This document shows positions 1 through 63,221 of a stretch of 63,221 nt of DNA, piece by piece (within the stretch, counting starts at the first letter, position 1; the number at the start of each line of letters is the position of its first letter). The DNA comes from an uncultured Mycoplasmatota bacterium (lineage in GTDB: Bacteria; Bacillota_I; Bacilli_A; RF39; UBA660), in assembly GCA_946554325.1 (NCBI GenBank), contig CAMNSB010000001.1:1-63221 (forward strand). The letters run 5' to 3'. The translations under genes and the position numbers were made by a program. The notes under the pieces were generated by a model. That model was not told where the DNA came from, searched no databases, and saw only the letters and a list, made by a program, of their open reading frames with translations.

Positions 1-77
1 CACTTGCACCTGGGACAATCGTAGGTGGTGGGGACGGGAGTGCTGATGATCCGTTCATAATCGATATGGAACAATAA
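1..77 (+). CDS. 3' end of a G+C-rich ORF cut by the window edge (...APGTIVGGGDGSADDPFIIDMEQ*)
   Basis: Open frame from base 3 to TAA at 75-77. The first 48 nt are identical to 343-390 inside ORF 231..425. Confidence 0.4.
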   Translation, partial: LAPGTIVGGGDGSADDPFIIDMEQ

Positions 78-107
78 AAATTGTCCCATACCTATAACCT
101 TTCTATC

Positions 108-131
108 GTCCACGAAAACCCTTTCGTGGAC
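108..131 (+). other. Perfect 10-bp stem / 4-nt loop hairpin (GTCCACGAAA-ACCC-TTTCGTGGAC)
   Basis: Read directly. No T-tract follows, so it is not a canonical intrinsic terminator. Confidence 0.5.
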
Positions 132-230
132 ACAAAAATAATTTTGGGTTAAGCTATTGCATTATCATATAGATTAACCTAGGGTTATGCCGTATCATTA
201 CCAGACTATTTTGCCCCCTTCCAGTGGGCT

Positions 231-425
231 TTGTCGCCGTCTAACTTCAACAACGTCAATACTGGCGGCCTCTACGTCAGCTCCAGTGGCAGCCTGTACA
301 ACGACCGCGTGAACCACTCGGGTGGCGTTCGGCCCGCGGTTTCACTTGCACCTGGGACAATCGTAGGTGGTGGGGACGGGAGTGCTGATGCTCCGTTCAC
401 TGTTGATCTCGATCCGAGTGTTTAA
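231..425 (+). pseudogene. G+C-rich gene remnant with a ...HSGGVRPAVSL... motif (DUF6273-like C-terminal module); TTG start only, probably a fragment
   Basis: 64-codon ORF with no ATG or RBS. Composition is clearly G+C-rich against the AT-rich surroundings. Its tail duplicates bases 1-65. Confidence 0.35.
343..390. repeat. Direct repeat: 48 nt identical to bases 1-48, with similarity continuing about 17 nt further
   Basis: CACTTGCACCTGGGACAATCGTAGGTGGTGGGGACGGGAGTGCTGATG is present at both positions. Confidence 0.9.
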
Positions 426-607
426 TATGAATTAGTGAGATGCTTTTGAGTGTTTCACTATTTTATTTTCATCCTGAAACCTAGTGATTATAACGAAATG
501 GTAAAATAGTGCTTGATGTTTACCTTGACACTTTATCAAAACAATTTTAAAATAGAATTAGATTATGATTTAAATTTATTTTTAAATATATTCTAGAGGA
601 GGTAATT

Positions 608-2161
608 ATGGATAATGGATTATTTTCCATATTACTTTTACTTGTTGGATTATTAGTAGGATTTGGAGTTAGTTTTTTACTAAGTTATTTTAGAATGAAC
701 AATGCATCTAAAAAAGTAGAAGCTATGATAAATCAAGCACGTAAGGACGCAGAAAAAGTAAAACGTGAGACTATTTTAGAGCAAAAGGAAGAAGCACATA
801 AATTAAAATTAGAGACAGATAGAGAAATTAAAGAAAAAAAAGAAGAATTAAAAGAATCTGAAAATCGTTTATTACAGCGAGAAGCAAGTATTGATAAACG
901 AGATGAACTATATCAGAAAAGAGAAGCTACTCTAGATGAGAGAGAAGCTAAAATTGTTATGCGTCAAAACGAGATCCAAGATGAGAAAAGTAAAGTGGAA
1001 GAGATAAAAAAAGAACAATTAGAATTACTTGAGAATATTTCTGGTTTTAGTAAAGATAAAGCTAAGGAACTTGTTATGAGTCAAGTAAAGGAGTCTATGA
1101 CAAAAGAAATATCACAATATATTCGTGATGCTGAGAATGAGGCAAAACTGACAGCGGATAGAACAGCAAAAGAGATGATTGTATCTTCTATGCAGAAGTA
1201 TGCAGCGGATATTGCTAGTGATCAAACTGTTACTGTTGTTGATTTGCCAAACGATGAAATGAAAGGTAGAATTATTGGACGAGAGGGGCGTAATATTCGT
1301 ACGATTGAAGCTATTACTGGGGTTGATCTTATTATTGATGATACACCTGAAGCAGTTGTACTTTCTAGTTTTGACCCATTGCGCCGTGAAATTGCTAGAG
1401 TTACGTTAGAGACATTAATTAAAGATGGACGAATTCATCCAACTAGAATTGAAGAGTTGTATGATAAAGTCAGTAAAGAGATGAGGCAAAAAATTATGGA
1501 GTATGGGCAAGATGCTACTTTTGAACTGGGACTTACGAAGTTTGAACCAGAACTTGTTGAGATTATTGGTAAGCTTCATTTTAGAACTAGTTATGGGCAG
1601 AATGCCTTGCAACATTCTATAGAAGTTTCAGAACTTTCTGGACTTTTAGCAGGCGAGATGGGAGAAAATGTCACTCTTGCAAAACGGGCTGGCCTTTTAC
1701 ATGATATTGGAAAAGCAATTGATCATGAAATTGAGGGAAGTCATGTAGAAATTGGTGTTGATATTGCTAAGAAGTATCATGAAGATGAAGTTGTTATTAA
1801 TGCGATTGCTTCCCATCATGGTGATTGTGATGCTCATAGTGTTATTGCTACTATTGTTGCGATTGCTGATGCACTTAGTGCCTCACGTCCAGGGGCTAGA
1901 AATGATTCATTAGAAAACTATATTAAACGTCTTAGCCAACTAGAAGAGGTAGGAAATGATATCCCTGGTGTTGAAAAGACTTTTGCCGTACAAGCAGGAC
2001 GTGAGTTACGTGTTGTTGTAAAACCAGAAGAAGTAGATGATTTAAAAGCTCATAAAATTGCAAGGGATGTAAAAGAAAAAATAGAAGAGACGATGAAATA
2101 TCCTGGTACTATTAAAATTACTGTTATCAGAGAGACTCGTGCTCAAGAGGAAGCAAGATAA
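608..2161 (+). CDS. rny: Ribonuclease Y
   Basis: N-terminal TM helix and a Lys/Glu coiled coil. KH motif [12 protein letters not shown] and HD motif GLLHDIGK. 517 aa. Confidence 0.95.
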
Positions 2162-2171
2162 AATATAAAAA

Positions 2172-2205
2172 GTAACCATTAACTTTCTGTTTGGTTACTT
2201 TTTTT
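2172..2205 (+). terminator. Intrinsic terminator of rny, overlapping the 3' end of convergent rnj
   Basis: GTAACCA ... TGGTTAC stem followed by a T7 run. Confidence 0.7.
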
Positions 2206-3873
2206 AATATCTAGAATTACTGGTAATATAATTGGTCTTCTGCCAGTTAATTCATATATATAAGAAATCATTTGACAAGTGATTTCTGATTTCATAATGG
2301 CAAAGTTACTTTTTGGATCATTTAATAGTTTTTTGATGATATGGTCAGCATGATGTTCAATTTTATGAATCAATCCTTCATTTTCATTGATTAGAACAAA
2401 TCCTCTTGTTGTAATATTGGGTCTAATTAGTAATTCACGTTTTTTCATATCAACATTTACAATTACTACTAAAATACCATCTGATGCCATAATTTTACGA
2501 TCTCTTAGTACTGTACCACCAATTTCTCCAATTCTATTTCCATCTACATAAATGTCTGCTCCTGGCATGCTGATTCCTTTTGTAATTTTATGGTTTACTA
2601 GGTCTAGAGTATCTCCATTTTGTAATACAAAAGTATTTTCTTTGGGAAGTCCACATTCGATTCCGACATTAGCATGTTTTTTTAGCATTCTATAGTCTCC
2701 ATGGAATGGCATTAAGTATTTTGGTCTCAACAAGCGAATCATTAATTTTAACTCTTCTTCGTTGGCATGTCCTGATGTATGTAAGTCTGATAATGCTTTG
2801 TTTGTATAGACTTTTACTCCTTGTAAGCATAATTTATTAATGATTCTAGAAATACTAAGAGCATTTCCTGGAATGGCACTAGATGAGAATATAACTACAT
2901 CATCTGGTCTTAGTTTTATTTGCTTGTGTGTTCCATTTGAAATTCGTGATAGTGCAGCCAGTGGTTCTCCTTGAGAGCCTGTACAAAGAATGGCTACTTC
3001 TCCAGGTTTCATTTTATTTGCTTCCTCTGGTGTTACTAGTAATTCTTTGTGATCAATATATCCACCTTCAATTGAGATTTTAATATTGTTCTCCATACTG
3101 CGACCGAAGATACAGATTTTACGATTATGTTTATAGCAAGTTTCAAAGATATGCTTTACACGATAGATATTTGATGCAAATGTTGCGATAATAAGACGGT
3201 TAGTTGGGCAACGATCAAACATCTCTCCTAGAGCATCATCGACACGAGATTCACTATTTGAAAATCCTTCATTTAAAACATTTGTTGAGTCGCTAATTAA
3301 GATATCTACTCCTTTTTCTCCTAAACTTGCCATTTTATAAAGATTAGCCATTGGACCGATTGGCGTTAAGTCAAACTTAAAATCTCCTGTTGTTACAATG
3401 GTTCCATCTGGTGTTGTAAGGGCAATTCCATGGGAATCTGGAATAGAGTGCGTTGTTCTAAAAAATTCTACTTCGATTTCGCCGAAGGATAGTTTAGTTT
3501 CTTCGTTATATACGAATAAATTATCATATCGAATGTTACGGTCTTCTAGTTTTACAGAGATTAATTCCTTGGCATGATTTGGTGCATAGATTGCTGGAAT
3601 ATTAATACTTTGTAATAAAAATGGAATTCCACCAATATGGTCTTCATGACCATGCGTAATTAATAAGGCTTTAATTTTGTCTTCGTTTTCTTTCAAAAAA
3701 GTAAAGTCTGGTAAAACATAGTCAATTCCTAATAGTTCACTTTCAGGAAAACTAACACCAGCATCGATAATAACAATTTGGTCTTTATGCATTACACAAT
3801 ACATATTTTTTCCGACCTCTCCTAAACCACCTAGAACGATAATCTTAGTTCCATTTGGTTTTTTATCTTTCAT
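2179..3873 (-). CDS. rnj: Ribonuclease J
   Basis: Metallo-beta-lactamase motif HGHEDHIGG with beta-CASP-type architecture. 564 aa. Confidence 0.95.
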   Translation of the reverse strand: MKDKKPNGTKIIVLGGLGEVGKNMYCVMHKDQIVIIDAGVSFPESELLGIDYVLPDFTFLKENEDKIKALLITHGHEDHIGGIPFLLQSINIPAIYAPNHAKELISVKLEDRNIRYDNLFVYNEETKLSFGEIEVEFFRTTHSIPDSHGIALTTPDGTIVTTGDFKFDLTPIGPMANLYKMASLGEKGVDILISDSTNVLNEGFSNSESRVDDALGEMFDRCPTNRLIIATFASNIYRVKHIFETCYKHNRKICIFGRSMENNIKISIEGGYIDHKELLVTPEEANKMKPGEVAILCTGSQGEPLAALSRISNGTHKQIKLRPDDVVIFSSSAIPGNALSISRIINKLCLQGVKVYTNKALSDLHTSGHANEEELKLMIRLLRPKYLMPFHGDYRMLKKHANVGIECGLPKENTFVLQNGDTLDLVNHKITKGISMPGADIYVDGNRIGEIGGTVLRDRKIMASDGILVVIVNVDMKKRELLIRPNITTRGFVLINENEGLIHKIEHHADHIIKKLLNDPKSNFAIMKSEITCQMISYIYELTGRRPIILPVILDIKKSNQTES

Positions 3874-4029
3874 TTTTTCTCCTTTCTTTAAGTTAATTTT
3901 TAATATAAGTAACTAACCGATGTTAATTATAGCAAAAAAGAGTTTATTTGTCTATATTTTGTGTTTGTTTCTTGCTATTTGTTATTTTTTCTTTTATAAT
4001 AGTTAGACAAAGAAAGGAAGAAGATAAAA

Positions 4030-4686
4030 ATGAACGAATTTAAGCAAGTTGCTACTATTGATTTTCGTGTTGTAGGTGGAACTCTAGATGAGGCTTATGA
4101 TATTATGAAAAACTATCAACTACTTGGACAAGCAGGGGATGATGCTAATATTATTTATAAAGGAGTATCTATTCCAGCTGGAGGGTGTGAAAGTGTAGAA
4201 GAAGTTAGAAAGTTATATGAAGTATTAAAATCAGAAGATAAGAGTGACAAGATAGAGCGTGATATTAAAGGAACATCTGTGGAAGTTGATTTTTATACAG
4301 AAGAAGATAACTTAGAAGAAGTATTTGAGTGTATGCAACAGTATAAGGAGCATGGTTATGCTGATAAGCATTCTAATATTGTTTATCATGATGTTGTGAT
4401 ACCAGCAGGGTATTGTGCTACTTATGCTGATGTAGAGGCAATGTATCATAGTATCATATTTGATGATTGGAACAGTTTTGTGGCCTCTATTTCTGCTGAT
4501 TTACTTTCTATTGAAGTTTTCAGTCAATATGAGGCAGAGAGAAAAAGAATTACTCAAATGGAGGAAGTTCCACCTATTGTTTCTTATCCAGCGGCGATGA
4601 CTTATCAAAAAGTTGCCGTTCAGTCAAGGCAGTTGTGTGGTAGAATTGTTCCTGACTCAGACAAGAACAGTATTACAAAAAAATAA
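4030..4686 (+). CDS. Hypothetical protein with an internally duplicated module of about 70 aa
   Basis: NIIYKGVSIPAGGCESVEEVRKLYE and NIVYHDVVIPAGYCATYADVEAMYH align as two repeats. An RBS lies upstream. Confidence 0.6.
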   Translation: MNEFKQVATIDFRVVGGTLDEAYDIMKNYQLLGQAGDDANIIYKGVSIPAGGCESVEEVRKLYEVLKSEDKSDKIERDIKGTSVEVDFYTEEDNLEEVFECMQQYKEHGYADKHSNIVYHDVVIPAGYCATYADVEAMYHSIIFDDWNSFVASISADLLSIEVFSQYEAERKRITQMEEVPPIVSYPAAMTYQKVAVQSRQLCGRIVPDSDKNSITKK

Positions 4687-4759
4687 GTAATAAAATGCTA
4701 TTGTTATCAATAGTTTTTTCTTTTGGTTTATGTTATAATTTTAGATAGGTGATATGTGA

Positions 4760-5842
4760 ATGGGATTGTTTAAAAAAATTAAAAATATGTTTCAGAATGA
4801 ACAGGATAAAGTAGAACATTCTTCTTTGGAACAGGCTTCTTTGGAACAGGCTTCTTTGGAACAGGGAGTTTTAAGTGGGAGAGACGACTCAGTAAGTCCT
4901 GTGGAAGATAGGCAGGAAGATGTGAGGGTCTATGAAAAAGGTCTTACAAAGTCTAGAGAGGGTTTTGTTTCGCGTCTTGCTAATTTAACAAGTAAGTATC
5001 ATAAAATAGATGAAGAGTACTTTGAAGAGCTAGAAGAAATTTTGATTATGGCCGATATTGGAGTTCATACAGTTATGGAGTTTATGGACCGGTTAAGAGA
5101 TAGAGTGAAGCATGAGCATATTGAGAGTCCTGATGAGCTAAAAGAAGTGATTGTTGATGAGCTTTTTATTATTTATGTAGAGGATGAAGTTTTATCTAGT
5201 AAAATAAATTATAACGCAGATGGACCAACTGTTCTTTTGTTTGTTGGGGTAAATGGTGTTGGAAAGACCACTACGATTGCAAAACTTGCTCATATTTTAA
5301 AAGAAGAGGGTAAAAAGGTATTACTTGTTGGAGCGGATACTTTTCGGGCTGGGGCAGTACGACAGTTAAATGAATGGGCTGATAGAATCGGTGTATCTTT
5401 CTATGGAAAGGAAGAGGGTGCTGATCCTGCTAGTGTTGTTTATGATGGAGTTACTATGGGTGTTAGTGATTCTTATGATGTAGTGCTAGTAGATACGGCT
5501 GGACGACTTCAAAATAAAGTGAATTTAATGAAGGAACTTGAAAAAATAAATCGTGTTATTACTTCTATTGTTCCAGGTGGTCCTCATGAGACTTTACTTG
5601 TTATAGATGCTACTACTGGACAAAATGGAATTAGTCAAGCGAAGAGCTTTCAAGAAATTACTGATATTACGGGAATTGTTCTTACAAAACTAGATGGTAC
5701 AGCTAAGGGAGGTATTGTTCTTGCTATTAAAGAAGAGGTTGGTATTCCTGTTAAATATATTGGTCTTGGAGAACGCAAAGAAGATTTACAAGTGTTTGAT
5801 ATAGAAAAATATATTTATGGTTTATTTAAAGATATGATGTAG
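4760..5842 (+). CDS. ftsY: Signal recognition particle receptor FtsY
   Basis: NG-domain motifs GVNGVGKTTT, DTAGRL and TKLDGTAKGG. Confidence 0.95.
   Translation: MGLFKKIKNMFQNEQDKVEHSSLEQASLEQASLEQGVLSGRDDSVSPVEDRQEDVRVYEKGLTKSREGFVSRLANLTSKYHKIDEEYFEELEEILIMADIGVHTVMEFMDRLRDRVKHEHIESPDELKEVIVDELFIIYVEDEVLSSKINYNADGPTVLLFVGVNGVGKTTTIAKLAHILKEEGKKVLLVGADTFRAGAVRQLNEWADRIGVSFYGKEEGADPASVVYDGVTMGVSDSYDVVLVDTAGRLQNKVNLMKELEKINRVITSIVPGGPHETLLVIDATTGQNGISQAKSFQEITDITGIVLTKLDGTAKGGIVLAIKEEVGIPVKYIGLGERKEDLQVFDIEKYIYGLFKDMM
4821..4865 (+). repeat. Perfect 3 x 15-bp tandem repeat (CTTCTTTGGAACAGG) encoding SLEQA repeats in the FtsY N-terminal region
   Basis: Read directly from the sequence. Confidence 0.95.
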
Positions 5843-5852
5843 GAGTTGAGTT

Positions 5853-6125
5853 ATGAGTAATCAAGTGAAAAAGAGACAAGTGGGGTATCAATTTGGATTT
5901 ATTTTGCAACTGGTTATGACTTTTATTACGACAATATTTATTATTGTTGCGTTCTTTAAACGAGAGTTTTTTACATTTTTAGAGTTTTTACTAGGGCTTG
6001 ATATGTTTGTGCTAGCATTTAATAATTATAAATATTATAAAAGAAGTTTTTTTACCTATGTTTATATTGCAGCGGGAGGTGCTATGATTTTGGTATCAAT
6101 ACTTAAATGGTGTGATGTGTTATGA
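5853..6125 (+). CDS. Small membrane protein
   Basis: 90 aa with three hydrophobic segments. Tightly packed between ftsY and ylxM. Confidence 0.5.
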   Translation: MSNQVKKRQVGYQFGFILQLVMTFITTIFIIVAFFKREFFTFLEFLLGLDMFVLAFNNYKYYKRSFFTYVYIAAGGAMILVSILKWCDVL

Positions 6126-6418
6126 TGCAAGAGTTAATTTATTATAATAATTTATATGATCATTATAAGGAGTTACTTACTCCAAAGCAAAGAAAGTATT
6201 TTGAAGATTATTATTTTCATAATTTATCGCTTAGTGAAATGGCAGAAAACTATGAAGTAAGTCGGAATGCTATTTATAAACAGTTACAAATTGTTCTTAA
6301 AAAGTTAGATCAATATGAAGATAAGTTGGGGTTATTTCATCGTCGAAGTACAATGGAAATTTTAATTAATCGGATAGATGATGATAAATTAAAAAAGAAG
6401 ATTAGAGATCGTTTATAA
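6122..6418 (+). CDS. ylxM: YlxM/p13-like putative DNA-binding protein (UPF0122)
   Basis: LYDHYKELLTPKQRKYFEDYYFHNLSLSEMAENYEVSRNAIY matches the YlxM pattern. The position downstream of ftsY is typical. Confidence 0.85.
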   Translation: MMQELIYYNNLYDHYKELLTPKQRKYFEDYYFHNLSLSEMAENYEVSRNAIYKQLQIVLKKLDQYEDKLGLFHRRSTMEILINRIDDDKLKKKIRDRL

Positions 6419-6420
6419 AT

Positions 6421-7128
6421 TTATTCTGCACTTCCTCTTCCACCCATTAATTCACCATCTATAATGATGTTATGAGATAAATACTTTCTAATTGTTACTT
6501 TACGTTTTGAAAGTAAATATTTATTTCTGTACTCAATGGATGTTGGTTTTAATGCGATGTAGTAACATTTCTTTGGATAAGCACTATATTCATCTTCGCT
6601 TTCGCATAGAGCAATAGGTATCTTTATATATTCATTCTTTGGGAAGGGGTAAGCTATTCTTTCCTCTTTTTTTGTTTCAGACTTTTTGGTTATCAGACAG
6701 TCATTTAATTCCTTTTCTTTTAATGATTTTTTGTTTTTATACTCTTTAAAATTTATTTTTATATCAGTGGCTGGAATACTTCCTTTTTGTGTTACTATTA
6801 AATAAGTGATAAAATAATTTTTTACTTTTTTTGGATATTTATATAATAGCTTGTTTAGTTCATTGTTCATAGTAGGAGCCTTTAGTTCTTTTTCAAGGTA
6901 GAGATTTTTGTTCTTTTCTTGATAGTTTTTTACCCAGTTGTCATTATCAATTTTTACTGTTAGATATTCGAAATAAAACTCTGTTTCTGATGATTTTTTA
7001 TAATAAGCAATGATTCCATTCCCTATTACTGCTAATAAAGTCATTCCAATTGTAATGACAGAAGCGTACTCTTTTAGAAATTTTAATACTTTGTTTTTTT
7101 TCTTCTTTTTATATTTTTTATGAGCCAT
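6421..7128 (-). CDS. Hypothetical membrane-anchored Lys-rich protein
   Basis: Basic N-terminus and one TM helix. No recognisable motif. Confidence 0.5.
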   Translation of the reverse strand: MAHKKYKKKKKNKVLKFLKEYASVITIGMTLLAVIGNGIIAYYKKSSETEFYFEYLTVKIDNDNWVKNYQEKNKNLYLEKELKAPTMNNELNKLLYKYPKKVKNYFITYLIVTQKGSIPATDIKINFKEYKNKKSLKEKELNDCLITKKSETKKEERIAYPFPKNEYIKIPIALCESEDEYSAYPKKCYYIALKPTSIEYRNKYLLSKRKVTIRKYLSHNIIIDGELMGGRGSAE

Positions 7129-7141
7129 AATATACCTCTTT

Positions 7142-7756
7142 TCATTTATTCAATATGTTAAAAACTAAGATGAAACTGTTTAGAAAGTTAATCGTTAAAA
7201 ACCAACTGAAATGGTAGATAAATTCCCACTTTTCCTGGGATTCCTTCTTCTTTTTAAATGTTTGATAATAGTTTTTTAAATAGATTAAATTGATGATAGA
7301 AAATAGAATTACTACTTCTTTGCTATTATGATTATTTAGTATTAATAATAGAGTAGTTGTCATGGTAAGGGAGATCGTTTTTAGTAAATAAATAGGATAT
7401 TTCACGATACAAGTAATTATTTTTTTTCCATTTGCTAACAGTAAACCTAATATAAAAAAGAAAGTAGCAATACCACATTGATATAAGAATTCATGTTTTC
7501 CTAAAAAGATGAAACTGTTATATGGTTTTATTCTTTCGTAACATATTACAAAACTCTTCCATAGAGGGATAAATAGTAGTAAAAAACTGTATGTTTTATT
7601 AAGAGAATGTGTCTTTATTTTTTCTTCTTTTTTCGTTTTGAAAAATATTTCGTTTAATAAACAAAAATATTTGGTTATATATTTGGGTGTTAGTATTGTT
7701 AGAAGATAGATAATACTAAAAATACTTGTAGATAGTAGGTAGAACTTGATTGGCAT
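7142..7756 (-). CDS. Hypothetical multi-pass membrane protein
   Basis: Five to six hydrophobic segments. Lies upstream of 6421..7128 in an apparent two-gene operon. Confidence 0.5.
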   Translation of the reverse strand: MPIKFYLLSTSIFSIIYLLTILTPKYITKYFCLLNEIFFKTKKEEKIKTHSLNKTYSFLLLFIPLWKSFVICYERIKPYNSFIFLGKHEFLYQCGIATFFFILGLLLANGKKIITCIVKYPIYLLKTISLTMTTTLLLILNNHNSKEVVILFSIINLIYLKNYYQTFKKKKESQEKWEFIYHFSWFLTINFLNSFILVFNILNK

Positions 7757-7832
7757 TTTATCACCTGATTTCTTTTGGTCTTATTATAACACGTTTTATT
7801 GTTAAAATGGGGGGATAAGTTGTATATTTAAT

Positions 7833-8329
7833 ATGGTGATATTTATGATTAGGAAGAGTTTAGAAAGGTATATAGAAGAAAATGTTTTTCCAGAGTATGA
7901 GAAAAATGATGAGGGGCATGGAATAGAACATATTTGGAGTGTTGTGAGACGAAGTTTGAAATTTGCTAAGCAGGTTTCTGATATTAATGAAGAGATGGTT
8001 TATGTTATTGCAAGTTATCACGATATAGGAGTGTCTATTGATAGAAAACATCATGAAAAGGTTTCTGCTGATAGAAATACAGATGTTGACGCGGCTCTTA
8101 AAAGAACTTATACCTATCGGTTAAAGCACTTTCCTCATTTATCTTTAGATGAGATTATCGAGGACTCTAGAGGCCATTTAATAGAAAAATTTGGAGTGAA
8201 TGGTTATTCTCGTGAAAATTTTATTTTAAAGATTTAGAGTATCAAAAGTTTTTAGATGATATTGTTCATCTTACGAATGACAAAGATGCTTTTATCAAAA
8301 GATATAGGCAGGTTAATCATTTAAAATAG
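7833..8329 (+). pseudogene. HD-domain phosphohydrolase, decayed (frameshift near 8215-8235; probable internal deletion)
   Basis: HD motif SYHDIG. The frame ends ...RENFILKI*, but the next frame continues KFYFKDLEYQKFLDDIVHLTNDKDAFIKRYRQVNHLK* to 8329. Confidence 0.55.
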
Positions 8330-8385
8330 TGACAATCTTTATATCTTGATATATAATATTTTTTGATTTGAAGGAGAAATTTGAT

Positions 8386-8706
8386 ATGGATATTGTTGGG
8401 CTTGAACAAAGAAGGGTTGCTTATAGTCGTTTTGCAGATTTATGTGGTATTTTAAATGATTTCTCTTATCATAATGATAGTAAAATTACAGAAGAGTTAA
8501 AGGCTATGGTTCAACTTAATAGTCAAATTGGTATGCCTCTACCTAGTGGTAGATGGGGAAATAGTCTTGCTGTAGCACTCGAAATGTAGTATTATCAAAA
8601 TTATCCAAATGTCATACAAACTCATAATCATAATATCGATGCTTTCTTAGAGATTGCAAGTGTACTTCAAGATAAAATCAAAACAAATACGAAATCATTA
8701 TCATGA
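8386..8706 (+). pseudogene. Hypothetical small gene interrupted by an in-frame TAG at 8587-8589
   Basis: AAGGAG RBS before ATG 8386. The same frame stays open after the TAG for 38 more codons. A terminator follows only at 8707-8750. Confidence 0.35.
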
Positions 8707-8750
8707 AAATCTCAAACTATATCCTAAAATGTAGTCTGAGATTTTCTTTA
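8707..8750 (+). terminator. Intrinsic terminator
   Basis: AAATCTCA ... TGAGATTT stem followed by a T-rich tract. Confidence 0.55.
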
Positions 8751-8850
8751 TTCTTGATTTCTTTTGAAAAATATTTATCTCTTGCTTGATTAATTTTTAT
8801 ATTAATAGTATACTTTAAAATAGGAAAGAATAGGTAAAGGGGAATCTGTG

Positions 8851-10971
8851 ATGTTTGATAAAATTGTTTATATTAGTGACCATACTGCAACAGTTAGGTT
8901 AAAAAAAGATGCTGAGATTGTAATGAATCTTATGAATTTGCATATTATTTTTGAGGATAAAGAAAAATCGGTTTTAGGTGAAATTGATGATTTGGATGAA
9001 GAAAATGTAAAGGTTCGTTTTTTGGGTGAAATTATTAATGGTAGACTTATTGGTGGTGTTATTCGTAAACCTACTATGGATGCTGTGATTCGTGCCATAA
9101 AGCCTGAAGAGATTCCTATGATTGTTGGTGAAGATAAAAAAGGTAATATGCTTCTTGGAGTAAGCCCCTTTTATAATGATCATCCCGTTTATTTAGATGT
9201 CAATGGTTTCTTTAGTAATCACTTTGCTATTATTGGTAATAGTGGAGCTGGTAAGAGTTGTGGTGTATCTAGAATTTTTCAGAATATGTTTCATGATATG
9301 AGACTTTTTCCGTACCGTTCTAACATCTTATTATTTGATTCTTCTGGAGAGTATTATAATGCCTTTAAAGATTTAAATAAAATTAATCCTAATTATAATT
9401 ATAAATTTTATACGACTAATGAGTCTGATGGCTTTGGAGAAAAACTTCGTCTTCCTATTTGGCTTTTAAATTCAGGGGATATTGCTTTGTTGTTAGAAGC
9501 GACTGAACATTCTCAACTTCCTATCATTGAGAGAATGTTAAAACTTGCTATGATTTTTGCGGAAGATGATGGGGAGGCTCGTAAATATAAGAACCATTTA
9601 ATTGCAAAAGCGATTATGTCTATTTTATATACGAATCAGACTGGTCCTAACAAGAGAAATGATATATTCTCTATTATTGCTAGTTGTTCTACAGAAGAAT
9701 TTAATTTGGAATCTGTTTTACAGGGTGTTGGTTATACTAGAAAGTTTCGTGATTGTTTCTTGATTGATTCCCAAGGACAATTTACAGAAAGTGTACTTTT
9801 AACTGAATACGTTTCTAGCTTTATTCATGAAGAGTTTGATACTTATGAGCCTAGTGGTAATGTTTACTATACGCTTGCTGATTTAGAAAAGGCGTTAAAC
9901 TTTACTTTAATTAGTGAGGGATGGCTTCGTAATGAGAATACTTATGGTGATGCTGTTACGATTCGTGTTCGACTTCATTCTCTTATTATTGGTCCTTATG
10001 CTAAATACTTTGATGTTTCTAGTTACGTTAGTTTGGATACTTATTTATCTTCTTTGGTTATACAAAATGGGAAAAAATATCAGATGGTTAATATTAATTT
10101 AGATGATGTGGATGATGATTTTGCTAAGGTTATTACGAAAATTTACTCAAGACTTATTTTCGAATTTGTTAAGGGCTTAAAGAATCGTGCTTCTATTCCT
10201 TTTCATATTGTGGTTGAGGAGGCACATCGTTATGTACAGAAAGATACAGATAATTTCTTGATTGGATATAATATTTTTGATCGTATTGCTAAAGAGGGGC
10301 GTAAATATGGGCTTATTTTAGGGCTTATTACACAACGGCCTGTGGAACTTTCTGATACTGTTATTTCCCAGTGTTCTAATTTCCTTATTTTTAAGATGAA
10401 TCATCCGACAGATATTGAGTATATTAAAAAGATGGTTCCTAATATTAGTGAAGAGATCGTGGAAAAGCAAAAGAGTTTGCAGTCTGGTACATGTTTAGCG
10501 TTTGGGCGAGCATTTAAGATTCCTTTGATTGTTAAGATGCAAATGCCTGATCCTGAGCCTATGAGTGGTAACTGTGATGTTGCTAAGATTTGGGATGGAA
10601 ATCCACAAGGTGCAAGTGATAATTCTTCTCAATCTGCTACTCCTAGTGCACCAGGAACTAGTGTCTCTCCTTCAGTACCTTCTAATTCTGCACCAGTAGC
10701 TTCTACTGTTCCAAACGTTCCGAATGTTCCAAATGTGCCAACTGCTCCAAATGTTCCTAGTGCTCCTCCTGCTTCAAGTCAGGTTCCTACTTCTCCTGTT
10801 TCGCCTGTGGCACCAGTAACGGTTCCTTCTACACCAACGGTTCCCGTAGGCTCTAATGTTGGAGTGGCATCTGGTGTTCAAACAGTTCCTCAAACGCCAG
10901 TGGTACCACAAATGCCACAAGGTGTAGTGCCTAATGCTGTAGCACCAACTCAAGTTCCTAGTCCCCAGTAA
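8851..10971 (+). CDS. HerA/DUF87-type (FtsK-HerA superfamily) ATPase with a C-terminal Pro/Ser/Val-rich low-complexity tail
   Basis: Walker A GNSGAGKS, Walker B HIVVEEAHRY, and ITQRPVELSDTVISQCSNFLIFKM. A GTG at 8848 is an alternative start. Confidence 0.8.
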   Translation: MFDKIVYISDHTATVRLKKDAEIVMNLMNLHIIFEDKEKSVLGEIDDLDEENVKVRFLGEIINGRLIGGVIRKPTMDAVIRAIKPEEIPMIVGEDKKGNMLLGVSPFYNDHPVYLDVNGFFSNHFAIIGNSGAGKSCGVSRIFQNMFHDMRLFPYRSNILLFDSSGEYYNAFKDLNKINPNYNYKFYTTNESDGFGEKLRLPIWLLNSGDIALLLEATEHSQLPIIERMLKLAMIFAEDDGEARKYKNHLIAKAIMSILYTNQTGPNKRNDIFSIIASCSTEEFNLESVLQGVGYTRKFRDCFLIDSQGQFTESVLLTEYVSSFIHEEFDTYEPSGNVYYTLADLEKALNFTLISEGWLRNENTYGDAVTIRVRLHSLIIGPYAKYFDVSSYVSLDTYLSSLVIQNGKKYQMVNINLDDVDDDFAKVITKIYSRLIFEFVKGLKNRASIPFHIVVEEAHRYVQKDTDNFLIGYNIFDRIAKEGRKYGLILGLITQRPVELSDTVISQCSNFLIFKMNHPTDIEYIKKMVPNISEEIVEKQKSLQSGTCLAFGRAFKIPLIVKMQMPDPEPMSGNCDVAKIWDGNPQGASDNSSQSATPSAPGTSVSPSVPSNSAPVASTVPNVPNVPNVPTAPNVPSAPPASSQVPTSPVSPVAPVTVPSTPTVPVGSNVGVASGVQTVPQTPVVPQMPQGVVPNAVAPTQVPSPQ
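10708..10757 (+). repeat. Imperfect 9-bp tandem repeats encoding VPN VPN VPN VPT APN VP
   Basis: Read directly, within the tail of the ATPase. Confidence 0.8.
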
Positions 10972-11000
10972 GATTAGAGATTTGTTCTAATCTTTTTTTT
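10971..11000 (+). terminator. Intrinsic terminator
   Basis: AGATTAG ... CTAATCT stem followed by a T8 run. Confidence 0.75.
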
Positions 11001-11067
11001 GTTTTTCTTTTGTTCTTTGGCAATATATTATATAATATCAGTAGTGATTAGGAGAGGATGATGAAAT

Positions 11068-12375
11068 ATGTTTGAAAGTTTAGGAGATAGATTGCAGGAA
11101 GCAATTCATAAAATAAAAGGGTATGGTAAGATTACAGAAGATAATATTTCAGATATGATGAGAGAGATTCGTCTTGCTTTACTGGAAGCTGATGTAAATT
11201 ATAAAGTTGTGAAAGAGTTTACTACCCGTGTTAAAGAAAAAGCTTTGGGAGAAGAGGTAAAACGTAGTATTAATCCTGGAGATATGTTTGTTAAAATTGT
11301 AAAAGATGAGCTTGTAGAGTTATTGGGTGGAGATAGTGTTCCTCTTAATTTATCAGGAAATCCTGCTACATTAATGCTTGTTGGACTTCAGGGTAGTGGT
11401 AAGACAACGACGATTGGGAAACTTGCTAATTTACTTCGTAAAAAGCATGCTAAAAAACCGTTACTTGTTGCTTGTGATATTTATCGACCTGCAGCGATTG
11501 ATCAGTTGAAGCAGATTGGGAAACAGCTTAATATTCCTGTTTTTGAAGAGGGTAAGAAAAATCCAGTAGAAATTGTTGAACATGCTCTTAGTTATGCGAA
11601 AGAGAATGGACATGATTATGTTTTAATAGATACTGCTGGTCGTCTTCATATTGATGAGGAGTTAATGGATGAGTTAAAAGAGTTACAAGCTTTTTTAAAG
11701 CCACAAGAAGTGTTACTTGTTATTGATTCTATGATGGGACAGGATGCTATTCATGTTATAGAAGGATTTCATTCTAATTTAGCACTTACTGGTGTTATTC
11801 TTACTAAGCTTGATGGTGATACTAGAGGTGGTGTAGCACTTTCTGTTCGCCATTTAACACAGGTTCCTATTAAGTTTATTGGTACTAGTGAAAAGCTAGA
11901 TGGAATTGACTCTTTTGATCCTGAGAGGATGGCTGGTCGTATTCTTGGAATGGGAGATATTGTTTCTTTGGTAGAAAAAGCGACAGAGGCAATAGACGAG
12001 AAAGAAGCAGAAAAGACTGCTAAAAAGATGCAAAGTGGTAAGTTTGATTTGGAAGACTTTTTGTCTACTATGAAACAGATTAAGAAAATGGGTCCTCTTG
12101 AAAATTTATTAAAGTTGATTCCTGGGGCTTCTAAAATGGGGCTTAATAAAGTACAGATTGATCCAAAACAAATGGCACATGTGGAGGCGATTGTTTTATC
12201 TATGACACCTACCGAAAGACGAAATCCAAGTATTATTAAAGCAAGCCGTAAAACTAGAATTGCTGCTGGTAGTGGTACTTCTGTACAGGAAGTAAACAGA
12301 CTTCTTCAACAGTTTGATCAAATGAAAAAGATGATGAAACAAATGGCAAATGGAAATATGAAGTTTCCTTTTTAG
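11068..12375 (+). CDS. ffh: Signal recognition particle protein Ffh (SRP54)
   Basis: GLQGSGKTTT, DTAGRL and TKLDGDTRGG motifs, with a Met-rich M domain. Confidence 0.95.
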   Translation: MFESLGDRLQEAIHKIKGYGKITEDNISDMMREIRLALLEADVNYKVVKEFTTRVKEKALGEEVKRSINPGDMFVKIVKDELVELLGGDSVPLNLSGNPATLMLVGLQGSGKTTTIGKLANLLRKKHAKKPLLVACDIYRPAAIDQLKQIGKQLNIPVFEEGKKNPVEIVEHALSYAKENGHDYVLIDTAGRLHIDEELMDELKELQAFLKPQEVLLVIDSMMGQDAIHVIEGFHSNLALTGVILTKLDGDTRGGVALSVRHLTQVPIKFIGTSEKLDGIDSFDPERMAGRILGMGDIVSLVEKATEAIDEKEAEKTAKKMQSGKFDLEDFLSTMKQIKKMGPLENLLKLIPGASKMGLNKVQIDPKQMAHVEAIVLSMTPTERRNPSIIKASRKTRIAAGSGTSVQEVNRLLQQFDQMKKMMKQMANGNMKFPF

Positions 12376-12382
12376 AAAAGAT

Positions 12383-12424
12383 AGTTGTTATATATAGGCT
12401 AAACATATATGCAACTTTTTTTTT
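12383..12424 (+). terminator. Intrinsic terminator of ffh
   Basis: AGTTG-TATATAT ... ATATAT-CAACT stem followed by a T9 run. Confidence 0.75.
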
Positions 12425-12428
12425 CCTT

Positions 12429-12437
12429 CATAAGATA
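12429..12437 (+). promoter_or_regulatory. Candidate mother-cell (sigma-K/E type) -10 element CATAAGATA upstream of the cotD-like gene
   Basis: Matches the CATA---TA pattern, but no convincing -35 element lies at the usual spacing. Confidence 0.25.
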
Positions 12438-12460
12438 AAACTAGATAGGAGGAATAATAT

Positions 12461-12682
12461 ATGTTTAGACATGATCAAACGCTTTATAATGAAGCAAATA
12501 TGCAAACTGAGATTAATGGTAATAATAATACAGTAGAAAATGATATGAATATTGATATTAACATGAATAGTGGTACTGCTATGCAAAATAGTGGTTGTTG
12601 TCAAGGTCAACAACCTATTAATGAAGGTGTGAGAGAAAGATGTGTTCATAGAACTTTCGTTCATGAAGTTCCACAAGTATGA
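12461..12682 (+). CDS. cotD: 5' segment of a split CotD-family spore coat gene (ends ...RCVHRTFVHEVPQV*)
   Basis: AGGAGG RBS. The Cys/His-rich sequence aligns with the B. subtilis CotD core only when joined to 17526..17655. The stop codon is supplied by the inserted DNA. Confidence 0.7.
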   Translation: MFRHDQTLYNEANMQTEINGNNNTVENDMNIDINMNSGTAMQNSGCCQGQQPINEGVRERCVHRTFVHEVPQV

Positions 12683-12781
12683 TAATTTATGACAGACTAA
12701 GTTTTAAAGAGAGAATAAGTACAAATTTAAAGGCATTTAAATGTCTTTTTGTGTGATATAATGAAATAGAAGGTGATACTT

Positions 12782-13606
12782 ATGAATATTTTAATGATTA
12801 GTAATATAGATGCAGATGAAAAATTAGAAGATATATGGCTTGCTAGAGCTTTTCAAAAAGATGGTCATAAGGTAGCGATAGTTGATAAGAATTATGATGA
12901 AAAACTTGAATCTTTATTTGATGTTTTTTTGCTAAGGAATACTTGGGATACTGATGCGAATATAGAAACCATTAAAGAGAAATCTAATTTTCGACTAAGA
13001 ATCATTAATAAAAATCTCCCACGTATTAATTTTGATGGTAAATATGATGGAAAGAGCAAAGAATATCTTGTTCGTTTATATAAAAATGGCTATCCCGTCA
13101 TTCCAACTGTCGATAATATTGAAGATTTACAAATACTAGATAAATGTAATAAAATTTTATTAAAGCTTAAAGATAGTTATGATGGAATAGGACAAATGGT
13201 AGTAGACAAACAACAATTAGAAAAAAACTTTACTGATTCATATGTAATTCAACCATATATGGAATTTCTATCTGAGGTACAATTTTATTATATAAAAGAT
13301 AAATTCGAATATGCACTAGAGTTTATTCCAAGTAAAGTTCCAATTTATCCCGATGCAATAAAATATGAACCAAATGAAAATGAAATGAAATTAGCAGATG
13401 AATTTTCTAAATTAAATGAAAATTATTATGGTATTCAAAGAATTGACTTTATTAAACTTAAGGATGGAACACTTCTTTTGACAGAGATTGAAGATATAGC
13501 TCCCTATTTAGATTTAGATTGTGTTGAAGAAAAAATAAAAAATAAATTTATTTTGGATTATAAAAATATGGTATATGAGTATATGAAAAATATAAATAAT
13601 GATTAG
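12782..13606 (+). CDS. ATP-grasp-like protein (hypothetical)
   Basis: C-terminal ...GIQRIDFIKLKDGTLLLTEIEDIAPYL resembles the ATP-grasp Mg/ATP-binding strand. The ATG at 12782 follows a GAAGGTG RBS. Confidence 0.45.
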   Translation: MNILMISNIDADEKLEDIWLARAFQKDGHKVAIVDKNYDEKLESLFDVFLLRNTWDTDANIETIKEKSNFRLRIINKNLPRINFDGKYDGKSKEYLVRLYKNGYPVIPTVDNIEDLQILDKCNKILLKLKDSYDGIGQMVVDKQQLEKNFTDSYVIQPYMEFLSEVQFYYIKDKFEYALEFIPSKVPIYPDAIKYEPNENEMKLADEFSKLNENYYGIQRIDFIKLKDGTLLLTEIEDIAPYLDLDCVEEKIKNKFILDYKNMVYEYMKNINND

Positions 13607-13631
13607 TAAATAATGAAAGGATGTAAGATTA

Positions 13632-14375
13632 ATGAATATAACTAAAATAAAAGGAGAATTAATTAGTCAAAAAGAATCAAAGTTTAAAGGAAATATATAT
13701 CATTATTCACAAGTTAATTTTTCCTATAATTCAAATAAGATAGAAGGTAGCAGGTTAACCAGTGATCAGACTGAAGCCATATTTGATACTTCATCTTTTA
13801 TTCCTAAGAGTGATGATTTGATAAAATTAGATGATTTAACTGAATCTAAGAATCATTTTAAATTATTTGATTATATGTTAGATAATGTTGATAATAAGTT
13901 ATCTAAAGAAATGATTATCAAAATGAATAAGATATTAAAAAGAAATACTAGTGATGAAGAAAATCCTAGATATAATGTTGGAGGATTTAAAATAGTTCCT
14001 AATATGATAGGTCTTGTTAATGTTATTAATACAACTGCACCAGAAGATGTAGAAAAAGAAATTGATAAATTAGTTTTTGAATATAATGCAAAAACTAATA
14101 TTACTTTAGAAGATATTATTGATTTTCATTATAAATTTGAGAAAATTCATCCCTTTGGAGATGGAAATGGAAGAGTTGGTAGAATTATAATGTTTAAGGA
14201 ATGCCTAAGAAATAATATTATGCCATTTATTGTATTAGATGATGACAAACCTTATTATATGAGAGGTTTAAAAGAATATGAAAATGATAAAATGTTTTTA
14301 ATTGATACTATTAAACATGAACAAGACTTATATGAAAAGATTTGTGAGGAATTATTAAATTTTGAAATACAATAA
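13632..14375 (+). CDS. Fic/DOC family protein (putative AMPylase)
   Basis: Canonical Fic motif HPFGDGNGRVGR. Confidence 0.9.
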   Translation: MNITKIKGELISQKESKFKGNIYHYSQVNFSYNSNKIEGSRLTSDQTEAIFDTSSFIPKSDDLIKLDDLTESKNHFKLFDYMLDNVDNKLSKEMIIKMNKILKRNTSDEENPRYNVGGFKIVPNMIGLVNVINTTAPEDVEKEIDKLVFEYNAKTNITLEDIIDFHYKFEKIHPFGDGNGRVGRIIMFKECLRNNIMPFIVLDDDKPYYMRGLKEYENDKMFLIDTIKHEQDLYEKICEELLNFEIQ

Positions 14376-14402
14376 GATATTAATTTTAAGGGTGTTTTAT
14401 AC

Positions 14403-15311
14403 ATGGTAGATATTCATTCACATACTACATATTTTGATGGAAGTTCTAGTGTAGATGAACTTTTAAGTGAAGCACAAAAATTAAATTTGAGTTTGCTTTC
14501 AATAACTGATCATAATACAATACAAGCTCATTTTGAATTACAAAATTCTAATATAAGAGATAGGTTTAAAGGAGAAATAATATCAGGAATTGAAATAACT
14601 ACAACTTACAAGGGAGAAACAATAGGGGTATTAGGTTATGGTTTTGATTTAGAAACTATGCAGAAATTTTTAGATGCTAATGTACTTTCATTTGGACAAA
14701 AACAAATAAAAGAATATGATCTAATAAAAAATAGGTATAATGCCATAGGAGTAATATTTGATGAAAATAATATTAAATTTGATCCAAAAGTTGAATCTTG
14801 TAGACCAGCATTTGCTATTGAAATAAAAAAACATCCTGAAAATTATAAATTTTTCTTAAATCAAGAATCGATAAATACAGCTAGTGGATTTACTAGGAAT
14901 GAAGTATATAATCCTAAAAGTCCATTATATGTTGATGAATCATCATTGTTTCCTAGCTTAGAAACAGCAATACAAATGATACATAATTCAGGAGGACTTG
15001 CCTTTTTAGCACATACTTTTGCTTATTCTCCTAATATAGCAAATGAGTTGTTAAATATAATAAATAATTATGAACTAGATGGATTGGAGTGTTTTTATAC
15101 AACTTTTACAAAAGAACAATCTGATTATTTAGTAAGTGTTTGTAACGATAGAAAACTGTATATGAGTGGAGGTAGTGATTTTCATGGAACTAGAAAAATA
15201 AATCATAACTTAGGTACTGGACAAGGTAATTTGCATATTGATGAGTCTGTTGTTGATAATTGGGTAAGTGATTATATATCATCATTTGATAGTGTTAAAA
15301 ATATTAAGTAA
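14403..15311 (+). CDS. PHP-domain metal-dependent phosphoesterase
   Basis: VDIHSHTTYFDGS, SITDHNT and GGSDFHG motifs. Confidence 0.85.
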   Translation: MVDIHSHTTYFDGSSSVDELLSEAQKLNLSLLSITDHNTIQAHFELQNSNIRDRFKGEIISGIEITTTYKGETIGVLGYGFDLETMQKFLDANVLSFGQKQIKEYDLIKNRYNAIGVIFDENNIKFDPKVESCRPAFAIEIKKHPENYKFFLNQESINTASGFTRNEVYNPKSPLYVDESSLFPSLETAIQMIHNSGGLAFLAHTFAYSPNIANELLNIINNYELDGLECFYTTFTKEQSDYLVSVCNDRKLYMSGGSDFHGTRKINHNLGTGQGNLHIDESVVDNWVSDYISSFDSVKNIK

Positions 15312-15321
15312 AAAATTTAAT

Positions 15322-15367
15322 CATCCTATAAATTTTATTAATTTAAGAATTTTAGGATGTTTTTTTA
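15322..15367 (+). terminator. Intrinsic terminator of the ATP-grasp/Fic/PHP operon
   Basis: CATCCTA-AA ... TT-TAGGATG stem followed by a T8 run. Confidence 0.7.
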
Positions 15368-15669
15368 TGGCATAAATTATTATAAAATAAGGGTATTTCC
15401 TTAATACCATCCTACATAGTAGGATGAATTTTGTAAGTACGAAATAAGAATTGTGTATATAATTTTCTTTATTTTAAAAGGAAAACTATGTATTGATACA
15501 CAATTTTCTTATCCTGCTGTTTTATAATTTATTAAATTATGAATATTTTTAGGATGATAGATAAAACTTTCTATACTTTATGACTTGACTCAATTTCTTA
15601 GTGGAGGTATCATGCATCATGCAAAAAGGAGATGTTTATGATAATTAGAAAGAGAATGAGTGCTTATAA

Positions 15670-15718
15670 GTAATACTAAATATATGTGTAATTTAAATAT
15701 TATACAATTTAGTATTAC
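15670..15718. repeat. Perfect 12-bp inverted repeat (GTAATACTAAAT ... ATTTAGTATTAC) with a 25-nt spacer, upstream of the small ORF and recombinase
   Basis: Read directly from the sequence. Confidence 0.85.
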
Positions 15719-15765
15719 TAAAACTAGTGATTTATCCATAAGTTTAAGTGAGGTGCTTAAAATAT

Positions 15766-15942
15766 ATGGATAAGTACAAAATTAATTATATCTATAATAA
15801 AAATAATGATATAAATGATGTTTTTATAAAAGTTTTAAATAAGGAACTTAAAAAATATATCCAAATGATTTGTAAAAATGAAAATTGTGAGGTACCATCA
15901 TCATGTACTTATTTATCTCAAGAAAGGAGAAAAAGTTGTTAG
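15766..15942 (+). CDS. Small hypothetical protein overlapping the recombinase start (possible accessory or directionality factor)
   Basis: GAGGTG RBS before ATG 15766. 58 aa. No recognised motif. Confidence 0.3.
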   Translation: MDKYKINYIYNKNNDINDVFIKVLNKELKKYIQMICKNENCEVPSSCTYLSQERRKSC

Positions 15943-17498
15943 AGAGTTTAAATAAGATATATAATGTTGGACTTTATATAAGATTATCTAGGGAAGATGA
16001 TGATAAAACTTTAGAAAGTGAGAGTATTACAAATCAAAAGAGCTTATTACTTCAATATGTTAAAGAAAATAATTTAAGAGTATATGATATTTATATTGAT
16101 GATGGATATAGTGGAACAAATTTTGAAAGACCTGATTTTAATAGATTATTAACTGATATTGAATTAGGTAAAATAAATATGGTTATTACTAAGGATATGT
16201 CAAGACTTGGAAGAGATTATATTGGTACTGGTAATTTAATCGAAAAGTATTTTCCAGAACATAATGTTAGATATATAGCTGTTACTGATAATATAGATAC
16301 ATTTTTAGATAATTCTAATAATGACATTGCACCATTTAAAGCTATTATGAATGACATGTATGCTAAAGATATATCTAAAAAAATAAAATCTAGTTTAAAA
16401 GCAAAAATGAAAGAAGGAAAATGGGTTGGAGGAAGAACTCCGTTTGGATATGATCAAGATAAAGATAATAAAAATCATTTAGTAATAAATCCAGAACAAG
16501 CAATTGTTGTTAAAAGAATATTTGATATGTGTTTAGAAGGTTTATCATTCTTTAAAATAGCCAAACAACTTACAAATGAAGGAATAAAAACCCCAGCACA
16601 ATACTATAACTTTGAATGGAAAAATAACTACAATTTAAAATATGGAGAGTGGCATTCAAAAACCATAAGAGATATTTTAACTAATAGAATGTATATTGGT
16701 GATATGGTACAAAATAGAAGAAGTAAAGTTAATTATAAAGTGAAAAAAGTGATTAAAAATAATCCCAATGATTATATAGTTGTAGAAAATACTCATGAAG
16801 CAATTATAGATAAAGGAATATTTTATGAAGTTCAAAAAAGAATGCCTAAAAATAAGGGGCGAAATGAAAAAAAAGAGATTCATTTATTAGATGGGTTATT
16901 ATATTGTGGTAATTGTGGACATCGAATATCCATACAATCCAGAAGAAAAAAAGATAATAGATGTTATACAATTTGCAATTATTATAGGACTTATATGAAA
17001 CAAAAACTTTGTACAACTCATTCTAATAACTATGATGAATTAGAGAAAGTTATAATCAATTCATTAACTAATATCTGCTTAAATTATATTAATAAAGATA
17101 AAATTAAAAATAATGTATTAAATAATTTAACTGAAGATAATAAATTAAATAATAAAAAAGAGTTAGAAAGACTAACTAACGACATTAAGCAAATAAATGA
17201 TAATTTAGATATTATTTATATTGACAAGTTAAATAATAAAATAACTGAAGAACAATTTGAAAGGGTAAAAGTTAAGTTAGAAAATGAACTAAATATAAAA
17301 CAAAAAAGATATAATGAATTAAATAATAGTATTAATGATAATATTAATGAAGAATCTAAAAATAAAATGATTGTGAAATATATTAATAAGTTTTTATCTA
17401 TGAAAGAACCAAGTAGAGAATTAATAATTAATTTAATTGAAAGAATTGAAATATTTGAAGATAAAACTATAAATATAAAAGTTAGTTTTAGCAAATAA
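15936..17498 (+). CDS. Large serine recombinase (resolvase catalytic domain + recombinase domain + zinc ribbon + coiled coil)
   Basis: YIRLSREDDD...SITNQ catalytic region and CGNCGH...C..CNYY zinc ribbon. The TTG at 15936 follows an AAGGAG RBS; the ATG at 15903 is an alternative start. Confidence 0.9.
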   Translation: MLESLNKIYNVGLYIRLSREDDDKTLESESITNQKSLLLQYVKENNLRVYDIYIDDGYSGTNFERPDFNRLLTDIELGKINMVITKDMSRLGRDYIGTGNLIEKYFPEHNVRYIAVTDNIDTFLDNSNNDIAPFKAIMNDMYAKDISKKIKSSLKAKMKEGKWVGGRTPFGYDQDKDNKNHLVINPEQAIVVKRIFDMCLEGLSFFKIAKQLTNEGIKTPAQYYNFEWKNNYNLKYGEWHSKTIRDILTNRMYIGDMVQNRRSKVNYKVKKVIKNNPNDYIVVENTHEAIIDKGIFYEVQKRMPKNKGRNEKKEIHLLDGLLYCGNCGHRISIQSRRKKDNRCYTICNYYRTYMKQKLCTTHSNNYDELEKVIINSLTNICLNYINKDKIKNNVLNNLTEDNKLNNKKELERLTNDIKQINDNLDIIYIDKLNNKITEEQFERVKVKLENELNIKQKRYNELNNSINDNINEESKNKMIVKYINKFLSMKEPSRELIINLIERIEIFEDKTINIKVSFSK

Positions 17499-17523
17499 AA
17501 AGTCTACCAAAAAAGGACACACA

Positions 17524-17655
17524 CATGTTTGTCCAATTCATACTCGTGTTATTAATCATCATGTTTATCGTCATACTTATCGCCCTGCATATACTTGTAG
17601 TGAAGAGAATGTAGTTAGTAATGTTCAATGTGGTTCTTGTTCTCAATTTCGTTAA
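17524..17655 (+). CDS. cotD: 3' segment of the split CotD-family gene (HVCPIHTRVINHHVYRHTYRPAYTCSEENVVSNVQCGSCSQFR*); absent from the ORF track
   Basis: Open frame with no start codon or RBS. It continues the CotD His-rich pattern. Confidence 0.7.
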   Translation, partial: HVCPIHTRVINHHVYRHTYRPAYTCSEENVVSNVQCGSCSQFR

Positions 17656-17776
17656 TTTACAGTCAAGGAAAAGTAAATTTTGATTTTTGCTCGTGTAAAA
17701 AATAGTGTCTAATTGTGTCACATTGCTTGATTATTTTGTCTACTTCCTATATTCTTAAGATAGGGAGTGTGATATA

Positions 17777-17980
17777 GTGATCTATCCATCTATTGATAAA
17801 TTACTACTTGTTGTAGAGTCAAAATATGAACTAGTACATATTGCTGCTAGAAGAAGTAAGGAAATGTCAAAAACTGGGCATAATCAAATGACTAGTGCTG
17901 ACTATAAATGTACAAAGAATATTGGGAGAGCTCTAGAAGAAGTTGCAGAAGGCCTAATTACGATCGAGAGAAAGTCTTAG
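17777..17980 (+). CDS. rpoZ: DNA-directed RNA polymerase subunit omega
   Basis: IYPSIDKLLLVVESKYELVHIAARRSKEM matches the RpoZ N-terminal pattern. GTG start. Confidence 0.85.
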   Translation: MIYPSIDKLLLVVESKYELVHIAARRSKEMSKTGHNQMTSADYKCTKNIGRALEEVAEGLITIERKS

Positions 17981-18091
17981 TACTTTTTCTTTTTTTGTTT
18001 TTAAAATATCATTGACAAACAAATGTATGAATAGTATATTAGAGATACAAGAAATTAGGGAGTTTATTTCTACTTTAGGAGGTTTGATATT

Positions 18092-18829
18092 GTGCATGTA
18101 CAAAAGTATAAAAAAATGCGAGATGGTAAGTATAGAGTTTTGTTTTCAAGTGGGAAAGAGTTGGATTTATATGAGGATGTTATTTTAAAATATGAACTTC
18201 TTTTTAATAGAGATATTCCTGCTGATAAAGTTTTAGAAATTATGGATTATAATCAGGAGTGTGATACTTATTATGTTGCTCTTAAATATTTAAAGACAAG
18301 GTTTCGAAGTTCTAGAGAAGTTTTTGATATGTTAAAAAGAAAAGAATATCCTGTTGATTTGATTCAAAAAGCATTAGATAAACTAGAACAGCAGGGTTAT
18401 ATTAATGACTACAATTATGCATATAGCTTTTTGCATGATCAATTAATTACTACTTCTCGTGGACCTAATAAAATTAGCTATGAATTAGAGAAGAAGGGGA
18501 TTCGTCGTGATCTTATTTCAGAGGTTATGAGTGGTTATACGGATGAGATAGAAATAGAAAAGGTTACTAAAATCGTTCATCGTATGATTAAAAGTAATCG
18601 TAGTAAGAGTAATTTGTTACTGAAGAAAAAAATAGAGCAGGACCTTTTACGTCAGGGGTTTCATAAAGAGAATATTTATTCTGTTATTGCTGATAGTTCT
18701 TTTTCCGATGAAGAAGATTTGTATCAGAGGGAGTATGAAAAAGTAAAGCGAAGGTTAGAGAAGAAGTATAGTGGTGATGTTTTAAATTATAAGATCAAAC
18801 AACAATTGTATCAAAAAGGTTTTCGTTAA
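18092..18829 (+). CDS. recX: Recombination regulator RecX
   Basis: Repeated three-helix modules (ALKYLKTRFRSSREV..., QQGYINDYNYAYSF...). Confidence 0.8.
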   Translation: MHVQKYKKMRDGKYRVLFSSGKELDLYEDVILKYELLFNRDIPADKVLEIMDYNQECDTYYVALKYLKTRFRSSREVFDMLKRKEYPVDLIQKALDKLEQQGYINDYNYAYSFLHDQLITTSRGPNKISYELEKKGIRRDLISEVMSGYTDEIEIEKVTKIVHRMIKSNRSKSNLLLKKKIEQDLLRQGFHKENIYSVIADSSFSDEEDLYQREYEKVKRRLEKKYSGDVLNYKIKQQLYQKGFR

Positions 18830-19005
18830 AAATATTTGAATTAAAAAGAGTGTGTAAAAAATTCTGTGTAAATGACATCTAACCACGATATTTTGGAACT
18901 TTAATAGTTCCTTTTTTGTTATCTAAATAATAACATATATTATTTAATTGTCAAAGAATTTACAGACTCATTAAAAAAGCGTGTAGCTTATTTACACACT
19001 TTCTG

Positions 19006-20007
19006 TTAGTTGGTTGCATTTTGAGATGCATTATTAATTAAGTTTTCCATATATTTATTATATTCTTTTTTTAGTTTACTATCACTGAATTTTAATCCTT
19101 TTTCTTTTCTATAGTCTCTTAATGCTTCATAGTGAAGGGTGGTACTATTTTTTAATTTTTCAGTGGCTAGTGTCTTTTTAATATCTTCTTTTACCGTTTT
19201 TAATTTTGGTTTATCTTTTTCTGATTCTTTTAAAATAATATGATAACCGTATTGGCTTTTCACTGGTTCTTTTGTATATTTTCCTACTTCTAGTTTTGCT
19301 GATGCATCTAGGAAGTTTTCATCCATGTTACTATTATTGTCAAATTCTTCTAGTTTTCCACCATCTTTTTTTGTTCCAGTATCATCTGAGTATTTTTTAG
19401 CAAGAGTCGCAAATTTCTTTCCTTCATCTAATTGTTTGATGATATCTTTTGCTTCCTCTTCTGCTTTTTTTTCTGCTTCTTTTTTCTCATCTTCACTCAT
19501 ATCATCTTTTACTTCTGGCTTAATTAAAATATGTCGTGCGGTGATTTTACCAATTGTTTTGCTATTATAGTACTCTTCGATTTCTGCATCTTCAATTTGT
19601 CCTTTTACATAGTCTTCTACAGCAGCATTTCTTTTATAATCTAGTGATAATAAGTCTCTTAGTTCATTTTCATCTGTTACACCGAAATATTGTCTAATAG
19701 CAGTAAGAAATCCTTCTTCATTATCTTGATAGTTTTGTTTCATTTGTGTTATTTGATTATTGATTTGATTTGTTTCTTCTTCTGTTGTTTTGTATTCTTT
19801 GTCTAATAATTCATGATCCATTAGATCAATTAGTGTTGCAATACCATATTTATCTTTTAAAGAATTATATAAAGTATCTGCTGTTACTTTTCCTCCTTTA
19901 AATTCTACCACCTTTTCTTCTCCATTTTTTAGTTTTGCACTTCCACATCCTGTTACTAAAAGTAGAATTGCTGTTAGTAGACTGATGTTTACAAATATTT
20001 TTTTCAT
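19006..20007 (-). CDS. prsA: Foldase lipoprotein PrsA (parvulin-type PPIase)
   Basis: Lipobox LLVTGC and parvulin region ARHILIK...GYHIILK. Confidence 0.85.
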   Translation of the reverse strand: MKKIFVNISLLTAILLLVTGCGSAKLKNGEEKVVEFKGGKVTADTLYNSLKDKYGIATLIDLMDHELLDKEYKTTEEETNQINNQITQMKQNYQDNEEGFLTAIRQYFGVTDENELRDLLSLDYKRNAAVEDYVKGQIEDAEIEEYYNSKTIGKITARHILIKPEVKDDMSEDEKKEAEKKAEEEAKDIIKQLDEGKKFATLAKKYSDDTGTKKDGGKLEEFDNNSNMDENFLDASAKLEVGKYTKEPVKSQYGYHIILKESEKDKPKLKTVKEDIKKTLATEKLKNSTTLHYEALRDYRKEKGLKFSDSKLKKEYNKYMENLINNASQNATN

Positions 20008-20154
20008 TTATTTTCCTCCTTGATTTCTTTATTTATCATATCAAATTATAAATCTTTATGCAAATATTTTGTCAAAATCGTGATAGATATAATCACACAA
20101 TTTGTGTATGTGCCATAAAATAGGAGTGAATACCAGAAAAAAGGAGGAGTCAAT

Positions 20155-20235
20155 ATGGGTAACTATGTATCATCGTCAGCAATCGTTTTAGTATTATTTA
20201 TTCTTTTAATTATTATTCTAGGTGCTTATATATAA
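20155..20235 (+). CDS. YjcZ-like tiny sporulation membrane protein (26 aa: MGNYVSSSAIVLVLFILLIIILGAYI)
   Basis: Strong AAGGAGG RBS. The LVLFILLIIILGA core matches the YjcZ family pattern. Too short for the ORF track. Confidence 0.6.
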   Translation: MGNYVSSSAIVLVLFILLIIILGAYI

Positions 20236-20258
20236 TTTAATTTAAGGAGGTGTTAACT

Positions 20259-20384
20259 ATGTCATGTGGTGAAGTACATAATACTACAACTACTTGTTGC
20301 CACCAAGGTGGTAGAAGTGGGTATATCATCATCATTGTTTTATATATCTTACTTGCTATTATTTTAGGTAGTGCAATTTGCTAA
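20259..20384 (+). CDS. YjcZ-like tiny membrane protein (41 aa, Cys/His-rich N-terminus + IIIIVLYILLAIILGS)
   Basis: AAGGAGG RBS. Tandem to the previous micro-ORF, with a terminator-like hairpin after the stop. Confidence 0.5.
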   Translation: MSCGEVHNTTTTCCHQGGRSGYIIIIVLYILLAIILGSAIC

Positions 20385-20646
20385 TTACACTGCTTGTGGA
20401 AGATAGGACTTTGATTCTTATCTTTTTTTGTATATTAGGCACGTATCTTCTGTGAGATTTAGGGTGAATCCATATCTTGCTTTAAAGTTCATCGTGTTAA
20501 TAGATGGATGATCGTAAAATTCAAGCATTTAAGAATTGTATTTTAATATTTGTTGTGATATAGTGTATGTAGTGAAGGATAACTTCATAAAATAAAAATG
20601 GAATGCTTATCCCCCTGAGGTTAGGCTTTCCACATTCTGTGTTTTG

Positions 20647-20692
20647 CCTAATCACTGTTAGAGATTTTTGTGATTAGGTCTTTTCTTTTTTT
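20647..20692 (+). terminator. Intrinsic terminator inside the 231-bp element, plus strand only
   Basis: CCTAATCAC ... GTGATTAGG stem followed by TCTTTTCTTTTTTT. Confidence 0.7.
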
Positions 20693-20765
20693 CACGAACT
20701 ATTTCTAGTATCGTTTGTAACAATGAATTAATTTCTTTTGGAAGTACTAAAACAAATAATTCCAT
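20658..20765 (-). CDS. Candidate 35-aa peptide MELFVLVLPKEINSLLQTILEIVREKKKRPNHKNL
   Basis: ATG lies 7 nt after GAGG. The ORF sits entirely inside the inverted-repeat element. Too short to be supported by statistics. Confidence 0.3.
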   Translation of the reverse strand: MELFVLVLPKEINSLLQTILEIVREKKKRPNHKNL

Positions 20766-20917
20766 AGTACCGCCTCTTTTTGGGGACTGAACCCCAAAGT
20801 TGAGGTGGAAGGCCTAACCATAAGCATTCCTACCTTATTATTAGCTAAAAGTTTTAAAAATCAGAGGAATTTTAAAATATATTTTTATTTTTTGGAAAAA
20901 CTAAAACTGGTGATACT

Positions 20918-21418
20918 ATGTTTTATTATCTTAATACATTTTTGATTTATTCAATGCTTGGATTTTTAATGGAGACTACTCTTAAAACATTTTTCTTTTC
21001 TTCTATGAATAATGGGATATTGATGGGACCATGGATTCCTGTTTATGGATTTGGTGTTGCTATTATTGTTTTTATTACTCGTTATGTTTTTCATCATAGC
21101 AATCGGAAAGTCCCTAGATGGTTAAAATTATTTATTATTTTTATGACAGTTTTTGTAATTCTTACTGTTTTAGAACTGATTGGCGGTATTATTATTGAAA
21201 AGCTTTTTCATAAAGTATTTTGGGATTATACCAATTTCAAATTTCACTTTGGTCATTATATTTCACTTGAAATGAGTGCATTATGGGGAGTTCTTTCTAT
21301 TTTCTTTTTATATCTTGTCAAACCTTGGATGGATAAAATTATAAAAAAAATACCAAAGTGGCTAACCATTTTCGTATTTCTTGCCTTTTTAGTTGATGTC
21401 TTTATTACTTTTCTGTAA
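20918..21418 (+). CDS. Multi-pass membrane protein, putative ABC-transporter type IV (CmpB-like) family
   Basis: YSMLGFLMETT...GPWIPVYGFG pattern. A paralogue lies at 37329..37967. Confidence 0.55.
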   Translation: MFYYLNTFLIYSMLGFLMETTLKTFFFSSMNNGILMGPWIPVYGFGVAIIVFITRYVFHHSNRKVPRWLKLFIIFMTVFVILTVLELIGGIIIEKLFHKVFWDYTNFKFHFGHYISLEMSALWGVLSIFFLYLVKPWMDKIIKKIPKWLTIFVFLAFLVDVFITFL

Positions 21419-21803
21419 GACGATTGTATATGGTGTCAATATCTTCTAATAATTCTGTGTTTGATACTTCTTTATATTCATCATTTTCATAACGAGGTAT
21501 TAAATGAATGTGAAAATGGTTTATATCTTGTCCATAAAAATTGTTTTCTTTTATCGTTAGACCATCACAATTTAGCGTCTCCTTTAATAGGGGATACAGC
21601 TCTTTTTTTATTATATTTAAAGCATGTAGAATGAAATTTTCGTCAATATCTAAAATGTTTTCTTGGTGTATTTTGGGAACAACTAGTAAATGACCGTTGG
21701 CAAGAGGACTAATATCCATAAAAACTTTTACTATATCATCTTCGTAAATTGTTTTAGCTGGTATTTCTCCTTTCATTATTTTACAAAATAGGCAATCTTC
21801 CAT
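21405..21803 (-). CDS. HIT family protein
   Basis: Histidine triad HFHIHLIP. Confidence 0.9.
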   Translation of the reverse strand: MEDCLFCKIMKGEIPAKTIYEDDIVKVFMDISPLANGHLLVVPKIHQENILDIDENFILHALNIIKKELYPLLKETLNCDGLTIKENNFYGQDINHFHIHLIPRYENDEYKEVSNTELLEDIDTIYNRLTEK

Positions 21804-21815
21804 TTTTCTTCCTCC

Positions 21816-22553
21816 TTAATTTAAGTAACTATATTTTATATTATACTTTGTTTCTGTCGTTTTGTCATTTGTTAAAATACCAGTTATGATTTCTCCTAAA
21901 GTAAGATTGGGTAAAATTAAGTTTTCTATTTTAATGCTTTGTGTAATATCATTGCTATTTGTTATCGTTAATGTGTAGTTTTTGGGCGAAATTTTTTCTT
22001 TTACATTAGAGAGTACTAAATTATTAATTGATGTCATTATTGTGGTAGGTGTAAAATCTGATACCTTGATTTCTTTTTCTAATGTATATATTTTTAATGT
22101 CTTTAAATTTTCTTCTTTTAATAGAAGAGATTTTACTTCACTTGTGAATTGGTTTAGGGGAGTCATTATTTTTACCTTTAGGCCATCTTCTGCGATTTCC
22201 TTTTCTATTTTTTTCTCTAAATGGGAAAGGAGTGTTCTTCCTTTTTTATAATCTTCTTCATAAGTAGAAGTAATTTCTTTTTTCTTATAATATAAATAGA
22301 AGTAGAGATTCTTGTTATTCTTATTTGTTATTTTTTGCGTGAATCTTTTTTTATCTTTTTCATAACTTGGTTTTTCTATTATGATTTCTTTTTCGATGTC
22401 ACTATATTTTTCTTTCCGTTCTTTTTCAAGTGCTTGTTCTACTTTGGGAAGCATAATGACATCCTTTTTTTCTTCTACAACAATAAGTCCTAGTAGAACA
22501 AAAGATATTAAAAATAAAAGAGCCATTCCATAAGTTAAACCATTTTTATTCAT
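21816..22553 (-). CDS. Hypothetical membrane-anchored protein
   Basis: One N-terminal TM helix. No motif recognised. Confidence 0.5.
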   Translation of the reverse strand: MNKNGLTYGMALLFLISFVLLGLIVVEEKKDVIMLPKVEQALEKERKEKYSDIEKEIIIEKPSYEKDKKRFTQKITNKNNKNLYFYLYYKKKEITSTYEEDYKKGRTLLSHLEKKIEKEIAEDGLKVKIMTPLNQFTSEVKSLLLKEENLKTLKIYTLEKEIKVSDFTPTTIMTSINNLVLSNVKEKISPKNYTLTITNSNDITQSIKIENLILPNLTLGEIITGILTNDKTTETKYNIKYSYLN

Positions 22554-22675
22554 ATCGTATCACCAGTTTTATTTTATCTTTAAAAATGGAGAAAAGCAAC
22601 CGTTTGGTTGCTCGATGTGAATATTTGCAGATATTCAATCATATTATGAACTCTTTCCCTTTTCTTTATACATTT

Positions 22676-23440
22676 TTATTTTGCTTTTACATAAATGATG
22701 CTTTTTTCTTTTTGTTCTTTTGGTGTAATAGGAGAGTCTTCTCTTAAGTATTCATTTACTCTTTTTCCTATTTCTCCCAACATTCTTATTTTTTTACTTG
22801 ATGCATCTATTCCTTCCTCTAAGTCCTCTTTTATTTCTCCAAATGGTGCTAGATTTTCAAATGCTTTTTCTCTTTCATAATCTGCCTTAGTAGCAACTGT
22901 GTTATAGTGCTCTAAGATTGAAATCATATCTTTAGCTTTTCTTTTTATCTCTTCTTTACTAAAATCAGGATTTTCCTGATAATAAAATTTGTAATATTTC
23001 CATAAATTTCTTTCTTCTTTTGTTAAACTATTTAAAGAATATCCTTTCATATTTTTAAGCCTTCTTATTCTTTTTGTTTCTTCTTTTATAAAGAAAGAAA
23101 CTTGGTCTATTGTGGTAGACGTGAAGTTTAGTTTTTCGTCTTCATAAGTTACTTCTATTTTCTCTCCTTGATATAATCTTTTTTTATGTTTATACTTGAA
23201 TTCATTGTCTTCATAACTGATTATATATAAATCATTATCATTAGTATAAGATATTGTAAGTGATAGGGGGTTATTTTCATATACTGTTTTTAGAATCTTT
23301 GTTATTTCTTCTACTGTATATATTTTTCCACTTCCTAAAATACGGTTTATTCTTTCTTCTTTTTCTTTTGTGTATTCTCTTGTAAATTGTAAATAGGAAA
23401 GATCATTTAATTTTATTTTTGTATTTATTATGTTCATCAT
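22676..23440 (-). CDS. Hypothetical protein
   Basis: Long ORF with an RBS. No motif recognised. Confidence 0.5.
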   Translation of the reverse strand: MMNIINTKIKLNDLSYLQFTREYTKEKEERINRILGSGKIYTVEEITKILKTVYENNPLSLTISYTNDNDLYIISYEDNEFKYKHKKRLYQGEKIEVTYEDEKLNFTSTTIDQVSFFIKEETKRIRRLKNMKGYSLNSLTKEERNLWKYYKFYYQENPDFSKEEIKRKAKDMISILEHYNTVATKADYEREKAFENLAPFGEIKEDLEEGIDASSKKIRMLGEIGKRVNEYLREDSPITPKEQKEKSIIYVKAK

Positions 23441-23605
23441 ATTTTCTCCTCCCTTTTCATTTTATCTTAATTTTATTAAATCTGTCTAGTTTTTGTAATA
23501 GTTATAGAAAGTTTTTTTTAATTGTGGTAAAATACAAGTGTTTCTTTTAAAACTACATTTTTTTTGGATGTTTTGATATATAATAAAGTGTAGGGATTAT
23601 TCGAG

Positions 23606-24379
23606 GTGATTACTGTGTTAGAAATAAAAAATATTGATGTAGGAATTAAAGATAGTAAAAAAGAGATTTTGAAGGACTTTTCTTTATCGATTGGTGAGGG
23701 GGAGGTTCATGCTATTATGGGTCCTAATGGAACAGGGAAAAGTACACTTGCTAAGGTGATTATGGGGCATTATAAATATGAAGTGACATCGGGGAGTATT
23801 GTTTTTTGTTCACAGGATATTACATATATTTCAGTAGATGAGAGGGCACGAATGGGAATTTTTTTAGGAATGCAGGATCCTACTGAGATAGAGGGTGTTA
23901 CAAATAGTGAGTTTTTAAGAACAGCTTTAAAAGAAGTGACTGGAGAGAAAGTAAATCTTTATACTTTTATTAAAGAAGTAGAGCGAGATATGAAAGATTT
24001 AAAATTAGATGATGCTATGTTACATCGATTCTTAAATAAGGGTTTTTCAGGTGGGGAAAAGAAGAAGAATGAAATATTACAACTTAAAGTTTTAAAACCG
24101 AAACTAATTATTTTAGATGAGATAGATTCAGGGCTTGATGTGGATAGTTTAAAAATAGTTTCAGAAAATATTAATTCTTATTTAAAAGAAAATCCTAATA
24201 CCTCTTTACTAATGATTACACATTATGAAAGATTACTGGACTATATTCATCCAGATTATGTTCATATTATGCAAAATGGGCATCTTGTGAAGACGGGTGA
24301 TATTTTGCTTGCAAGAAGTGTAGAAAAAGATGGTTATCATAGTATAAATGTTATAGATAAGGAAGACATTTATGAATAA
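23606..24379 (+). CDS. sufC: Fe-S cluster assembly ATPase SufC
   Basis: GPNGTGKST Walker A, FSGGEKKK signature and ILDEIDSGLD. Confidence 0.92.
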   Translation: MITVLEIKNIDVGIKDSKKEILKDFSLSIGEGEVHAIMGPNGTGKSTLAKVIMGHYKYEVTSGSIVFCSQDITYISVDERARMGIFLGMQDPTEIEGVTNSEFLRTALKEVTGEKVNLYTFIKEVERDMKDLKLDDAMLHRFLNKGFSGGEKKKNEILQLKVLKPKLIILDEIDSGLDVDSLKIVSENINSYLKENPNTSLLMITHYERLLDYIHPDYVHIMQNGHLVKTGDILLARSVEKDGYHSINVIDKEDIYE

Positions 24380-25031
24380 AATAGTATTAGATAAAGAAGA
24401 GGTTATTGTAGTAGATGGGGATTTAGACTTTGTAGTTTTACCTCATGAGATAAAAGAGGTTTATTTGTGTAGTCAGAATAAAAATGCTTCTGTTCGTTAT
24501 CAAGTGGAAGAAGGGGGACAGTTAATTATACATCATTATAGTATTAATAGTAGTTTTTCTGTTTCTATTCATTTAAGTGGTGAGAATGCTTCTGTACGTT
24601 ATTTCTTTAGTACTATTAATGAAGAAGATCATGATTTTTCTCTTTCTATATTTCATAATGCTTCTAGGACAAAAAGTGAAGTTATTTGTCATGGTGTTAA
24701 TGTGAAAGATCGTTCGCTTTTATTTTCTATTCATCCTCATGTTTCAAAAGATATGGAACTTTGTATTTGTAATCAGGAAAATAGTATTATGAATTTAGAG
24801 GATGGTTTATCTATTATTCGTCCTAATTTACTGATTGATTGTTATAATGTTTGTTCCAGTCATTCTGCTTATATTGGTTCTTTTCGTAAAGATAGTCTTT
24901 TCTATTTGATGAGTAGAGGGTTATCTTTGGAAGCTAGTTATGAGATTTTGATGAAGAGTTTTTTAGTAGAAGATGTAGAAAAGTTAGAGAAGGTATTTTA
25001 TGCGTTTTTAGAAAAAATAAAAGATTTATAA
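24372..25031 (+). CDS. sufD: Fe-S cluster assembly protein SufD (short form)
   Basis: Position between sufC and sufS, plus the C-terminal FYLMSRGLS motif. Confidence 0.75.
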   Translation: MNKIVLDKEEVIVVDGDLDFVVLPHEIKEVYLCSQNKNASVRYQVEEGGQLIIHHYSINSSFSVSIHLSGENASVRYFFSTINEEDHDFSLSIFHNASRTKSEVICHGVNVKDRSLLFSIHPHVSKDMELCICNQENSIMNLEDGLSIIRPNLLIDCYNVCSSHSAYIGSFRKDSLFYLMSRGLSLEASYEILMKSFLVEDVEKLEKVFYAFLEKIKDL

Positions 25032-25048
25032 AAAAGGAGGTGTATAGT

Positions 25049-26245
25049 ATGCATAGAGAAGATTTTCCAATGTTAAAACAGGATATTGTTTATTTTGATA
25101 ATGGAGCGACTTCTTTGAAACCACAGGTTATGATTGATGCGATGGTAGATTATTATAGTAATCATACCGCTAATATTCATAGAGGGGACTATGATGCTGC
25201 TATTAAGACAGATGCTTTATATGATGAAGCTAGAGAAGTTGTAAAGAATTTTCTTCATGCTGAAAGTAGTCGTGAAATTGTTTTTACAAGTGGAATGACA
25301 GATGGCATGAACCGTATTGTGTTTGGATTTATGAAATACCAATTAAAACCAGGAGATGAAGTTTTAATCTCGAAAGCAGAGCATGCTTCTTGTGCGATCC
25401 CTTGGTATGTTTTACAAGAAGAGTTAGGAATTGTTGTTCGTAGTGTGCCACTAGATTCAGAACATCAACTTACCATTCAAAATTTAGAATCTATGATTAG
25501 TCCAAAAACGAAAGTAATTTCTCTATCTCATATTACAAATGTGATTGGAGATGTTCGAGATGTAGAGAAAATTGGTGAAATTGCAGAAAAGAATCATATT
25601 TATTTCGTAGTAGATGCAGCACAGAGTGTATCTCATGTTCCTGTTGATGTTTTGAAAATGAAGGCTTCTTTCCTTGTTTTTTCAGGACATAAAATGCTAG
25701 GACCTACAGGAGTTGGCGTTTTATATGGAAAGATGGACTTACTTTCTAAAATGAGGCCACTTTGTTATGGTGGTGGAATGAATGAGTTTTTTGAGTCTAC
25801 AGGAGAGTATAAAATCAGAGAAGTACCTACTTGTTTTGAAGCAGGTACACCACCTATTGCCGAAGTAATAGGACTATCTCGTGTTATTCAGTATATTGAG
25901 TCGATTGGTGTTGAAAATATTCATAAGCATGAAGTGGAACTTAAGAAATATTTAGTTTCTGAACTTTTAAAGATTCCTAATATTGTTTTATATAATAAGA
26001 GTAGTGAAAGTGGTATTTTAGCATTTAATATCAGGGGCGTTTTTAGTCAGGATACGGCGGTTTATTTAAATCATTATCATATTTATATTCGGGCAGGAAA
26101 TCATTGTAGTAAAATGCTTAAGGATGACTTAAATATTAAAAATACGTGTCGTGTTAGTATGCATTTATATAATACAAAAGAAGATGTGGATAAACTTGTT
26201 TTAGCTTTAAAAAATAGTGAAGATATATTTAAAATTATACTTTAG
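25049..26245 (+). CDS. sufS: Cysteine desulfurase SufS
   Basis: Class V aminotransferase with PLP-lysine context SGHKMLGPTG. The ATG at 25049 follows AGGAGG; the GTG at 25040 is an alternative start. Confidence 0.9.
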   Translation: MHREDFPMLKQDIVYFDNGATSLKPQVMIDAMVDYYSNHTANIHRGDYDAAIKTDALYDEAREVVKNFLHAESSREIVFTSGMTDGMNRIVFGFMKYQLKPGDEVLISKAEHASCAIPWYVLQEELGIVVRSVPLDSEHQLTIQNLESMISPKTKVISLSHITNVIGDVRDVEKIGEIAEKNHIYFVVDAAQSVSHVPVDVLKMKASFLVFSGHKMLGPTGVGVLYGKMDLLSKMRPLCYGGGMNEFFESTGEYKIREVPTCFEAGTPPIAEVIGLSRVIQYIESIGVENIHKHEVELKKYLVSELLKIPNIVLYNKSSESGILAFNIRGVFSQDTAVYLNHYHIYIRAGNHCSKMLKDDLNIKNTCRVSMHLYNTKEDVDKLVLALKNSEDIFKIIL

Positions 26246-26256
26246 GATGTGGTAGA

Positions 26257-26691
26257 ATGGAGAGAAGTTTGCGACAAGCAATTATTGTTGATCATTATCA
26301 AAATCCTTATCATAAGGGTTTAGTAGATGATGATAGAGGGGAATATATAAAAAATAATACGAATAGTGTTTCTTGTATTGATAATGTAGATATTATGTAT
26401 AAAATAAAAGATGGTGTGATTTTGGATATTTACTTTGATGGGGAAGCATGTGCTATTTCTACTAGTGCTACTTCTATTATGATTCACACCTTAATTGGAA
26501 AAACTGTGAAAGAGGCTAGAAGTTATTTAAAAAATTATGAGGCTATGATTGAGGAGAGACCCTATGATAAAGAACTACTTGGGGAACTAAATGCTTACGA
26601 AGAGATCTATTTGCAACCAAATCGTAAAAAGTGTGCATTGCTTCCTTTTGAATCGTTAAAAAAAGTATTGGATGAAATAGAAGAAAATTAG
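26257..26691 (+). CDS. sufU: SUF system NifU-family scaffold SufU
   Basis: IVDHYQNPYHKG, plus conserved Cys residues in ...VSCID..., GEACAIS and KKCALLP. Confidence 0.85.
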   Translation: MERSLRQAIIVDHYQNPYHKGLVDDDRGEYIKNNTNSVSCIDNVDIMYKIKDGVILDIYFDGEACAISTSATSIMIHTLIGKTVKEARSYLKNYEAMIEERPYDKELLGELNAYEEIYLQPNRKKCALLPFESLKKVLDEIEEN

Positions 26692-26722
26692 TTTATTTAT
26701 TATAGGAGGATTGTAAGAGAAA

Positions 26723-28030
26723 ATGGAAATTGTTGGACTAACAGAAGAAAATATTAAAAAAATCTCTTCTATAAAGAAAGAGAGTGATGAAATATTGAAG
26801 GGGCGTCTTCAAAGTTTTCGAAAGTTTCAAAAAATGGATTTGCCTGATTTTGGTCCTAGAATAGATATTGATTTTTCTAAAATTATTTATTATAAGTCTG
26901 GGGATGATCATCTTCGCAGTGATTGGAATCAGGTATTAAAGCCAATTGTAGATGAACTTGATACTTTGGGAGTTTTGGAGAGTGAAGCTCATTTAGATGG
27001 TATGGGGGTACAATATGAGAGTGAAGTTATTTATCATAATATGTTAGAAGAACTTAGGAGCAAGAATGTTATTTTTACCTCTATTGAAGATGGTATGAGG
27101 CGTTATCCCAATATTTTTGAGAAGTATTTTGGAAAAATTGTTTCTAATGGAGAAAATAAGTTTGCTGCTTTAAATGGTGCAGTTTTTAGTGGAGGAAGTT
27201 TTATTTATATTCCACCTCATACACATCTTGATAGACCTCTTCAAAGTTATTTTCGCATTAATAGTCGTAATATGGGACAGTTTGAACGTACTTTAATTGT
27301 GGTTGATGATGATAGTAGTCTTCATTATGTGGAAGGATGTACAGCACCTACTTATAGTGAGTCTTCTCTACATGCTGCTGTTGTTGAGATTCATGTAGGA
27401 CGTGGTAGTAAGTGTCGCTATTCTACTATCCAAAACTGGGCTTCTAATGTTTACAATTTAGTTACCAAACGTGCAGAAGTATTGGAAGATGGCGAAATGG
27501 AATGGATTGATGGAAATATTGGAAGTTATAAAACGATGAAATATCCTTGTTGTTTATTAAAGGGAGATCGTTCCCAAGGGACTTGTATTACTATTAGTGT
27601 TGCCTCATATTCTCAAGAACAAGATAGTGGAGCACGTATGATTCATTTGGGAAGGGACACGAAAAGCAACATTATTTCTAAGAGTATTGCTCAAAATGGG
27701 GGAAATGCAACTTATCGGGGAAAAGTATTGATTTCTAAAGATGCACTTGCTAGTGAAAGCATTGTGAAATGTGATACCTTAATACTAGATGAAAAATCTA
27801 AGAGTGATACCATTGTTACTAATTCTTGTCATAATAAAAGTAGTAATATTGAACATGAAGCGACTGTTTCTAAAATTAGTGATGATAATTTGTTCTATTT
27901 AATGAGTCGTGGTATTTCTAAAGAAGAAGCGATGGAGCTTATTGTTCTTGGATTTTTAGAAAAATTTCGATCTGAACTACCAATGGAATATGCTGTAGAA
28001 CTAAATCAATTAATTAAAAGAAATTTATAA
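26723..28030 (+). CDS. sufB: Fe-S cluster assembly protein SufB
   Basis: HYVEGCTAP and FYLMSRGISKEEA motifs. Confidence 0.9.
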   Translation: MEIVGLTEENIKKISSIKKESDEILKGRLQSFRKFQKMDLPDFGPRIDIDFSKIIYYKSGDDHLRSDWNQVLKPIVDELDTLGVLESEAHLDGMGVQYESEVIYHNMLEELRSKNVIFTSIEDGMRRYPNIFEKYFGKIVSNGENKFAALNGAVFSGGSFIYIPPHTHLDRPLQSYFRINSRNMGQFERTLIVVDDDSSLHYVEGCTAPTYSESSLHAAVVEIHVGRGSKCRYSTIQNWASNVYNLVTKRAEVLEDGEMEWIDGNIGSYKTMKYPCCLLKGDRSQGTCITISVASYSQEQDSGARMIHLGRDTKSNIISKSIAQNGGNATYRGKVLISKDALASESIVKCDTLILDEKSKSDTIVTNSCHNKSSNIEHEATVSKISDDNLFYLMSRGISKEEAMELIVLGFLEKFRSELPMEYAVELNQLIKRNL

Positions 28031-28061
28031 AACTTGTCTATTACGATAGATTAAGTTTTTT
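28031..28061 (+). terminator. Intrinsic terminator of the suf operon
   Basis: AACTT-CTAT ... ATAG-AAGTT stem followed by a T-run. Confidence 0.65.
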
Positions 28062-28184
28062 AATTTGTGTAATTCCTTGTGACTTTTTTTAAATTCGTCA
28101 CTTTTTTTTTATCAATTTGTTATTTTGGCGATTTGTCTTTTTTTTAAAGTCTCGCTATGATACCTGCTAGAAAGGAGGGAGTTT

Positions 28185-28517
28185 ATGTTAAATCAAGTTG
28201 TTTTAGTGGGACGTTTGGTGCGAGATTTTGAAATTCATATGACTGATAAAAATAAAAAAGTAGCGACTATTACACTTGCTGTACCTAGAAGTTTTAAAAA
28301 CTTAGAAGGAATATATGAGACTGATTTTGTGGATTGTACTTTATGGGATCTTAATGCTGTAAATACCAAAGAATTTTGCAAAAAAGGTGATATTTTGGGA
28401 CTTCGAGGAAGAATTCAGTCACGTACTTTTGAAAATGATGAACACCGTGAAACAAAGTTAGAAATTGTTGGAGAAAAGGTTACTTTTCTATCATCTAATC
28501 CAAAAGAGAAAAAATAA
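28185..28517 (+). CDS. ssb: Single-stranded DNA-binding protein, short form lacking the acidic tail
   Basis: OB-fold pattern MLNQVVLVGRLVRD...LAV...DFVDCTLW...GRIQSRTFE. Confidence 0.8.
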   Translation: MLNQVVLVGRLVRDFEIHMTDKNKKVATITLAVPRSFKNLEGIYETDFVDCTLWDLNAVNTKEFCKKGDILGLRGRIQSRTFENDEHRETKLEIVGEKVTFLSSNPKEKK

Positions 28518-28594
28518 AGTTTCTTATTAGTTAACTTTAAAGAAATTGAATCTTAGTATCTTTATAATGAAGTTGGGGAATGCTATTAGAGGTG

Positions 28595-28954
28595 ATGAAT
28601 TTGGTTTTAGGAAAAAGAATCAAAGAGTTGCGAAAAGAGCGTGGTTTAACTCAACAACAGTTAGGTGATAATATTAACGTAACAAAAGTTAGTATTTGTT
28701 GTTATGAGAAAGGAACTAGGAGTCCAACTCTTCAAACATTAATAGATTTAGCAGAATTCTTTGGTGTTGAAATTACCTATTTTTTAGGAATGGATCATTA
28801 TGTTGTTGCAGATAGTGATACTTCTTATCAAATACCAATGAGTGCTGAAGAGATTCAATTTATTATGGAAATTAGGAAAAATGATAGGCTGCATCAGCAA
28901 CTTATTGAAAATCCTAGTAGACTATTACAGTTAATTAATAAATATGTGAAATAG
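28595..28954 (+). CDS. XRE-family HTH transcriptional regulator
   Basis: LGKRIKELRKERGLTQQQLGDNINVTKVSICCYEKGTRSPTLQTLIDLAEFFGV. Confidence 0.85.
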   Translation: MNLVLGKRIKELRKERGLTQQQLGDNINVTKVSICCYEKGTRSPTLQTLIDLAEFFGVEITYFLGMDHYVVADSDTSYQIPMSAEEIQFIMEIRKNDRLHQQLIENPSRLLQLINKYVK

Positions 28955-28956
28955 GG

Positions 28957-28990
28957 TAAATGATTTTGTTGTCATTTATCTTTTCTTTTA
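28957..28990 (+). terminator. Intrinsic terminator
   Basis: TAAATGA ... TCATTTA stem followed by a T-rich tract. Confidence 0.55.
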
Positions 28991-29016
28991 TTATAATTAA
29001 ATGGTAGGAGGCTTAT

Positions 29017-30243
29017 ATGATAAAAGATATTATTAATAAAAAAAGAGTGGGAGAAGAGCTTTCACGATCAGAGTTAGAAGAAGCTTTTTTAGGATATTTA
29101 AAGGGAAGTGTTTTGGATTATCAAATGTCTTCTTTACTTATGGCTATTTGTATTCAAGGGATGAGTTTGGAAGAGACTTTTATTCTAACTGATTTATTTT
29201 TAAATAGTGGGGATCAGTTGGATTTTTCTAATATACCTGGTATTAAAGTGGATAAACATTCCACAGGTGGTGTTGGGGATAAAACTACTTTAGTTGTTGT
29301 ACCAATTGTTGCATCTTGTATGGTTCCAGTTATTAAGATGAGTGGAAGAGGACTTGGATATACGGGGGGGACTATAGATAAACTAGAGTCTATTCCAGGA
29401 TATAAAACAGAGCTTTTAGAAGATGAGATTATGAAGCAAGTGGGGGATATTTATGCTGTCATGATGGGACAGACTGGAGAACTATGTCCACTTGATAAAA
29501 AAGTTTATGCCCTTCGTGATGTGAGTGGAACAACAGATTCTATTCCTTTAATTGCATCATCTATTATGAGTAAAAAAATAGCTGGTGGGGCAGATAAGAT
29601 TTTAATTGATATTAAAGTTGGATCTGGAGCTTTTATGAAAACTTTAAAAGATGCAGAGGATCTTTCTGATATTATGATTCAAATTGGAGAAAAGTATGGG
29701 AGGGAGACTAGGACTATTATTTCTGATATGAATACTCCACTTGGAAGGATGGTTGGAAATGGGTTAGAAGTAGAGGAAGCAATGGATGTATTACAAGGAA
29801 AAGAAAAAGGTTCTTTTTATGATCTTTGTGTAGAGCTTGCTAGTCAAATGGTTAGTATGGGAAAAGATATTTCGGTAAGTGATGCTAAGATTATGGTAGA
29901 AGATAGTATTATATCAGGGCATGCTTATCAGAAGTTTTTAGATATTGTTTCTTATCAAGGTGGAAGAATGGATGAGTTTTCTGTTAGTCAGAATGTTTTA
30001 GAGATTTCATCAGAGGTTTCTGGAGTTGTTCAAAGTATTGATGCGTTAGAGGTTGCGAAGCTTTCTTGTTTGCTAGGAGCTGGTAGACTTACTAAGGAGG
30101 ATAAAATTGATCCTGGAGTAGGAGTTTACTTAAATGTTTTAGTTGGGGATAAGGTAGAGATTGGAGATGTTCTTTTATGTCTTTATTTAAAAAGTGATGA
30201 TAAGGGGGAATATGATATTTCAAAAATTTTTGAAATAAAATAA
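29017..30243 (+). CDS. pdp: Pyrimidine-nucleoside (thymidine) phosphorylase
   Basis: DKHSTGGVGDKT and SGRGLGYTGGTIDKLES motifs. Confidence 0.92.
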   Translation: MIKDIINKKRVGEELSRSELEEAFLGYLKGSVLDYQMSSLLMAICIQGMSLEETFILTDLFLNSGDQLDFSNIPGIKVDKHSTGGVGDKTTLVVVPIVASCMVPVIKMSGRGLGYTGGTIDKLESIPGYKTELLEDEIMKQVGDIYAVMMGQTGELCPLDKKVYALRDVSGTTDSIPLIASSIMSKKIAGGADKILIDIKVGSGAFMKTLKDAEDLSDIMIQIGEKYGRETRTIISDMNTPLGRMVGNGLEVEEAMDVLQGKEKGSFYDLCVELASQMVSMGKDISVSDAKIMVEDSIISGHAYQKFLDIVSYQGGRMDEFSVSQNVLEISSEVSGVVQSIDALEVAKLSCLLGAGRLTKEDKIDPGVGVYLNVLVGDKVEIGDVLLCLYLKSDDKGEYDISKIFEIK

Positions 30244-30251
30244 AAAAATGT

Positions 30252-30279
30252 TCGACAAATGGAATATTTGTGGTATAAT
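30252..30279 (+). promoter_or_regulatory. Sigma-A-type promoter (TCGACA - 16 nt - extended -10 TGgTATAAT) for the adhesin-sortase operon
   Basis: Read directly. TTCGACA is also a reverse Spo0A-box-like heptamer. Confidence 0.5.
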
Positions 30280-30311
30280 AAGTTCATATGAATGTGAGGT
30301 TAGGTGAGTTT

Positions 30312-31769
30312 ATGTCAAAAAGAAAGAATAAAAAAAGAACGATTGATGCAATGAGTGCAGCATTATTTTTCTTTGCTGCATCTGTTATGATGTTTGTAGG
30401 TGTTACTGGGGTAATGCATATTGGGACATCTTATGCTATAGGGGAGAGTACTGGAAGTGGAGTGCCAGATAAGATTACTTTAGCTAGTAAACCAATTGAT
30501 CCTATAGTTCAATTAATTATGGGAGAAGGCGATCAAAATTATCCGATTACTTATAGTACAGATTTTCAAGGAAAAGATGCCTCAGGAGAATTTTATCATT
30601 TGTATTGTTTAGAGAAAAATAAAACTATGCCAACAGATCCTGATACTTATGTTAGAGATCAGGCATTAACTGATAAACTTGTCGATGCTGGTATTACTTA
30701 TATTGTTACACATGCTTATCCTTATGATAATACTTTTATGAGTGATGAAACGGTTAATATAAGAAAAGCGGTGACTCAATGGGCAATTTGGTCTTATTTG
30801 AATGATACAGGTAAAACTTTATCTGATGCTGATAAGATTACAGATCCAGATGAGATTTATGCTCTTAACAGAACTGATAGTAAGTATGCTAAGATTATTA
30901 GAGATCTTGTTACTAAGGCAAAGACAGCTAAGGATGAGTCTAGTGATGGTTTATTTGTATATCCTGCATGGAGTGAGGGTTATCATATTACGGATGATGG
31001 AAAGTTCCTTGAATCTATTGGGTACCTTTTTGCAGATGGGTTTGGTTCTGAACTTACCAGTTATAAAGTTCAAGTTAATGACGGTGATATAGGTGTTACT
31101 TTTGTTGATAAGAATGGTGTTGAATATGCTAACGGTTCTACTTTGCCTTCTTCTGCTCAAATTAGACTTCGTATTCCAATGGAAAAGTTAAAAAATCTTG
31201 GTAATAATACTATTAATTTTTCAGTTACAGTAACTGCTTATTATAGCCATAAGAAAGTTTATGCTTATAAAAACGAAAATAATCCTGCTGCTCAGACTGC
31301 TTTAATTCCTGAGTTTTATACTACTACTAGTGAGACCAAGATGGAGATTCCTCCAATTGAAATACCAACAGGAAAAGTTAAGATTAGCAAACAAGATATT
31401 ACTACTTCTAAGGAATTAGCTGGTGCAACTATGGTTATTAATGATTGTAATGGTGAGATTGTTGCTAAATGGGTTTCTAGTGATAAACCATATGAAATTG
31501 ATGCTTTACCAGTAAATGAGTCTACTTGTAGATATCGATTATCAGAATTAGAAGCACCTAAGGGTTATGAACTTAGTAAAGAAGTAATTGAGTTTGATGT
31601 TAAGAATGATGGTTCTGTTACAGAATTAGTATATAAAAATAATCCACTTACCCCAACACCTGATACTGGATTAAATATTCCATTTACTGTTTATATAGCA
31701 GGAGGAATTATCCTAATTTGTGGTATAGCGATTATTTATGCAAGTGTTAAACCAAAGAAAGAAAACTAA
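30312..31769 (+). CDS. Cell-wall-anchored surface adhesin with a thioester (TQXA) domain and a SpaA/Cna-B-type fold
   Basis: Signal peptide. LYCLE Cys motif and VTQWAIW (TQxA-I/V-W) motif. GKVKISKQD...LSELEAPKGYEL region. C-terminal PTPDTG + TM helix + KPKKEN sorting signal. Confidence 0.8.
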   Translation: MSKRKNKKRTIDAMSAALFFFAASVMMFVGVTGVMHIGTSYAIGESTGSGVPDKITLASKPIDPIVQLIMGEGDQNYPITYSTDFQGKDASGEFYHLYCLEKNKTMPTDPDTYVRDQALTDKLVDAGITYIVTHAYPYDNTFMSDETVNIRKAVTQWAIWSYLNDTGKTLSDADKITDPDEIYALNRTDSKYAKIIRDLVTKAKTAKDESSDGLFVYPAWSEGYHITDDGKFLESIGYLFADGFGSELTSYKVQVNDGDIGVTFVDKNGVEYANGSTLPSSAQIRLRIPMEKLKNLGNNTINFSVTVTAYYSHKKVYAYKNENNPAAQTALIPEFYTTTSETKMEIPPIEIPTGKVKISKQDITTSKELAGATMVINDCNGEIVAKWVSSDKPYEIDALPVNESTCRYRLSELEAPKGYELSKEVIEFDVKNDGSVTELVYKNNPLTPTPDTGLNIPFTVYIAGGIILICGIAIIYASVKPKKEN

Positions 31770-32418
31770 AAGAATAAGTAAGAGTCAACTATTATTGATT
31801 GGCTCTTTCCTTGTATTTATTGGGGTAGTGTGTATATCTTGGAATCATTTAAAGACTTTGCGTGAGCAAATATTTGAAGATGTTCGTATTCAACTTTTGG
31901 ATGGTTCTATTGATACTAGTGATAATAAAAATGATAATGTGTATACACCAGATGTAGAGAATATTGATCAGAATAATCAGCAAACTAATCCACCTAGTGA
32001 GAAACCAAAAAAAAAGAATTATAATTATATTGGTTATTTAGAAATTTCTCGAATAGGATTAAAGCGTGGATTTGTTGATAAGAATTCTAAATATAATGAT
32101 GTGAATTATAATATTATGATTGCAAGTAATTCTAATTATCCAGATGAGAAGAATGGGAATTTTATTTTGATGGGACATTCTGGTGATGCTTATATTTCAT
32201 ATTTTGCTAATCTTTATAAGTTAAATATGGGTAATATTGCGAAAGTTACCTATAAGGGTGAAGTATATAAATATAAGCTTGTGAAGATTGAAGAACAACC
32301 TAAAACAGGAATGGTTGCGATTCATAGAGATAACTACAATACAAAAGCATTAACTCTTATTACTTGTACCAAAGATAATGATACGACACAGACGATTTAT
32401 ATTTTTGAATTAGTGTAA
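31738..32418 (+). CDS. Sortase
   Basis: N-terminal TM helix, GNFILMGHSG His motif and LTLITCT catalytic Cys motif. Confidence 0.85.
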   Translation: MQVLNQRKKTKRISKSQLLLIGSFLVFIGVVCISWNHLKTLREQIFEDVRIQLLDGSIDTSDNKNDNVYTPDVENIDQNNQQTNPPSEKPKKKNYNYIGYLEISRIGLKRGFVDKNSKYNDVNYNIMIASNSNYPDEKNGNFILMGHSGDAYISYFANLYKLNMGNIAKVTYKGEVYKYKLVKIEEQPKTGMVAIHRDNYNTKALTLITCTKDNDTTQTIYIFELV

Positions 32419-32431
32419 GAGGAGGAGTTGT

Positions 32432-33022
32432 ATGTCTTTAAATATATTTGAAAAGATAAGTTATGCATTTCAGTCAATATTCTCCTCTTTTATGTCTATT
32501 GAACTCTTTATTATTGGCTTTTTATTATTTATATTTTTTGCTATTAATATTAATAAAAATGAAAAAATAATTAAAACGTTTGCTGTTTGTTTGTATTTGT
32601 TATTCTTCTTTTTAATTTGTTACTTTTATTCTGATTATACAGCTCAAAGTATTGATGGTGTTATTAAATATATTATGCATTATATTTATTTTCCTTCTCT
32701 TGCTATGTATTTTGTTATTATGGTGTTTGTTACGATTGGTATTTTTTATACGATGTTTAGTAAAAAGATTAGTAAATTTTTGAAATATGTGAATACTTCT
32801 GTATTTGGGCTTCTCTATATTTTCTATATTCAGGTAATTGGACAAGTTGCAGATAATCGGATCTATTTTACTACGGATGTTTCTATTTATAGGAATGAGT
32901 CTATTTTATGTTTTATTCAGGTAAGTAATTTGATTTTATTCCTTTGGATTATTTTTATTCTATTTTATGTCTTTTATCAGTTCTGTAAGAGAAAGTATAG
33001 TGAGAGATTTGATATTACTTAG
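32432..33022 (+). CDS. Hypothetical multi-pass membrane protein
   Basis: Five hydrophobic segments. RBS GAGGAGG. Confidence 0.5.
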   Translation: MSLNIFEKISYAFQSIFSSFMSIELFIIGFLLFIFFAININKNEKIIKTFAVCLYLLFFFLICYFYSDYTAQSIDGVIKYIMHYIYFPSLAMYFVIMVFVTIGIFYTMFSKKISKFLKYVNTSVFGLLYIFYIQVIGQVADNRIYFTTDVSIYRNESILCFIQVSNLILFLWIIFILFYVFYQFCKRKYSERFDIT

Positions 33023-33845
33023 TTTTGTTATTTTCCATTGCACAATATTCATCAAAAGTGATATTGTGTTTTTTTATGTGTGTTGCTATTTTTTTTCCTA
33101 CGTAACGATAATGCCATGCTTCATAAGTGTATCCAGTGATAAACTCTTTTTTTTCTGGATAACGAAGAATAAAACCATATTTGTGAGCGTTTTTTTTCAT
33201 CCACTCAAATTCTTTTGTTTTTCCAAAGTCTTCATAAGATAATACCTCATTATCAATATCTATTACGAGTCCTGTTTGATGTTCTGAAAAGCCTGGACGT
33301 GCAGAATACTTATCGGCTTTCTTTTTACCGTCTTGCCTTTCATATCGTTCATATAATTTTTTTTGATACTGATAACTTCGGTAGCTAGAAATTACTCTTA
33401 TTTTCATTCCTTCTTTTCTTATATCTTCTGCCATTTTTTTATAAGCTTCTGCTGCTTTATCGACTAAATACATCCCAGGTTTACTATATCCTTCGTAAAC
33501 TTCTGTTAAGTTTTCTGGAATGTAGTCTTCTTTTAAGTAATGATATTTATTTACTAAAACTTTTGGTGTTTGTTTGTTAGGTGCTGGTTTTGTATTTTGG
33601 TAGTAATCATTATCTAGACCGATGTTTACTTCTGTGATGACCCTTTTTAATGGTAGTTTTTTATTTTTTAAATGATAGGAAACATAACGGTCAATATAGT
33701 CGTAATTAAAAAATGATATATTTTTATTAATATAGTTTAATGTTTCTAATCTTTTATCTTCTTTTTTTGTATCTTCTCTGAGAGCCAGTAAGATTGCTAG
33801 AACAATCATAAGTATAATTACTATATAAATTATAATGTTTTTCAT
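33015..33845 (-). CDS. VanY/M15B-family D-alanyl-D-alanine carboxypeptidase
   Basis: SSYRSYQYQ, SEHQTGLVIDI and EAWHYRYVG motifs. N-terminal TM anchor. Confidence 0.88.
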   Translation of the reverse strand: MKNIIIYIVIILMIVLAILLALREDTKKEDKRLETLNYINKNISFFNYDYIDRYVSYHLKNKKLPLKRVITEVNIGLDNDYYQNTKPAPNKQTPKVLVNKYHYLKEDYIPENLTEVYEGYSKPGMYLVDKAAEAYKKMAEDIRKEGMKIRVISSYRSYQYQKKLYERYERQDGKKKADKYSARPGFSEHQTGLVIDIDNEVLSYEDFGKTKEFEWMKKNAHKYGFILRYPEKKEFITGYTYEAWHYRYVGKKIATHIKKHNITFDEYCAMENNKTK

Positions 33846-33932
33846 GATATCACCTATTATAATATATAAGTCTTGTTGTAAATTTAGAATAGTTTATTGT
33901 TTGTTGTCATAAAAAATTATAGGAGGGTAGTT

Positions 33933-35078
33933 ATGAAAAAGTTATTATTGCTTTTTGGTTTTTTGGTATTTTTATTTCCTATTACTGTAAAGGCAGAGGA
34001 TTTAATACCTAATGCTACTAGTGGACTTTTGATGGAGGCTTCTACTGGTAAAATTATATTTGAAAAGGATAAAAATAAAGAAGTTCCTGTTGCCTCTATG
34101 ACAAAGATGGTGGCACAAATTATTATTTTGGAAAATATTGAGTCTGGTAAAATTAAATGGGATGATATTATTGAAGTCAGTCGTAATGCGTCTGAGATGG
34201 GTGGTTCACAGATTTACTTAGAACCTGGTGAAAAGATGACAGTAAAAGAGCTTTTTAAGGGAATTTCGATGGCAAGCGCCAATGATGCTACTGTACAAAT
34301 GGCTGAAGTGATTGGTGGAAGTGAACAGGGGTTTGTTAAACTTATGAATCAGAAAGTGAAGGAATTGGGACTTAAAAATACACATTTTGAAAATTGTACT
34401 GGACTTGATCAAGATGGACATTATTCGAGTGCTTATGATATGGGAATGATTGCAAGAGAACTTTTATCGCACGAAGAAATTCTTAATTTTTCTTCTGTTT
34501 ATGAAGATTATTTAAGACAGAATACAGAGAAAAAGTTTTGGTTAGTGAACACAAATAAGTTAGTACGTTTTTATGAAGGAGCAGATGGTCTTAAGACTGG
34601 TCATACAGATGCTGCAAAGTATTGTTTAGCAGCGACAGCAAAAAGGAATGGTATGCGACTAATTGCTATCGTACTTGGAGAAGAAGTATCTAAAGTTCGT
34701 AATGCAGAGACTATTTCTCTTCTTGATTATGGATTTAATACAGTAAAGGTACAAATGCTAAAGACTAAGGGTGAAAAGATAGAAGAGATTCCTATTGAAA
34801 AGGGGAGTAAAAATAAAATTGAACTTGTTACAGAGAATGATGTATCTGTTCTTCAAGATAAGGGAACAAAAGATAAGAAATATACCATTCAAACTAATAT
34901 AGATAAAATAAAACTTCCTGTAAAGAAGGGGCAAACACTTGGAAGTATTACTGTTTTGGATAAGGGAAAAGTAGTTACGAAGCAGAATTTGATTTCTAAA
35001 AATTCGATTGATAAACTTAGTTATTTTCAACTTGTTCTTCATACACTAAGAAAAGCAGTGACAGGGGATATTAATTAG
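33933..35078 (+). CDS. Serine-type D-Ala-D-Ala carboxypeptidase (S11, DacB/DacF-like)
   Basis: Signal peptide and the ASMTKM (SxxK), SANDA (SxN) and KTGHT (KTG) motifs. Confidence 0.88.
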   Translation: MKKLLLLFGFLVFLFPITVKAEDLIPNATSGLLMEASTGKIIFEKDKNKEVPVASMTKMVAQIIILENIESGKIKWDDIIEVSRNASEMGGSQIYLEPGEKMTVKELFKGISMASANDATVQMAEVIGGSEQGFVKLMNQKVKELGLKNTHFENCTGLDQDGHYSSAYDMGMIARELLSHEEILNFSSVYEDYLRQNTEKKFWLVNTNKLVRFYEGADGLKTGHTDAAKYCLAATAKRNGMRLIAIVLGEEVSKVRNAETISLLDYGFNTVKVQMLKTKGEKIEEIPIEKGSKNKIELVTENDVSVLQDKGTKDKKYTIQTNIDKIKLPVKKGQTLGSITVLDKGKVVTKQNLISKNSIDKLSYFQLVLHTLRKAVTGDIN

Positions 35079-35153
35079 TCTCCTTTTCTATTGGAATTAA
35101 AATAAGTATTGAGGAGAGATTATGTTATAATGATTGAAGAGGAGTCGTGAAAT

Positions 35154-35423
35154 ATGAAAACAAATTTGAGTACGATACCAAATGTAGGGCCGAAAACGAA
35201 AGAGTGTCTCATCAAAATGGGTATTACTTGTGTAGAAGACTTAAAAGGAAAGGACCCAGAAAAACTTTACAGATAAGACTGTGAGATAAAAGGGTTCGAA
35301 GAAGATTTATGTCAGTTGTATTTATTTCGTATGGCAGTTTATTATGCAGAATATAAAAAGCATGATAAAGAAAAATTAAAATGGTGTTACTGGAAAAATA
35401 AAAAACATCATAACGAAATGTGA
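35154..35423 (+). pseudogene. Helix-hairpin-helix (Cdd1/pathogenicity-locus-like) small protein with an in-frame TAA at 35274-35276
   Basis: MKTNLSTIPNVGPKTKECLIKMGITCVEDLKGKDPEKLYR*DCEIKGFEEDLCQLYLFRMAVYYAE... reads through in a single frame. Confidence 0.55.
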
Positions 35424-35431
35424 GTGGTAGT

Positions 35432-36448
35432 ATGGAAATAGAAAAAGAAGTTCTAGAAAGAACAAGAGTTGACTTTGGAAAGTTAATAAATTATGGATTC
35501 CAAAAGAAAAATGGAATGTATTATTATTCGAAAATTTTTATGGATGGGTTTCGAGCAGAGATTACCGTAGATAGCAAAGGAGAACTTATTGGAAAGGTCT
35601 ATGATTTAGCGATGGAAGAAGAATATATTAATTTTCGGATTGAAAGCCAAGTGGGTGAGTTCGTAAGTAATGTTCGAAAATCATATAAAGAATTGTTAGA
35701 AGAAATCAAAGCACATTGCTTTAAAAATGTCTATTTTGTAAGTAGTCAAGCAAACCGTATTGCAGACTCTATTATAAAACTCTATCATGATGAACCTCTT
35801 TTCCCTTGGGAGTCTGAGGGGCATGGGGTTTTTAAAAATCCAGATAATGAAAAATGGTATGGCCTAATTATGTATGTGGATAGAAGTAAAATCGATAAAA
35901 AGAAAAAAGGAAAAGTAGAGGCAATCAATTTAAAACTTTCACCTAAAAAGATTTTAGAACTATTGAAGAAAGATGGCTTTTATAAAGCCTATCATATGAA
36001 TAAGAAAAACTGGATTACCATTATTTTAGATGATACTGTAGATGATGAAGAAATTATGGAGTACATAGCAGAAAGTCACAGGTTTACAGAGACTACTTCT
36101 AGTTGGCTAATACCAGCAAATCCTAAGTTTTATGATGTGATTTCTTATTTTAATGAGAAAGATACCATATTGTGGAGGGAACCAAAAGGAGTAAAAATAG
36201 GGGATAAAGTCTATCTCTACCTAGGTGCTCCTTATTCTGCTATTCTTTACAAGTGTGAAGTAATAGAGACTGGTATTCCTTATCAGTATCAAGATGAAAA
36301 TTTGAATATGACTAAAACTATGAAGATAAAACTAGTAAAACGTTATGAAAAAGAAGAGTATCCTTTTCATAAATTAAAAGAGTATGGTGTGAGGGCAATT
36401 AGAGGGCCAAGACATATGACAGAAAGTCTAGAAAAAGTGATGGACTAA
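35432..36448 (+). CDS. MmcQ/YjbR-family DNA-binding domain fused to a C-terminal PUA-like (EVE/ASCH-like) domain
   Basis: KWYGLIMYV...AYHMNKKNWITIILDD (YjbR pattern), then WLIPANPKFYDV...KIGDKVYLYLG. Confidence 0.6.
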   Translation: MEIEKEVLERTRVDFGKLINYGFQKKNGMYYYSKIFMDGFRAEITVDSKGELIGKVYDLAMEEEYINFRIESQVGEFVSNVRKSYKELLEEIKAHCFKNVYFVSSQANRIADSIIKLYHDEPLFPWESEGHGVFKNPDNEKWYGLIMYVDRSKIDKKKKGKVEAINLKLSPKKILELLKKDGFYKAYHMNKKNWITIILDDTVDDEEIMEYIAESHRFTETTSSWLIPANPKFYDVISYFNEKDTILWREPKGVKIGDKVYLYLGAPYSAILYKCEVIETGIPYQYQDENLNMTKTMKIKLVKRYEKEEYPFHKLKEYGVRAIRGPRHMTESLEKVMD

Positions 36449-36470
36449 ATATTTTATTGGGAGTGAGAAG

Positions 36471-37262
36471 ATGATAGATATTCAGTATGCAAGGTGCGCA
36501 TTTAAAAAATTTTTAAGTCAGTATAAAATTGGGGAGTTAGGTTTTAATTTAAAGGTGTCGCACACTTATCACGTAGTCGAAAATGCGAAAATTTTAGCAG
36601 ATAAACTAGGTGTTTCTAGTGAAGATAAAGCCTTGGCAGAGTTAATTGCCTTACTACACGATATTGGTAGATTTGAAGAGATTACTTTTTTAAAGCAATT
36701 CGATGGCGTTAAATTTGACCATGCTTCCTATGGTGTTAAAATGCTATTTGAAGACAACTTGATAAGAGAGTTTATAGAAGATAATTGTTATGATGAAATA
36801 ATCAAAATAGCAATTAATAATCATAGTAGATTAAAAATGGAAGAGGGGTTAGATGAGAGAAGTCTACTACATACTAAAATCATTAGAGATGCAGATAAAC
36901 TAGACAATTTTAGAGTAAAGAAGGAAGAGCGGATAGAAGCAATTTTCCCAGGCAAAGTAAAAAACGCATCAGATATGGAAAACTCATTATTATCTCCCTT
37001 GGTCTATGATAGTGTTATGAATGAAAAGTGTGTAAATATACGGGACAGAAAAACGAACCTTGATTATTGGGTTTGTGTGTTGGCTTTTGTGTTTGACTTA
37101 AACTTTAAAGCATCTTATGAAATTGTAAAAGAAAATGATGATATGAATGGTTTAATTAATCGCTTTTTCTACCAAGACTTAAAGACAAAAGAACAAATGG
37201 AACAGATACGTATTAGATTAAATACTTATATTGATAAGAGGATTCGTAGTAATTTACAGTGA
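36471..37262 (+). CDS. HD-domain protein
   Basis: H...LHDIGRFE...D motifs. Confidence 0.8.
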   Translation: MIDIQYARCAFKKFLSQYKIGELGFNLKVSHTYHVVENAKILADKLGVSSEDKALAELIALLHDIGRFEEITFLKQFDGVKFDHASYGVKMLFEDNLIREFIEDNCYDEIIKIAINNHSRLKMEEGLDERSLLHTKIIRDADKLDNFRVKKEERIEAIFPGKVKNASDMENSLLSPLVYDSVMNEKCVNIRDRKTNLDYWVCVLAFVFDLNFKASYEIVKENDDMNGLINRFFYQDLKTKEQMEQIRIRLNTYIDKRIRSNLQ

Positions 37263-37328
37263 GTAGCAAAATAAAATAGTTACTTTTTTCCTTCTATGTT
37301 ATAATATAGGATATAGGAGTACTGTAGT

Positions 37329-37967
37329 ATGAAAGAGAAGTATAAAAGTTATTTAGAAAAAGACCATTCATTTGATAAGACGATGATGCTTGGTATTTTT
37401 TGTCTTATCATAGTTGTTACTGGAATGTTTGGTTTTTTATATGAATTTATATTCTATTATTTTAATGGGGGAATGCAAGGGTTTTATTGGCGTGGAGGTA
37501 ATTTCTTACCTTGGATTAATATTTATGCAACAGGTTCTATTATGATATATTTCCTAACTTATAAATATAGAAAGAATGTTTTAAAAGTATTTTTGATTAG
37601 TGCACTTGCTTGTGGTATCTTAGAATATATTTCGGGTCTTGGAATGTATATTATTGGTAACGGTATGCGATGTTGGGATTATAATCGTGAAATTTTAAGT
37701 TTCGGAAGTATTCATGGATTTGTATGTCTTAGAAGTGTACTTGTTTTTGGAAGCTTCAGTTTGTTATTTATTTATGGTGTAGTTCCACTTTGTTTTTATC
37801 TTGCTAAAAGAGTGAATAGAAAAGTATTCTTAACTGTTAGTTTTACTTTGTGTTCTATTATCTTAATTGATGAGTTTTATAATTTACTCTTTGCACGCAT
37901 CTTTCGCCTACCAAGAGCGTCCAAAATTTATAAAAGTCTAGGTGTCCGTTACGTTACTTTTAAATAA
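37329..37967 (+). CDS. Multi-pass membrane protein, CmpB-like family (paralogue of 20918..21418)
   Basis: FGFLYEFIFYYF...WINIYATGS pattern. Confidence 0.55.
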   Translation: MKEKYKSYLEKDHSFDKTMMLGIFCLIIVVTGMFGFLYEFIFYYFNGGMQGFYWRGGNFLPWINIYATGSIMIYFLTYKYRKNVLKVFLISALACGILEYISGLGMYIIGNGMRCWDYNREILSFGSIHGFVCLRSVLVFGSFSLLFIYGVVPLCFYLAKRVNRKVFLTVSFTLCSIILIDEFYNLLFARIFRLPRASKIYKSLGVRYVTFK

Positions 37968-38064
37968 AGATATTTGTTCATTACAGAAATGTAATCTTTC
38001 GTAAGGTTCCAATAAGGAACTTTTTTTCTTTTTCTATTAGAATAAAGTTAGAAAGGAGAGAAAA

Positions 38065-38400
38065 ATGAAAGGTAAATTATTTGTGGTAGTAGGAACGATT
38101 TGTTTTATCATCTGCTGTTTTATTGGACTTTATCGCCTAGAAAATTGTAATGCAATTTACTATACTAAAATAGATAACAAAAAGATAAAAGAATTATCAG
38201 AGGCAGATGATATGAAGTTTGAATACAACTTGCCTTGCTACAACAAAAGTGGAAGAAGAAAAAGGCTAAAATTTAAAACGAAAAGGGAACTAAGAGAAGG
38301 AGCTTATCTTTTACTTGAAGTAAGACCACTCGGTGTATATAGTTGGAAAGAAGTAGGAGAAGGAGAGTTACCGCAAAAAGTAAAAAGAAAGTTAAAGTAA
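38065..38400 (+). CDS. YxeA-family (DUF1093) small secreted protein
   Basis: TM/signal sequence, then YYTKI...Y.L...GAYLLLEV...GVYSWKEV. Confidence 0.65.
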   Translation: MKGKLFVVVGTICFIICCFIGLYRLENCNAIYYTKIDNKKIKELSEADDMKFEYNLPCYNKSGRRKRLKFKTKRELREGAYLLLEVRPLGVYSWKEVGEGELPQKVKRKLK

Positions 38401-38487
38401 AAATTCAGTTTTTATGTTATAAAAATCACGATTAATGCACATAGTTATACAATTATTACGGCACATATAATTTAGGAAGGTGACAAT

Positions 38488-38859
38488 GTGAAAATAGACA
38501 ATTTTTATTTTGTTGTAGAAGATATAGAAAAATCTATACAATTTTATTCAAAATTATTAGATCAAATGCCAACGAATATTACAGAAGATAGATGGGCAGA
38601 TTGGGAGAACAAAAATAATCAAATTTATTTTGGAATTATTTCTAGAAAAGCATCCGAAAGTGACTTAATTAAGGGGACGAATGGAGTTTTAGGTTTATAT
38701 ACTGATAATATTAAAGAAGCATATGAAAAATGTTTAAACTTAAATGCTAAAATACTTTATGAACCTGAAAAACTATCTAATTCACTAGATAATTATATAT
38801 GTTTTGCTATAGAAGATTTAGATGGTAATAAAATAGAAATATCGTATTATGACAAGTAA
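38488..38859 (+). CDS. VOC/glyoxalase-family protein
   Basis: Size and the ...FVVEDIEKSIQFYSKLL...DLDGNKIE pattern. Confidence 0.7.
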   Translation: MKIDNFYFVVEDIEKSIQFYSKLLDQMPTNITEDRWADWENKNNQIYFGIISRKASESDLIKGTNGVLGLYTDNIKEAYEKCLNLNAKILYEPEKLSNSLDNYICFAIEDLDGNKIEISYYDK

Positions 38860-38945
38860 TACGGCTTTCTTTTTCTAACTCTAGGCTTATTTCCTGTTAA
38901 AAATAGCCTTACTATTATATGATGGTAATGGAAAGGAGAGATAGG

Positions 38946-39659
38946 ATGAATCAAGTACGTATTGGAAAGTTTATAGCAGAATGTAGGAAACAAAAAGGAC
39001 TGACACAGGCAGATTTGGGAGGAAAATTAGGGGTTACGGAGAAATCTGTTAGCAATTGGGAGAATGGAAGAAATATGCCAGACTTATCACTATTTAAGCC
39101 TTTATGTGATGAACTAGATATTACTATCAATGATTTAATGAGTGGAGAGAAGATAACACAAGAAAACTACCAAGAAAGGTTAGAAGAAAATATTGTAAAC
39201 ACCATTAATTATTCTACAAAGAATCTAGCGAAATATAGCAAATTGATGAATCTACTTCTAATGATATTCGGCCTTTTTATCTCTTTATCGGCAGTGATGA
39301 TTTTTCCTAGTGAAAGTAGTTGGGGCTCTATTTATTCTGTCTTTGGAATTCTCATTTTTATAGTAGCTGTTTTTCGGAATATCAATGTAGGAAAATGGTA
39401 CCAACGGTTCCTCTTAAGTTTTGCTATATTCACAAGTGCAATGGGAGTTTTATTGTTCACAGATTATATTCATGTGAAAAGGAATGAAGAAGCGCCAATG
39501 TTTCGACTAAAAACAACAATAACTGGTAATGTTATTTATTATGATACTCTGTTTTATGATGTATATCGGTGTAACTTTGATGAAAAAAACGAATATTGGG
39601 TGATTTCTAAAAATAAAAAACCTACGATTTCTGAATTAATTGATTACTGTAAAGAATAA
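38946..39659 (+). CDS. XRE-family HTH regulator with C-terminal membrane segments
   Basis: IGKFIAECRKQKGLTQADLGGKLGVTEKSVSNWENGRNMPD, followed by three TM helices. Confidence 0.8.
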   Translation: MNQVRIGKFIAECRKQKGLTQADLGGKLGVTEKSVSNWENGRNMPDLSLFKPLCDELDITINDLMSGEKITQENYQERLEENIVNTINYSTKNLAKYSKLMNLLLMIFGLFISLSAVMIFPSESSWGSIYSVFGILIFIVAVFRNINVGKWYQRFLLSFAIFTSAMGVLLFTDYIHVKRNEEAPMFRLKTTITGNVIYYDTLFYDVYRCNFDEKNEYWVISKNKKPTISELIDYCKE

Positions 39660-39885
39660 AAATGATACTAGGTAAAAATGTTACTAATATTCTAAAAGTC
39701 ATTGATGAATATACTAAAAATAATAACCATTATGGAGATAGAATATTTATGTTTCTCAGTGAAGAAACTAAAATCCTAAAGTATAGAAGATTTGCTTTTT
39801 TAATGATGTAATATATAGTGTAAACAGAACAAAAAAATGATAATTTAAAAATGGATGTAAATAAAACAGCTTTTTTGTTGAACTT

Positions 39886-40452
39886 TTAGTTTTGAGCAAT
39901 TCCTAGTATTTTATTTGATAAATCATAAATCAGATTAGTAATATGATTAGCATCTAATGTTCCATTTTCGTAAAGCCATTTTTTAATAATATCAATAGTT
40001 CCAGCAATAATATAAGAAAATATGTATTCATAGTTTTCTTTAAGATCTATATTTGTTTGTTCAATTTTATTTTTTAAAAAATCAATAGTTTTTTTCATAA
40101 GTTTTTCATAAAATTCGTTATCGGCACTATTTATTAGTAATAAATAGTAAATATCCTTATTTTTTTGGATGTTGCAGAGTTGTTTATATAGCGTATTTTT
40201 AATTTGATTTTCACAAATATTTTCAATCTCACTAATACATTGTTCACTATCTTTTAAAACATCATATTCTATATCTGCAAGAACATCATAAATATTTTCA
40301 TAATATTTATAAAATGTTGTTCTATTAAGCTCTGCTTTATCACAGAGTTCTTTTACTTTGATATTATATATTGCTTTTTCTTTTAAAATCTCAATTAATG
40401 AATCCTTAAAAATTCTTTTGGTTAGTTTTACTCTTTGATTTTCTTTTTTCAT
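39886..40452 (-). CDS. TetR/AcrR-family regulator
   Basis: N-terminal HTH KVKELCDKAELNRTTFYKYY. Divergent from the MMPL transporter gene. Confidence 0.8.
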   Translation of the reverse strand: MKKENQRVKLTKRIFKDSLIEILKEKAIYNIKVKELCDKAELNRTTFYKYYENIYDVLADIEYDVLKDSEQCISEIENICENQIKNTLYKQLCNIQKNKDIYYLLLINSADNEFYEKLMKKTIDFLKNKIEQTNIDLKENYEYIFSYIIAGTIDIIKKWLYENGTLDANHITNLIYDLSNKILGIAQN

Positions 40453-40625
40453 GATTTCCTCCTAAAAAATTACAATTTTATAGTTTTTGTTTCAAAGTAA
40501 ACAAATAATATAACTTTGTTGATTTTAAATCTTTTTTGCAAAAACTGTGTGTTGTAATATCAACATTGTGTTGCTATAATTATATAGGCTTTTTTTTTCA
40601 AAAGTCAAAGAAAAAGGTGATTTTA

Positions 40626-42800
40626 ATGGGTTTTATTTCAGATATTGTCGTAAAATATAAAAAATGGATAGTATCTTTATTTGTCATTATCTTAATAGTT
40701 TTTGGCTATCTAGCATTACAATTAAATATAAATTATGACATGACTGATTATTTACCTGAAGATGCTAATTCAACAAAAGCAATCGAAATTATGAGTAAAG
40801 AATTTGGTGGGTCTTTGACGAATGCTTATGTATTAGTAAAAGATGTTGATGTTGATGAAGCAATAAAGTATAAGGAAAAAATTAAAAATGTAGAAGGTGT
40901 AGAAATTGTTTCATGGATTGACGACAGTTTAGATGTTAATATGCTAAAAGCAATTACAACTGGAGATTTTAGTAAATTACAAACAGGTAATTCTTTTTCC
41001 ATAAATCAGGAAAATACATTAACAGAAGAATCTTTGGATAATGCTAAAGAAACAATTGAACAATATTATAAAGATGAAAATGCTTTATTTTATGTTACCA
41101 TTAAGGATGGTAATGAAAGAAAAGCAGTTGATAAAATCTACGATATTGTCGGAGATAAAGGTGGAATTACTGGAACAGCAGTCGATCAAGCATCTAGTCA
41201 AAGTATGGCATTAAATGAAACAATAAAATCTATTTGTGTATTAGGACCATTAGTTATAATCGTTTTATTACTTGCTACAACTAGTTGGATAGAACCATTT
41301 ATCTTCTTAATTACAATCGGAATGGCAATTATAATCAATTTAGGTTTGTGTATTTTTAATGGTGAAATATCTTATGTAACACTTGCAGTAGGACCAATAC
41401 TTCAACTTTCAGTATCTATTGATTATGCCGTATTCTTGTGTCATTCGTTTGAAAAAAATAGAAAAGATGGGTTAAGTCCTGATGCTTCAATGAAAAAAGC
41501 TATGAAAGAATCTTTCAAATCTATATCAGCAAGTGCTTTAACTACTTTATTTGGTTTTGCAGCACTATTATTTATGAAATTTAAACTTGGTTTAGATATG
41601 GGAGTTCCTTTAGTAGTAGGAGTAATATTGAGTTTTGTTTGTGTAATGTTATTTTTACCAGCATTCTTATTACTTACACATAAATGGGTAGAAAAAACAA
41701 AACATAAAAGTTTTATACCAGACTTTAAAAGACTTGGTGGATGGTTGATTAAACCTAGATGGCTAGTAATAATTGCTGCAATTCTTTTAGTAATACCTGC
41801 TTATAATGCTCAAAAAGATAATAATTTCACTTATGGTACAGGAGAACCATCTAGTGAATCAAGAATTGCTAAAGATACAAAAACTCAAAATGATATTTTT
41901 GGAAAACAAAATATGATAGTTATAATGCTACCTAAAGATAATGTTAATGATGAAGATAAATTAACAAAAGAACTTTTAGAAAATAAACATATTTCTAAAA
42001 TTGTTAGTTATACAACTACCATAGGAAAAGATGTTCCTACAAGTTCTTTACCAAAGGAAACAGTAGAACAATTTTATGGAGATAATTATACAAGAGTTGT
42101 TCTATATACTGATTTAGATACAGAAGGAAAAGAAGCATTTAGTGCTTTAGAAGAAATTCAAAAAACTGTTACAAAATATTTTGATGATGATTGGTATATG
42201 TGTGGGGCTACTCCAAATATGTATGACATGAAAGTAACTGTAACAGAAGATCAAAAACTTGTTGATTTAATTACGATTATTGCGATTTTCTTTATCCTTT
42301 TAATTGAATTTAAGTCAATTATTATCCCACTTATTTTAATAGCAGTTATTAAATTTGCTTTCTGGGTAACATTATCAATACCTTATTTAATGAATAATCC
42401 AATTTGTTATATAGGATATATTGTAGTATCAGCAGTTATGATGGGAGCAACCATAGATTATGCAATTTTATTTACTGATAACTACTTAAAAAATAGAAAG
42501 ACTATGACTAAACTAGATGCTATGAAAGAAACACTTAACAAAAATATAAAATCAGTTTTAGTATCAGCACTTATTTTATCATTAGCAGGATTTAGTTTAG
42601 CATTTATTTCAACTGAAAATGTAGTTCAAGTTTTAGGAAGTCTTTTAGGAGAAGGGGCAGTTATTGCATTTATTTTATCACTCCTACTCTTATCAGCACT
42701 TTTAATTATGTTTGATAAGTTAATTCCAATATTATCTTTAGGATTAAAATTTCATAGGGGTAAAACTTCTAGCAGAAAAACTAGGAATCTCATTTTATGA
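40626..42800 (+). CDS. MMPL/RND-superfamily membrane transporter
   Basis: Two 6-TM bundles, each preceded by a large extracytoplasmic loop. The ATG at 40626 follows an AAAGGTG RBS. Confidence 0.8.
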   Translation: MGFISDIVVKYKKWIVSLFVIILIVFGYLALQLNINYDMTDYLPEDANSTKAIEIMSKEFGGSLTNAYVLVKDVDVDEAIKYKEKIKNVEGVEIVSWIDDSLDVNMLKAITTGDFSKLQTGNSFSINQENTLTEESLDNAKETIEQYYKDENALFYVTIKDGNERKAVDKIYDIVGDKGGITGTAVDQASSQSMALNETIKSICVLGPLVIIVLLLATTSWIEPFIFLITIGMAIIINLGLCIFNGEISYVTLAVGPILQLSVSIDYAVFLCHSFEKNRKDGLSPDASMKKAMKESFKSISASALTTLFGFAALLFMKFKLGLDMGVPLVVGVILSFVCVMLFLPAFLLLTHKWVEKTKHKSFIPDFKRLGGWLIKPRWLVIIAAILLVIPAYNAQKDNNFTYGTGEPSSESRIAKDTKTQNDIFGKQNMIVIMLPKDNVNDEDKLTKELLENKHISKIVSYTTTIGKDVPTSSLPKETVEQFYGDNYTRVVLYTDLDTEGKEAFSALEEIQKTVTKYFDDDWYMCGATPNMYDMKVTVTEDQKLVDLITIIAIFFILLIEFKSIIIPLILIAVIKFAFWVTLSIPYLMNNPICYIGYIVVSAVMMGATIDYAILFTDNYLKNRKTMTKLDAMKETLNKNIKSVLVSALILSLAGFSLAFISTENVVQVLGSLLGEGAVIAFILSLLLLSALLIMFDKLIPILSLGLKFHRGKTSSRKTRNLIL

Positions 42801-43315
42801 TGAAGAAATAATTGATGAAGTTATTAAAAAGAGTGGTCTTTCTAAAGAAATTATAAAATGTTTAGATGAAAAGAAACAAAATGATTATTTGTATAAAGCT
42901 CTATATGAAGGCAAGGATAAATCAATTTATGGCAAGTCATTAAATGAGGCTGTTTATGAATTAGAAAAAGAAACAATAATTGAACTATCTGGTAGAGGAG
43001 ATTCAATTATTATTGGTAGATGTGCTGGAGATGTTTTAAGAGAGTTTACGGATTCTAAAGTTATTAAAGTATTTATTTTAGCACCATTAGAATATAGAGT
43101 AAAAAGAAAATTAGAATTAAATGATAATGATAGAAAGAAAACATCTGTTATTGTTGAAAAAATGGATGCAAATAGAAAAAATATTATGAACACTTTACTA
43201 AAAAAATTGTAGCGATCCTTCAAACTATGATATAACATTAAATACAGAAAATCTAGGATTAGAAAAAGTTGTTGACATACTTGTTTCATCTTTCATTAAT
43301 AATAAGAATAAATAA
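42748..43315 (+). pseudogene. Cytidylate-kinase-like (AAA) family gene, 5'-truncated and frameshifted
   Basis: ...FIGVKLLAEKLGISFYDEEII... starts without a P-loop and overlaps the end of the MMPL gene. The frame shifts at the A7 run (43200-43206) and continues ...DPSNYDITLNTENLGLEKVVDILVSSF. Confidence 0.55.
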
Positions 43316-43454
43316 TTTCAAATTAAAAGAATAGATCTAATGATATATTCTTTTTCTATATAATTGATAAAGATAAAATTACAATTTACCAAGTAGATCA
43401 ATTTAAGATTTACTCTTTTTTTGATATAATTAAAGTGTTAATTGAGGTGATAAA

Positions 43455-44239
43455 ATGAATGATAATTTATATAATATGATTTTCAAAAGAAAGTCTTTTC
43501 ATTTGTTTAGAAACATAGGAAATGAACATATTACAGATGAAGAATTTAAAGATATTGAATATAAATTTAATACATTTATGCCACTAGTAGAGGATATTAA
43601 AATAAAAATGAAAATAGGGAAAGACTCTACTACTTGTAAAAGAGGACAAGAATACTCTATTTTGCTTTATTCAGAAAAGAAAGATAATTATTTACAAAAT
43701 ATAGGCTATATTGAGAACAGTTAGATTTATATTTAGTATCAAAAAATATTGGAACGCTTTGGTTTGGCATCGGTAAAGTAGAGGAAAAAAGACTAGATGG
43801 TCTTGATTTTATAATAATGATTGCAATAGCAAAAGTAGATTCAGAAACGAAGTTTAGAAAAGATATGTATAAAAGTAAAAGAAAATAATTATCAGAAATT
43901 TGGAGGGGAAAATATTATTTAGATATTGCGAGCATCGTAAGATTTGCTCCCAGTGCTTGTAATACACAACCGTGGATAGTGGATGCAAGAGAACATGAAC
44001 TTAAAGTCTATAGATACAAAAAGCCAGGAAAAAGAGGAATTATGCCAGTAGATAGGGTGAAATATTATAATCAAATAGATATTGGAATTTTCTTATGTTT
44101 TTTAGAACTATGCTTAAGGAAAAATAATATTAAGTTTGCAAGGACTTTATATGTAGAAGAAAATGTGGATAATGAAAAAATTTTAACTGCTGTTTATAAA
44201 ATTTCACAGTTTCAATTGGAAAGTGAGTGTAAAAAATGA
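43455..44239 (+). pseudogene. Nitroreductase-family gene broken into three pieces
   Basis: KRKSFHLFRN ... then, after a frameshift, LDLYLVSKNIGTLWFGIGK ... an in-frame TAA at 43886-43888 ... FAPSACNTQPWIV. Confidence 0.6.
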
Positions 44240-44682
44240 ATATAAAAGAGATGAAAGACAGAAATTCATTACTAATAGGGCAACTATTAGAAGTATGGGA
44301 AGATTCAGTCAAGGCAACACATAAATTTTTATCCAGTGAGGAAATTTTAGAGATCAAGAAATATGTACCACAAGCATTAAAAGAAATATCTCATTTAGTG
44401 ATTGTAGAGAATGAAGAGAATATACTGGTTGCGTTTATGGGAATAGAAGATACCAAATTAGAAATGCTATTTATTAAAAATAGTGAAAGAAAAAAAGGCT
44501 TAGGAAAGCGTCTGTTGAATTATGGAATAGAAAATTACAATGTGAATGAACTAACAGTAAATGAGAAAAATTTTAATGCCCGAGGTTTTTATGAACATAT
44601 GGGGTTTCAAACTTATAAAAGGACAGAATTAGATGAGCAAGGAAATCCTTATCCAATTTTATATATGAAATTAGAAAAATAA
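44236..44682 (+). CDS. GNAT-family N-acetyltransferase
   Basis: RKKGLGKRLLNYG acetyl-CoA-binding motif. Confidence 0.85.
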   Translation: MNIKEMKDRNSLLIGQLLEVWEDSVKATHKFLSSEEILEIKKYVPQALKEISHLVIVENEENILVAFMGIEDTKLEMLFIKNSERKKGLGKRLLNYGIENYNVNELTVNEKNFNARGFYEHMGFQTYKRTELDEQGNPYPILYMKLEK

Positions 44683-44708
44683 ATTACAAGCTTAGGAGTG
44701 TAGTGATA

Positions 44709-45032
44709 ATGAAAAAATATATGAGTGGAATCACATCTGGAATGATAGCAGGAGTGATAAATTGTTTATTCTTACTTTTTGCAAGTGACTTAGAAGTTAT
44801 CGTTTTTCTATCAACTTTTACGAACTGGGTCATCATTGGGGTGTTGATAAGTTCAGTAGATTTTAAATTCAATAGTATTCTAAAAGGAATAGTGGTATCA
44901 TTATTATTATCTGTCTCATCGTTTCTCTATACATTTTCTAGCAATATTTTAGGTGGAATCTTTATAACTACAACAACGATTATAATTGGAGCATTGATGG
45001 GATATATTGTGGATAAAGTAAATAATCAATAA
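44709..45032 (+). CDS. Small multi-pass membrane protein
   Basis: Four hydrophobic segments. AGGAGTG RBS. Confidence 0.5.
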   Translation: MKKYMSGITSGMIAGVINCLFLLFASDLEVIVFLSTFTNWVIIGVLISSVDFKFNSILKGIVVSLLLSVSSFLYTFSSNILGGIFITTTTIIIGALMGYIVDKVNNQ

Positions 45033-45130
45033 ATTCCAACTTGAAAGTGAGAAATGTAAGGTTGCGTATGATTTCTTTATAAAAATAGATTTAGATAAGT
45101 AATTCAAATTACAGGGTTAGGAGTGAGTTT

Positions 45131-45853
45131 ATGGGAATGTGGAATCCTTGGAGAGGATGTAGAAAATGTAGTGATGGATGCTTACATTGCTATATTCATA
45201 AAGGGGATGCAAAAAGAAATATCAATACAAATGAGATTATTAAAACAAAAGATTTTAAAAAACCAATAGAAAAATTAAAAAATGGTAAGTTTAAAATGAA
45301 ATCGGGGATGGTTTATTTATGTTTTTCTACTGACTTTTTAATAGAAGAAGCAGATGAGTGGAGAGAAGAGTGTTGGAAGATGATAAAGATGCGTCCAGAC
45401 TGTACTTTTCTATTTTTAACAAAGAGAATTGATCGATTTATGAAGTGTATTCCAAGTGACTGGGAGGATGGATACGATAATGTAGTAGTATGCTGTACGG
45501 TGGAAAACAGGAAGAATGCAGATTACAAATTATCCATTTTTAAAAGTTTACCCATCAAGCATAAATGTATCACGATTCAACCCTTATTAGAACCAATAGA
45601 TATAAGAAAATATCTTGATAAAATAGAACTTGTGGTGGTAGGTGGTGAATCTGACAGTAACGCTAGACCACTAGACTTTGATTGGGTACTTTCTCTTAGA
45701 AAACAATGTATTGAGGCGAATGTTAGTTTTGAGTTCAGACAATGTGGAACGCATTTTATAAAAGATGGAAAACAATATAGAATAAAAACGAAGGATTTTA
45801 TGAAACAAGCAAAATTATCTAATATTGACTATAAAAGAAGAGATAAAAAATAG
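45131..45853 (+). CDS. Phage Gp37/Gp68-family protein (DUF5131)
   Basis: N-terminal WNPWRGCRKCSDGCLHCYI signature. Confidence 0.75.
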   Translation: MGMWNPWRGCRKCSDGCLHCYIHKGDAKRNINTNEIIKTKDFKKPIEKLKNGKFKMKSGMVYLCFSTDFLIEEADEWREECWKMIKMRPDCTFLFLTKRIDRFMKCIPSDWEDGYDNVVVCCTVENRKNADYKLSIFKSLPIKHKCITIQPLLEPIDIRKYLDKIELVVVGGESDSNARPLDFDWVLSLRKQCIEANVSFEFRQCGTHFIKDGKQYRIKTKDFMKQAKLSNIDYKRRDKK

Positions 45854-45877
45854 GATATCAAGTGAGGAGAATTTGTT

Positions 45878-46093
45878 ATGAGTAAATATGAAAAGTTATG
45901 GAAATACTTAAAAGAAAAAGATCAAGATAGTTATGAGCTTTCTTTTGAAGAGGTCAAAAATATTTTAGGCTTTGAGATAGATCATTCTTTTTTAACTTAT
46001 AAAAAAGAAGCATGTGAGTATGGATATGAAGTAGGAAAAATATCGATGAAGGAAAAAATAGTAAATTTTCATAGGAGTGAAGGTGCCTTATGA
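45878..46093 (+). CDS. Small hypothetical protein
   Basis: RBS GAGGAG. The stop overlaps the mnmA start. Confidence 0.45.
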   Translation: MSKYEKLWKYLKEKDQDSYELSFEEVKNILGFEIDHSFLTYKKEACEYGYEVGKISMKEKIVNFHRSEGAL

Positions 46094-47196
46094 AAACAGT
46101 AGTTGTTGGAATGAGTGGTGGAGTGGATTCCTCTGTTGCCGCTTTATTACTAAAAGAGCAAGGATATCATGTCATTGGTCTATTTATGCGGAATTGGGAT
46201 TCCTTTGCAAATGGAGAAAGAGAAACTGCACCTGTTGGAAAAACGGGGATTTGTCCTCAAGAAGAAGATTATAACGATGCAAAAAAAGTTTGTGATCACT
46301 TAGAAATTGAACTGTACAGAAAAGATTTTATTGGGGAATATTACGAATATGTTTTTAAGTATTTTTTAGAAGAATTAGAAAAAGGGAGAACTCCTAATCC
46401 AGATATTATGTGCAATAAATATATAAAATTTGATATGTTTGCGAAGGAAGCTAGAAAATTGGGTGCCGATTATATTGCAACAGGGCATTATGCTAGACTA
46501 GAAGATGGAAAAATGCTGCGAGCAGTAGATAAAAATAAAGATCAAACTTATTTTTTATCACAAGTATCTAAGAAACAGTTAGAAAATGTTTTATTTCCAA
46601 TAGGAGGCATGTTAAAGACAGATGTTAGAAGATTGGCAGAAGAAAAGGGAATCATCACAGCATCAAAGAAAGATTCTACTGGTATTTGTTTTATAGGAGA
46701 GAGAAATTTAACGAACTTTTTAAAAAACTATCTACCGAATCAACCAGGTGATATTGTAAATATAGAAACAAGTGAAGTAGTAGGAAAACATATTGGTTTA
46801 ATGTATTATACAATTGGGCAAAGAAGAGGATTATATATTGGTGGTATGAAAAATAGAATGTTTGTGGTTGGGAAAAGTCTTGATAAAAATATCCTTTATA
46901 TATGTATAGGAGAGAATAATGAATACTTGGTGTCTGATTCTTGTATTCTAGAAGAGGTTAACTATTTGAAAGTGAAAAGAATAACAGAGGGTACTGCTAA
47001 ATTTCGATATCGCCAAAAAGATATTTTTGTTCAACTAGAATATTTAAAGAACAATGAAATACTTGTAAAGTATCCACAAGGAGTAAAAAGAGTGACTCCA
47101 GGGCAAGCTTGTGTTATATATGATCAAGATGAATTAGTTTGTGGTGGTATTATAAAAGAAGTACGAAAACAGAATAAAAAGTTATGGTATTTATAA
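46090..47196 (+). CDS. mnmA: tRNA 2-thiouridine(34) synthase MnmA
   Basis: PP-loop GMSGGVDSS and the ...ATGHYAR... and DQTYFL motifs. Confidence 0.93.
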   Translation: MKTVVVGMSGGVDSSVAALLLKEQGYHVIGLFMRNWDSFANGERETAPVGKTGICPQEEDYNDAKKVCDHLEIELYRKDFIGEYYEYVFKYFLEELEKGRTPNPDIMCNKYIKFDMFAKEARKLGADYIATGHYARLEDGKMLRAVDKNKDQTYFLSQVSKKQLENVLFPIGGMLKTDVRRLAEEKGIITASKKDSTGICFIGERNLTNFLKNYLPNQPGDIVNIETSEVVGKHIGLMYYTIGQRRGLYIGGMKNRMFVVGKSLDKNILYICIGENNEYLVSDSCILEEVNYLKVKRITEGTAKFRYRQKDIFVQLEYLKNNEILVKYPQGVKRVTPGQACVIYDQDELVCGGIIKEVRKQNKKLWYL

Positions 47197-47370
47197 TTTT
47201 TCTTTAGATTGTTACTACTGTAAAGTAATCGTAAAGAAATACCTGCTTATATTATTTGGTTTTATCTTTTTTCCCTTTATAAAATTATTGATTTATAAAG
47301 GAAAAAAACTATTCTTTATAAATTAGTAAGAGGGGATTACTTAATTCTTTTCTTTTTTTTTGTAAATATT

Positions 47371-47403
47371 TGTCGAACGAATAATTTGTCAGTTTTTGTC
47401 GAA
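47371..47403 (+). promoter_or_regulatory. Two consensus Spo0A boxes (TGTCGAA at 47371-47377 and 47397-47403) plus a TGTCAGT half-match, upstream of spoIIAA
   Basis: Exact 0A-box heptamers read directly. In B. subtilis the spoIIA promoter is Spo0A-activated. Confidence 0.5.
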
Positions 47404-47447
47404 TTGCAAGACAGAATCATAATAATCATTTATAGTGAAGAAGCGAG

Positions 47448-47798
47448 GTGAATAAAATTATGTTTTTGATTACAACCAAAGTGAATCAGGGAATTATTTT
47501 TTTACGATTATATGGATCTTTAAATAAGAAAACAATCAAAGAGTTTTCAGAGGAGATTAATTATCTCTTATATGAACAAGGAACTAAAAGATTGGTTATT
47601 AATTTTAATGAAGTGAATATTACAAGTGATGCTATTCTTAGTGTGATTGGCAATAAACTCGTTGAAATTTTCTTAAGTTGTGGTGAAGTGGCATTATGTG
47701 GCCTTAGTCAGGATCGGAAAGATTCTATTGGTACTAGAGGAGAACAATTATTTTTTGTAGATAGTGAGTTAGATGCATTTCGATATTTAAGTTATTAG
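47448..47798 (+). CDS. spoIIAA: STAS-domain anti-sigma-F antagonist (SpoIIAA-like)
   Basis: STAS-like length and pattern. Lies immediately upstream of the sigF-like gene. GTG start. Confidence 0.65.
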   Translation: MNKIMFLITTKVNQGIIFLRLYGSLNKKTIKEFSEEINYLLYEQGTKRLVINFNEVNITSDAILSVIGNKLVEIFLSCGEVALCGLSQDRKDSIGTRGEQLFFVDSELDAFRYLSY

Positions 47799-47806
47799 GA
47801 GGAAAA

Positions 47807-48442
47807 ATGGACGACATACTAGAATACGAAAATTTAGTTTGGAGTATTGTTATGAAGTATGGTGGTTATTTTGATAAAGATGATTTATATCAAGTAGGAA
47901 TGATGGGACTTATTTCTGCATATCAGCATTTTGATAAGACAAAAGGTGTAAAATTTTCTACTTATGCTTATCAATATATATTTGGAGAAGTTCATAAGTA
48001 TGTTTCGGAAAGTAGAGTAGTTCGAGTGAGTCGCGATATGCAAAAATTAAATCGTTCTATTGAACAAGGACGGGATGTTCTAAGACAAACTCTAATGCGA
48101 GAACCGAGTGACTTTGAGCTTTCTACCTTTTTAGAAATTGATGAGAAAACATTAATAGAAGCGAAAGCTTCAGGTGAGATGATAAAAAGCTTGGATTCCA
48201 TGACGAACGATGATATCAATTTATATGACCATTTAGGTTGTGAAGAAAAACAATTGACCTCAGAAATATTGGATTTAAAAACGGAACTTGCCTCTTTAGA
48301 TACAGATGAGCAAAGATTAATCTACAGTCGATATTTTATGGATTTAACACAACAAGAAGTGTCCCGTGATTTAGGGATTTCTCAGGTGCAGGTTTCTAGA
48401 AAGGAGAGTAAAACATTAAATAAATTGAAGACGAGACTGTAA
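47807..48442 (+). CDS. sigF: Sporulation sigma factor, SigF-like
   Basis: Region 2 DLYQVGMMGLISAYQHFD...FSTYAYQYIFGEV and region 4 GISQVQVSRKESK. The spoVA genes lie downstream, as in Bacillus. Confidence 0.8.
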   Translation: MDDILEYENLVWSIVMKYGGYFDKDDLYQVGMMGLISAYQHFDKTKGVKFSTYAYQYIFGEVHKYVSESRVVRVSRDMQKLNRSIEQGRDVLRQTLMREPSDFELSTFLEIDEKTLIEAKASGEMIKSLDSMTNDDINLYDHLGCEEKQLTSEILDLKTELASLDTDEQRLIYSRYFMDLTQQEVSRDLGISQVQVSRKESKTLNKLKTRL

Positions 48443-48469
48443 GGAAAATGAAAAATTTTTCCTTTTTTT
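48441..48469 (+). terminator. Intrinsic terminator after sigF
   Basis: AAGGAAAA ... TTTTCCTT stem followed by a T-run. Confidence 0.7.
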
Positions 48470-48501
48470 GTATAAAAGAAGAAATTTGTTGAACACTAGT
48501 A

Positions 48502-48957
48502 ATGGTGATAAAAATGGTAAATAAAAAATATGAGAAAGTAGTGAGCCAGCATAAGCCAAAAGAAGAACGTGGAATGCATGCAGTTATTGCGTTTATTGTA
48601 GGTGGTCTTGTTGGAGTTTTAGGGGAGATACTAATACAAGTTTTTTGTCAGAAATTTCATATATCTAGAAGTGAAGCTTCTGTATTTATGATGATTACAT
48701 TAATCTTTATTGCTTCCCTTTGTACGGCTTTAGGATTTTTTGACAATTTAGTTAATTTTGCACGGTGTGGTCTTTTGATTCCCATTACAGGGTTTGCTCA
48801 TTCTATGACTTCTGCTGCCATTGACTATCGTAAGGAAGGTCCAATCTTCGGCCTTGGTAGTAATATTTTTAAACTGGCTGGGTCTGTTATTTTATATGGG
48901 GTAGTTTCTGCTTGGTTTTTTGGAATAATACGTCTTTTAATTGGAGGTGGAGCATGA
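48502..48957 (+). CDS. spoVAC: Stage V sporulation protein AC
   Basis: Membrane protein with the pattern AFIVGGLVGVLGE. Conserved spoVAC-AD-AE order. Confidence 0.85.
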   Translation: MVIKMVNKKYEKVVSQHKPKEERGMHAVIAFIVGGLVGVLGEILIQVFCQKFHISRSEASVFMMITLIFIASLCTALGFFDNLVNFARCGLLIPITGFAHSMTSAAIDYRKEGPIFGLGSNIFKLAGSVILYGVVSAWFFGIIRLLIGGGA

Positions 48958-49949
48958 GTTCTAAATATAAAAATGTTTATTTGCAAGAGACAGCAACTGT
49001 AGTGGGTCCCTATGAAAAAGAAGGACCATTAAGCAAGTATTTTGATAAGAAGTATGATGACTTATATTGTGGTGCTGATTCATGGGAAAAGGCGGAAGTA
49101 AAAATATTGCAGGAAAGCCTTACTATGTTACTTAAGAAAAAGGGGATAAAAAAAGATAAAATTGATTTGGTGATTTCTGGGGATTTACTTAATCAGATTA
49201 CGTCATCTAGTTATGCTGGTAGTCCTTTTAATGCACCATTTTTAGGTATTTATAGTGCTTGTGCTACTAGTATGGAAGCGATGATACTTGCCTCTACTTT
49301 TATAGATTCTAAGAGAGCAAAGAATGTAGTTATTGCTACTAGTTCTCATAATATGTCTAGTGAAAAGCAATTTCGCAATCCTACAGAATATGGGGCACCT
49401 AAACCAATGACAGCTACTTTTACAGCAACTGGTGGGGCATCAGCATTACTTTCTTCAGAAAAAAGCCCTATTCGAGTGGAGTCAGGGACGATTGGAAGAA
49501 TTATTGATTATAATCAAACGGATCCATTTAATATGGGTGCTGTTATGGCAGGGGCTGCAGCAGATACTATCTATAGACATTTAACGGATATGAAAAGAGA
49601 TGCTAGTTACTATGATCTTATTTTAACTGGGGATCTTGGAAAATATGGAAAAGAGATATTAAAAGAATATATGATGGAAGAATATAAAATTGATTTAAGT
49701 AAAAACTATAATGATTGTGGTGTTATTTTATATGATACTGAAAGACAAACACAAGTACAAGCTGGAGGATCTGGTCCTGTATGTAGTGCACTCGTTAATT
49801 TTACTATGGTCATTGATAAGTTAAAAAAGAAAGAATTAAAAAGAGTTCTATTAGTGGCAACTGGAGCCCTTTTCTCGCCAACATTCGTTTATCAAAAGGA
49901 AAATATTTTGAGTATTGCTCATGCAGTTAGTTTGGAGGTGGCGGAATGA
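48954..49949 (+). CDS. spoVAD: Stage V sporulation protein AD
   Basis: Thiolase-like fold protein (GIYSACATS). ATGA overlap with spoVAC. Confidence 0.88.
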   Translation: MSSKYKNVYLQETATVVGPYEKEGPLSKYFDKKYDDLYCGADSWEKAEVKILQESLTMLLKKKGIKKDKIDLVISGDLLNQITSSSYAGSPFNAPFLGIYSACATSMEAMILASTFIDSKRAKNVVIATSSHNMSSEKQFRNPTEYGAPKPMTATFTATGGASALLSSEKSPIRVESGTIGRIIDYNQTDPFNMGAVMAGAAADTIYRHLTDMKRDASYYDLILTGDLGKYGKEILKEYMMEEYKIDLSKNYNDCGVILYDTERQTQVQAGGSGPVCSALVNFTMVIDKLKKKELKRVLLVATGALFSPTFVYQKENILSIAHAVSLEVAE

Positions 49950-50296
49950 TTTTTCTATATTCATTTTTATTCGCAGGACTTATCTGTATGATTTCTCAGA
50001 TTATTTTAGATAATACTAAGTTAACTCCAGGACATATTACAAGTATTTTGGTAGTTGTGGGGGCAGCCCTTGATACGTTTAGTATTTATGATAAAATTGT
50101 TGAAGTCGTTGGTGGAGGTGCGATGGTTCCTATTACTAGTTTTGGTCATTTATTAATTCATGGTGCTCTTGCTAAGGTGGATGTGATGGGACCTATCGGT
50201 ATTGTTATGGGAATGTTTGATCTTACTGCTTCTGGTATTACAGCTGCTATCGTCTTTTCTTTCATCTTCTCTTTATTTTTTAAACCTAAAAATTAA
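49946..50296 (+). CDS. spoVAE: Stage V sporulation protein AE (AEB)
   Basis: 116-aa membrane protein. ATGA overlap with spoVAD. Confidence 0.85.
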   Translation: MIFLYSFLFAGLICMISQIILDNTKLTPGHITSILVVVGAALDTFSIYDKIVEVVGGGAMVPITSFGHLLIHGALAKVDVMGPIGIVMGMFDLTASGITAAIVFSFIFSLFFKPKN

Positions 50297-50327
50297 TAAA
50301 AAACTTTCCTTGCATTGAGGAAAGTTT

Positions 50328-50639
50328 TTAACTGTTTTTTGAAAGTATGATGATTTCATCCATAGAGTCATCTTTTGCTACAATATTTTTATGATGTTCT
50401 CGGCACTTTTTACATTGATATAAAATTTTATAAGTATCTTTGAACTTTTCAATTCCAATCGGTTTTAGTAATCCCTTACATGTGTTTTTTCTATCTCCTG
50501 GGTTTTTATCTACATGTTTTGAATAAAGACAAAAAGGACAATGATCTCTTGCTGTATAGTGTAGTGCTTTTACTTCTTTACCACAATTTTCGCAAGTGAA
50601 ATCTTCATCTATCATATGGAATTTTTTCATCTTCATCAC
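50328..50639 (-). CDS. RNHCP-domain zinc-ribbon protein
   Basis: CENCG...RDHCPFCLYSKHVD...GDR..C.G motifs. Confidence 0.7.
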   Translation of the reverse strand: MMKMKKFHMIDEDFTCENCGKEVKALHYTARDHCPFCLYSKHVDKNPGDRKNTCKGLLKPIGIEKFKDTYKILYQCKKCREHHKNIVAKDDSMDEIIILSKNS

Positions 50640-50786
50640 CTAGAAAAATTGTATCAAATTGTTGATACTATGTCTATAGAGATGATATACTTATTTTGTT
50701 AGTTATAAAAATAGAGAAAGAGATGATAGAAAATAGATATATTAAGAAATATTGGTGCTATCATATTTTATATATTATTCTTTGTT

Positions 50787-51188
50787 ATGATCCTTTTTTA
50801 TTTTCATAATAGATTAAAATATGGAAAAGACTATCAAAAAATTAAAAGAAGTTTTTATAGAAGAAAGATATATCAAAATTTATTAAAAGTTACTAGAATT
50901 ATTGCTACTATACTTTCATCCATCATTGGTATCTACTTCTTCATTACCATTGTATTACATGCTATATTTTTTTTTATGTCTATTATTACAGTAGGTGGAG
51001 CTGCCTATGTTGATACTCATGGTGACCCCATTTTTTATAATTTTTTAGCGACTAGTTGTAGTATTTGTTTGAGTGGTTTTAAGTATGTTCAATTTCTAAT
51101 ATATGCATTATATATACCTGTATATCTTTTCTTGCTAAGACATATATATGTTTATTATCTAAGTTATCAAGCATTGAAAAATAAATAA
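50787..51188 (+). CDS. Hypothetical membrane protein
   Basis: Hydrophobic segments only. Confidence 0.4.
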   Translation: MILFYFHNRLKYGKDYQKIKRSFYRRKIYQNLLKVTRIIATILSSIIGIYFFITIVLHAIFFFMSIITVGGAAYVDTHGDPIFYNFLATSCSICLSGFKYVQFLIYALYIPVYLFLLRHIYVYYLSYQALKNK

Positions 51189-51288
51189 GAACTTAATATG
51201 AGAAGAAAAGTAATACCATTATTTATTATTCTAATGCTACAATAAAGTTTTGTTTTATGATACAATGTTATAGTCAGGATGTGATAAT

Positions 51289-52002
51289 ATGAACTTAGAT
51301 ATTCGGATTTCGGAATTTGAAGGGCCTCTTGATTTACTTCTACATTTAATTAAAGAAAGTAAAATGGATATTTTGACTATAGAAATTGAAAGTATTACAG
51401 AGCAGTATTTAAAATATATTGAGAGTCAAGAAAAATTAAATTTAGAGGTTGCTAGTGAATACTTGGTTATGGCTTCAGAACTTATTGAGATGAAGTCTCG
51501 AATGATTCTTCCTAAAACAGATGGAGAGGAAAAAGAAGAAGAGGATGATCCGAGGGAGGAGCTTATTGGAAGACTTTTAGAATATCAAGCTTATAAAGAA
51601 ATTACGAAGGCATTAAAAGAAAGAGAAGAAGATAGACAACATTTTTATACTAAAATACCTGAAGATTATTCACAGTTTAGAGAGAAAGAGGATACTTTGG
51701 AGGGGGATGTTAGTATTGATGACTTGGTGGATGCTTTTAAAAAGTATTTACAGCGAAAAAAAGAAATGAAACCTCTTTCTACGAAAGTTACGGTGAAGGA
51801 GATTTCAGTTTCTTCTAGGAGACATGATATTAAAAGAATTTTAGGAGAGAAAAAGAGAGTTTCTTTTTTTGAACTTTTTCCAGAGGTATCTTGTGAGTAT
51901 GTAGTTGCAACTTTTCTTGCTATATTAGAAATGGCAAAGAGTAAGGAACTTAAGATTTTACAGAAAGATACATTTGATGACATAATATGTGAGGTGGCAT
52001 AA
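51289..52002 (+). CDS. scpA: Segregation and condensation protein A
   Basis: FEGPLDLLLHLI motif. Confidence 0.92.
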   Translation: MNLDIRISEFEGPLDLLLHLIKESKMDILTIEIESITEQYLKYIESQEKLNLEVASEYLVMASELIEMKSRMILPKTDGEEKEEEDDPREELIGRLLEYQAYKEITKALKEREEDRQHFYTKIPEDYSQFREKEDTLEGDVSIDDLVDAFKKYLQRKKEMKPLSTKVTVKEISVSSRRHDIKRILGEKKRVSFFELFPEVSCEYVVATFLAILEMAKSKELKILQKDTFDDIICEVA

Positions 52003-52577
52003 TGAATTTAATGGCAGTGTTAGAGGGACTTTTATTTGTAGTGGGGGAAGAAGGTCTTACTTTGGAGCAGATTGAGAAGACATTAGATGTTAGTGAAGAG
52101 GAATCCAAAAATTTGGTGCGTACTTTAAAAAGTGAATATGAGTCAGATAATAGGGGACTACGTATTGATTTTTTGGGGAATAAGTTTAAGATTACTACTA
52201 AGTTCGAGCATCGTGATTTTTATCAGAAATTAATTCAAAATCCTGAAACGAATACTTTGAGTCAAGCAGCATTGGAAACGCTTGCCATTATTGCTTATAA
52301 TGAACCTATTACTAGAATGCAAGTGGATAAGCTTCGAGGGGTTACTACGAATCAGATTATTAGAAAACTAGTTGCAAAGGGACTTATTAAAGAAACTGGA
52401 CGAAGTAATTTACCAGGTAGGCCTATTTTATATGAGACTACTAATGAGTTTTTAGACTATTTTGGTCTTGCTACTATTGAAGATTTGCCAGATATGAGAG
52501 AGTTTTTAGAAGAGGAAAGTGGAGAGGGTGAAGAATCCGATTTATATCAATCGAAATATAAGGAGATGGAAGAGTAG
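52002..52577 (+). CDS. scpB: Segregation and condensation protein B
   Basis: LEGLLFVVGEEGL...LETLAIIAYNEPITR pattern. Confidence 0.92.
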   Translation: MNLMAVLEGLLFVVGEEGLTLEQIEKTLDVSEEESKNLVRTLKSEYESDNRGLRIDFLGNKFKITTKFEHRDFYQKLIQNPETNTLSQAALETLAIIAYNEPITRMQVDKLRGVTTNQIIRKLVAKGLIKETGRSNLPGRPILYETTNEFLDYFGLATIEDLPDMREFLEEESGEGEESDLYQSKYKEMEE

Positions 52578-52585
52578 GTGTTTAG

Positions 52586-52906
52586 ATGTATCATTATTTG
52601 AAAGATTATATTCAAAAAATAGATGATTTCTTGGACAGTAGTTATAAAATAGAACCAGTTATTGTAGAACAGCATTTGGTTAAAATTCATTTTTTTCAGC
52701 ATGAAAGACAGATTCATCTCTATGTTACTATTGCTTATGCTTTGTTTTTATTAATCAGTATATTTTTTGCATTTTTACATCCTTTTTTGTTTATCATTTC
52801 TATTATTTTAATTTGTTTTTTAATTCCTTATGTTATTCATTATTTTCATTTGGAAAATGGGGTGCAATATTTATACAAACAGTATGATAAAATGATAGAA
52901 AAATGA
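52586..52906 (+). CDS. Small membrane protein
   Basis: Two TM helices. Follows scpB. Confidence 0.5.
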   Translation: MYHYLKDYIQKIDDFLDSSYKIEPVIVEQHLVKIHFFQHERQIHLYVTIAYALFLLISIFFAFLHPFLFIISIILICFLIPYVIHYFHLENGVQYLYKQYDKMIEK

Positions 52907-52991
52907 TTTAAGACATTTCACAAATGATAAAATTTTAATTATTTTCTATCGCATATTTAGTAAAGGTGTGTTATACTTTTACTTGTAGATT

Positions 52992-53030
52992 GCCTGCGTG
53001 GTGGAATGGTAGACGCGTTGGACTCAAAAA
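52992..53030 (+). pseudogene. tRNA-Leu(CAA) 5' half only (acceptor strand, D arm, 5' anticodon stem and loop); the 3' half is missing
   Basis: GCCTGCG-TG-GTGGAATGGTAGACGC-G-TTGGA-CTCAAAA. The next bases are ACCGA instead of TCCAA, and no T arm or acceptor 3' strand follows. An extended -10 TGtTATACT lies at 52969-52977. Confidence 0.7.
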
Positions 53031-53291
53031 CCGACGTGCTTGATTCAAAATCTGTCTTAATTAAAATCGTATAAAAGTTAGTAAATACAAGGGATTGTTG
53101 TTATATTGACATTCTCTTTTTTGTTGCTTAGAAGTTGTTTATGTGGGGAATTAGGTGGGATTGTTTCAAAGATATTCATACTTAATTAAGTTAATTCAAA
53201 AATGCTTTGAATAGTTGAAATAGTATTAGTATCCTTAATCAAATATCAATTAGCTATTTCTCTCATTATAATATGAAAGGAGAACTTAGAT

Positions 53292-53615
53292 ATGAATTTA
53301 TACGAAGCAGTAAGCAAAAACATCAAAGCAAATAATGATTTGGTAGAGAACTTAGAACAAATGAAGAAGGAATATGAGGTATATATAACCAAACAAAAAG
53401 AATTATATCTACAGATTATTGATGTATGTCCTGAATTTAAAGAGGAAGATAATAATGACTTAGATTTTTTGGGATACTTATTTAAAAATATTTATCTTTA
53501 TAGTGTTGAACCAATTACTCCATTAAATGTCTTTCTTATTTCAAAGGGATATAAGGACAAAACTGATGACTTTGATAAATTAGTCGAACTACTTATTAGT
53601 TATCTAACTATTTAA
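53292..53615 (+). CDS. Hypothetical protein
   Basis: AAAGGAG RBS. No motif recognised. Confidence 0.45.
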   Translation: MNLYEAVSKNIKANNDLVENLEQMKKEYEVYITKQKELYLQIIDVCPEFKEEDNNDLDFLGYLFKNIYLYSVEPITPLNVFLISKGYKDKTDDFDKLVELLISYLTI

Positions 53616-53718
53616 TCATTATTCAATGTGCTATCGGCACATTTTTTTTGGAACTTTTGCGAATGGGATTGTAATTAACGAAAATCTGTTTTACATATAA
53701 AATGGAGGTAGTTAATTT

Positions 53719-54333
53719 ATGACAAAAGAAAACAAAGACATTGATGATTTAGGACAACAAGTAAAGGTTGTTTATGAAGAAGATATACCTAAAATGGTAA
53801 AAGTATTAAGTAATGGAGTATGGTTAGAACAAGTTCCCCCACTATTTATTGAATTATTAAGTAGTAGTAAAAGAAGAACTATTGAAACAATTAAATATGC
53901 ACCAAATATCTATTTCCAACTAAAACAAGAGTTTCAAATCGATAAACAAATTATAAAATCAACTATTCGATCATTTGAACATCATAATAAAATTGATGAA
54001 ATAATTACAGGTGCAATTCCACTTATAAGAAGAACCGATTTTACTATTGAAGAAAGAAATATTGATATTGAAGATTATTATAAAAGAAATTATATTAAGC
54101 ATTATGCGAACCTTATTGTAGATAATATTGCAACCACTTATTATGCATTCGGTAATAATCACAATATGACATATAGTGAAATATTCTCATCATCAGAAGA
54201 TTCCTTCTATCTTACAGAAGAAGAAAATAACATCATAAATAAGTTAGTCAATGATAAATTGAGAGGTAAATACAAATTGAAGATTACTTCAAAAGATAGT
54301 GATAGCATTTTACAACTTCAAAAGGTTAAATGA
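53719..54333 (+). CDS. Hypothetical protein
   Basis: GGAGG RBS. No motif recognised. Confidence 0.45.
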   Translation: MTKENKDIDDLGQQVKVVYEEDIPKMVKVLSNGVWLEQVPPLFIELLSSSKRRTIETIKYAPNIYFQLKQEFQIDKQIIKSTIRSFEHHNKIDEIITGAIPLIRRTDFTIEERNIDIEDYYKRNYIKHYANLIVDNIATTYYAFGNNHNMTYSEIFSSSEDSFYLTEEENNIINKLVNDKLRGKYKLKITSKDSDSILQLQKVK

Positions 54334-54512
54334 GCAATGCTAAAACTACATTATCAAAAGAAATTTTGTTTTTTGGCCTAAACAGGGTTGTAATCATATT
54401 TTTTATATGGTACATTAGTTTCAGTAGTCTACTGGTAGGCTATATTACCAGCATTTCAGCACAGAATAATCAACTTATGTACGAGAGGATAACTCATGAA
54501 AAAGCATTATAA
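54330..54512 (+). CDS. Small membrane protein
   Basis: ATGA overlap with the upstream gene. One to two TM helices. Confidence 0.4.
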   Translation: MSNAKTTLSKEILFFGLNRVVIIFFIWYISFSSLLVGYITSISAQNNQLMYERITHEKAL

Positions 54513-55060
54513 AGAAGAAATCAAAGAAAACTAATAACACGAAGCAAAAAATTAAAAGAAAGAGAAATAACACTACTAAAATTAAAACAAAGAAGAAGAA
54601 AACTAAGAGAAAGAAAAGTAAGAAGAGCAGAGATTTATTAAATTATTAAATTAAACTAGTTAGAAAGGTAAAACTACTAGTACCAATCAAAGATGTTTGA
54701 GAAAGTAAAGACTACAATCCTCATACACAGGTATAAGAAACACGAGTCGGTGTAATCCTTATTCCGAATTGGTAGAATCGACCATATATTTACAATTAAA
54801 TAGTAACAAGGAGTCAGTACAGTTTATTAGTACTTCCTCCTGTTATAGTAGATACACAATTATATCCTCTATCCTTTAATGGTACGAGGATATTTTATAT
54901 ACCCATTAACTAATTAAAATATCATAGTTTGATAAATGGTTCACACTTTGTAAAAGTTAATTAGTTGTGTGGTTTATACTACTTATCCATTTAAGACCTC
55001 ACAATTGGTCTAAAATTGGTTAATAACTTGGTAATCTTTAAAAGATACATTTACAATTTT

Positions 55061-55405
55061 ATGAAAGGACTTATTCCAATGAAATCATGGTTTATACAAT
55101 TTGAAAATAAGATAAACAAAACAAGAATGACAATTTATAACAATGGTATAGTTTATGGAACAGAACGAAATGAGAAACTCTTTATTCTCTCTTCCACTTG
55201 TATAGAACAACTAAAAGATATTATCAATGAGAATATGTATATGTTTAAAACATTAGAATATCAAAACGAAGGACGTTCTCCTATAGTATTAAGAGTAAAT
55301 GATACTAGTAGGAAACATAGAAACATTAAAATTGTTGGTTGGAGTCAAACGGAAAGACTTCTAAACATAATTATGGATGAAAACAATCATATTAAGAACT
55401 TTTAA
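55061..55405 (+). CDS. Hypothetical protein
   Basis: Start ambiguous (ATG at 55061 or 55079). No motif recognised. Confidence 0.4.
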   Translation: MKGLIPMKSWFIQFENKINKTRMTIYNNGIVYGTERNEKLFILSSTCIEQLKDIINENMYMFKTLEYQNEGRSPIVLRVNDTSRKHRNIKIVGWSQTERLLNIIMDENNHIKNF

Positions 55406-55532
55406 TTAGGGTCTTGTATCTAATTTCAGATTGTGGTTATCTATAATTAGCAATCGTTTTTCCAAACAAAAAAGAAATATATAATACTATATAACATAGA
55501 TACTTTATGTTTATATAATAAGATATATTTCT

Positions 55533-55913
55533 CTACTTATGATCCATTAAACCCTTTACATATGCTTCTACTAATTTCTGTTTATCCTTAGGTAAAGAAG
55601 AAATGTTATTTATTAGTATGCTTAATTCAGAATCCTTACTCAATGAATTAAGTTTTTCTATTGGTAAAGGATTATCAGTTCTACCCAAAAGAAAATCTAT
55701 ATTACAATTTAAGAAATTGGCTATTGATACAAGGTTCGTAACACTAGGAAGCTTATTTCCATTTATGTAAGAATTGATGGATGAATCACTTATACAGGCG
55801 TTCATTGCTAATTTAGTTACCGAGTAATCTTTGGAGTCAATTAACTTCTTCATGTTACTCATGTTTATAGTCTCTCTTACTGCATCATAATGTTCTGTAT
55901 TATTGATAATCAC
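55533..55913 (-). CDS. XRE/cI-like HTH repressor
   Basis: YSVTKLAMNACISDSSINSYINGNKLPSVTNLVSIANFLNCNIDFLLGRTD. The GTG start follows a GAGGTG RBS. Divergent from 56021..58438. Confidence 0.8.
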   Translation of the reverse strand: MIINNTEHYDAVRETINMSNMKKLIDSKDYSVTKLAMNACISDSSINSYINGNKLPSVTNLVSIANFLNCNIDFLLGRTDNPLPIEKLNSLSKDSELSILINNISSLPKDKQKLVEAYVKGLMDHK

Positions 55914-56020
55914 TTATATCACCTCAATATAATTTTAACAACTAGAAAGCAAAATAAATTGCACTGGAGGTATTGTCTAAACTACTTCAAGTATGATATT
56001 ATTAACTTGAGGTGGTAGCG

Positions 56021-56827
56021 ATGAAAATACAAATGTATAGTCCTATCAAAGAAGAAGCAGGCGTTATAATGGCTTTTTCCAAGTTGCATGAGGAGTTAGG
56101 ATTTCCTAAACTTGTTCCTTCCTCTGCACGAGGCTTTGATATTGACGATATTGAGTACAAAGGTAAAAGAGTAACAGTCGAGTTTGAGTATCTATCAGAA
56201 AACTTTATTAGTCATGGTCATATAGAACAAATGAAAGATGGGAGAAATTATGTCTTAGTTTGTTATGAAGACAATTGTAGTATTCTACAGAAATTACGAG
56301 AGATTTATAATAAGACTAACCTAGAAGTAATTGAGTTAAAGAACTATATTGAAATAAAACCAGATATTATTTCAGATGATGAAGATTCAATAGAATACAT
56401 TGTACTAAACTATAATCCATATATGGCAGGACTTCCTATTGATTCTTGGAAATCAGCTAACGTATATGGTATCAATGCACAATTTTCAAACAATCATATT
56501 ACCGCTGGTAGTAAGATCTTATTTAAGCAAGGAGACTTTATTGTTGCTAGATGTGAAGTAGTAAAATATGAAACCTACGAAACTCCACAAAACGATAACG
56601 AATGGCGATTACTTCAAAATTTATATAACTATCCTTTAGGTTTATATAATTTAACATTAGAGGAAGTAAAAGAAAATATGGCACATGGTTATATATTCTA
56701 TGACTCCTTTACTACATTTGATGAAAGAAAGGTCTCATTTAGTAAAGCATTACCAAACAGAAATATGGGACATCAAGGTATGATAAAAATAACAAGAGAA
56801 GACTATTATAAGTTGATGGGGTATTAG
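56021..56827 (+). CDS. Hypothetical two-domain protein: N-terminal PD-(D/E)xK-like nuclease fold + C-terminal PUA-like (EVE/ASCH-like) domain
   Basis: GFDIDD...KRVTVEFEYLSENFISHGH...VLVCYEDN resembles a restriction-endonuclease-like core. IVLNYNP...KQGDFIVARCEVV resembles PUA-like domains. By-eye inference only. Confidence 0.4.
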   Translation: MKIQMYSPIKEEAGVIMAFSKLHEELGFPKLVPSSARGFDIDDIEYKGKRVTVEFEYLSENFISHGHIEQMKDGRNYVLVCYEDNCSILQKLREIYNKTNLEVIELKNYIEIKPDIISDDEDSIEYIVLNYNPYMAGLPIDSWKSANVYGINAQFSNNHITAGSKILFKQGDFIVARCEVVKYETYETPQNDNEWRLLQNLYNYPLGLYNLTLEEVKENMAHGYIFYDSFTTFDERKVSFSKALPNRNMGHQGMIKITREDYYKLMGY

Positions 56828-56829
56828 AT

Positions 56830-58047
56830 ATGAAGAAGAAAAAGGTAGTGTTGATAGTAGGATTTGTCATACTAGGAGTACTCGTTCTAAGTTTAAGTGG
56901 ATATATTGTCTACGATAAACTATTATCGAAAAACGTAGGAACTATAAGCAAGAAAACAAGTAATTATAATATCGATGATTATATAACAGTTAAAGATTTT
57001 AATTATTATACTAATGTAGATGGTCAAGTTAAAAAATTGGAATTTAAAAACTTACCAGCTACTCTAACATCAGAGTTCTATAATAAGCACAGTGAATTTA
57101 CAAATAAAATGTCTGGATCTGCTGAATATTCAAACACCAATTTATCTAATGAGATTTTCTATGATATATCAGGTAATGTATTATCTGTATATGAACTAGA
57201 TGAATCATATCTTATAGAATATCCTTATGGCGAAGAACAAGGCCCAATGGATTATACAACATATGATTTTTATAGCATAAATATCAATTTGGATGAGCAA
57301 AAAATAATAACGAATCAGGAATTATTGGAGATGTATAAAATAAATCCTTCCGATGTATTCGAGAAGATTTTAAATGATATAGCAGACTTACATAAAGATG
57401 ATGGCCTTCTAATCCCTACTGAAAGTCAAGCGTTTGATAATATGTCCAGTAAAGAGTTCAAGAAAAATATAAATAAATATATAAAACAGATTAACAATAG
57501 ATTTGATAAAATCGTATTGTATGTTAGAAATAATAATGTTTATGTTGCTTACGATGAAGAAGATATAGTCAGGCTTATTGGCTTAGAGGCTCAAACACGT
57601 TATGCAGCAGTTGAATCCGATATAGAAACCCATGTCTTATCTCTTGGTAATATAGAATATGATAAATCAAAAGAAAAAGCTAATATAGAGAATAATCCAA
57701 ATTATGAGTATGATCCTTATAATGCAAATGACTCAATCTTAAATAAATTTCTAGTTGCTCCGATGGTAGAATGTCCTAATAAAACTTTAGGAGAAACCAT
57801 TAAGGAATTTAATACATACGAAAATTTATCAGCAATTTATAAAATGACTAAAATACAAGATAGAGATTATCTTAAATTAAAAACGATAGGACCTAGTGAT
57901 ACTATGATTGCTATAGTTAGTTTAGATGAAGATGGAAAGGCATTTATAGCAGAAGCGGAAGCAGAATCTATTAAAAGGAATCTTAGTGATCCTGATGAGA
58001 TTTCTTTATACTCAGTTTTAGCAGGAACTGAAATGTTATGTAATTAG
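56830..58047 (+). CDS. Hypothetical membrane-anchored extracytoplasmic protein
   Basis: N-terminal TM helix. 405 aa. No motif recognised. Confidence 0.5.
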   Translation: MKKKKVVLIVGFVILGVLVLSLSGYIVYDKLLSKNVGTISKKTSNYNIDDYITVKDFNYYTNVDGQVKKLEFKNLPATLTSEFYNKHSEFTNKMSGSAEYSNTNLSNEIFYDISGNVLSVYELDESYLIEYPYGEEQGPMDYTTYDFYSININLDEQKIITNQELLEMYKINPSDVFEKILNDIADLHKDDGLLIPTESQAFDNMSSKEFKKNINKYIKQINNRFDKIVLYVRNNNVYVAYDEEDIVRLIGLEAQTRYAAVESDIETHVLSLGNIEYDKSKEKANIENNPNYEYDPYNANDSILNKFLVAPMVECPNKTLGETIKEFNTYENLSAIYKMTKIQDRDYLKLKTIGPSDTMIAIVSLDEDGKAFIAEAEAESIKRNLSDPDEISLYSVLAGTEMLCN

Positions 58048-58063
58048 TTAAAGGAGAGGTAAA

Positions 58064-58438
58064 ATGAAGAAGTTATTTGTATGTATATGTTTAGGTTTAA
58101 TGATTATTGGAGTTACAGGATGCAGTGATGATGAACAATCAAGCGAAAGTGGAACTTCTAAACAAATATCAGGTTGTTTTATTCCAGAAGAAGGAGCAAG
58201 CAGTTATAATACACGTAAAGTTACTAAAATGTGTATATCTGGAGATAATGTTACTTTATATGTAAATGGAGCGAGTGATGAATTTTATGCTCAGCATCTT
58301 CCAAATCAAAATCCTAAAATGGTATATATAGCAAATCAATATACTGATTTGTTTGCTTGCAAAGAAGTTAGGGATTCAAACAATATAATATGTAAAATAG
58401 CAGATGATGCATCATATGTTGAGTGGATAAAACAGTAA
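58064..58438 (+). CDS. Small lipoprotein
   Basis: Lipobox IGVTGC. Confidence 0.65.
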   Translation: MKKLFVCICLGLMIIGVTGCSDDEQSSESGTSKQISGCFIPEEGASSYNTRKVTKMCISGDNVTLYVNGASDEFYAQHLPNQNPKMVYIANQYTDLFACKEVRDSNNIICKIADDASYVEWIKQ

Positions 58439-58650
58439 ACTTAAAGAATTAGATTGACTTGCTTAATGCAAGTTTTTCTTTTGCTCTAAAATCTCCCACT
58501 ATCACGTAATAAATGTCTAGTAGTTGTCAGTATTCAAAAGAAATTTGTTTATTATTGGTATTTTTTGTCATTATATCTTGTAATTAAATTTATTTGTGTC
58601 AGACTTCAAAGTACGAACTTTTGTTTATGTTCGTGTTTGGAGGTGAAACT

Positions 58651-59073
58651 ATGAAATGGATTTATGATGACGGAGGAAGAAGTAAGTATTTCAAAGGTAC
58701 AACAGAAGATTGTGTATGTCGTGCAATCGCAATAGCAACAGGTAAAGATTACAAAGAAGTTTATGATATGATAAACGATTACATTAAACAAGAACAGCTT
58801 GATGATATGTATGTTGAAAATGCACGTACTGGAGTCAGTAAAGAGATATGTACTAAACTTTTGGAGTCATTAGGTTGGAAATGGCATGCGTGCATGATAT
58901 TCGGAAAGGGCTGCACCACTCATCTAAAAAGTGGAGAGTTACCCAAAAAAGGGACTTTGATTGTCTCTGTATCAAAGCATCTTACTTGTGTCAAAGATAA
59001 TATTATTTATGATACCTTTGATCCAAGTCGTAATGGAACAAGATGTGTTTATGGCTATTATGCAAAAGCATAA
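58651..59073 (+). CDS. Hypothetical protein typical of mobile elements (MKWIYDDGGRSKYFKG...CVCRAIAIATGKDY)
   Basis: GGAGGTG RBS before ATG 58651. Confidence 0.5.
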   Translation: MKWIYDDGGRSKYFKGTTEDCVCRAIAIATGKDYKEVYDMINDYIKQEQLDDMYVENARTGVSKEICTKLLESLGWKWHACMIFGKGCTTHLKSGELPKKGTLIVSVSKHLTCVKDNIIYDTFDPSRNGTRCVYGYYAKA

Positions 59074-59091
59074 ATTGGAGGTGTTGAAGAA

Positions 59092-59271
59092 ATGCTAAAA
59101 CAGATATGTCCTAAATGCAATAAGGAATATACCAGTCGCCCTGCTATTTCTCGTATTGATAATAAAACAAGAATATGTCCTGCTTGTGGAGTAATTGAAG
59201 CGATAGAAAATATAATTGAAAGTAATAAAAGAAGTAAAAGAAAGAAGAAATTGGTTAGGTTGGTGCATTAG
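59092..59271 (+). CDS. Small zinc-ribbon protein (59 aa; CPKC...CPAC); absent from the ORF track
   Basis: GGAGGTG RBS. The stop abuts the next start. Confidence 0.5.
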   Translation: MLKQICPKCNKEYTSRPAISRIDNKTRICPACGVIEAIENIIESNKRSKRKKKLVRLVH

Positions 59272-59637
59272 ATGGATGAAGGTATTACAAGACTTAACAA
59301 AATGTTTGAAGGACAACAAGATATAGCATTAACCAAAGTTGTGAATCATTTAAAGGAACTAAAAGATATTGACACTACTATATTCTTAAATGATGAAAAG
59401 GATCTAAAAGGTATGTGTGATTATGTAAAATCAAGGGCTAAAGAGTTTGCAGTAAATAATGTAGCAATGATAATTGATGAAACAGTTTATGGATGGAGTT
59501 TAAATTATTGGCAGTTATCCAATGAAGAGTTAGGAATTAAAAAGGAAGAACCAAAACCAATTATTCCTAAACCTAGTAATGTTGTAACAAAACAAGTAGA
59601 AGAAACACCACCGAGAGCACAATTAACTTTATTCTAA
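59272..59637 (+). CDS. PcfK-like protein
   Basis: Pattern K..C.YV...A......V..IIDETVYGWSLNYW, followed by a PcfJ-like gene. Recalled family resemblance only. Confidence 0.45.
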   Translation: MDEGITRLNKMFEGQQDIALTKVVNHLKELKDIDTTIFLNDEKDLKGMCDYVKSRAKEFAVNNVAMIIDETVYGWSLNYWQLSNEELGIKKEEPKPIIPKPSNVVTKQVEETPPRAQLTLF

Positions 59638-59638
59638 A

Positions 59639-61075
59639 ATGGCTTATATGAATAAGCAGTTACAACATTATGTGGAATTGTCAGACACACACTCCGTTCC
59701 TACTTCATTTGAAAAGTTTATCAATAAACATAAAGCGATAGAAAACATAATCCTAAAAAAGGGACAGACTTGTTACTGTACACATTGTAGTCATGAATTT
59801 ACTTCTAATGCTAAAATAAATAAAGAAACAAGGTGTCCCTACTGTAAGTACAAGTATTTAGTTAGAAGATTCACATTAAAAAACTATGAAACCAAGAAAG
59901 ACTTGATACTACTAGATAAAGTGGAAGATAAATTTATATTAAGAGTATTCGAACTATATTCCAAGTATAACCCACAGTTCAAAGATTTTGATTATTCATG
60001 TACCGAGTATCGAAGAGTATTCTTTGATGACAATAGTTACAACCAAGTTGTTGAGGGAGATAATGTATTTCACACAATGGGATTATCAGTAGTTTGGCAC
60101 TTCAAGAAAAGAAGTTGTTGGAAGAAGAAAGAATGGTCTTGGTACTACAGAAGTTATGGTGATACGATTGGTTACATTTGTCCCTACAATATCAAACAAT
60201 TATTAAAAGGAACAAAATATCAATACACGCAGTTATGGAAGTTAGTATCGAGAATTGAACCCTTTAATTTAGTTGAATTATTCCAAAAGTGTCTTAATGA
60301 CTACTCTAATACATTTGAACTATTAGTAAAAGCAAAACTTTATCATTTAGCTTTAGTAAGTAATCGTTTCGGTAGTACAAAGAAATCATTTGAAGAAAGG
60401 TTTGGAGTTCCTAAGTCTTTCCTTCCGTTTATGCAAAAGCACAATATTACTTATGATGAGCTTGATGTACTAAGGTGTTGTAAAACTCCAAATATACGAT
60501 TATTACGTGCATTAAAGGGGTGTCATAACCTACTGTGGTTATCTTATCGTATTGACTTTCTAATGGCATGGAGATGTGGTTTACTATCTCAAAGAACGGA
60601 ACATGAATATAAGGATTATTTAACCTTTGCTATTCAATTAGGATATGATATGAAAGATAAAACTATACTCTATCCTAGCAATTTAAGGCAAGCACACGAT
60701 AAATTAGAAAACTTAGTCGAAATATGTCGAAACGAAGCAAACTCCAGATTATTAAAGGAAAGATATGAGCAGTTAAAACACAATATATACAAAACTAAGA
60801 AGTTTATAATCTATCCAGCAAGTTCTAGTGATGAGTTAATCAACGAAAGTTTTCAACAATGCAATTGTACTAAATCATACATTGAAAAAGCAGCGTTATC
60901 AGAATGTGATTTATACTTTATGCGATTAGTAAGTAATCCAACAAAATCACTCGTTACTGTTGAGGTTAGGAATAATCAAGTAGTACAAGCAAAAATCAAA
61001 CATAATCAAGAACCAACTAAGGAGCAATGGAGATTCCTAAATAGTTGGAGTAAAAACATTCTTATTAAAAATTAG
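59639..61075 (+). CDS. PcfJ-like protein with an N-terminal zinc ribbon
   Basis: CYCTHC...CPYC motifs, the size, and the position after the PcfK-like gene. Confidence 0.45.
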   Translation: MAYMNKQLQHYVELSDTHSVPTSFEKFINKHKAIENIILKKGQTCYCTHCSHEFTSNAKINKETRCPYCKYKYLVRRFTLKNYETKKDLILLDKVEDKFILRVFELYSKYNPQFKDFDYSCTEYRRVFFDDNSYNQVVEGDNVFHTMGLSVVWHFKKRSCWKKKEWSWYYRSYGDTIGYICPYNIKQLLKGTKYQYTQLWKLVSRIEPFNLVELFQKCLNDYSNTFELLVKAKLYHLALVSNRFGSTKKSFEERFGVPKSFLPFMQKHNITYDELDVLRCCKTPNIRLLRALKGCHNLLWLSYRIDFLMAWRCGLLSQRTEHEYKDYLTFAIQLGYDMKDKTILYPSNLRQAHDKLENLVEICRNEANSRLLKERYEQLKHNIYKTKKFIIYPASSSDELINESFQQCNCTKSYIEKAALSECDLYFMRLVSNPTKSLVTVEVRNNQVVQAKIKHNQEPTKEQWRFLNSWSKNILIKN

Positions 61076-61096
61076 TTAAAATTCAGGGAGGTAAAG

Positions 61097-61777
61097 ATGA
61101 ATGAATTAAATATATACGATAGATGGAATTATAAGTATAGACTATTATATTGTCTTATGCTTAACTACTATCGCAATCATTATGCAGATAATAAATTTAA
61201 AGGGAAAATCCTAGTATTATGTACTAGTAAAAAGAGGTTAATGGATGAATATGATAAATTATATTCTACAATTAGATATTTTACAGTTGAAGATGTAAAA
61301 ACGTTATATGGCTTTATAGGACGTCATGATAAAGAGTTAAAACAATTGTTTGAAGATTTAGAGGAACATAATATTTATTTTGATTCTCTTATTCAAGGTA
61401 TTAAGAAAGAATATATATCGGAAAGAGCAACCTACAAAGAATGTATTTATGGGGATGTAGAGCATTTTCCAAGTGGAAAGAATATTACATTTATAAACTT
61501 TGAAGATGTAGATTTAATTTATGACAAACATTTAGTTAGAGAGATGTTTATCCCAGAACATTTTAATATTCGTAGACATCCAGATAGTAATTGCAATGAA
61601 TTATGTAATATCTTAACAAAATATACTAGAGAAATTACTAAAGCAAAAGCTATTTTAAAATCTAATAATGCATTAGAAACAGAATACCTATCATTAAATG
61701 TATTTATCAATGGTGAAGATGGACTGGCATTTATAGATGAAGTTAATAATCGACTAACTATGTATGATGGTGAATAA
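61097..61777 (+). CDS. Hypothetical protein
   Basis: GGGAGG RBS. Confidence 0.45.
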   Translation: MNELNIYDRWNYKYRLLYCLMLNYYRNHYADNKFKGKILVLCTSKKRLMDEYDKLYSTIRYFTVEDVKTLYGFIGRHDKELKQLFEDLEEHNIYFDSLIQGIKKEYISERATYKECIYGDVEHFPSGKNITFINFEDVDLIYDKHLVREMFIPEHFNIRRHPDSNCNELCNILTKYTREITKAKAILKSNNALETEYLSLNVFINGEDGLAFIDEVNNRLTMYDGE

Positions 61778-62052
61778 TGAAGTTCAATTTAGGAAGTTTA
61801 GTAATGACTGTAGGTATTGATGATGCAATACATCAAGATAAAAACTACTTAACAGAATTATTAAATTGTTTAAGGAAGTACATTAAATGTGATTGGGGAG
61901 ATTTAGGCGAATACGATAAAAGAGCTAATGATATAGCTATTAAAAATGGCGATAGGATATTTGCTTCTTATAAAACATCAAAAGGAAAAGTCTACGTTAT
62001 TACAGAATGGGATAGATCTTGCACTACACTACTATTTGCTAATGAATATTAA
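61777..62052 (+). CDS. Plasmid-related small protein (..CDWGDLGEYDKRANDIAIKNGDRIFASY...VITEWDRSCTTLLFANEY)
   Basis: Conserved GDWGDL...ND.A...RI...Y...ITE.DRS.TT.L...EY pattern seen on conjugative elements. Confidence 0.55.
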   Translation: MKFNLGSLVMTVGIDDAIHQDKNYLTELLNCLRKYIKCDWGDLGEYDKRANDIAIKNGDRIFASYKTSKGKVYVITEWDRSCTTLLFANEY

Positions 62053-62065
62053 AGGGAGGTTAAAC

Positions 62066-62272
62066 ATGATACAATTAGAAGATTTGATTAACAGGTTTAT
62101 AAAGAATGAGTTAGAGATTGGAGTTTCATTTTCTAGTAACGCTAATAATGAAAATGTGATTGTTACTGTTAATGACTCTTCTTTAGACATTGCAACCTGT
62201 CAAAAGAATAATTGGATAAGGCACAATGTATATTATCGAGATGGTTCCCGTGAAGAATATTATGATAGATAG
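62066..62272 (+). CDS. Small hypothetical protein
   Basis: GGGAGG RBS before ATG 62066. The longer track ORF from 61946 overlaps the previous gene. Confidence 0.45.
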   Translation: MIQLEDLINRFIKNELEIGVSFSSNANNENVIVTVNDSSLDIATCQKNNWIRHNVYYRDGSREEYYDR

Positions 62273-62423
62273 CATTGGTGTTATAAGGTGGTTCAAGTGT
62301 GGTTATTTTGTTTCTAGGTTGATGTTATATTGTCAATTCAATTAAAAACGTCTCACAATCGTTTAAAAGTGGTGAATTATATTACCACTTCTCTTTTAGA
62401 GCATATGGTTCAAAGAATCAATT

Positions 62424-62529
62424 GTTACTTTGGGTATAATAATCTCATACAAAATTACAGATAAAATGGCCTTAAAGTGATGATTTTAGGTCTAAAAGGT
62501 TCAACTTACTAAAATTAGGTTACTTTGGG
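62424..62529. repeat. 11-bp direct repeat GTTACTTTGGG (62424-62434 and 62519-62529) upstream of the resolvase gene
   Basis: Read directly. GGTTCAA also occurs three times (62290, 62407, 62498). Confidence 0.7.
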
Positions 62530-62550
62530 CATATAGAAGGAAGGTATAAA

Positions 62551-63153
62551 ATGGCTAAATACTCTTACCAAAGAGCAAGTACAAATAAAGATAAACAAAG
62601 TTTGTTAAGACAAGAAAAGTTTGCGATAGATCATGAAGTTCCAAAATGCAATTGGTATCAAGAATATGCAAGTGGAGCAAAAACAGATAGACTAAAATTA
62701 CAACAATTACTCTCTTTATTAAAGGAGGGAGATGAATTATATGTGATTGAAGCATCACGATTGACAAGAAGTCTAAAACAATTACTTGATATATTAGATT
62801 TTGTAAAGGAAAAGAAAATCAAGTTAGTTATGGGAGACTTTAGTTTTGATGTAACAGCGAAGATGTCTCCTTTCCTACAGGGGCAGTTAATGTTTCTAGG
62901 AATGATGAACGAAATCAACAGACTTATTATTGTTTCTAATGTTCAAGAAGGAGTTGACGCAGCACGAGAAGAAGGTCGTATTGGAGGACAACCAAGACTA
63001 ACAAAGGAACGACTTTATGAGAAAAATCCAGACTTCTTCAAGTATTATGCACAATACAAGAATAAGCAAATAACACTTAAAGAGTTAGGTTTACTATCGC
63101 AGGTATGTAAAAATACAGTCTATAATTATATTAAGGTAATAGAAAGTAGATAA
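62551..63153 (+). CDS. Small serine recombinase (resolvase/invertase type, C-terminal HTH)
   Basis: N-terminal YSYQRASTNKDKQSLLRQ catalytic region and C-terminal LKELGLLSQVCKNTVYNYI HTH. 200 aa. Confidence 0.8.
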   Translation: MAKYSYQRASTNKDKQSLLRQEKFAIDHEVPKCNWYQEYASGAKTDRLKLQQLLSLLKEGDELYVIEASRLTRSLKQLLDILDFVKEKKIKLVMGDFSFDVTAKMSPFLQGQLMFLGMMNEINRLIIVSNVQEGVDAAREEGRIGGQPRLTKERLYEKNPDFFKYYAQYKNKQITLKELGLLSQVCKNTVYNYIKVIESR

Positions 63154-63176
63154 ATAGAACCAATCAATGATATGAA

Positions 63177-63209
63177 CCCCGTTTCTTGGACATAGGAAAC
63201 GAGGTTTTT
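63177..63209 (+). terminator. Intrinsic terminator after the resolvase gene
   Basis: CCCCGTTTC ... GAAACGAGG stem (one mismatch) followed by TTTTT. Confidence 0.6.
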
Positions 63210-63221
63210 ATATGAGTAAAT

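Follow-up and report, generated by a model that had tools for sequence, protein, structure and literature searches.

The window analysed here is a stretch of 63,221 nucleotides, in which a small Cys/His-rich CotD-like gene, flanked by ffh on one side and rpoZ on the other, is interrupted by an element whose last gene encodes a large serine recombinase (LSR). The 5′ piece (12461..12673, + strand) comprises codons 1-71, and its reading frame runs on to a stop at 12680..12682; the resulting ORF, 12461..12682, encodes 73 aa with the C-terminal end ...HEVPQV. The 3′ piece (17524..17655, + strand; translation HVCPIHTRVINHH...SQFR) comprises codons 72-114 plus the stop and has neither a start codon nor an RBS of its own. 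Removing 12676..17525 (4850 bp) in silico yields an intact ORF of 345 nt and 114 codons, the element having inserted at the CA of CAT, the codon for His72. All the coordinates by which the initial annotation had joined 12461..12682 to 17524..17655 hold on re-reading the sequence, and the 114-codon ORF was reproduced.

Homologues spanning the junction, on which that proposal depended, were found: the joined protein has 1106 matches among database proteins, of which the best are full length and continuous across the junction (led by P0001, 112 aa, 94% identity, 100% coverage); an identical copy of the joined protein does not occur in a set of 15 billion proteins. The uninterrupted form is in the majority among these homologues, and roughly one third of the gene family's representatives at 50% identity consist of an N-piece or a C-piece alone, cut at the junction. 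On related contigs uninterrupted homologues lie in the same order, ffh–gene–rpoZ–recX, and the intact gene on one of them gives a collinear alignment with the joined DNA. Relatives without the insert, with which a comparison had been suggested, also exist: an occupied and an empty locus of one allele (L113 and L001 respectively) share 97.4% identity over 4840 bp, in an alignment that stops exactly 3′ of ...GTACCTCA, i.e. after the CA of attL. Since the window is a metagenome-assembled contig, and the 5′ piece is called alone as a 73-aa gene, one might suppose that the arrangement is an assembly chimera, or that the pieces are two separate small genes. The probability of this is negligible. The identical 73-aa product (P0012) occurs on 11 contigs from independent samples, and the same junctions recur on these 11 contigs of the window allele and in 64 other genomes; together with the spanning homologues, the missing start signals of the 3′ piece and the alignment of empty and occupied loci, these recurrent junctions refute it.

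As to the identity of the split gene, its sole Pfam similarity is to PF11122 (CotD), and this is sub-threshold, the joined protein scoring 18.6 bits (E 0.0027) against a gathering score of 22; hhalign with B. subtilis CotD gives an E-value of 7e-4 and a probability of 26%. Of the initial assignment to the CotD family, the similarity thus stands but the membership does not, and the gene is best called CotD-like only. In B. subtilis, cotD mutants reportedly show only a mild effect. The host is an uncultured, low-G+C gut Bacilli genome with sporulation proteins, among which SpoVAC, SpoVAD and SpoVAEB are encoded. Conservation across the family suggests a candidate mother-cell-type -10 box (CATAAGAT) at 12429..12436 (+ strand): CATAnnnT precedes the ATG by 25-33 nt in 23 of the 32 unique family upstream regions, as against 6% of 733 background genes, while for [CA]ATAnnAT the figures are 30 of 32 and 13% of the background. 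In sequence, the CATAnnnT box matches the mother-cell -10 consensus, the canonical forms being CATATTAT and CATATAAT (PMC3789822).

The element itself occupies 12676..17525 (+ strand; 4850 bp with one copy of the CA counted). Its G+C content of 23.8% is lower than that of the window (29.7%) or the flanks (29-32%) and bears out an earlier remark that the insert is richer in AT. Every gene in it points the same way as the host gene. Cargo gene 1 (12782..13606, + strand; 274 aa from ATG 12782, the ORF being open from GTG 12773) belongs to no Pfam, PADLOC or PHROGs family and has only very weak ATP-grasp-type NCBIfam matches; 5 of 44 elements have a member of its family (F6). Cargo gene 2 (13632..14375, + strand) encodes a Fic-domain protein (Pfam Fic, 54 bits) of a kind found in 31 of the 44, and its PADLOC matches (PDC-S04, E 2.7e-99; SoFic, E 9e-21) make it a candidate anti-phage defence gene. 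Cargo gene 3 (14403..15311, + strand) encodes a PHP-domain metallophosphoesterase (Pfam PHP, 33.9 bits), for which an NCBIfam match to RNase RNM-like proteins, at 92 bits, falls well under the cut-off. Elsewhere in the element family the cargo includes MazEF, DpnII R-M, NERD, a reverse transcriptase and PDC-S13; the cargo examined yielded neither a relaxase nor an oriT-type gene, and the window element is without phage or transfer genes. The family consists of non-phage integrative cassettes of 2.8-11.3 kb with changing defence/toxin cargo.

The cargo genes are separated from the recombinase module by a terminator-like hairpin (15408..15426, + strand), and a second hairpin (CATCCTA…TAGGATG, followed by a T-run) is found around 15320-15365. 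The module appears to be transcribed from a sigma-A-like promoter at 15585..15613 (+ strand), a consensus match of the form TTGACT-17 nt-TATCAT that is kept as TTGAC(T/A)-17-TA(T/G)CAT in most elements. No recognisable sigma-E or sigma-K promoter was found for the module, its sole CATA box being too near the RBS to convince as either. Next comes a short leader ORF (MFMIIRKRMSAYK; 15632..15673, + strand), read from the sequence, which ends at the foot of hairpin 1 and whose frame survives a 12-nt length difference between element subgroups. The leader proper (15669..15775, + strand) is structured, with an RNA fold z-score of -5.0: hairpin 1 (15669..15719, + strand) is formed by AGTAATACTAAAT…ATTTAGTATTACT, and in hairpin 2 (15730..15775, + strand) TTATCCATA is paired with TATGGATAA, at the start of F1, and the RBS lies enclosed. 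A consensus structure is kept in 19 sequences, in which the one-sided changes are all compatible with G-U pairing on the + strand and double compensatory changes are absent; the leader matches no Rfam family, and a minus-strand ORF across it is not conserved.

F1 is a conserved 58-aa ORF (15766..15942, + strand) whose stop overlaps the LSR start. It is at least 40 aa long in 39 of 44 elements and is shorter or more divergent in at least two more (L067, L080); its homologues form 253 database clusters, nearly all of those listed (120) being of 52-62 aa. No Pfam, PHROGs or PADLOC family matches it, and an AF2 model (pLDDT 66) has two helices; we regard it as a candidate recombination directionality factor (RDF) or accessory protein. 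The LSR gene follows at 15936..17498 (+ strand), its likely start being TTG 15936 (MLESLNKIYNVGLYIRLSRED…) because of a conserved RBS and homologues that start MLES…, within an ORF open from ATG 15903. Its product matches Pfam Resolvase (85 bits), Recombinase (88 bits) and Zn_ribbon_recom (37 bits), as well as the PHROG 95 integrase (E 1e-114), and the closest solved structure is the catalytic domain of TnpX (E 2.9e-27). The best NCBIfam matches are CcrB and CcrC at about 112 bits and XisF at 106 bits, where the equivalog cut-offs are 375-900 bits.

The LSR stop at 17498 lies 25 bp from the right junction, as originally annotated. The attachment sites are attL (12648..12701, + strand; crossover CA at 12674..12675), whose right half forms the P′ arm (AGTATGATAATTTATGACAGAC), and attR (17498..17551, + strand; crossover CA at 17524..17525), whose left half forms the P arm (GTCTACCAAAAAAGGACACACA). 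The attL junction is kept in 43 complete and more than 20 partial elements, and the CA is invariant at 43/43 attL and 43/43 attR sites. A shared CACA had been proposed, and it does occur at both junctions of the window (12672-12675 and 17522-17525), but the family core is CA and the extra CA is specific to the window; nor is the crossover core a site centred on ACATGT, as had been suggested. The reconstructed attP is of 46 bp; the CA lies exactly at its midpoint, and its ends are inverted repeats (TCTATCA/TGATAGA). One locus (L049) holds two tandem elements with a natural attP-type junction between them; in two scans of JGI metagenome contigs no attP junction turned up.

Among 67 species-representative genomes with an LSR at least 62% identical, 64 have this gene split at the same His codon, and removal in silico restores an intact ORF of 82-150 aa, with the conserved core HEVPH-CPIHT…NHH.Y.HTY.P, at all 43 complete elements. 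A compact element without phage or transfer genes, always at one site, might be taken for a vertically inherited, immobile remnant like B. subtilis skin, with developmental rearrangement as its sole role, but we think this very improbable. Similarity of LSR and cargo does not track that of the hosts: cassettes occur across hosts whose Ffh is only about 70% identical, and L015 matches the window at 98% in the LSR and 100% in Fic but at only 73% in Ffh. Since LSR and cargo are so much more similar than Ffh, the cassettes have evidently moved between hosts. Moreover, one host allele carries different cargo (L008 and L013 as against L009), one allele is known both empty and occupied, and L049 shows tandem accretion. 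Of the skin-like layout proposed initially, the split gene, terminal LSR and precise restoration stand; unlike skin, the element is a mobile cassette and not a domesticated prophage remnant.

The explanation we favour, and consider reasonably probable, is that this LSR-inserted non-phage element is excised with rebuilding of the CotD-like gene, most likely in the mother cell. The LSR, probably with F1 as directionality factor, would recombine attL with attR; the element would leave as a circle bearing the attP, and the chromosome would regain the 114-codon gene, transcribed from its own mother-cell-type promoter. Were this to occur in the terminally differentiated mother cell, as for skin, SPbeta, vfbin, vrin, gin and yin, the coat gene would be restored in the cell that requires it, and the element would be retained in the forespore chromosome. 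Between excisions the element would carry defence/toxin cargo, here Fic/PDC-S04, and the leader that hides the F1 start codon would probably keep excision rare outside the triggering condition. Intervening elements of spore formers lie almost exclusively in mother-cell genes (PMC6957869), and the invariant CA, the intact pieces, the translational coupling of F1 to the LSR, the -10 box and the SpoVA proteins of the host all fit this reading; timing of excision to sporulation is plausible. The host genes in the intervening-element literature searched are sigK, spoVFB/spoIVFB, spoVR, spsM, gerE, kamA and yabG, with none of cotD type, in keeping with the initial view of cotD as an undescribed host gene.

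The chief alternative, possible though a good deal less likely, is that the element is a Tn4451/IME-like cassette placed site-specifically in a dispensable gene, a conserved stretch of which its recombinase recognises by chance; excision would be rare, non-developmental and for transfer only, the carriers simply lacking a full-length CotD-like protein. The genes disrupted by site-specific serine-recombinase IMEs are typically dispensable, and TnpX, of all solved recombinases the closest to the LSR, excises and integrates without an RDF (PMC5704250), whereas a conserved small ORF coupled to the LSR recalls RDF-dependent elements. The variable cargo and clear horizontal spread also suit such a cassette, but no relaxase or oriT-type gene was found with them. 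Against such a cassette, the cut falls centrally in the most conserved core of the gene, so that the whole His-rich motif is missing from the 5′ piece; both pieces are intact and in frame at 43/43 complete loci, although with frequent horizontal transfer this may mirror recent insertion rather than selection. The sigma-A-like promoter, and two terminator-like hairpins that shield the module from read-through from the host promoter, count against developmental excision, as do the sub-threshold CotD match, the mild effect of cotD mutations in B. subtilis, and the missing attP junctions and joined protein, while the mother-cell-type -10 box of the target, the sporulation genes of the host and the mother-cell excision of known elements in such genes count for it. 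Finally, in a sister clade the same LSR+F1 module (with an F1 homologue of 34-41% identity at the same position) is inserted in LysM repeats of amidase and M23 peptidase genes, where truncation looks, and probably is, harmless; the wider family is thus not confined to sporulation genes.

Since such cassettes recur at the same codon in at least 64 further genomes at species level, the element is probably a new relative of the skin-type elements that is very compact and spreads horizontally. Among known systems, XisF (fdxN element) is a developmental excisase of a terminally differentiated cell, and the SCCmec Ccr elements form tandem composites, as at L049, but hosts, targets and cargo differ and the scores are far under the equivalog cut-offs. 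Tn4451/Tn4453 (TnpX) are also few-kb Firmicutes elements with an LSR, a 2-bp crossover and a circular intermediate (PMC5704250); Tn4451, however, has low target specificity, a Mob relaxase and no need of an RDF, whereas the window family is strictly site-specific, with the conserved F1 ORF. In skin in sigK (B. subtilis SpoIVCA/Skr; C. difficile CD1231/CD1234) an LSR with a small RDF restores a mother-cell gene in frame (PMC5025042; PMC10747680), but skin, a remnant prophage, occupies a regulatory gene essential for late sporulation, while the window element has a structural, coat-like target and is mobile between species. The attL-sprB-sprA-attR unit of SPbeta/phi3T (spsM/kamA, Bacillus subtilis) has its RDF gene directly upstream of the LSR, by attR, in a late mother-cell spore-surface gene whose ORF is rebuilt on excision (PMC4191935, PMC6957869), and the F1-LSR-attR layout equals sprB-sprA-attR (PMC6957869), F1 being a putative RDF. 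For sprB, however, sporulation and stress promoters have been mapped, and the window element has no phage genes. SPbeta is a 134-kb active prophage. Lastly, gin in gerE of Bacillus cereus ATCC10987 (GirC + GirX) is likewise non-phage, splits a very small mother-cell gene, pairs an LSR with a small accessory factor (here the candidate F1), has a short att core within an imperfect inverted repeat and includes non-viral cargo (PMC5595907); it differs in being of 28.6 kb with three recombinases and a mid-sporulation excision shown experimentally, as against 4.85 kb and a single LSR in the window element, with another target and in an uncultured gut lineage.

The open reading frame at 12461..12682 encodes 73 aa and ends …RCVHRTFVHEVPQV*, and the frame at 17524..17655, which has neither a start codon nor an RBS, reads HVCPIHTRVINHHVYRHTYRPAYTCSEENVVSNVQCGSCSQFR*, both just as described in the initial annotation. 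It is likewise the case, as was claimed there, that with 12676..17525 (4850 bp) deleted the two frames fuse into a 345-nt ORF of 114 codons, that the insert is AT-rich (G+C 23.8%, against 29.7% in the window), and that the 531-codon recombinase ORF stops 25 bp short of the right junction. The peptide that crosses the junction of the joined protein is …FVHEVPHVCPIHTR…; the exact joined protein is absent from a collection of 15 billion proteins, and 1106 database proteins match it. Among these are uninterrupted homologues of equal length that span the junction, the best being P0001 (112 aa, 94% identical, 100% coverage), and relatives without the insert are provided by the contigs that carry P0001, where the gene context (ffh – 112-aa gene – rpoZ – recX – … – prsA) is that of the window minus the element. 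In alignment the joined DNA is collinear with the intact P0001 gene. Precise removal of the element thus restores an intact, conserved ORF, which is a defining property of sporulation gene-intervening elements. Furthermore, the window's truncated product of 73 aa recurs on 11 independent contigs, and the P0001 allele is known both empty (contig L001) and occupied (contig L113), these two being 97.4% identical over 4840 bp with the alignment ending exactly after …GAAGTACCTCA. Between them, the junction-spanning homologues, the repeat contigs and the empty and occupied alleles exclude both an assembly artefact and the existence of two independent genes. As a separate observation on this locus, contigs L001-L004 have a 476-aa gene without a Pfam family between recX and prsA (L001 7427..8857), where the window has just a 176-bp spacer (18830..19005).

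A scan for relatives of the recombinase, using one genome per species, gave 517, the best 80 of which were kept; these 80 all come from MAGs of uncultured gut bacteria that carry the label Bacilli, Tenericutes, Mollicutes or Erysipelotrichaceae, the sources being rabbit, goat, mouse, human and others. At 67 loci the recombinase is at least 62% identical, and in 64 of these the element is flanked by one or both pieces of a CotD-like gene. There are 44 complete elements, of 2.8-11.3 kb, and 43 have both host junctions; for the 44th, at locus L049, the left limit was set by a tandem attP-type junction. The consensus for the left junction, attL, is …CATGAAGTaCCa|CA|aGtGTGATAATTTATGATAGAC and that for the right, attR, is …TCTAtCAAAAAaGGgCAaggA|CA|TgTttgtCCaaTtcATAC, the CA being invariant (43/43 attL, 43/43 attR) where the adjoining bases vary, so that the CACA originally proposed as the shared core proves to be a coincidence of this window. 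The circle junction attP, as reconstructed, is 46 bp long with CA at its exact centre and terminal inverted repeats GTCTATCA…TGATAGAC, which is the anatomy expected of a serine integrase. Excision in silico at CA gives an intact ORF of 82-150 aa for all 43 elements with both host junctions, and the restored ORFs keep the core …HEVPH(V/I)CP(I)HT…N.H.Y.HTY.P.Y.C.EE…. Searching 1.84 billion representatives with a profile yielded 158 members of the host-gene family; of the 150 that were listed, some 30 are N-terminal pieces ending at the junction position (e.g. P0290, P0298, P0308 and P0342, which end …HEVP(Q/H)…) and about 18 are C-terminal pieces (e.g. P0289, which starts …KGQG|HVCPINT), meaning that about one third of the listed representatives are split.

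What this establishes is that an element with a large serine recombinase (LSR) and defined attL and attR sites splits the gene, and that precise excision by the LSR must rebuild it. It seems to us reasonably probable that such excision amounts to regulated reconstitution of the CotD-like gene, in which case the mother cell would be its setting, as it is for skin, SPbeta, vfbin, vrin, gin and yin. The principal alternative, that a cassette of the Tn4451/IME kind is simply parked in a dispensable gene as a safe harbour, we hold to be rather unlikely, leaving very little for any further explanation. Serine recombinases of IMEs do often disrupt dispensable genes (PMC5704250), which lends the alternative some credit; against it, the cut falls within the core where the protein is most strongly conserved, and both gene pieces are intact at 43 of 43 loci.

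The excised circle itself was sought in assembled JGI metagenome contigs by scanning two patterns for attP, with zero matches, and the only attP-type junction found is that of L049 (…ATCTATCAAAAAGGAGCAAGGA CA AGTGTGATAATTTATGATAGAT, intact, at about 3385-3430). This lies between two tandem elements (L049 202..8383), of which the first comprises an LSR of 509 aa plus a gene of 338 aa and the second is complete, ending in attR followed by the C-terminal piece of the host gene; the arrangement suggests accretion through attP x attR recombination, as happens in SCC composites.

The similarity of the host gene to the CotD family stays below threshold. PF11122 (Spore-coat_CotD) is the sole Pfam similarity of the host-gene family, being found for 32 of 56 members over profile positions 8-56 with a best E of 8.3e-5, but the joined protein scores 18.6 bits where the gathering threshold is 22 bits. 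Ten relatives give 17-19 bits or nothing and remote relatives 19-21 bits, so that individual scores span 17-21 bits, every one below 22, and the gene is for this reason filed as CotD-like rather than as a member. Aligned by hhalign with B. subtilis CotD, whose sequence itself scores 58 bits to PF11122, the family profile matched over 40 columns at 38% identity (E 7e-4).

A CATAnnnT box lies 25-33 nt upstream of the start codon in 23 of 32 unique upstream regions, as against 6% of 733 other genes (the relatedness of the sequences inflates any P-value for this comparison). CATAnnnT is the canonical mother-cell -10 sequence (PMC3789822); no -35 element is evident upstream of the host gene. The host gene is probably expressed in the mother cell, and the presence of a mother-cell-type promoter box on the target is a further argument against a mere safe harbour. 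The organism itself is predicted to be an endospore former from its sporulation genes, the window encoding SpoVAC, SpoVAD (425 bits) and SpoVAEB. These form a cluster at 47448..50296 in which a SpoIIAA-like STAS protein (116 aa) is followed directly by a 211-aa sigma-70-family factor and then by SpoVAC, SpoVAD and SpoVAEB. No ORF for a SpoIIAB-type anti-sigma kinase lies between the STAS and sigma genes; the usual order elsewhere, from which this cluster differs, is spoIIAA-spoIIAB-sigF.

Turning to the recombinase, its Resolvase (PF00239), Recombinase (PF07508) and Zn_ribbon_recom (PF13408) domains each score above the Pfam cut-off, and with its N-terminal resolvase catalytic domain, recombinase and zinc-ribbon domains, short att sites and central dinucleotide it belongs to the LSR class; as in other intervening elements, the element encodes its own LSR adjoining an att site. 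No phage record was found with an LSR more than 42% identical to it. An exact database look-up of the 531-aa ORF gave no record, and the protein probably starts at TTG 15936 (MLESLNKIYNVGLYIRLSRED) rather than at ATG 15903, as indicated by the homologues and a conserved RBS together with the facts that the upstream ATG is unconserved and that the 531-aa form is not on record; the shorter form would probably account for the missing record.

The constant part of the element family is the recombinase gene preceded by a 58-aa ORF, here called F1 (MDKYKINYI…DINDIFIKVLNKELKKY…), whose stop codon overlaps the RBS and start of the recombinase. F1 is called in 253 protein clusters (roughly 58 aa long, with 52-62 aa in the listed ones), each unnamed or hypothetical, and has no family in Pfam, PHROGs or PADLOC; its AF2 model shows an extended N-terminus and two helices but, at pLDDT 66, is of too low a confidence to support a fold search. 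A homologue with 34-41% identity occupies the same position upstream of a sister recombinase clade, implying that F1 and the LSR form a conserved functional module, and this conservation and coupling in two LSR clades make F1 a candidate recombination directionality factor (RDF). As such it would be needed for excision. The closest solved relative of the LSR, TnpX, needs no RDF, a point on the side of the safe-harbour reading, and the conserved small ORF coupled to the recombinase weighs against that reading.

The sister clade (L082-L093, L097 and L098), in which the recombinase is 55-58% identical, inserts at the G-D codons of the LysM motif (Y.V..GD|.LW.IA) in genes for Amidase_3+LysM or M23+LysM proteins. 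In these peptidase and amidase genes only distal repeats are lost, which again fits a safe harbour. Its junctions are conserved (left …GG|GAT ACAATTTTTATGGGGAATAATGAGTA, right TTACATAAAAATTGTATCAGG|GAT) and its elements measure 3.2-7.9 kb (e.g. L089 4397..11613, L092 7695..11574); two of the loci are IMG/VR 'viral' contigs. That elements of the cotD and LysM types can coexist in one genome follows from L070 and L088, which share a single MAG (Lapin-019__bin48).

Upstream of F1 there is a leader whose features are common to most elements and not peculiar to the window. On the + strand these comprise a sigma-A-like promoter, TTGACT-17-TATCAT (15585..15613), a long hairpin of 51 nt with a perfect stem (15669..15719), and a second hairpin (15730..15775) in which TTATCCATA pairs with the F1 start region, sequestering its RBS and start codon; there is also a leader ORF of 13-18 codons, which in the window ends …AYK*. 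Substitutions in the stems are G-U compatible throughout on the + strand; no double compensatory change was seen, and Rfam gave no real match to either window or leader. L021 and L048 lack the left arm of the first hairpin. The promoter of the F1-LSR module looks vegetative on sequence grounds, which favours the safe harbour, and the two terminator-like hairpins ahead of the module make read-through from the host promoter unlikely as a trigger. Although the motif ATCCATAAG upstream of F1 conforms to CATAnnnT, a mere 5 nt separate it from the RBS and it lacks an acceptable -35 element; base pairing with the F1 start codon accounts better for its conservation, and a role as a sigma-E or sigma-K -10 box is of low probability. 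A hydrophobic ORF on the minus strand (15617..15739) was considered as a type-I toxin and discarded, most elements having a stop right after MDK.

In the window, the three cargo genes of the element and its recombinase ORF all lie on the + strand. Its Fic protein, of a kind present in 31 of 44 elements, matches PADLOC PDC-S04 (E 2.7e-99) and SoFic. Cargo elsewhere includes MazE/MazF, a DpnII endonuclease with Dam-type and other methyltransferases, NERD plus a Zn-ribbon protein, GNAT, ASCH, PDC-S13 and a defence-type reverse transcriptase. Matches in PHROGs are to integrase (the LSR), to families of unknown function (Fic) and, weakly, to a DNA-polymerase family (the PHP protein); no gene for phage structure, packaging or lysis turned up there, and the element does not qualify as a prophage or a prophage remnant. 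No mobilisation genes were found in the cargo examined, which also speaks against a parked IME-like cassette. One 10.9-kb family member (L096 1..10907), on a contig that starts exactly at the attL junction and is classed as viral by IMG/VR, has a pair of Fic genes and also encodes a PDC-S13 protein and a reverse transcriptase of the defence type (PADLOC RT, E 5e-37), with no phage structural gene noted among ORFs of at least 75 aa. At the right end of the window itself (55000..63221), several consecutive unannotated genes whose N-termini look HTH-like precede a small serine recombinase with a Resolvase domain only (62551..63153, 83 bits), and this end may represent a second mobile element truncated where the contig stops.

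Identities to the window are 84-100% for recombinase and Fic, as against 67-94% for the housekeeping protein Ffh. Thus L015 has the same cargo, with LSR 98% and Fic 100% identical, but its Ffh is only 73% and its host C-terminal piece 64% identical, whereas in L043 Ffh is 94% identical but the LSR 84%, close hosts carrying more distant elements with other cargo. The host allele of the window moreover occurs with two cargo sets (L008 and L013 vs L009). It follows that the elements move between quite distant hosts, contradicting the idea of a fixed, domesticated remnant; with transfer so frequent and insertion ages undatable, purifying selection on the split pieces is unusable as a test of function.

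A broader proposal, which we offer as distinctly improbable, is that these are the smallest known sporulation-gene-intervening elements (LSR, F1 and one cargo gene, 2.8 kb) and are widespread, horizontally mobile defence cassettes transmitted in two ways through mother-cell excision. The forespore chromosome would keep the integrated copy, giving vertical inheritance, while the circle, freed by mother-cell lysis and taken up by other spore formers, would integrate at the conserved HEVPH|VCPIHT-coding site and so spread horizontally; the leader, by masking the F1 start codon, would act as a switch between integration (LSR alone) and excision (LSR plus F1).

If regulated reconstitution is correct, a spore-coat-type structural gene would join the short list of those rebuilt by programmed DNA excision, and the phenomenon would extend to an uncultured lineage of gut Bacilli in which it is common (about 1/3 of representatives split). 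A recombination unit can be as small as attL, F1, LSR and attR, and this minimal unit can carry anti-phage and toxin genes between distantly related hosts. The family also offers dozens of natural LSR/attP/attB triplets whose CA core is defined, together with a candidate small RDF, useful for studies of recombinase specificity and directionality.

The genes found interrupted in the literature searched are sigK, spoVFB/spoIVFB, spoVR, spsM, gerE, kamA and yabG; no cot gene is among them, bearing out within that literature the suggestion that cotD had not been described as a host (Abe et al. 2013, Mol Microbiol, may add in-silico hosts). The present family is unusual in that its elements are very small and carry defence cargo of a non-phage kind, in having spread widely and horizontally within an uncultured gut lineage, and in its conserved F1-LSR module with a structured leader. 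It differs from Tn4451, which combines low target specificity with a relaxase/oriT module, in that the target is strictly conserved and no relaxase domain was found in the window cargo or the cargo families examined. Its order F1-LSR-attR mirrors the sprB-sprA-attR of SPbeta (PMC6957869).

What the first reader, a model, noticed from the sequence alone, without database searches (positions are those of the whole stretch)
20600..20830. 231-bp locus closed by a 26-bp long-range helix, with a 35-codon ORF and a convergent terminated antisense unit (type I toxin-antitoxin-like or novel structured RNA)
20600-20610 and 20619-20633 are complementary to 20820-20830 and 20805-20819 (11 + 15 bp, with an 8-nt CCCCCTGA bulge). 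On the minus strand the unit starts GGAAUGCUUAU just after an AT-rich TAATAAT -10-like box. It contains the hairpin UUGGGG-UUCAGU-CCCCAA and a GAGG Shine-Dalgarno 7 nt before an ATG. The ORF reads MELFVLVLPKEINSLLQTILEIVREKKKRPNHKNL (hydrophobic head, Lys-rich tail). The transcript ends with the 3' arm followed by AUUUUUAUUUUAU. The 5' and 3' ends can therefore lock together, as in hok- or aapA-type toxin mRNAs. The SD region GAGGCGG can alternatively pair with CCACCUC of the 5' arm, which makes the two conformations mutually exclusive. On the plus strand, a second unit begins with the same GGAATGCTTAT...GGTTAGGCTTTCCAC sequence after a TAAAAT box. It stops at a strong plus-only terminator (20647-20692) that overlaps the ORF's last codons. 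The result would be an RNA of about 90 nt, fully antisense to the mRNA 3' end, the arrangement seen in the Bacillota type I systems bsrG/SR4 and txpA/RatA. Nothing in the ORF track explains this region.
Basis: partly seen in the sequence, partly recalled or inferred. Interest (0 to 1): 0.65.

Follow-up and report, generated by a model that had tools for sequence, protein, structure and literature searches.

The report
Candidate small toxin–antisense RNA module
A roughly 300-bp stretch between two genes of an uncultured gut bacterium is conserved and highly structured, and looks like a small peptide gene held in check by an overlapping antisense RNA (a type I toxin-antitoxin-like module); nobody has yet shown that either strand is transcribed or that the peptide is toxic.

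Summary
The fold is far stronger than shuffles (z -6.2 and -7.5).

There is no Rfam hit, no second copy anywhere searched, and no homologue of the peptide. A sister species (L055) carries the same module at the same site. It is 87% identical there, against 62% at four-fold sites of the neighbouring gene and 50% in the flank, so it is under selection.

The arm substitutions keep the helix only on the minus strand. The terminator and the next hairpin show compensatory changes valid only on the plus strand. Both strands therefore look functional, as expected for a convergent mRNA/antisense pair.

The module replaced a DUF3419 gene and reuses its promoter and ribosome-binding region.

Best reading (confidence about 0.5): a new type I toxin-antitoxin-like locus. 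It combines a hok/aapA-style 5'-3' lock with a Bacillota-style 3'-overlapping antisense RNA.

Weak points: the peptide is amphipathic rather than clearly transmembrane, the ORF is absent from a third species, there are only two full homologues, and there are no expression or toxicity data.

The parts
20536..20564 (+). Predicted promoter of the antisense RNA: -35 TTGTAT (20536-41), 17-nt spacer, extended -10 TGaTATAGT (20556-64).
   Evidence: Read. Both hexamers and the TG are identical in L055, and the segment is 93% identical, while the 16 nt upstream are only 56% identical. The consensus scanner did not list it because the -35 matches only 3 of 6. Function is inferred.
20571..20692 (+). Predicted antisense sRNA of about 122 nt (about 93 nt if it starts at G20600 after the TAAAAT box). 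It contains a 5' hairpin (20573-87), an AU-rich linker, a copy of the arm sequence with a C-rich CCCCCUGA loop, and terminator T2.
   Evidence: Consensus fold with L055. It is perfectly complementary to the last 11 codons and the 3' UTR/3' arm of the minus-strand RNA. Transcription is not shown.
20600..20633 (.). Left arm, GGAATGCTTAT-CCCCCTGA-GGTTAGGCTTTCCAC. On the minus-strand RNA this is the 3' arm.
   Evidence: It is 97% identical in L055.
20646..20692 (+). Intrinsic terminator T2: a 10-bp stem, a 14-nt loop and a U-run. It works only on the plus strand.
   Evidence: The stems are invariant in L055 while the loop varies. In L015 one pair is compensated (C-G to U-A) and one becomes U.G, which is valid only on the plus strand.
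20694..20714 (.). Hairpin 2 (ACGAACUA-UUUC-UAGUAUCGU). It lies inside a 57-nt block that is identical between the window and L055.
   Evidence: L015 has a compensatory G-C to A-U change and a C-G to U.G change. Its role is unknown.
20658..20765 (-). 35-codon ORF, MELFVLVLPKEINSLLQTILEIVREKKKRPNHKNL: the candidate toxin or small protein.
   Evidence: L055 keeps it as a 38-aa ORF. pN/pS is 0.27, based on only 6 changes. It has no homologues. It forms an amphipathic helix followed by a Lys/Arg tail.
20766..20804 (-). Translation-initiation region. It holds the SD GAGG (20773-76) and the hairpin UUGGGG-UUCAGU-CCCCAA (20780-97). The anti-SD CUC of CCACCUC lies at 20802-20808, overlapping the right arm. 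This is the most variable part of the module both within and between species.
20805..20830 (.). Right arm, GTGGAAGGCCTAACC-ATAAGCATTCC. On the minus-strand RNA this is the 5' arm. Its outer 11 nt align with the SD and ATG of the DUF3419 gene of sister species.
   Evidence: The L055 substitutions keep the helix on the minus strand (dG -35.5 to -33.5 kcal/mol) but weaken it on the plus strand (-39.4 to -26.9).
20831..20876 (-). Upstream region of the minus-strand unit, with a -10-like AATAAT/TAATAAT at 20837-43. It is inherited from the DUF3419 promoter region.
   Evidence: BLAST homology of 20835-20920 to the region upstream of DUF3419 in L052 and L017 (alignment). 20831-43 is conserved in L055 and the rest is about 50% identical.
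20587..20599 (-). U-run (AUUUUUAUUUUAU) that follows the 3' arm on the minus-strand RNA. It is the presumed termination site of the roughly 243-nt mRNA.
   Evidence: kept in L055. By analogy with aapA1, where the 5'-3' helix acts as the terminator (PMC5416894). Inferred.
20421..20519 (-). Remnant of the last 33 codons of a DUF3419 gene. It marks the left edge of the replacement.
   Evidence: tblastn, 55% identity, E = 4e-9 against the L052 DUF3419 protein; DNA homology.

Best explanation
The locus is a chromosomal type I toxin-antitoxin-like module: two convergent, overlapping transcription units.

1. Minus-strand mRNA. An mRNA of about 243 nt starts near G20830, driven by the promoter left behind by a deleted DUF3419 gene. 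It carries a 35-codon ORF for an amphipathic peptide with a cationic tail.

2. The 5'-3' lock. The first 26 nt of this mRNA pair with its last 34 nt. The closing helix is followed by a U-run and so probably also serves as the terminator. The CUC next to the 5' arm stacks onto the helix by pairing with the GAG of the SD. Full-length mRNA is therefore predicted to be compact, stable and poorly translated.

3. Plus-strand antisense RNA. A conserved promoter (20536-64) and a strong terminator (20646-92) would give an antisense RNA of about 90-120 nt. It is fully complementary to the mRNA's last 11 codons, 3' UTR and 3' arm.

4. Proposed interplay. The antisense RNA contains the same sequence as the mRNA's 5' arm, so it should compete with that arm for the 3' arm. 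The result would be a duplex longer than 90 bp (an RNase III substrate). The freed 5' arm would fold locally, and its CCUC would fully pair with the SD.

Shown here: the sequence features, purifying selection on the module, and strand-specific structural conservation.

Inferred only: transcription, termination, the antisense mechanism and peptide toxicity.
For: - Structure: the arms and the fold are real and far beyond chance.
- Conservation: the module 20536-20830 is 87% identical (261 of 300 columns) in sister species L055. Four-fold sites of the adjacent CmpB gene are 62% identical and the flank 20831-76 is 50% identical (Fisher p = 6e-5 and 6e-8).
- Minus-strand helix: the three arm changes in L055 give U.G pairs, repair the C.A mismatch, or add a bulged U on the minus strand. 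The duplex energy is -35.5 versus -33.5 kcal/mol there. On the plus strand the same changes break pairs (-39.4 versus -26.9).
- Plus-strand terminator: its stems are invariant in L055 while its loop varies. In L015 it shows a compensatory pair and a U.G wobble that is valid only on the plus strand.
- Promoter: both plus-strand hexamers are identical in L055, and conservation drops sharply just upstream.
- Sequence beyond the sRNA terminator: 20693-20765 lies outside the predicted sRNA but is 92% identical (p = 7e-9), so the minus strand, or read-through, must be constrained too.
- ORF: the ATG, the SD (GAGG, or GGAGG in L055 and several strains) and the frame are kept in L055.
- SD occlusion: the SD is mostly paired in all predicted states, and fully paired (P unpaired = 0.0) when the 3' arm is removed or occupied.
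- Peptide: hydrophobic moment 0.67, a best 18-residue Kyte-Doolittle window of 1.4-1.9 (AapA1 gives 1.47), and net charge +3 with a Lys/Arg tail.
- Literature: the 5'-3' end-pairing in aapA1 sequesters the SD and acts as the terminator (PMC5416894). A 3'-overlapping antisense RNA that also closes the SD is described for bsrG/SR4 (PMC8309996).
- Location and composition: a single copy in a variable hot spot, which is typical of chromosomal type I loci. GC content peaks locally at 36% against about 28%.
Against: - There are no transcription, processing or toxicity data.
- The peptide lacks a clean stretch of 18-20 hydrophobic residues (E2, K10, E11, N13, S14, Q17, T18 and E21 interrupt it).
- The peptide has no homologue among 1.84 billion representatives, in Pfam or in NCBIfam.
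- Only two species carry the whole module, so no fully compensatory pair supports the long-range helix.
- L015 keeps the terminator and hairpin 2 but has no arms, no SD-ATG and no ORF.
- Coding selection is not demonstrable: 3 synonymous against 3 non-synonymous changes, both within-species ORF polymorphisms are non-synonymous, and the last two codons are frameshifted in L055.
- The apical hairpin 20780-97 is not conserved (57% identity).
- The minus-strand -35 is poor, and the plus-strand -35 matches only 3 of 6.
- The predicted SD accessibility differs only slightly between conformers.
Confidence: 0.5

Rival explanations
1. The locus is a conserved sense/antisense RNA pair without a toxin. 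The functional products would be one or two structured small RNAs. One candidate is a trans-acting plus-strand sRNA whose C-rich CCCCCUGA loop binds SD-like sequences elsewhere. The minus-strand RNA could be a non-coding partner or sponge, or could encode a harmless small protein. The ORF would be incidental or non-toxic.
For: ORF third positions are over-conserved (2 of 33 changed, against 46 of 167 in CmpB; p = 0.007), and pS is 0.14 against 0.38 at neutral sites, so the constraint is largely at the nucleotide level. The peptide is not clearly transmembrane and is an orphan. L015 keeps only plus-strand structures. The promoter and terminator of the plus-strand unit are the best-supported signals.
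Against: The SD, the ATG and 33 codons in frame are kept over about 38% neutral divergence. The long-range helix is maintained specifically on the ORF-bearing strand and stacks on the SD. The overall layout matches known type I systems feature by feature.
Confidence: 0.27
2. The locus is an evolutionary scar. The arms would be an inverted duplication, for example from template switching, created when the DUF3419 gene was deleted. The terminator would be an orphan left over from a lost upstream gene (as in L015). The ORF would be a chance product with no function.
For: The module sits exactly between the 3' remnant and the 5' region of DUF3419. The outer right arm aligns with the old SD-ATG. 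T2 terminates a 110-aa ORF in L015. The ORF's start lies in window-specific sequence, while its 3' two-thirds align to non-coding DNA of L015.
Against: The 87% identity, against 50-62% at neutral sites in a species pair whose coding DNA is 80.8% identical, cannot be explained without selection. The substitutions in the arms and the terminator preserve structure in a strand-specific way. An origin as a scar does not exclude later function.
Confidence: 0.1
3. The locus is a miniature inverted-repeat transposable element (MITE), or another small mobile element bounded by 26-bp terminal inverted repeats.
For: It has terminal inverted repeats and is about 230 bp long. It lies in a variable intergenic hot spot.
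Against: There is no second copy of the arms in the 63-kb window, in 185,579 species-representative genomes, in IMG/VR, in JGI metagenomes, or in plasmid and phage collections. The peptide is recorded only at this locus. There is no target-site duplication (AAAAT versus TACCT). The interior is homologous to L015, which lacks the arms, and the outer right arm is ancestral local sequence. Caveat: the host genome outside the window could not be searched.
Confidence: 0.03
4. The locus is an invertible DNA switch (inverton). A recombinase would flip the 231-bp segment between the arms, swapping which strand the two outside promoters transcribe.
For: Inverted repeats flank a short segment, promoter-like sequences lie just outside both arms, and a serine recombinase gene lies 3 kb upstream.
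Against: All same-species contigs and L055 show the same orientation. The recombinase is a 531-aa large serine recombinase, the integrase type, not a small invertase. The wobble pattern indicates selection on an RNA helix, not on DNA sites.
Confidence: 0.03

Closest known systems
aapA1/IsoA1 (Helicobacter pylori) and hok/Sok (E. coli plasmid R1) type I toxin-antitoxin systems
   Same: A toxin mRNA of about 250 nt carries a small ORF. Its 5' and 3' ends pair over a long distance. This locks a conformation with the SD occluded and, in aapA1, also acts as the transcription terminator (PMC5416894). Here the helix is 11 + 15 bp, is followed by a U-run, and stacks on a CUC/GAG pairing with the SD. 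An upstream ORF that overlaps the start of the small ORF (20747-20827) recalls mok; this comparison rests on my own knowledge.
   Different: In those systems the antisense RNA covers the 5' UTR and translation-initiation region. Here it covers the 3' end. There is no sequence similarity to Hok or AapA. The host is a low-GC Bacilli lineage, not Proteobacteria or Campylobacterota. 3' processing has not been examined.
bsrG/SR4, txpA/RatA and related Bacillus subtilis type I systems
   Same: The genes are convergent, and the antisense RNA overlaps the 3' end of the toxin mRNA by about 100 nt or more. For SR4, the antisense RNA both triggers RNase III decay and tightens SD sequestration from a distance (PMC8309996). 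Here the overlap is 93-122 nt, and folding predicts full SD pairing once the 3' arm is occupied.
   Different: The toxins of those systems are clearly hydrophobic transmembrane peptides, whereas this peptide is amphipathic (the comparison sequences were recalled from memory). A 5'-3' closing helix in which the antisense RNA mimics the mRNA's 5' arm is not, to my knowledge, described for them. There is no sequence homology.
MITEs and other small elements bounded by terminal inverted repeats
   Same: The size is about 230 bp and the element has near-perfect terminal inverted repeats.
   Different: It is single copy, has no target-site duplication, has an interior shared with a relative that lacks the arms, and has one arm derived from local ancestral sequence.

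Membership tests
Type I toxin-antitoxin systems (general definition) | A small ORF (under 60 codons) with its own SD on a dedicated short mRNA | tested here: met
   A 35-codon ORF at 20658-20765 with GAGG 7 nt upstream of the ATG. It is kept as a 38-codon ORF with GGAGG in L055. The mRNA boundaries are inferred, not observed.
Type I toxin-antitoxin systems (general definition) | The toxin is a hydrophobic peptide with a predicted transmembrane alpha-helix (the membrane-associated class; PMC8309996) | tested here: inconclusive
   The best 18-residue Kyte-Doolittle window scores 1.42 (1.72 in the P9L variant, 1.89 in L055). AapA1 scores 1.47, and Fst, BsrG and TisB score 2.2-2.6. The hydrophobic moment is 0.67 and the tail is cationic. 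This describes an amphipathic helix rather than a classical transmembrane segment.
Type I toxin-antitoxin systems (general definition) | A cis-encoded antisense RNA gene with its own promoter and terminator that overlaps the toxin mRNA | tested here: met
   Sequence signals only. The promoter TTGTAT-17-TGaTATAGT (20536-64) has both hexamers conserved in L055. Terminator T2 has invariant stems in L055 and a compensatory pair in L015. Expression was not tested.
Type I toxin-antitoxin systems (general definition) | The toxin mRNA folds so that the SD is sequestered | tested here: met
   This is a prediction only. The mean probability of being unpaired over the SD-AUG stretch is about 0.35, and the GAGG itself is 0.0-0.5 unpaired in full-length RNA and 0.0 when the 3' arm is absent. 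The consensus fold pairs CUC with GAG.
Type I toxin-antitoxin systems (general definition) | The peptide is toxic when over-expressed, and the antisense RNA neutralises it | not testable with these tools
   This needs experiments. No expression data could be reached.
hok/Sok and aapA/IsoA families | Long-distance pairing of the 5' and 3' ends of the full-length mRNA | tested here: met
   A helix of 11 + 15 bp. It is maintained in L055 on the mRNA strand (dG -35.5 versus -33.5 kcal/mol).
hok/Sok and aapA/IsoA families | The antisense RNA is complementary to the 5' UTR or translation-initiation region | tested here: not met
   The predicted antisense unit ends at 20692 and covers only the 3' end of the ORF and the 3' UTR.
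hok/Sok and aapA/IsoA families | Sequence or profile similarity of the peptide to Hok or AapA | tested here: not met
   No Pfam or NCBIfam family matched at E up to 1 and 10 respectively. No homologue was found in 1.84 billion representative proteins.
Bacillota 3'-overlap type I systems (bsrG/SR4, txpA/RatA) | Convergent transcription with an antisense overlap of roughly 100 nt at the 3' end of the toxin mRNA | tested here: met
   The predicted overlap is 93-122 nt (from 20571 or 20600 to 20692). It rests on sequence signals only.
Bacillota 3'-overlap type I systems (bsrG/SR4, txpA/RatA) | Homology of the toxin to BsrG, TxpA or Fst-type peptides | tested here: not met
MITE | Multiple dispersed copies | tested here: not met
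   No further copies were found in the window, GTDB representative genomes, IMG/VR, JGI metagenomes, plasmids or phages. The peptide occurs only at this locus. The rest of the host genome was not available.
MITE | A target-site duplication flanking the terminal inverted repeats | tested here: not met
   The flanks are ...AAAAT | GGAATGC and GCATTCC | TACCT..., with no direct repeat.
Any Rfam RNA family | A covariance-model hit at or near the gathering score | tested here: not met
   There were no hits at gathering thresholds in the whole window. The best permissive hit in 20300-21100 scored 23 bits against a gathering score of 113.
Invertible promoter switch (inverton) | Both orientations of the IR-flanked segment are found in populations | tested here: not met
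   All assembled contigs of the species, and L055, have the same orientation. Read-level data were not available.

The most novel reading that the evidence does not exclude
The locus is a recently born type I toxin-antitoxin module, built from the wreck of a deleted housekeeping-type gene. The toxin mRNA reuses the dead gene's promoter and RBS as its 5' arm. A 3' arm evolved to lock that end. The antisense RNA works as a molecular mimic of the mRNA's own 5' arm and displaces it from the 3' arm. This would be a hybrid of the hok/aapA 5'-3' lock and the Bacillota 3'-antisense logic that has not been described. It would also be the first type I system in the uncultured, Mollicutes-like gut Bacilli.
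Probability: 0.2. Interest if true: 0.65.

Novelty: new member of a known kind. Interest (0 to 1): 0.45.

Why it matters
Type I toxin-antitoxin loci are very hard to find by homology, and they are essentially uncharted in the reduced-genome, uncultured gut Bacilli that are abundant in mouse and human microbiomes.

If this module is confirmed, it would add three things:
- a new toxin family;
- a worked example of how such a module can arise at a gene-loss scar by co-opting a leftover promoter and RBS;
- a variant mechanism in which the antisense RNA copies the mRNA's 5' arm.

If the peptide turns out not to be toxic, the locus is still a conserved, strongly structured sense/antisense RNA pair with no Rfam family.

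The practical reach is modest. The module is known from only two species, and the hosts are uncultured.

Tried and rejected
- Known RNA family: Rfam gave nothing at gathering thresholds, and only weak hits far below threshold in permissive mode.
- MITE or dispersed repeat: searches for the arm pattern and conserved blocks found nothing in the window, GTDB representative genomes, IMG/VR or JGI metagenomes; BLAST of the element against plasmid and phage records also found nothing.
- Peptide family: the exhaustive HMMER search found only the peptide's own P9L variant. Pfam and NCBIfam gave nothing.
- Diversity-generating retroelement: 6 of 7 within-species polymorphisms (20740-20788) fall on A of the minus strand. 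However, there is no second (template) copy in the window, no reverse transcriptase nearby, and the composition bias makes the pattern only marginal. Dropped.
- Retron msr/msd, IS-associated guide RNAs (IS605, IS110) and CRISPR: there is no reverse transcriptase, transposase or cas gene next to the locus. Rejected from context.
- 6S, SRP or another housekeeping RNA: rejected, because the element is absent from three of five congeneric species.
- Riboswitch or attenuator leader of the CmpB gene: unlikely. The terminator ends 226 nt before the CmpB start, and most relatives have only about 70-80 nt between the tiny-peptide gene and CmpB.
- ORF35 as a relic of an internal part of DUF3419: there is a 35% match over 20 aa, but E = 3.8, which is not significant.
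- Further homologues: an nhmmer profile built from the window plus L055 found only the L015 terminator among all fetched loci. CmpB homologues above 66% identity fall into only five species-level groups.
- Contig breaks as a sign of a repeat: the same-species contigs that end inside the intergenic region do so upstream of the element, not at it.
Full report
**1.

The sequence and the repeat finder confirm the two arm segments. 20600-20610 pairs with 20820-20830 (11 of 11). 20619-20633 pairs with 20805-20819 (15 positions, one of them T.G). They are separated on the left side by CCCCCTGA.

The 15-mer arm, allowing 2 mismatches, occurs only at these two sites in the 63-kb window, against 0.06 expected. 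The 11-mer with one mismatch is unremarkable on its own.

Both strands fold with the arms as the closing helix, and far better than dinucleotide shuffles. The minus strand gives -75.8 kcal/mol (z = -6.2). The plus strand gives -81.3 kcal/mol (z = -7.5). None of 200 shuffles did as well.

The other features are also as described:
- the hairpin at 20780-97;
- GAGG 7 nt before the ATG at 20765;
- the 35-codon ORF at 20658-20765;
- the U-run after the 3' arm;
- the plus-only terminator (stem 20646-55 / 20670-79, U-run to 20692).

The terminator was missed by the consensus scanner only because its loop is 14 nt. The segment is the local GC maximum, at 36% in a region of about 28%.

**2. What it is not**

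- Rfam gives nothing at gathering thresholds in the whole window, and only weak matches far below threshold in permissive mode.
- No second copy of the arms or the interior exists in any collection searched. These were the window, one genome for each of 185,579 species, IMG/VR, JGI metagenomes, and plasmid and phage records.
- There is no target-site duplication.
- The peptide has no relative among 1.84 billion representative proteins except its own P9L variant. It has no Pfam or NCBIfam match, and it is recorded only at this locus.
One caveat remains: the host genome outside the window could not be searched.

**3. Host and context**

The neighbouring genes are RecX, PrsA (minus strand), two tiny transmembrane peptide genes (26 aa and 41-44 aa; weak YjcZ_2 match), then the spacer, then a CmpB-type membrane protein, HIT, and the suf operon.

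Relatives are MAGs labelled 'uncultured Bacilli', 'Tenericutes' or 'Mycoplasma sp.' from mouse, rabbit and human gut.

The order PrsA, tiny peptides, CmpB, HIT is conserved across the clade. In most members the tiny-peptide gene ends only about 70-80 nt before CmpB.

Within the genus, that spacer is a hot spot with alternative contents:
- a DUF3419 gene on the minus strand in L016, L017 and L050-L054;
- a 110-aa orphan ORF on the plus strand in L015 and L058-L060;
- the present module in the window species (L001-L009; 98-100% identical) and in L055.

**4. Origin**

- Window 20421-20519 (minus strand) still encodes the last 33 residues of the DUF3419 protein (55% identity, E = 4e-9).
- 20835-20920 is homologous to the region upstream of DUF3419 and to the CmpB promoter of L052 and L017.
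- The outer right arm (ATAAGCATTCC, followed by CAT on the plus strand) aligns with the SD and start codon of DUF3419.
- About 300 nt (roughly 20520-20818) therefore replaced the DUF3419 coding sequence. The minus-strand unit starts from what was the DUF3419 promoter and RBS.
- Part of the interior (20643-20759: terminator T2, hairpin 2 and about 45 more nt) is shared with L015. There it follows the 110-aa ORF, and no arms, SD-ATG or ORF are present.
- Where the rest of the interior came from is unknown.
- By CmpB+HIT DNA identity, the window and L055 are not sister taxa within the genus (80.8%, against 83.4% for window versus L015). Either the module is old and was lost repeatedly, or it moved by homologous recombination.

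**5. It is under selection, on both strands**

Overall conservation. Between the window and L055, four-fold degenerate sites of CmpB are 62% identical (31 of 50), and the non-functional flank 20831-76 is 50% identical. The module 20536-20830 is 87% identical (261 of 300 columns). Fisher's test gives p = 6e-5 against the four-fold sites and p = 6e-8 against the flank.

Conservation is patterned, by segment:

| Segment | Identity |
|---|---|
| plus-strand promoter | 93% |
| left arm | 97% |
| terminator stems | 91-100% |
| terminator loop | 71% |
| ORF body | 92% |
| right arm | 89% |
| apical hairpin | 57% |

Arms. The three changes in the L055 arms turn U-A into U.G, turn C-G into U.G, repair the window's C.A mismatch to U-A, and add one bulged U. 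All of this holds when read on the minus strand. The duplex energy there is -35.5 versus -33.5 kcal/mol. On the plus strand the same changes create C.A mismatches, and the energy goes from -39.4 to -26.9.

Terminator and hairpin 2. The opposite is true here. In L015 each carries one fully compensated pair (C-G to U-A, and G-C to A-U) and one C-G to U.G change that pairs only on the plus strand.

Promoter. Both hexamers of the plus-strand promoter (TTGTAT, 17 nt, TGaTATAGT; 20536-64) are identical in L055, and identity collapses just upstream.

Sequence beyond the terminator. 20693-20765 lies beyond the plus-strand terminator yet is 92% identical (p = 7e-9). That calls for a minus-strand function (or for plus-strand read-through).

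Taken together, this is what a convergent, overlapping pair of functional transcripts would look like.

**6. The ORF**

L055 keeps the ATG, a stronger SD (GGAGG) and 33 codons in frame. A 1-nt deletion changes only the last two residues and adds three.

An upstream ATG, the old DUF3419 start, is fused in frame in L055, giving the 58-aa called gene. In the window it is out of frame and gives an overlapping 24- to 26-codon upstream ORF at 20747-20827. Only the 35-aa part is shared.

There are 3 synonymous and 3 non-synonymous changes (pN/pS 0.27, too few to test). Third positions are much more conserved than in CmpB (2 of 33 against 46 of 167; p = 0.007). RNA-level constraint therefore overlies any coding constraint.

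Within the species, all seven polymorphic sites of the module lie in 20740-20788. They cover the hairpin loop, the SD region and codons 2 and 9. They include GAGG to GGAGG, and both ORF changes are non-synonymous (E2V and P9L).

The peptide is predicted to be a strongly amphipathic helix (hydrophobic moment 0.67) with a cationic tail. Its best 18-residue hydrophobicity is 1.4-1.9, similar to AapA1 and below Fst, BsrG and TisB (the comparison sequences were recalled from memory).

**7. Proposed mechanism (inferred)**

The minus-strand mRNA of about 243 nt ends in its own 5'-3' helix followed by a U-run. In aapA1, exactly such an end-pairing sequesters the SD and also terminates transcription (PMC5416894).

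The SD is mostly paired in every predicted state. When the 3' arm is removed or occupied, the 5' arm folds on itself and its CCUC pairs completely with GAGG.

The antisense RNA (about 93-122 nt) is complementary to the last 11 codons, the 3' UTR and the 3' arm. It also carries the same sequence as the mRNA's 5' arm, so it should displace that arm. This is the logic described for SR4 acting on bsrG mRNA: binding at the 3' end, RNase III decay, and tighter SD sequestration (PMC8309996).

**8. Comparison and membership**

- In function the locus resembles hok/aapA (the 5'-3' lock) and the Bacillus 3'-overlap systems (the position of the antisense RNA).
- It is not a member of any of those families by sequence.
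- It fails the hok/aapA criterion that the antisense RNA overlaps the 5' end of the mRNA.
- It is best filed as a candidate new family within type I toxin-antitoxin systems.
- The defining functional tests, toxicity and antisense rescue, have not been done.

**9. Verdict**

A selected, strand-specifically structured sense/antisense module is well supported. 'Toxin' remains a hypothesis.
- Confidence in the type I TA-like reading is about 0.5.
- A non-toxic RNA pair or small-protein module gets about 0.27, a functionless scar about 0.1, and a MITE or an inverton about 0.03 each.
- Interest is 0.45. This is a neat, probably new member of a known class in an unexplored lineage, with an instructive origin, but it is known from only two uncultured species and lacks expression data.

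Noticed in passing
window 20155-20235 and 20250-20384 (+): Two tandem tiny transmembrane peptide genes (26 aa, MGNYVSSSAIVLVLFILLIIILGAYI, and 41-44 aa with a Cys-rich head) are followed by a terminator at about 20395-20429. They give a weak YjcZ_2 match and are conserved next to prsA across the whole clade.
   Followed up: partly
window 20385-20920 and loci L015, L016, L017, L050-L055: The spacer between the tiny-peptide genes and the CmpB gene is a hot spot for gene replacement within the genus. It holds a DUF3419 gene, a 110-aa orphan ORF, or the present module, while more distant relatives have only about 70-80 nt there.
   Followed up: partly
window 20740-20788: Within-species variation is concentrated here. 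Nine same-species contigs show seven polymorphic sites in these 49 nt and none in the rest of 20322-20917. Six of the seven fall on A of the minus strand. No template repeat exists in the window, so a diversity-generating retroelement seems unlikely, but the clustering is unexplained.
   Followed up: partly
L015 3476-3808 (+): A 110-aa ORF with no Pfam family occupies the hot spot in one sister species. It is terminated by the homologue of terminator T2. Its function and origin are unknown.
   Followed up: no
window 15903-17498 (+): A gene for a 531-aa large serine recombinase lies just upstream of a 67-codon ORF at 17777-17980 and of recX. By position that 67-codon ORF is probably the 67-aa RNA_pol_Rpb6 (rpoZ) gene seen upstream of recX in the same-species contigs L001 and L005, but this was not tested. 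Those contigs do not extend far enough to show whether the recombinase gene is present there. It may mark an integrated element.
   Followed up: no
window 13632-15311 (+): A 247-aa protein carries the Fic motif HPFGDGNGRVGR. The next gene encodes a 302-aa protein that I did not analyse. Both sit just upstream of the recombinase and may be cargo of the same element.
   Followed up: no
window 20668-20724: A 57-nt block is perfectly identical between the window and L055 despite about 38% neutral divergence. It spans the 3' half of terminator T2, its U-run and hairpin 2, which has a GAAA loop on the minus strand. The role of hairpin 2 is unexplained.
   Followed up: partly

Follow-up and report, generated by a model that had tools for sequence, protein, structure and literature searches.

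A tRNA-Leu(CAA) gene split in its anticodon loop very probably marks the left end of a 15.2-kb tyrosine-integrase island with a replacement tRNA

The split tRNA gene and its neighbourhood

The window analysed here is a stretch of 63,221 nucleotides that forms the entire contig C1 in the assembly of an uncultured Mycoplasmatota bacterium (1.4 Mb in 92 contigs, 30% G+C, 94.6% complete). Downstream of scpA-scpB, it contains the 5′ half of a tRNA-Leu(CAA) gene (Table 1), comprising the acceptor 5′ strand, the D arm, the 5′ strand of the anticodon stem and the 7-nt loop. The extended −10 promoter that precedes it went unlisted in a generic consensus scan because its −35 is weak. These 38 nt are 100% identical to the beginning of the intact 86-nt tRNA-Leu(CAA) gene in two genomes of the same genus (G004 and G002), which excludes a chance resemblance and shows that they are indeed half of a gene. 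The promoter block is also found upstream of the intact gene in these two genomes and of the split gene in L055, a contig from another sample. Right after the loop comes ACCGACGTG, where the intact gene needs TCCAA, and from position 53030 on the sequence (ACCGACGTGCTTGATTCAAAATC...) is foreign and unlike a tRNA. The initial annotation had reported this arrangement (a promoter, a tRNA-Leu 5′ half, a non-complementary ACCGA after the loop and, a little further on, a second anticodon-loop-like string), and the locus reads as it described, the second string being GATTCAAAATC.

The complete tRNA that would have argued against a broken gene was found by neither program used, since ARAGORN called no tRNA in the window and Rfam detected none at the gathering score and none at E ≤ 10 within 52800-53300. 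The variable arm, T arm and 3′ acceptor strand are absent from the window and from the whole assembly, where the missing 3′ half was sought by regular expression and by blastn-short and gave no match. The 28 tRNAs of the assembly include Leu(UAA) (on contig C69) and Leu(GAG), and none is Leu(CAA).

In G004, the intact tRNA-Leu(CAA) gene likewise lies downstream of scpA-scpB, with 82% identity to the window over 1316 nt, and this syntenic locus therefore serves as the empty site with which the initial annotation had proposed to compare the break. The spacing between scpB and the tRNA is just 76 nt in G004; in the window, a 106-aa hydrophobic ORF (52586-52906) that has no G004 counterpart lies between scpB and the tRNA promoter. 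In G002 (L014, around 9067-10107), the identical tRNA-Leu(CAA) gene and promoter have other upstream genes, without scpAB, and the left flank of this gene has thus been rearranged within the genus.

Table 1. Coordinates of the features at the locus and of related features elsewhere (positions in the window unless a contig is named)
Feature	Position	Strand	Remark
Extended −10 promoter TGTGTTATACT	52967-52977	+	14 nt upstream of tRNA nt 1; read from the sequence
tRNA-Leu(CAA) nt 1-38, GCCTGCGTGGTGGAATGGTAGACGCGTTGGACTCAAAA	52992-53029	+	Host arm of the probable attL
CTCAAAA, 7-nt anticodon loop	53023-53029	+	Presumed common core (overlap/crossover region) of the att sites
Island left 10.1 kb	53030-63167	+	Pfam and PHROGs; orphan ORFs plus the genes listed below
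Island left arm (P′)	53030-53170	+	Conserved among island variants in six other genomes
ACCGACGTG, candidate core-type site	53030-53038	+	Imperfect inverted copy of CGCGTTGG of the tRNA
GATTCAAAATC, TTCAAAA core-like repeat	53042-53052	+	Left arm
GTGGGGA/GTGGGAT pair, candidate arm-type sites	53143-53149, 53155-53161	+	Left arm
XRE repressor gene	55533-55913	−	Pfam/PHROGs
PcfK-like gene	59272-59637		Pfam/PHROGs
PcfJ-like gene	59639-61075		Pfam/PHROGs
Small resolvase gene (200 aa)	62551-63153		Pfam/PHROGs
Edge of multi-copy, IS-like repeat TGATATGAACCCCGTTTCTTGGACATAGGAAACGAGGTTTTTATATGAGTAAAT	63168-63221	+	Interrupts the island relative to L055; contig end
Island-borne tRNA-Leu(CAA), complete, 88 nt	L055 15402-15489		Between integrase gene and attR
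tRNA-adjacent serine-recombinase loci, own genome	C29 14505-16137; C4 c38666-34339, c25026-23182; C77 c3290-839; C7 1642-3143; C21 c16962-14411
tRNA-adjacent serine-recombinase loci, other	L013 (G004) 6783-13147; L055 15687-20603

Complete copies of the island in other assemblies

What lies to the right of the break became clear from a look-up of the window's resolvase protein, which led to 21 contigs from other samples. L055 and L056 are 99.9% identical to the window from 52944 to 63167 (10,224 nt), with an identical tRNA 5′ half, L060 is 100% identical to the window's island over 9,156 nt, and the copies in L055-L060 overall are 97-100% identical to it. After the resolvase gene, L055 and L056 encode in order a DnaB-like helicase, a RecA-like ATPase, an 89-aa ORF, an Xis-like HTH_17 protein, a 393-aa tyrosine integrase and a tRNA-Leu(CAA). 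The integrase, which has Phage_int_SAM_3 and Phage_integrase domains, is encoded just before the island tRNA and attR throughout L055-L060. Downstream of the island tRNA, L055 has a right arm of ~200 nt, a second core at 15687 and then the host 3′ half (attR reads CTCAAAA/TCCAATGGTAGCAATACCGTGTCGGTTCAAGTCCGACCGCAGGCACCA), which begins TCCAATGG and ends GCACCA. The two cores are 15,214 bp apart, i.e. the island is 15.2 kb long, and the 5′ half in the window joined to the 3′ half in L055 gives the G004 tRNA letter for letter. The initial annotation had counted the absence of a matching 3′ half from the genome as evidence against a split gene, and had proposed to look for it downstream so as to define the far end of the island. 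This MAG indeed lacks it, very probably owing to an assembly gap at a multi-copy repeat, and the exact half is found 15.2 kb downstream in the sibling contigs.

More distant relatives have the same architecture. In G322, a single contig contains attL, about 18 kb of DNA, a tyrosine integrase gene (PF00589, Phage_integrase, 2.8e-25; PF14659, Phage_int_SAM_3, 9e-17; phrog_1, 8e-77), a complete tRNA-Leu(CAA) preceded by a promoter, a right arm of ~300 nt and finally CTCAAAA with the host 3′ half, and G224 and G321 display this layout spread over two contigs each. Joining the flanks in these three genomes gives tRNA-Leu(CAA) genes that are valid for ARAGORN. In L055, L056, G322, G224 and G321, attL and attR share only CTCAAAA, the adjoining bases being different (A/T on the left, A/T on the right). 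Every examined copy that includes the integrase-proximal end (G322, G224, G321 and L055-L060) has an island tRNA-Leu(CAA), and in L050 Rfam calls just the neighbouring tRNA-Arg and the island tRNA. No attP (…CCACGTTTCTCAAAAACCGACGTG…) or circular form was seen, metagenome scans for the attR of the species itself and for the G321-type right arm gave no match, and neither did a scan of viral contigs for the island left arm.

The arms of the island contain candidate protein-binding sites. Pairs of GTGGGRA occur in both arms (the right arm being seen in the complete copies), and a TTCAAAA string lies 12-14 nt from the core in each of them, an arrangement that a lambda-type heterobivalent integrase would use if it does bind these sites. 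Pfam and PHROGs gave no match to capsid, tail, terminase or lysis families in the window part of the island or in G322, and there are no such families among the precomputed Pfam hits for the L055 genes. The element, many of whose ORFs are orphans, therefore appears to be an island or possibly a satellite, and not a phage. No terminator is predicted between the tRNA half and the co-oriented left-hand island genes. The strong host promoter of the split gene could conceivably act as an integration-dependent promoter for these genes, or as the source of a tRNA-half leader RNA, by which the island would sense its integrated state in a manner reminiscent of the integration-dependent immunity of mycobacteriophages, a speculation that we regard as unlikely.

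Recurrence and spread of the junction

One genome per species (185,579 species) was scanned for a pattern consisting of the D arm, N4, GACTCAAAA and NCCGACG. Three of the nine loci found are ordinary tRNAs with a stem that fits the pattern, and the remaining six are split genes whose 5′ halves are all different (GCTTTTG.., GCCGGCC.., GCTCTTG.., GCCAGTC.., GCCTGCG.. and GCCTGTG..) and are followed by homologous island arms, two of which are identical to that of the window. In G224, which belongs to another genus, a different tRNA-Leu(CAA) 5′ half ending with CTCAAAA is followed by the homologous arm GCCGACGCG... At least six other MAG species, whose tRNA sequences all differ, have the junction (5′ half up to CTCAAAA, then NCCGACG...), and recurrence of such precision with different tRNAs rules out random decay and chimeric assembly. 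The 'decay of an old attL' that the initial annotation had entertained must therefore be abandoned. Its description of a tRNA-Leu(CAA) gene that is interrupted at the 3′ border of the anticodon loop, beside a mobile island and without the tRNA being restored there, is borne out. It had not anticipated a replacement tRNA carried by the island. Used as a DNA query across the family, the left end of the island mostly returned AT-rich noise, with one real match (G224).

The island in the window is 96-99.8% identical to that on contig C10 of G321, where the host flanks are merely 71-75% identical and the tRNA differs, which indicates recent horizontal spread. In L057, the island is 98.8% identical to the window part and the 3′ half of the host tRNA-Leu(CAA) (~15687-15760) starts with TGCTG instead of TCCAA. 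The integrase would thus accept different anticodon stems, with the loop as the constant part, and the conserved target appears to be the anticodon loop. A different anticodon stem was considered as the means by which the island tRNA avoids being targeted itself, and was rejected, since the stem of the window-type island tRNA (ATAGA/TCTAT) is that of the targeted host tRNA in G224; integration in L057 into a host tRNA with a TGCTG stem also speaks against it.

In G321, G224 and G322, there are only two TAGACGC..CTCAAAA sites each, the split host copy and the island copy, and the latter is therefore the sole intact tRNA-Leu(CAA) gene in these assemblies. UUG represents 9.6% of the Leu codons in the genome of the window. 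Whether another tRNA-Leu covers this codon had been raised in the initial annotation; tRNA-Leu(UAA), which the assembly contains, might do so by wobble, in which case the replacement tRNA would not be strictly needed.

A model for integration into the anticodon loop

The feature in the window is, very probably, the attL of a 15.2-kb integrative island that encodes a tyrosine integrase, splits the tRNA-Leu(CAA) gene and carries a replacement for it. In the proposed mechanism, the lambda-type tyrosine integrase of the island would recombine attP with the host tRNA-Leu(CAA) gene, using the 7-nt anticodon loop CTCAAAA as overlap region. The attP would share just these 7 nt with the gene and, identity being limited to the loop, the tRNA is rebuilt at neither junction: attL retains the promoter and nt 1-38, and attR, 15.2 kb away, CTCAAAA and nt 39-86. 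The island tRNA-Leu(CAA), which lies between the integrase gene and attR and has its own promoter, would presumably be expressed and replace the lost function, and precise excision would restore the host gene.

The right part of the island in this genome

Identity between the window and L055 stops at 63167, where a multi-copy repeat begins. The last 41-55 nt of the contig are common to the ends of contigs C56 and C13, where they lie beside unrelated chromosomal genes. The repeat probably belongs to an IS-like element that has landed in the island directly behind the resolvase gene and whose body is outside the bin. Since the contig ends at such a repeat, the assembly presumably broke there and the remainder was left unbinned. 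The integrase gene, island tRNA, attR and tRNA 3′ half are all absent from this MAG, in which the best integrase match is 27% identical, and the full picture of the element in this genome is thus drawn from other assemblies. We infer that the island of this MAG still has its right part, unassembled beyond the repeat.

It could be argued instead that the island is a fixed remnant in this genome, from which the right part (integrase, island tRNA and attR) was deleted together with nt 39-80 of the tRNA, UUG being read by the tRNA-Leu(UAA) that exists on C69. This would account for the lack of the 3′ half, of tRNA-Leu(CAA) and of any close integrase homologue in a 94.6%-complete assembly, and for contig C21, where only GCACCA, the final 6 nt of the tRNA, stands before the DNA that in G004 follows the tRNA. 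The junction in C21 (…CTTACTC/GCACCATTGAGG) was accordingly considered as the right end of the island with a 42-nt deletion. This reading was rejected because an identical GCACCA remnant lies between tandem serine-recombinase elements in G004, and because C21 begins with 600 nt that are paralogous to cargo of a C4 element and 87% identical to the serine-recombinase element that follows attR in L055; the junction is therefore the boundary between stacked large-serine-recombinase elements. Moreover, the contig stops exactly where the multi-copy repeat starts, which is typical of an assembly break, and complete copies match the left 10.1 kb of the island at 99.9-100% identity, which indicates that the island arrived recently. 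A fixed remnant is thus improbable.

Which recombinase inserted the island?

The initial annotation had preferred a serine recombinase, with a 2-bp crossover and no duplication, as the agent of integration. The island does encode a 200-aa resolvase, and large serine recombinases are abundant in the genome, including one downstream of this tRNA locus. However, the resolvase has no Recombinase or zinc-ribbon integration domains, and the large serine recombinase modules sit at the CCA end of tRNAs, away from the anticodon loop. The 99.9% identical complete copies are instead bounded by CTCAAAA at both ends, a 7-bp direct repeat with the size of a tyrosine-recombinase overlap region, they have a tyrosine integrase gene and an Xis-like HTH_17 gene beside attR at the far end, and both arms contain paired repeats resembling arm-type sites. 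Insertion by a serine recombinase is, on this evidence, very improbable, and a tyrosine integrase remains by far the better candidate.

Two further scenarios have next to no chance of being correct. An assembly chimera wrongly joining a tRNA half to the island might be suspected in a short-read MAG with many repeats, but the identical junction is found in independent assemblies of other samples (L055 from ENA and L056 from Logan) and homologous junctions in six other species genomes. A functional split tRNA whose halves are united in trans, as known from Nanoarchaeum, or a giant intron within the tRNA gene, would be in keeping with the persistence of both halves in lysogens and of the promoter of the 5′ half, but there is no 12-14-nt complementarity across the arms neighbouring the two halves (at most 5 complementary nt), the insert is a 15-kb stretch of protein-coding genes, one of them for an integrase, Rfam yields no intron family and the cut after position 38 is at no known intron site.

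Serine-recombinase elements behind tRNA genes

At six tRNA genes of this genome (Gly-GCC, Thr-GGT, Arg-CCT, Leu-GAG, Cys-GCA and the Leu-CAA locus), a hairpin, an orphan ORF of ~100 aa and a gene for a large serine recombinase with Resolvase and Recombinase domains are found within about 100-250 nt downstream. These elements stack in tandem, separated by GCACCA, i.e. the last 6 nt of tRNA-Leu. The elements behind tRNA-Arg(CCT) on C4 and behind tRNA-Leu(CAA) in L055 are 89% identical over 4.3 kb and both start ...CACCA/TTGGGAAATCTGTTC, which suggests serine-integrase elements that would use the encoded ...CACCA terminus of tRNA genes as attB. The literature was searched for large serine recombinases with tRNA 3′ ends as targets, and no relevant paper was found. 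In L059 (14901-15025), the CCA of the island tRNA is followed by …CACCA/TATAGATAGGAAACTCGAACTTTTCGAG instead of the usual right arm; this resembles the left end of serine-recombinase elements, one of which may have landed behind the island's own tRNA. The window itself contains a 531-aa ORF (15903-17498) with about 30% identity to the large serine recombinase of C21, which may be the recombinase behind a remark on cotD in the initial annotation, where the break in the tRNA was likened to a serine-recombinase crossover at that gene. The tRNA-Leu(CAA) gene of this lineage would thus be a two-level docking site, whose loop takes the tyrosine-integrase island and whose CCA end takes stacked serine-recombinase elements.

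Comparison with known systems

In classical Islander-type elements (PMC4383910), attP holds the 3′ part of the tRNA, and the gene is restored at one junction upon integration, with a displaced fragment left at the other. The island described here differs in that both of its junctions hold just half a gene, and its attP would share the loop alone. Phage HP1 integrates in tRNA-Leu, where the crossover falls within the 7-nt anticodon loop and the symmetric stem lies on either side. A tyrosine integrase and an anticodon-loop crossover are thus common to classical tRNA integration and to the island. With the skin/SPbeta type of large-serine-recombinase elements, the island has in common that the target gene is split as long as the element is resident, but these elements use a 2-bp crossover and a large serine recombinase and bring no replacement gene, whereas the island has a 7-bp core, a tyrosine integrase and a replacement tRNA. 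The layout of the island has practical consequences. Island finders that expect a regenerated tRNA and a displaced fragment will miss such islands, and in the output of tRNA scanners the host gene will be lacking, with the result that tRNA complements of MAGs, and what is inferred from them about codon reading, can err.

The closest parallel is the tRNA-dependent lysogeny of actinobacteriophages (Fionnbharth/Subcluster K4, Cluster L and others), in which a tyrosine integrase uses an attB inside a host tRNA gene, no tRNA is rebuilt and the element carries a cognate tRNA on which the survival of its carrier cells depends (Guerrero-Bustamante and Hatfull, mBio 2024, PMC10865867). The island shares with these phages a tyrosine integrase gene beside the att site (L055-L060 and G322), an attB in a tRNA gene and an element-borne tRNA. 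The common core is about 10 bp in the phages and 7 bp here, neither system rebuilding a functional tRNA, and putative arm-type sites flank the attP core there (PMC10865867) as candidate arm sites do in the island. In contrast to these temperate phages, the island has no detected virion genes, its host belongs to an uncultured, small-genome gut lineage of Bacilli in a different phylum, and its target is tRNA-Leu(CAA) with a core that is exactly the anticodon loop; the cells that carry it may or may not depend on the island tRNA. As a possible case outside Actinobacteria, the Discussion of the same article names prophage Lj965 of Lactobacillus johnsonii (PMC10865867). By that description, it resembles the island in being a Bacillota element with a tRNA that is not rebuilt at the junction and a cognate tRNA of its own, and differs from it in being a prophage. 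The island thus matches a tRNA-dependent integration design already known since 2024 from some actinobacterial phages, and extends it to a horizontally spreading, apparently non-phage family of islands in gut Bacilli with minimal tRNA sets.
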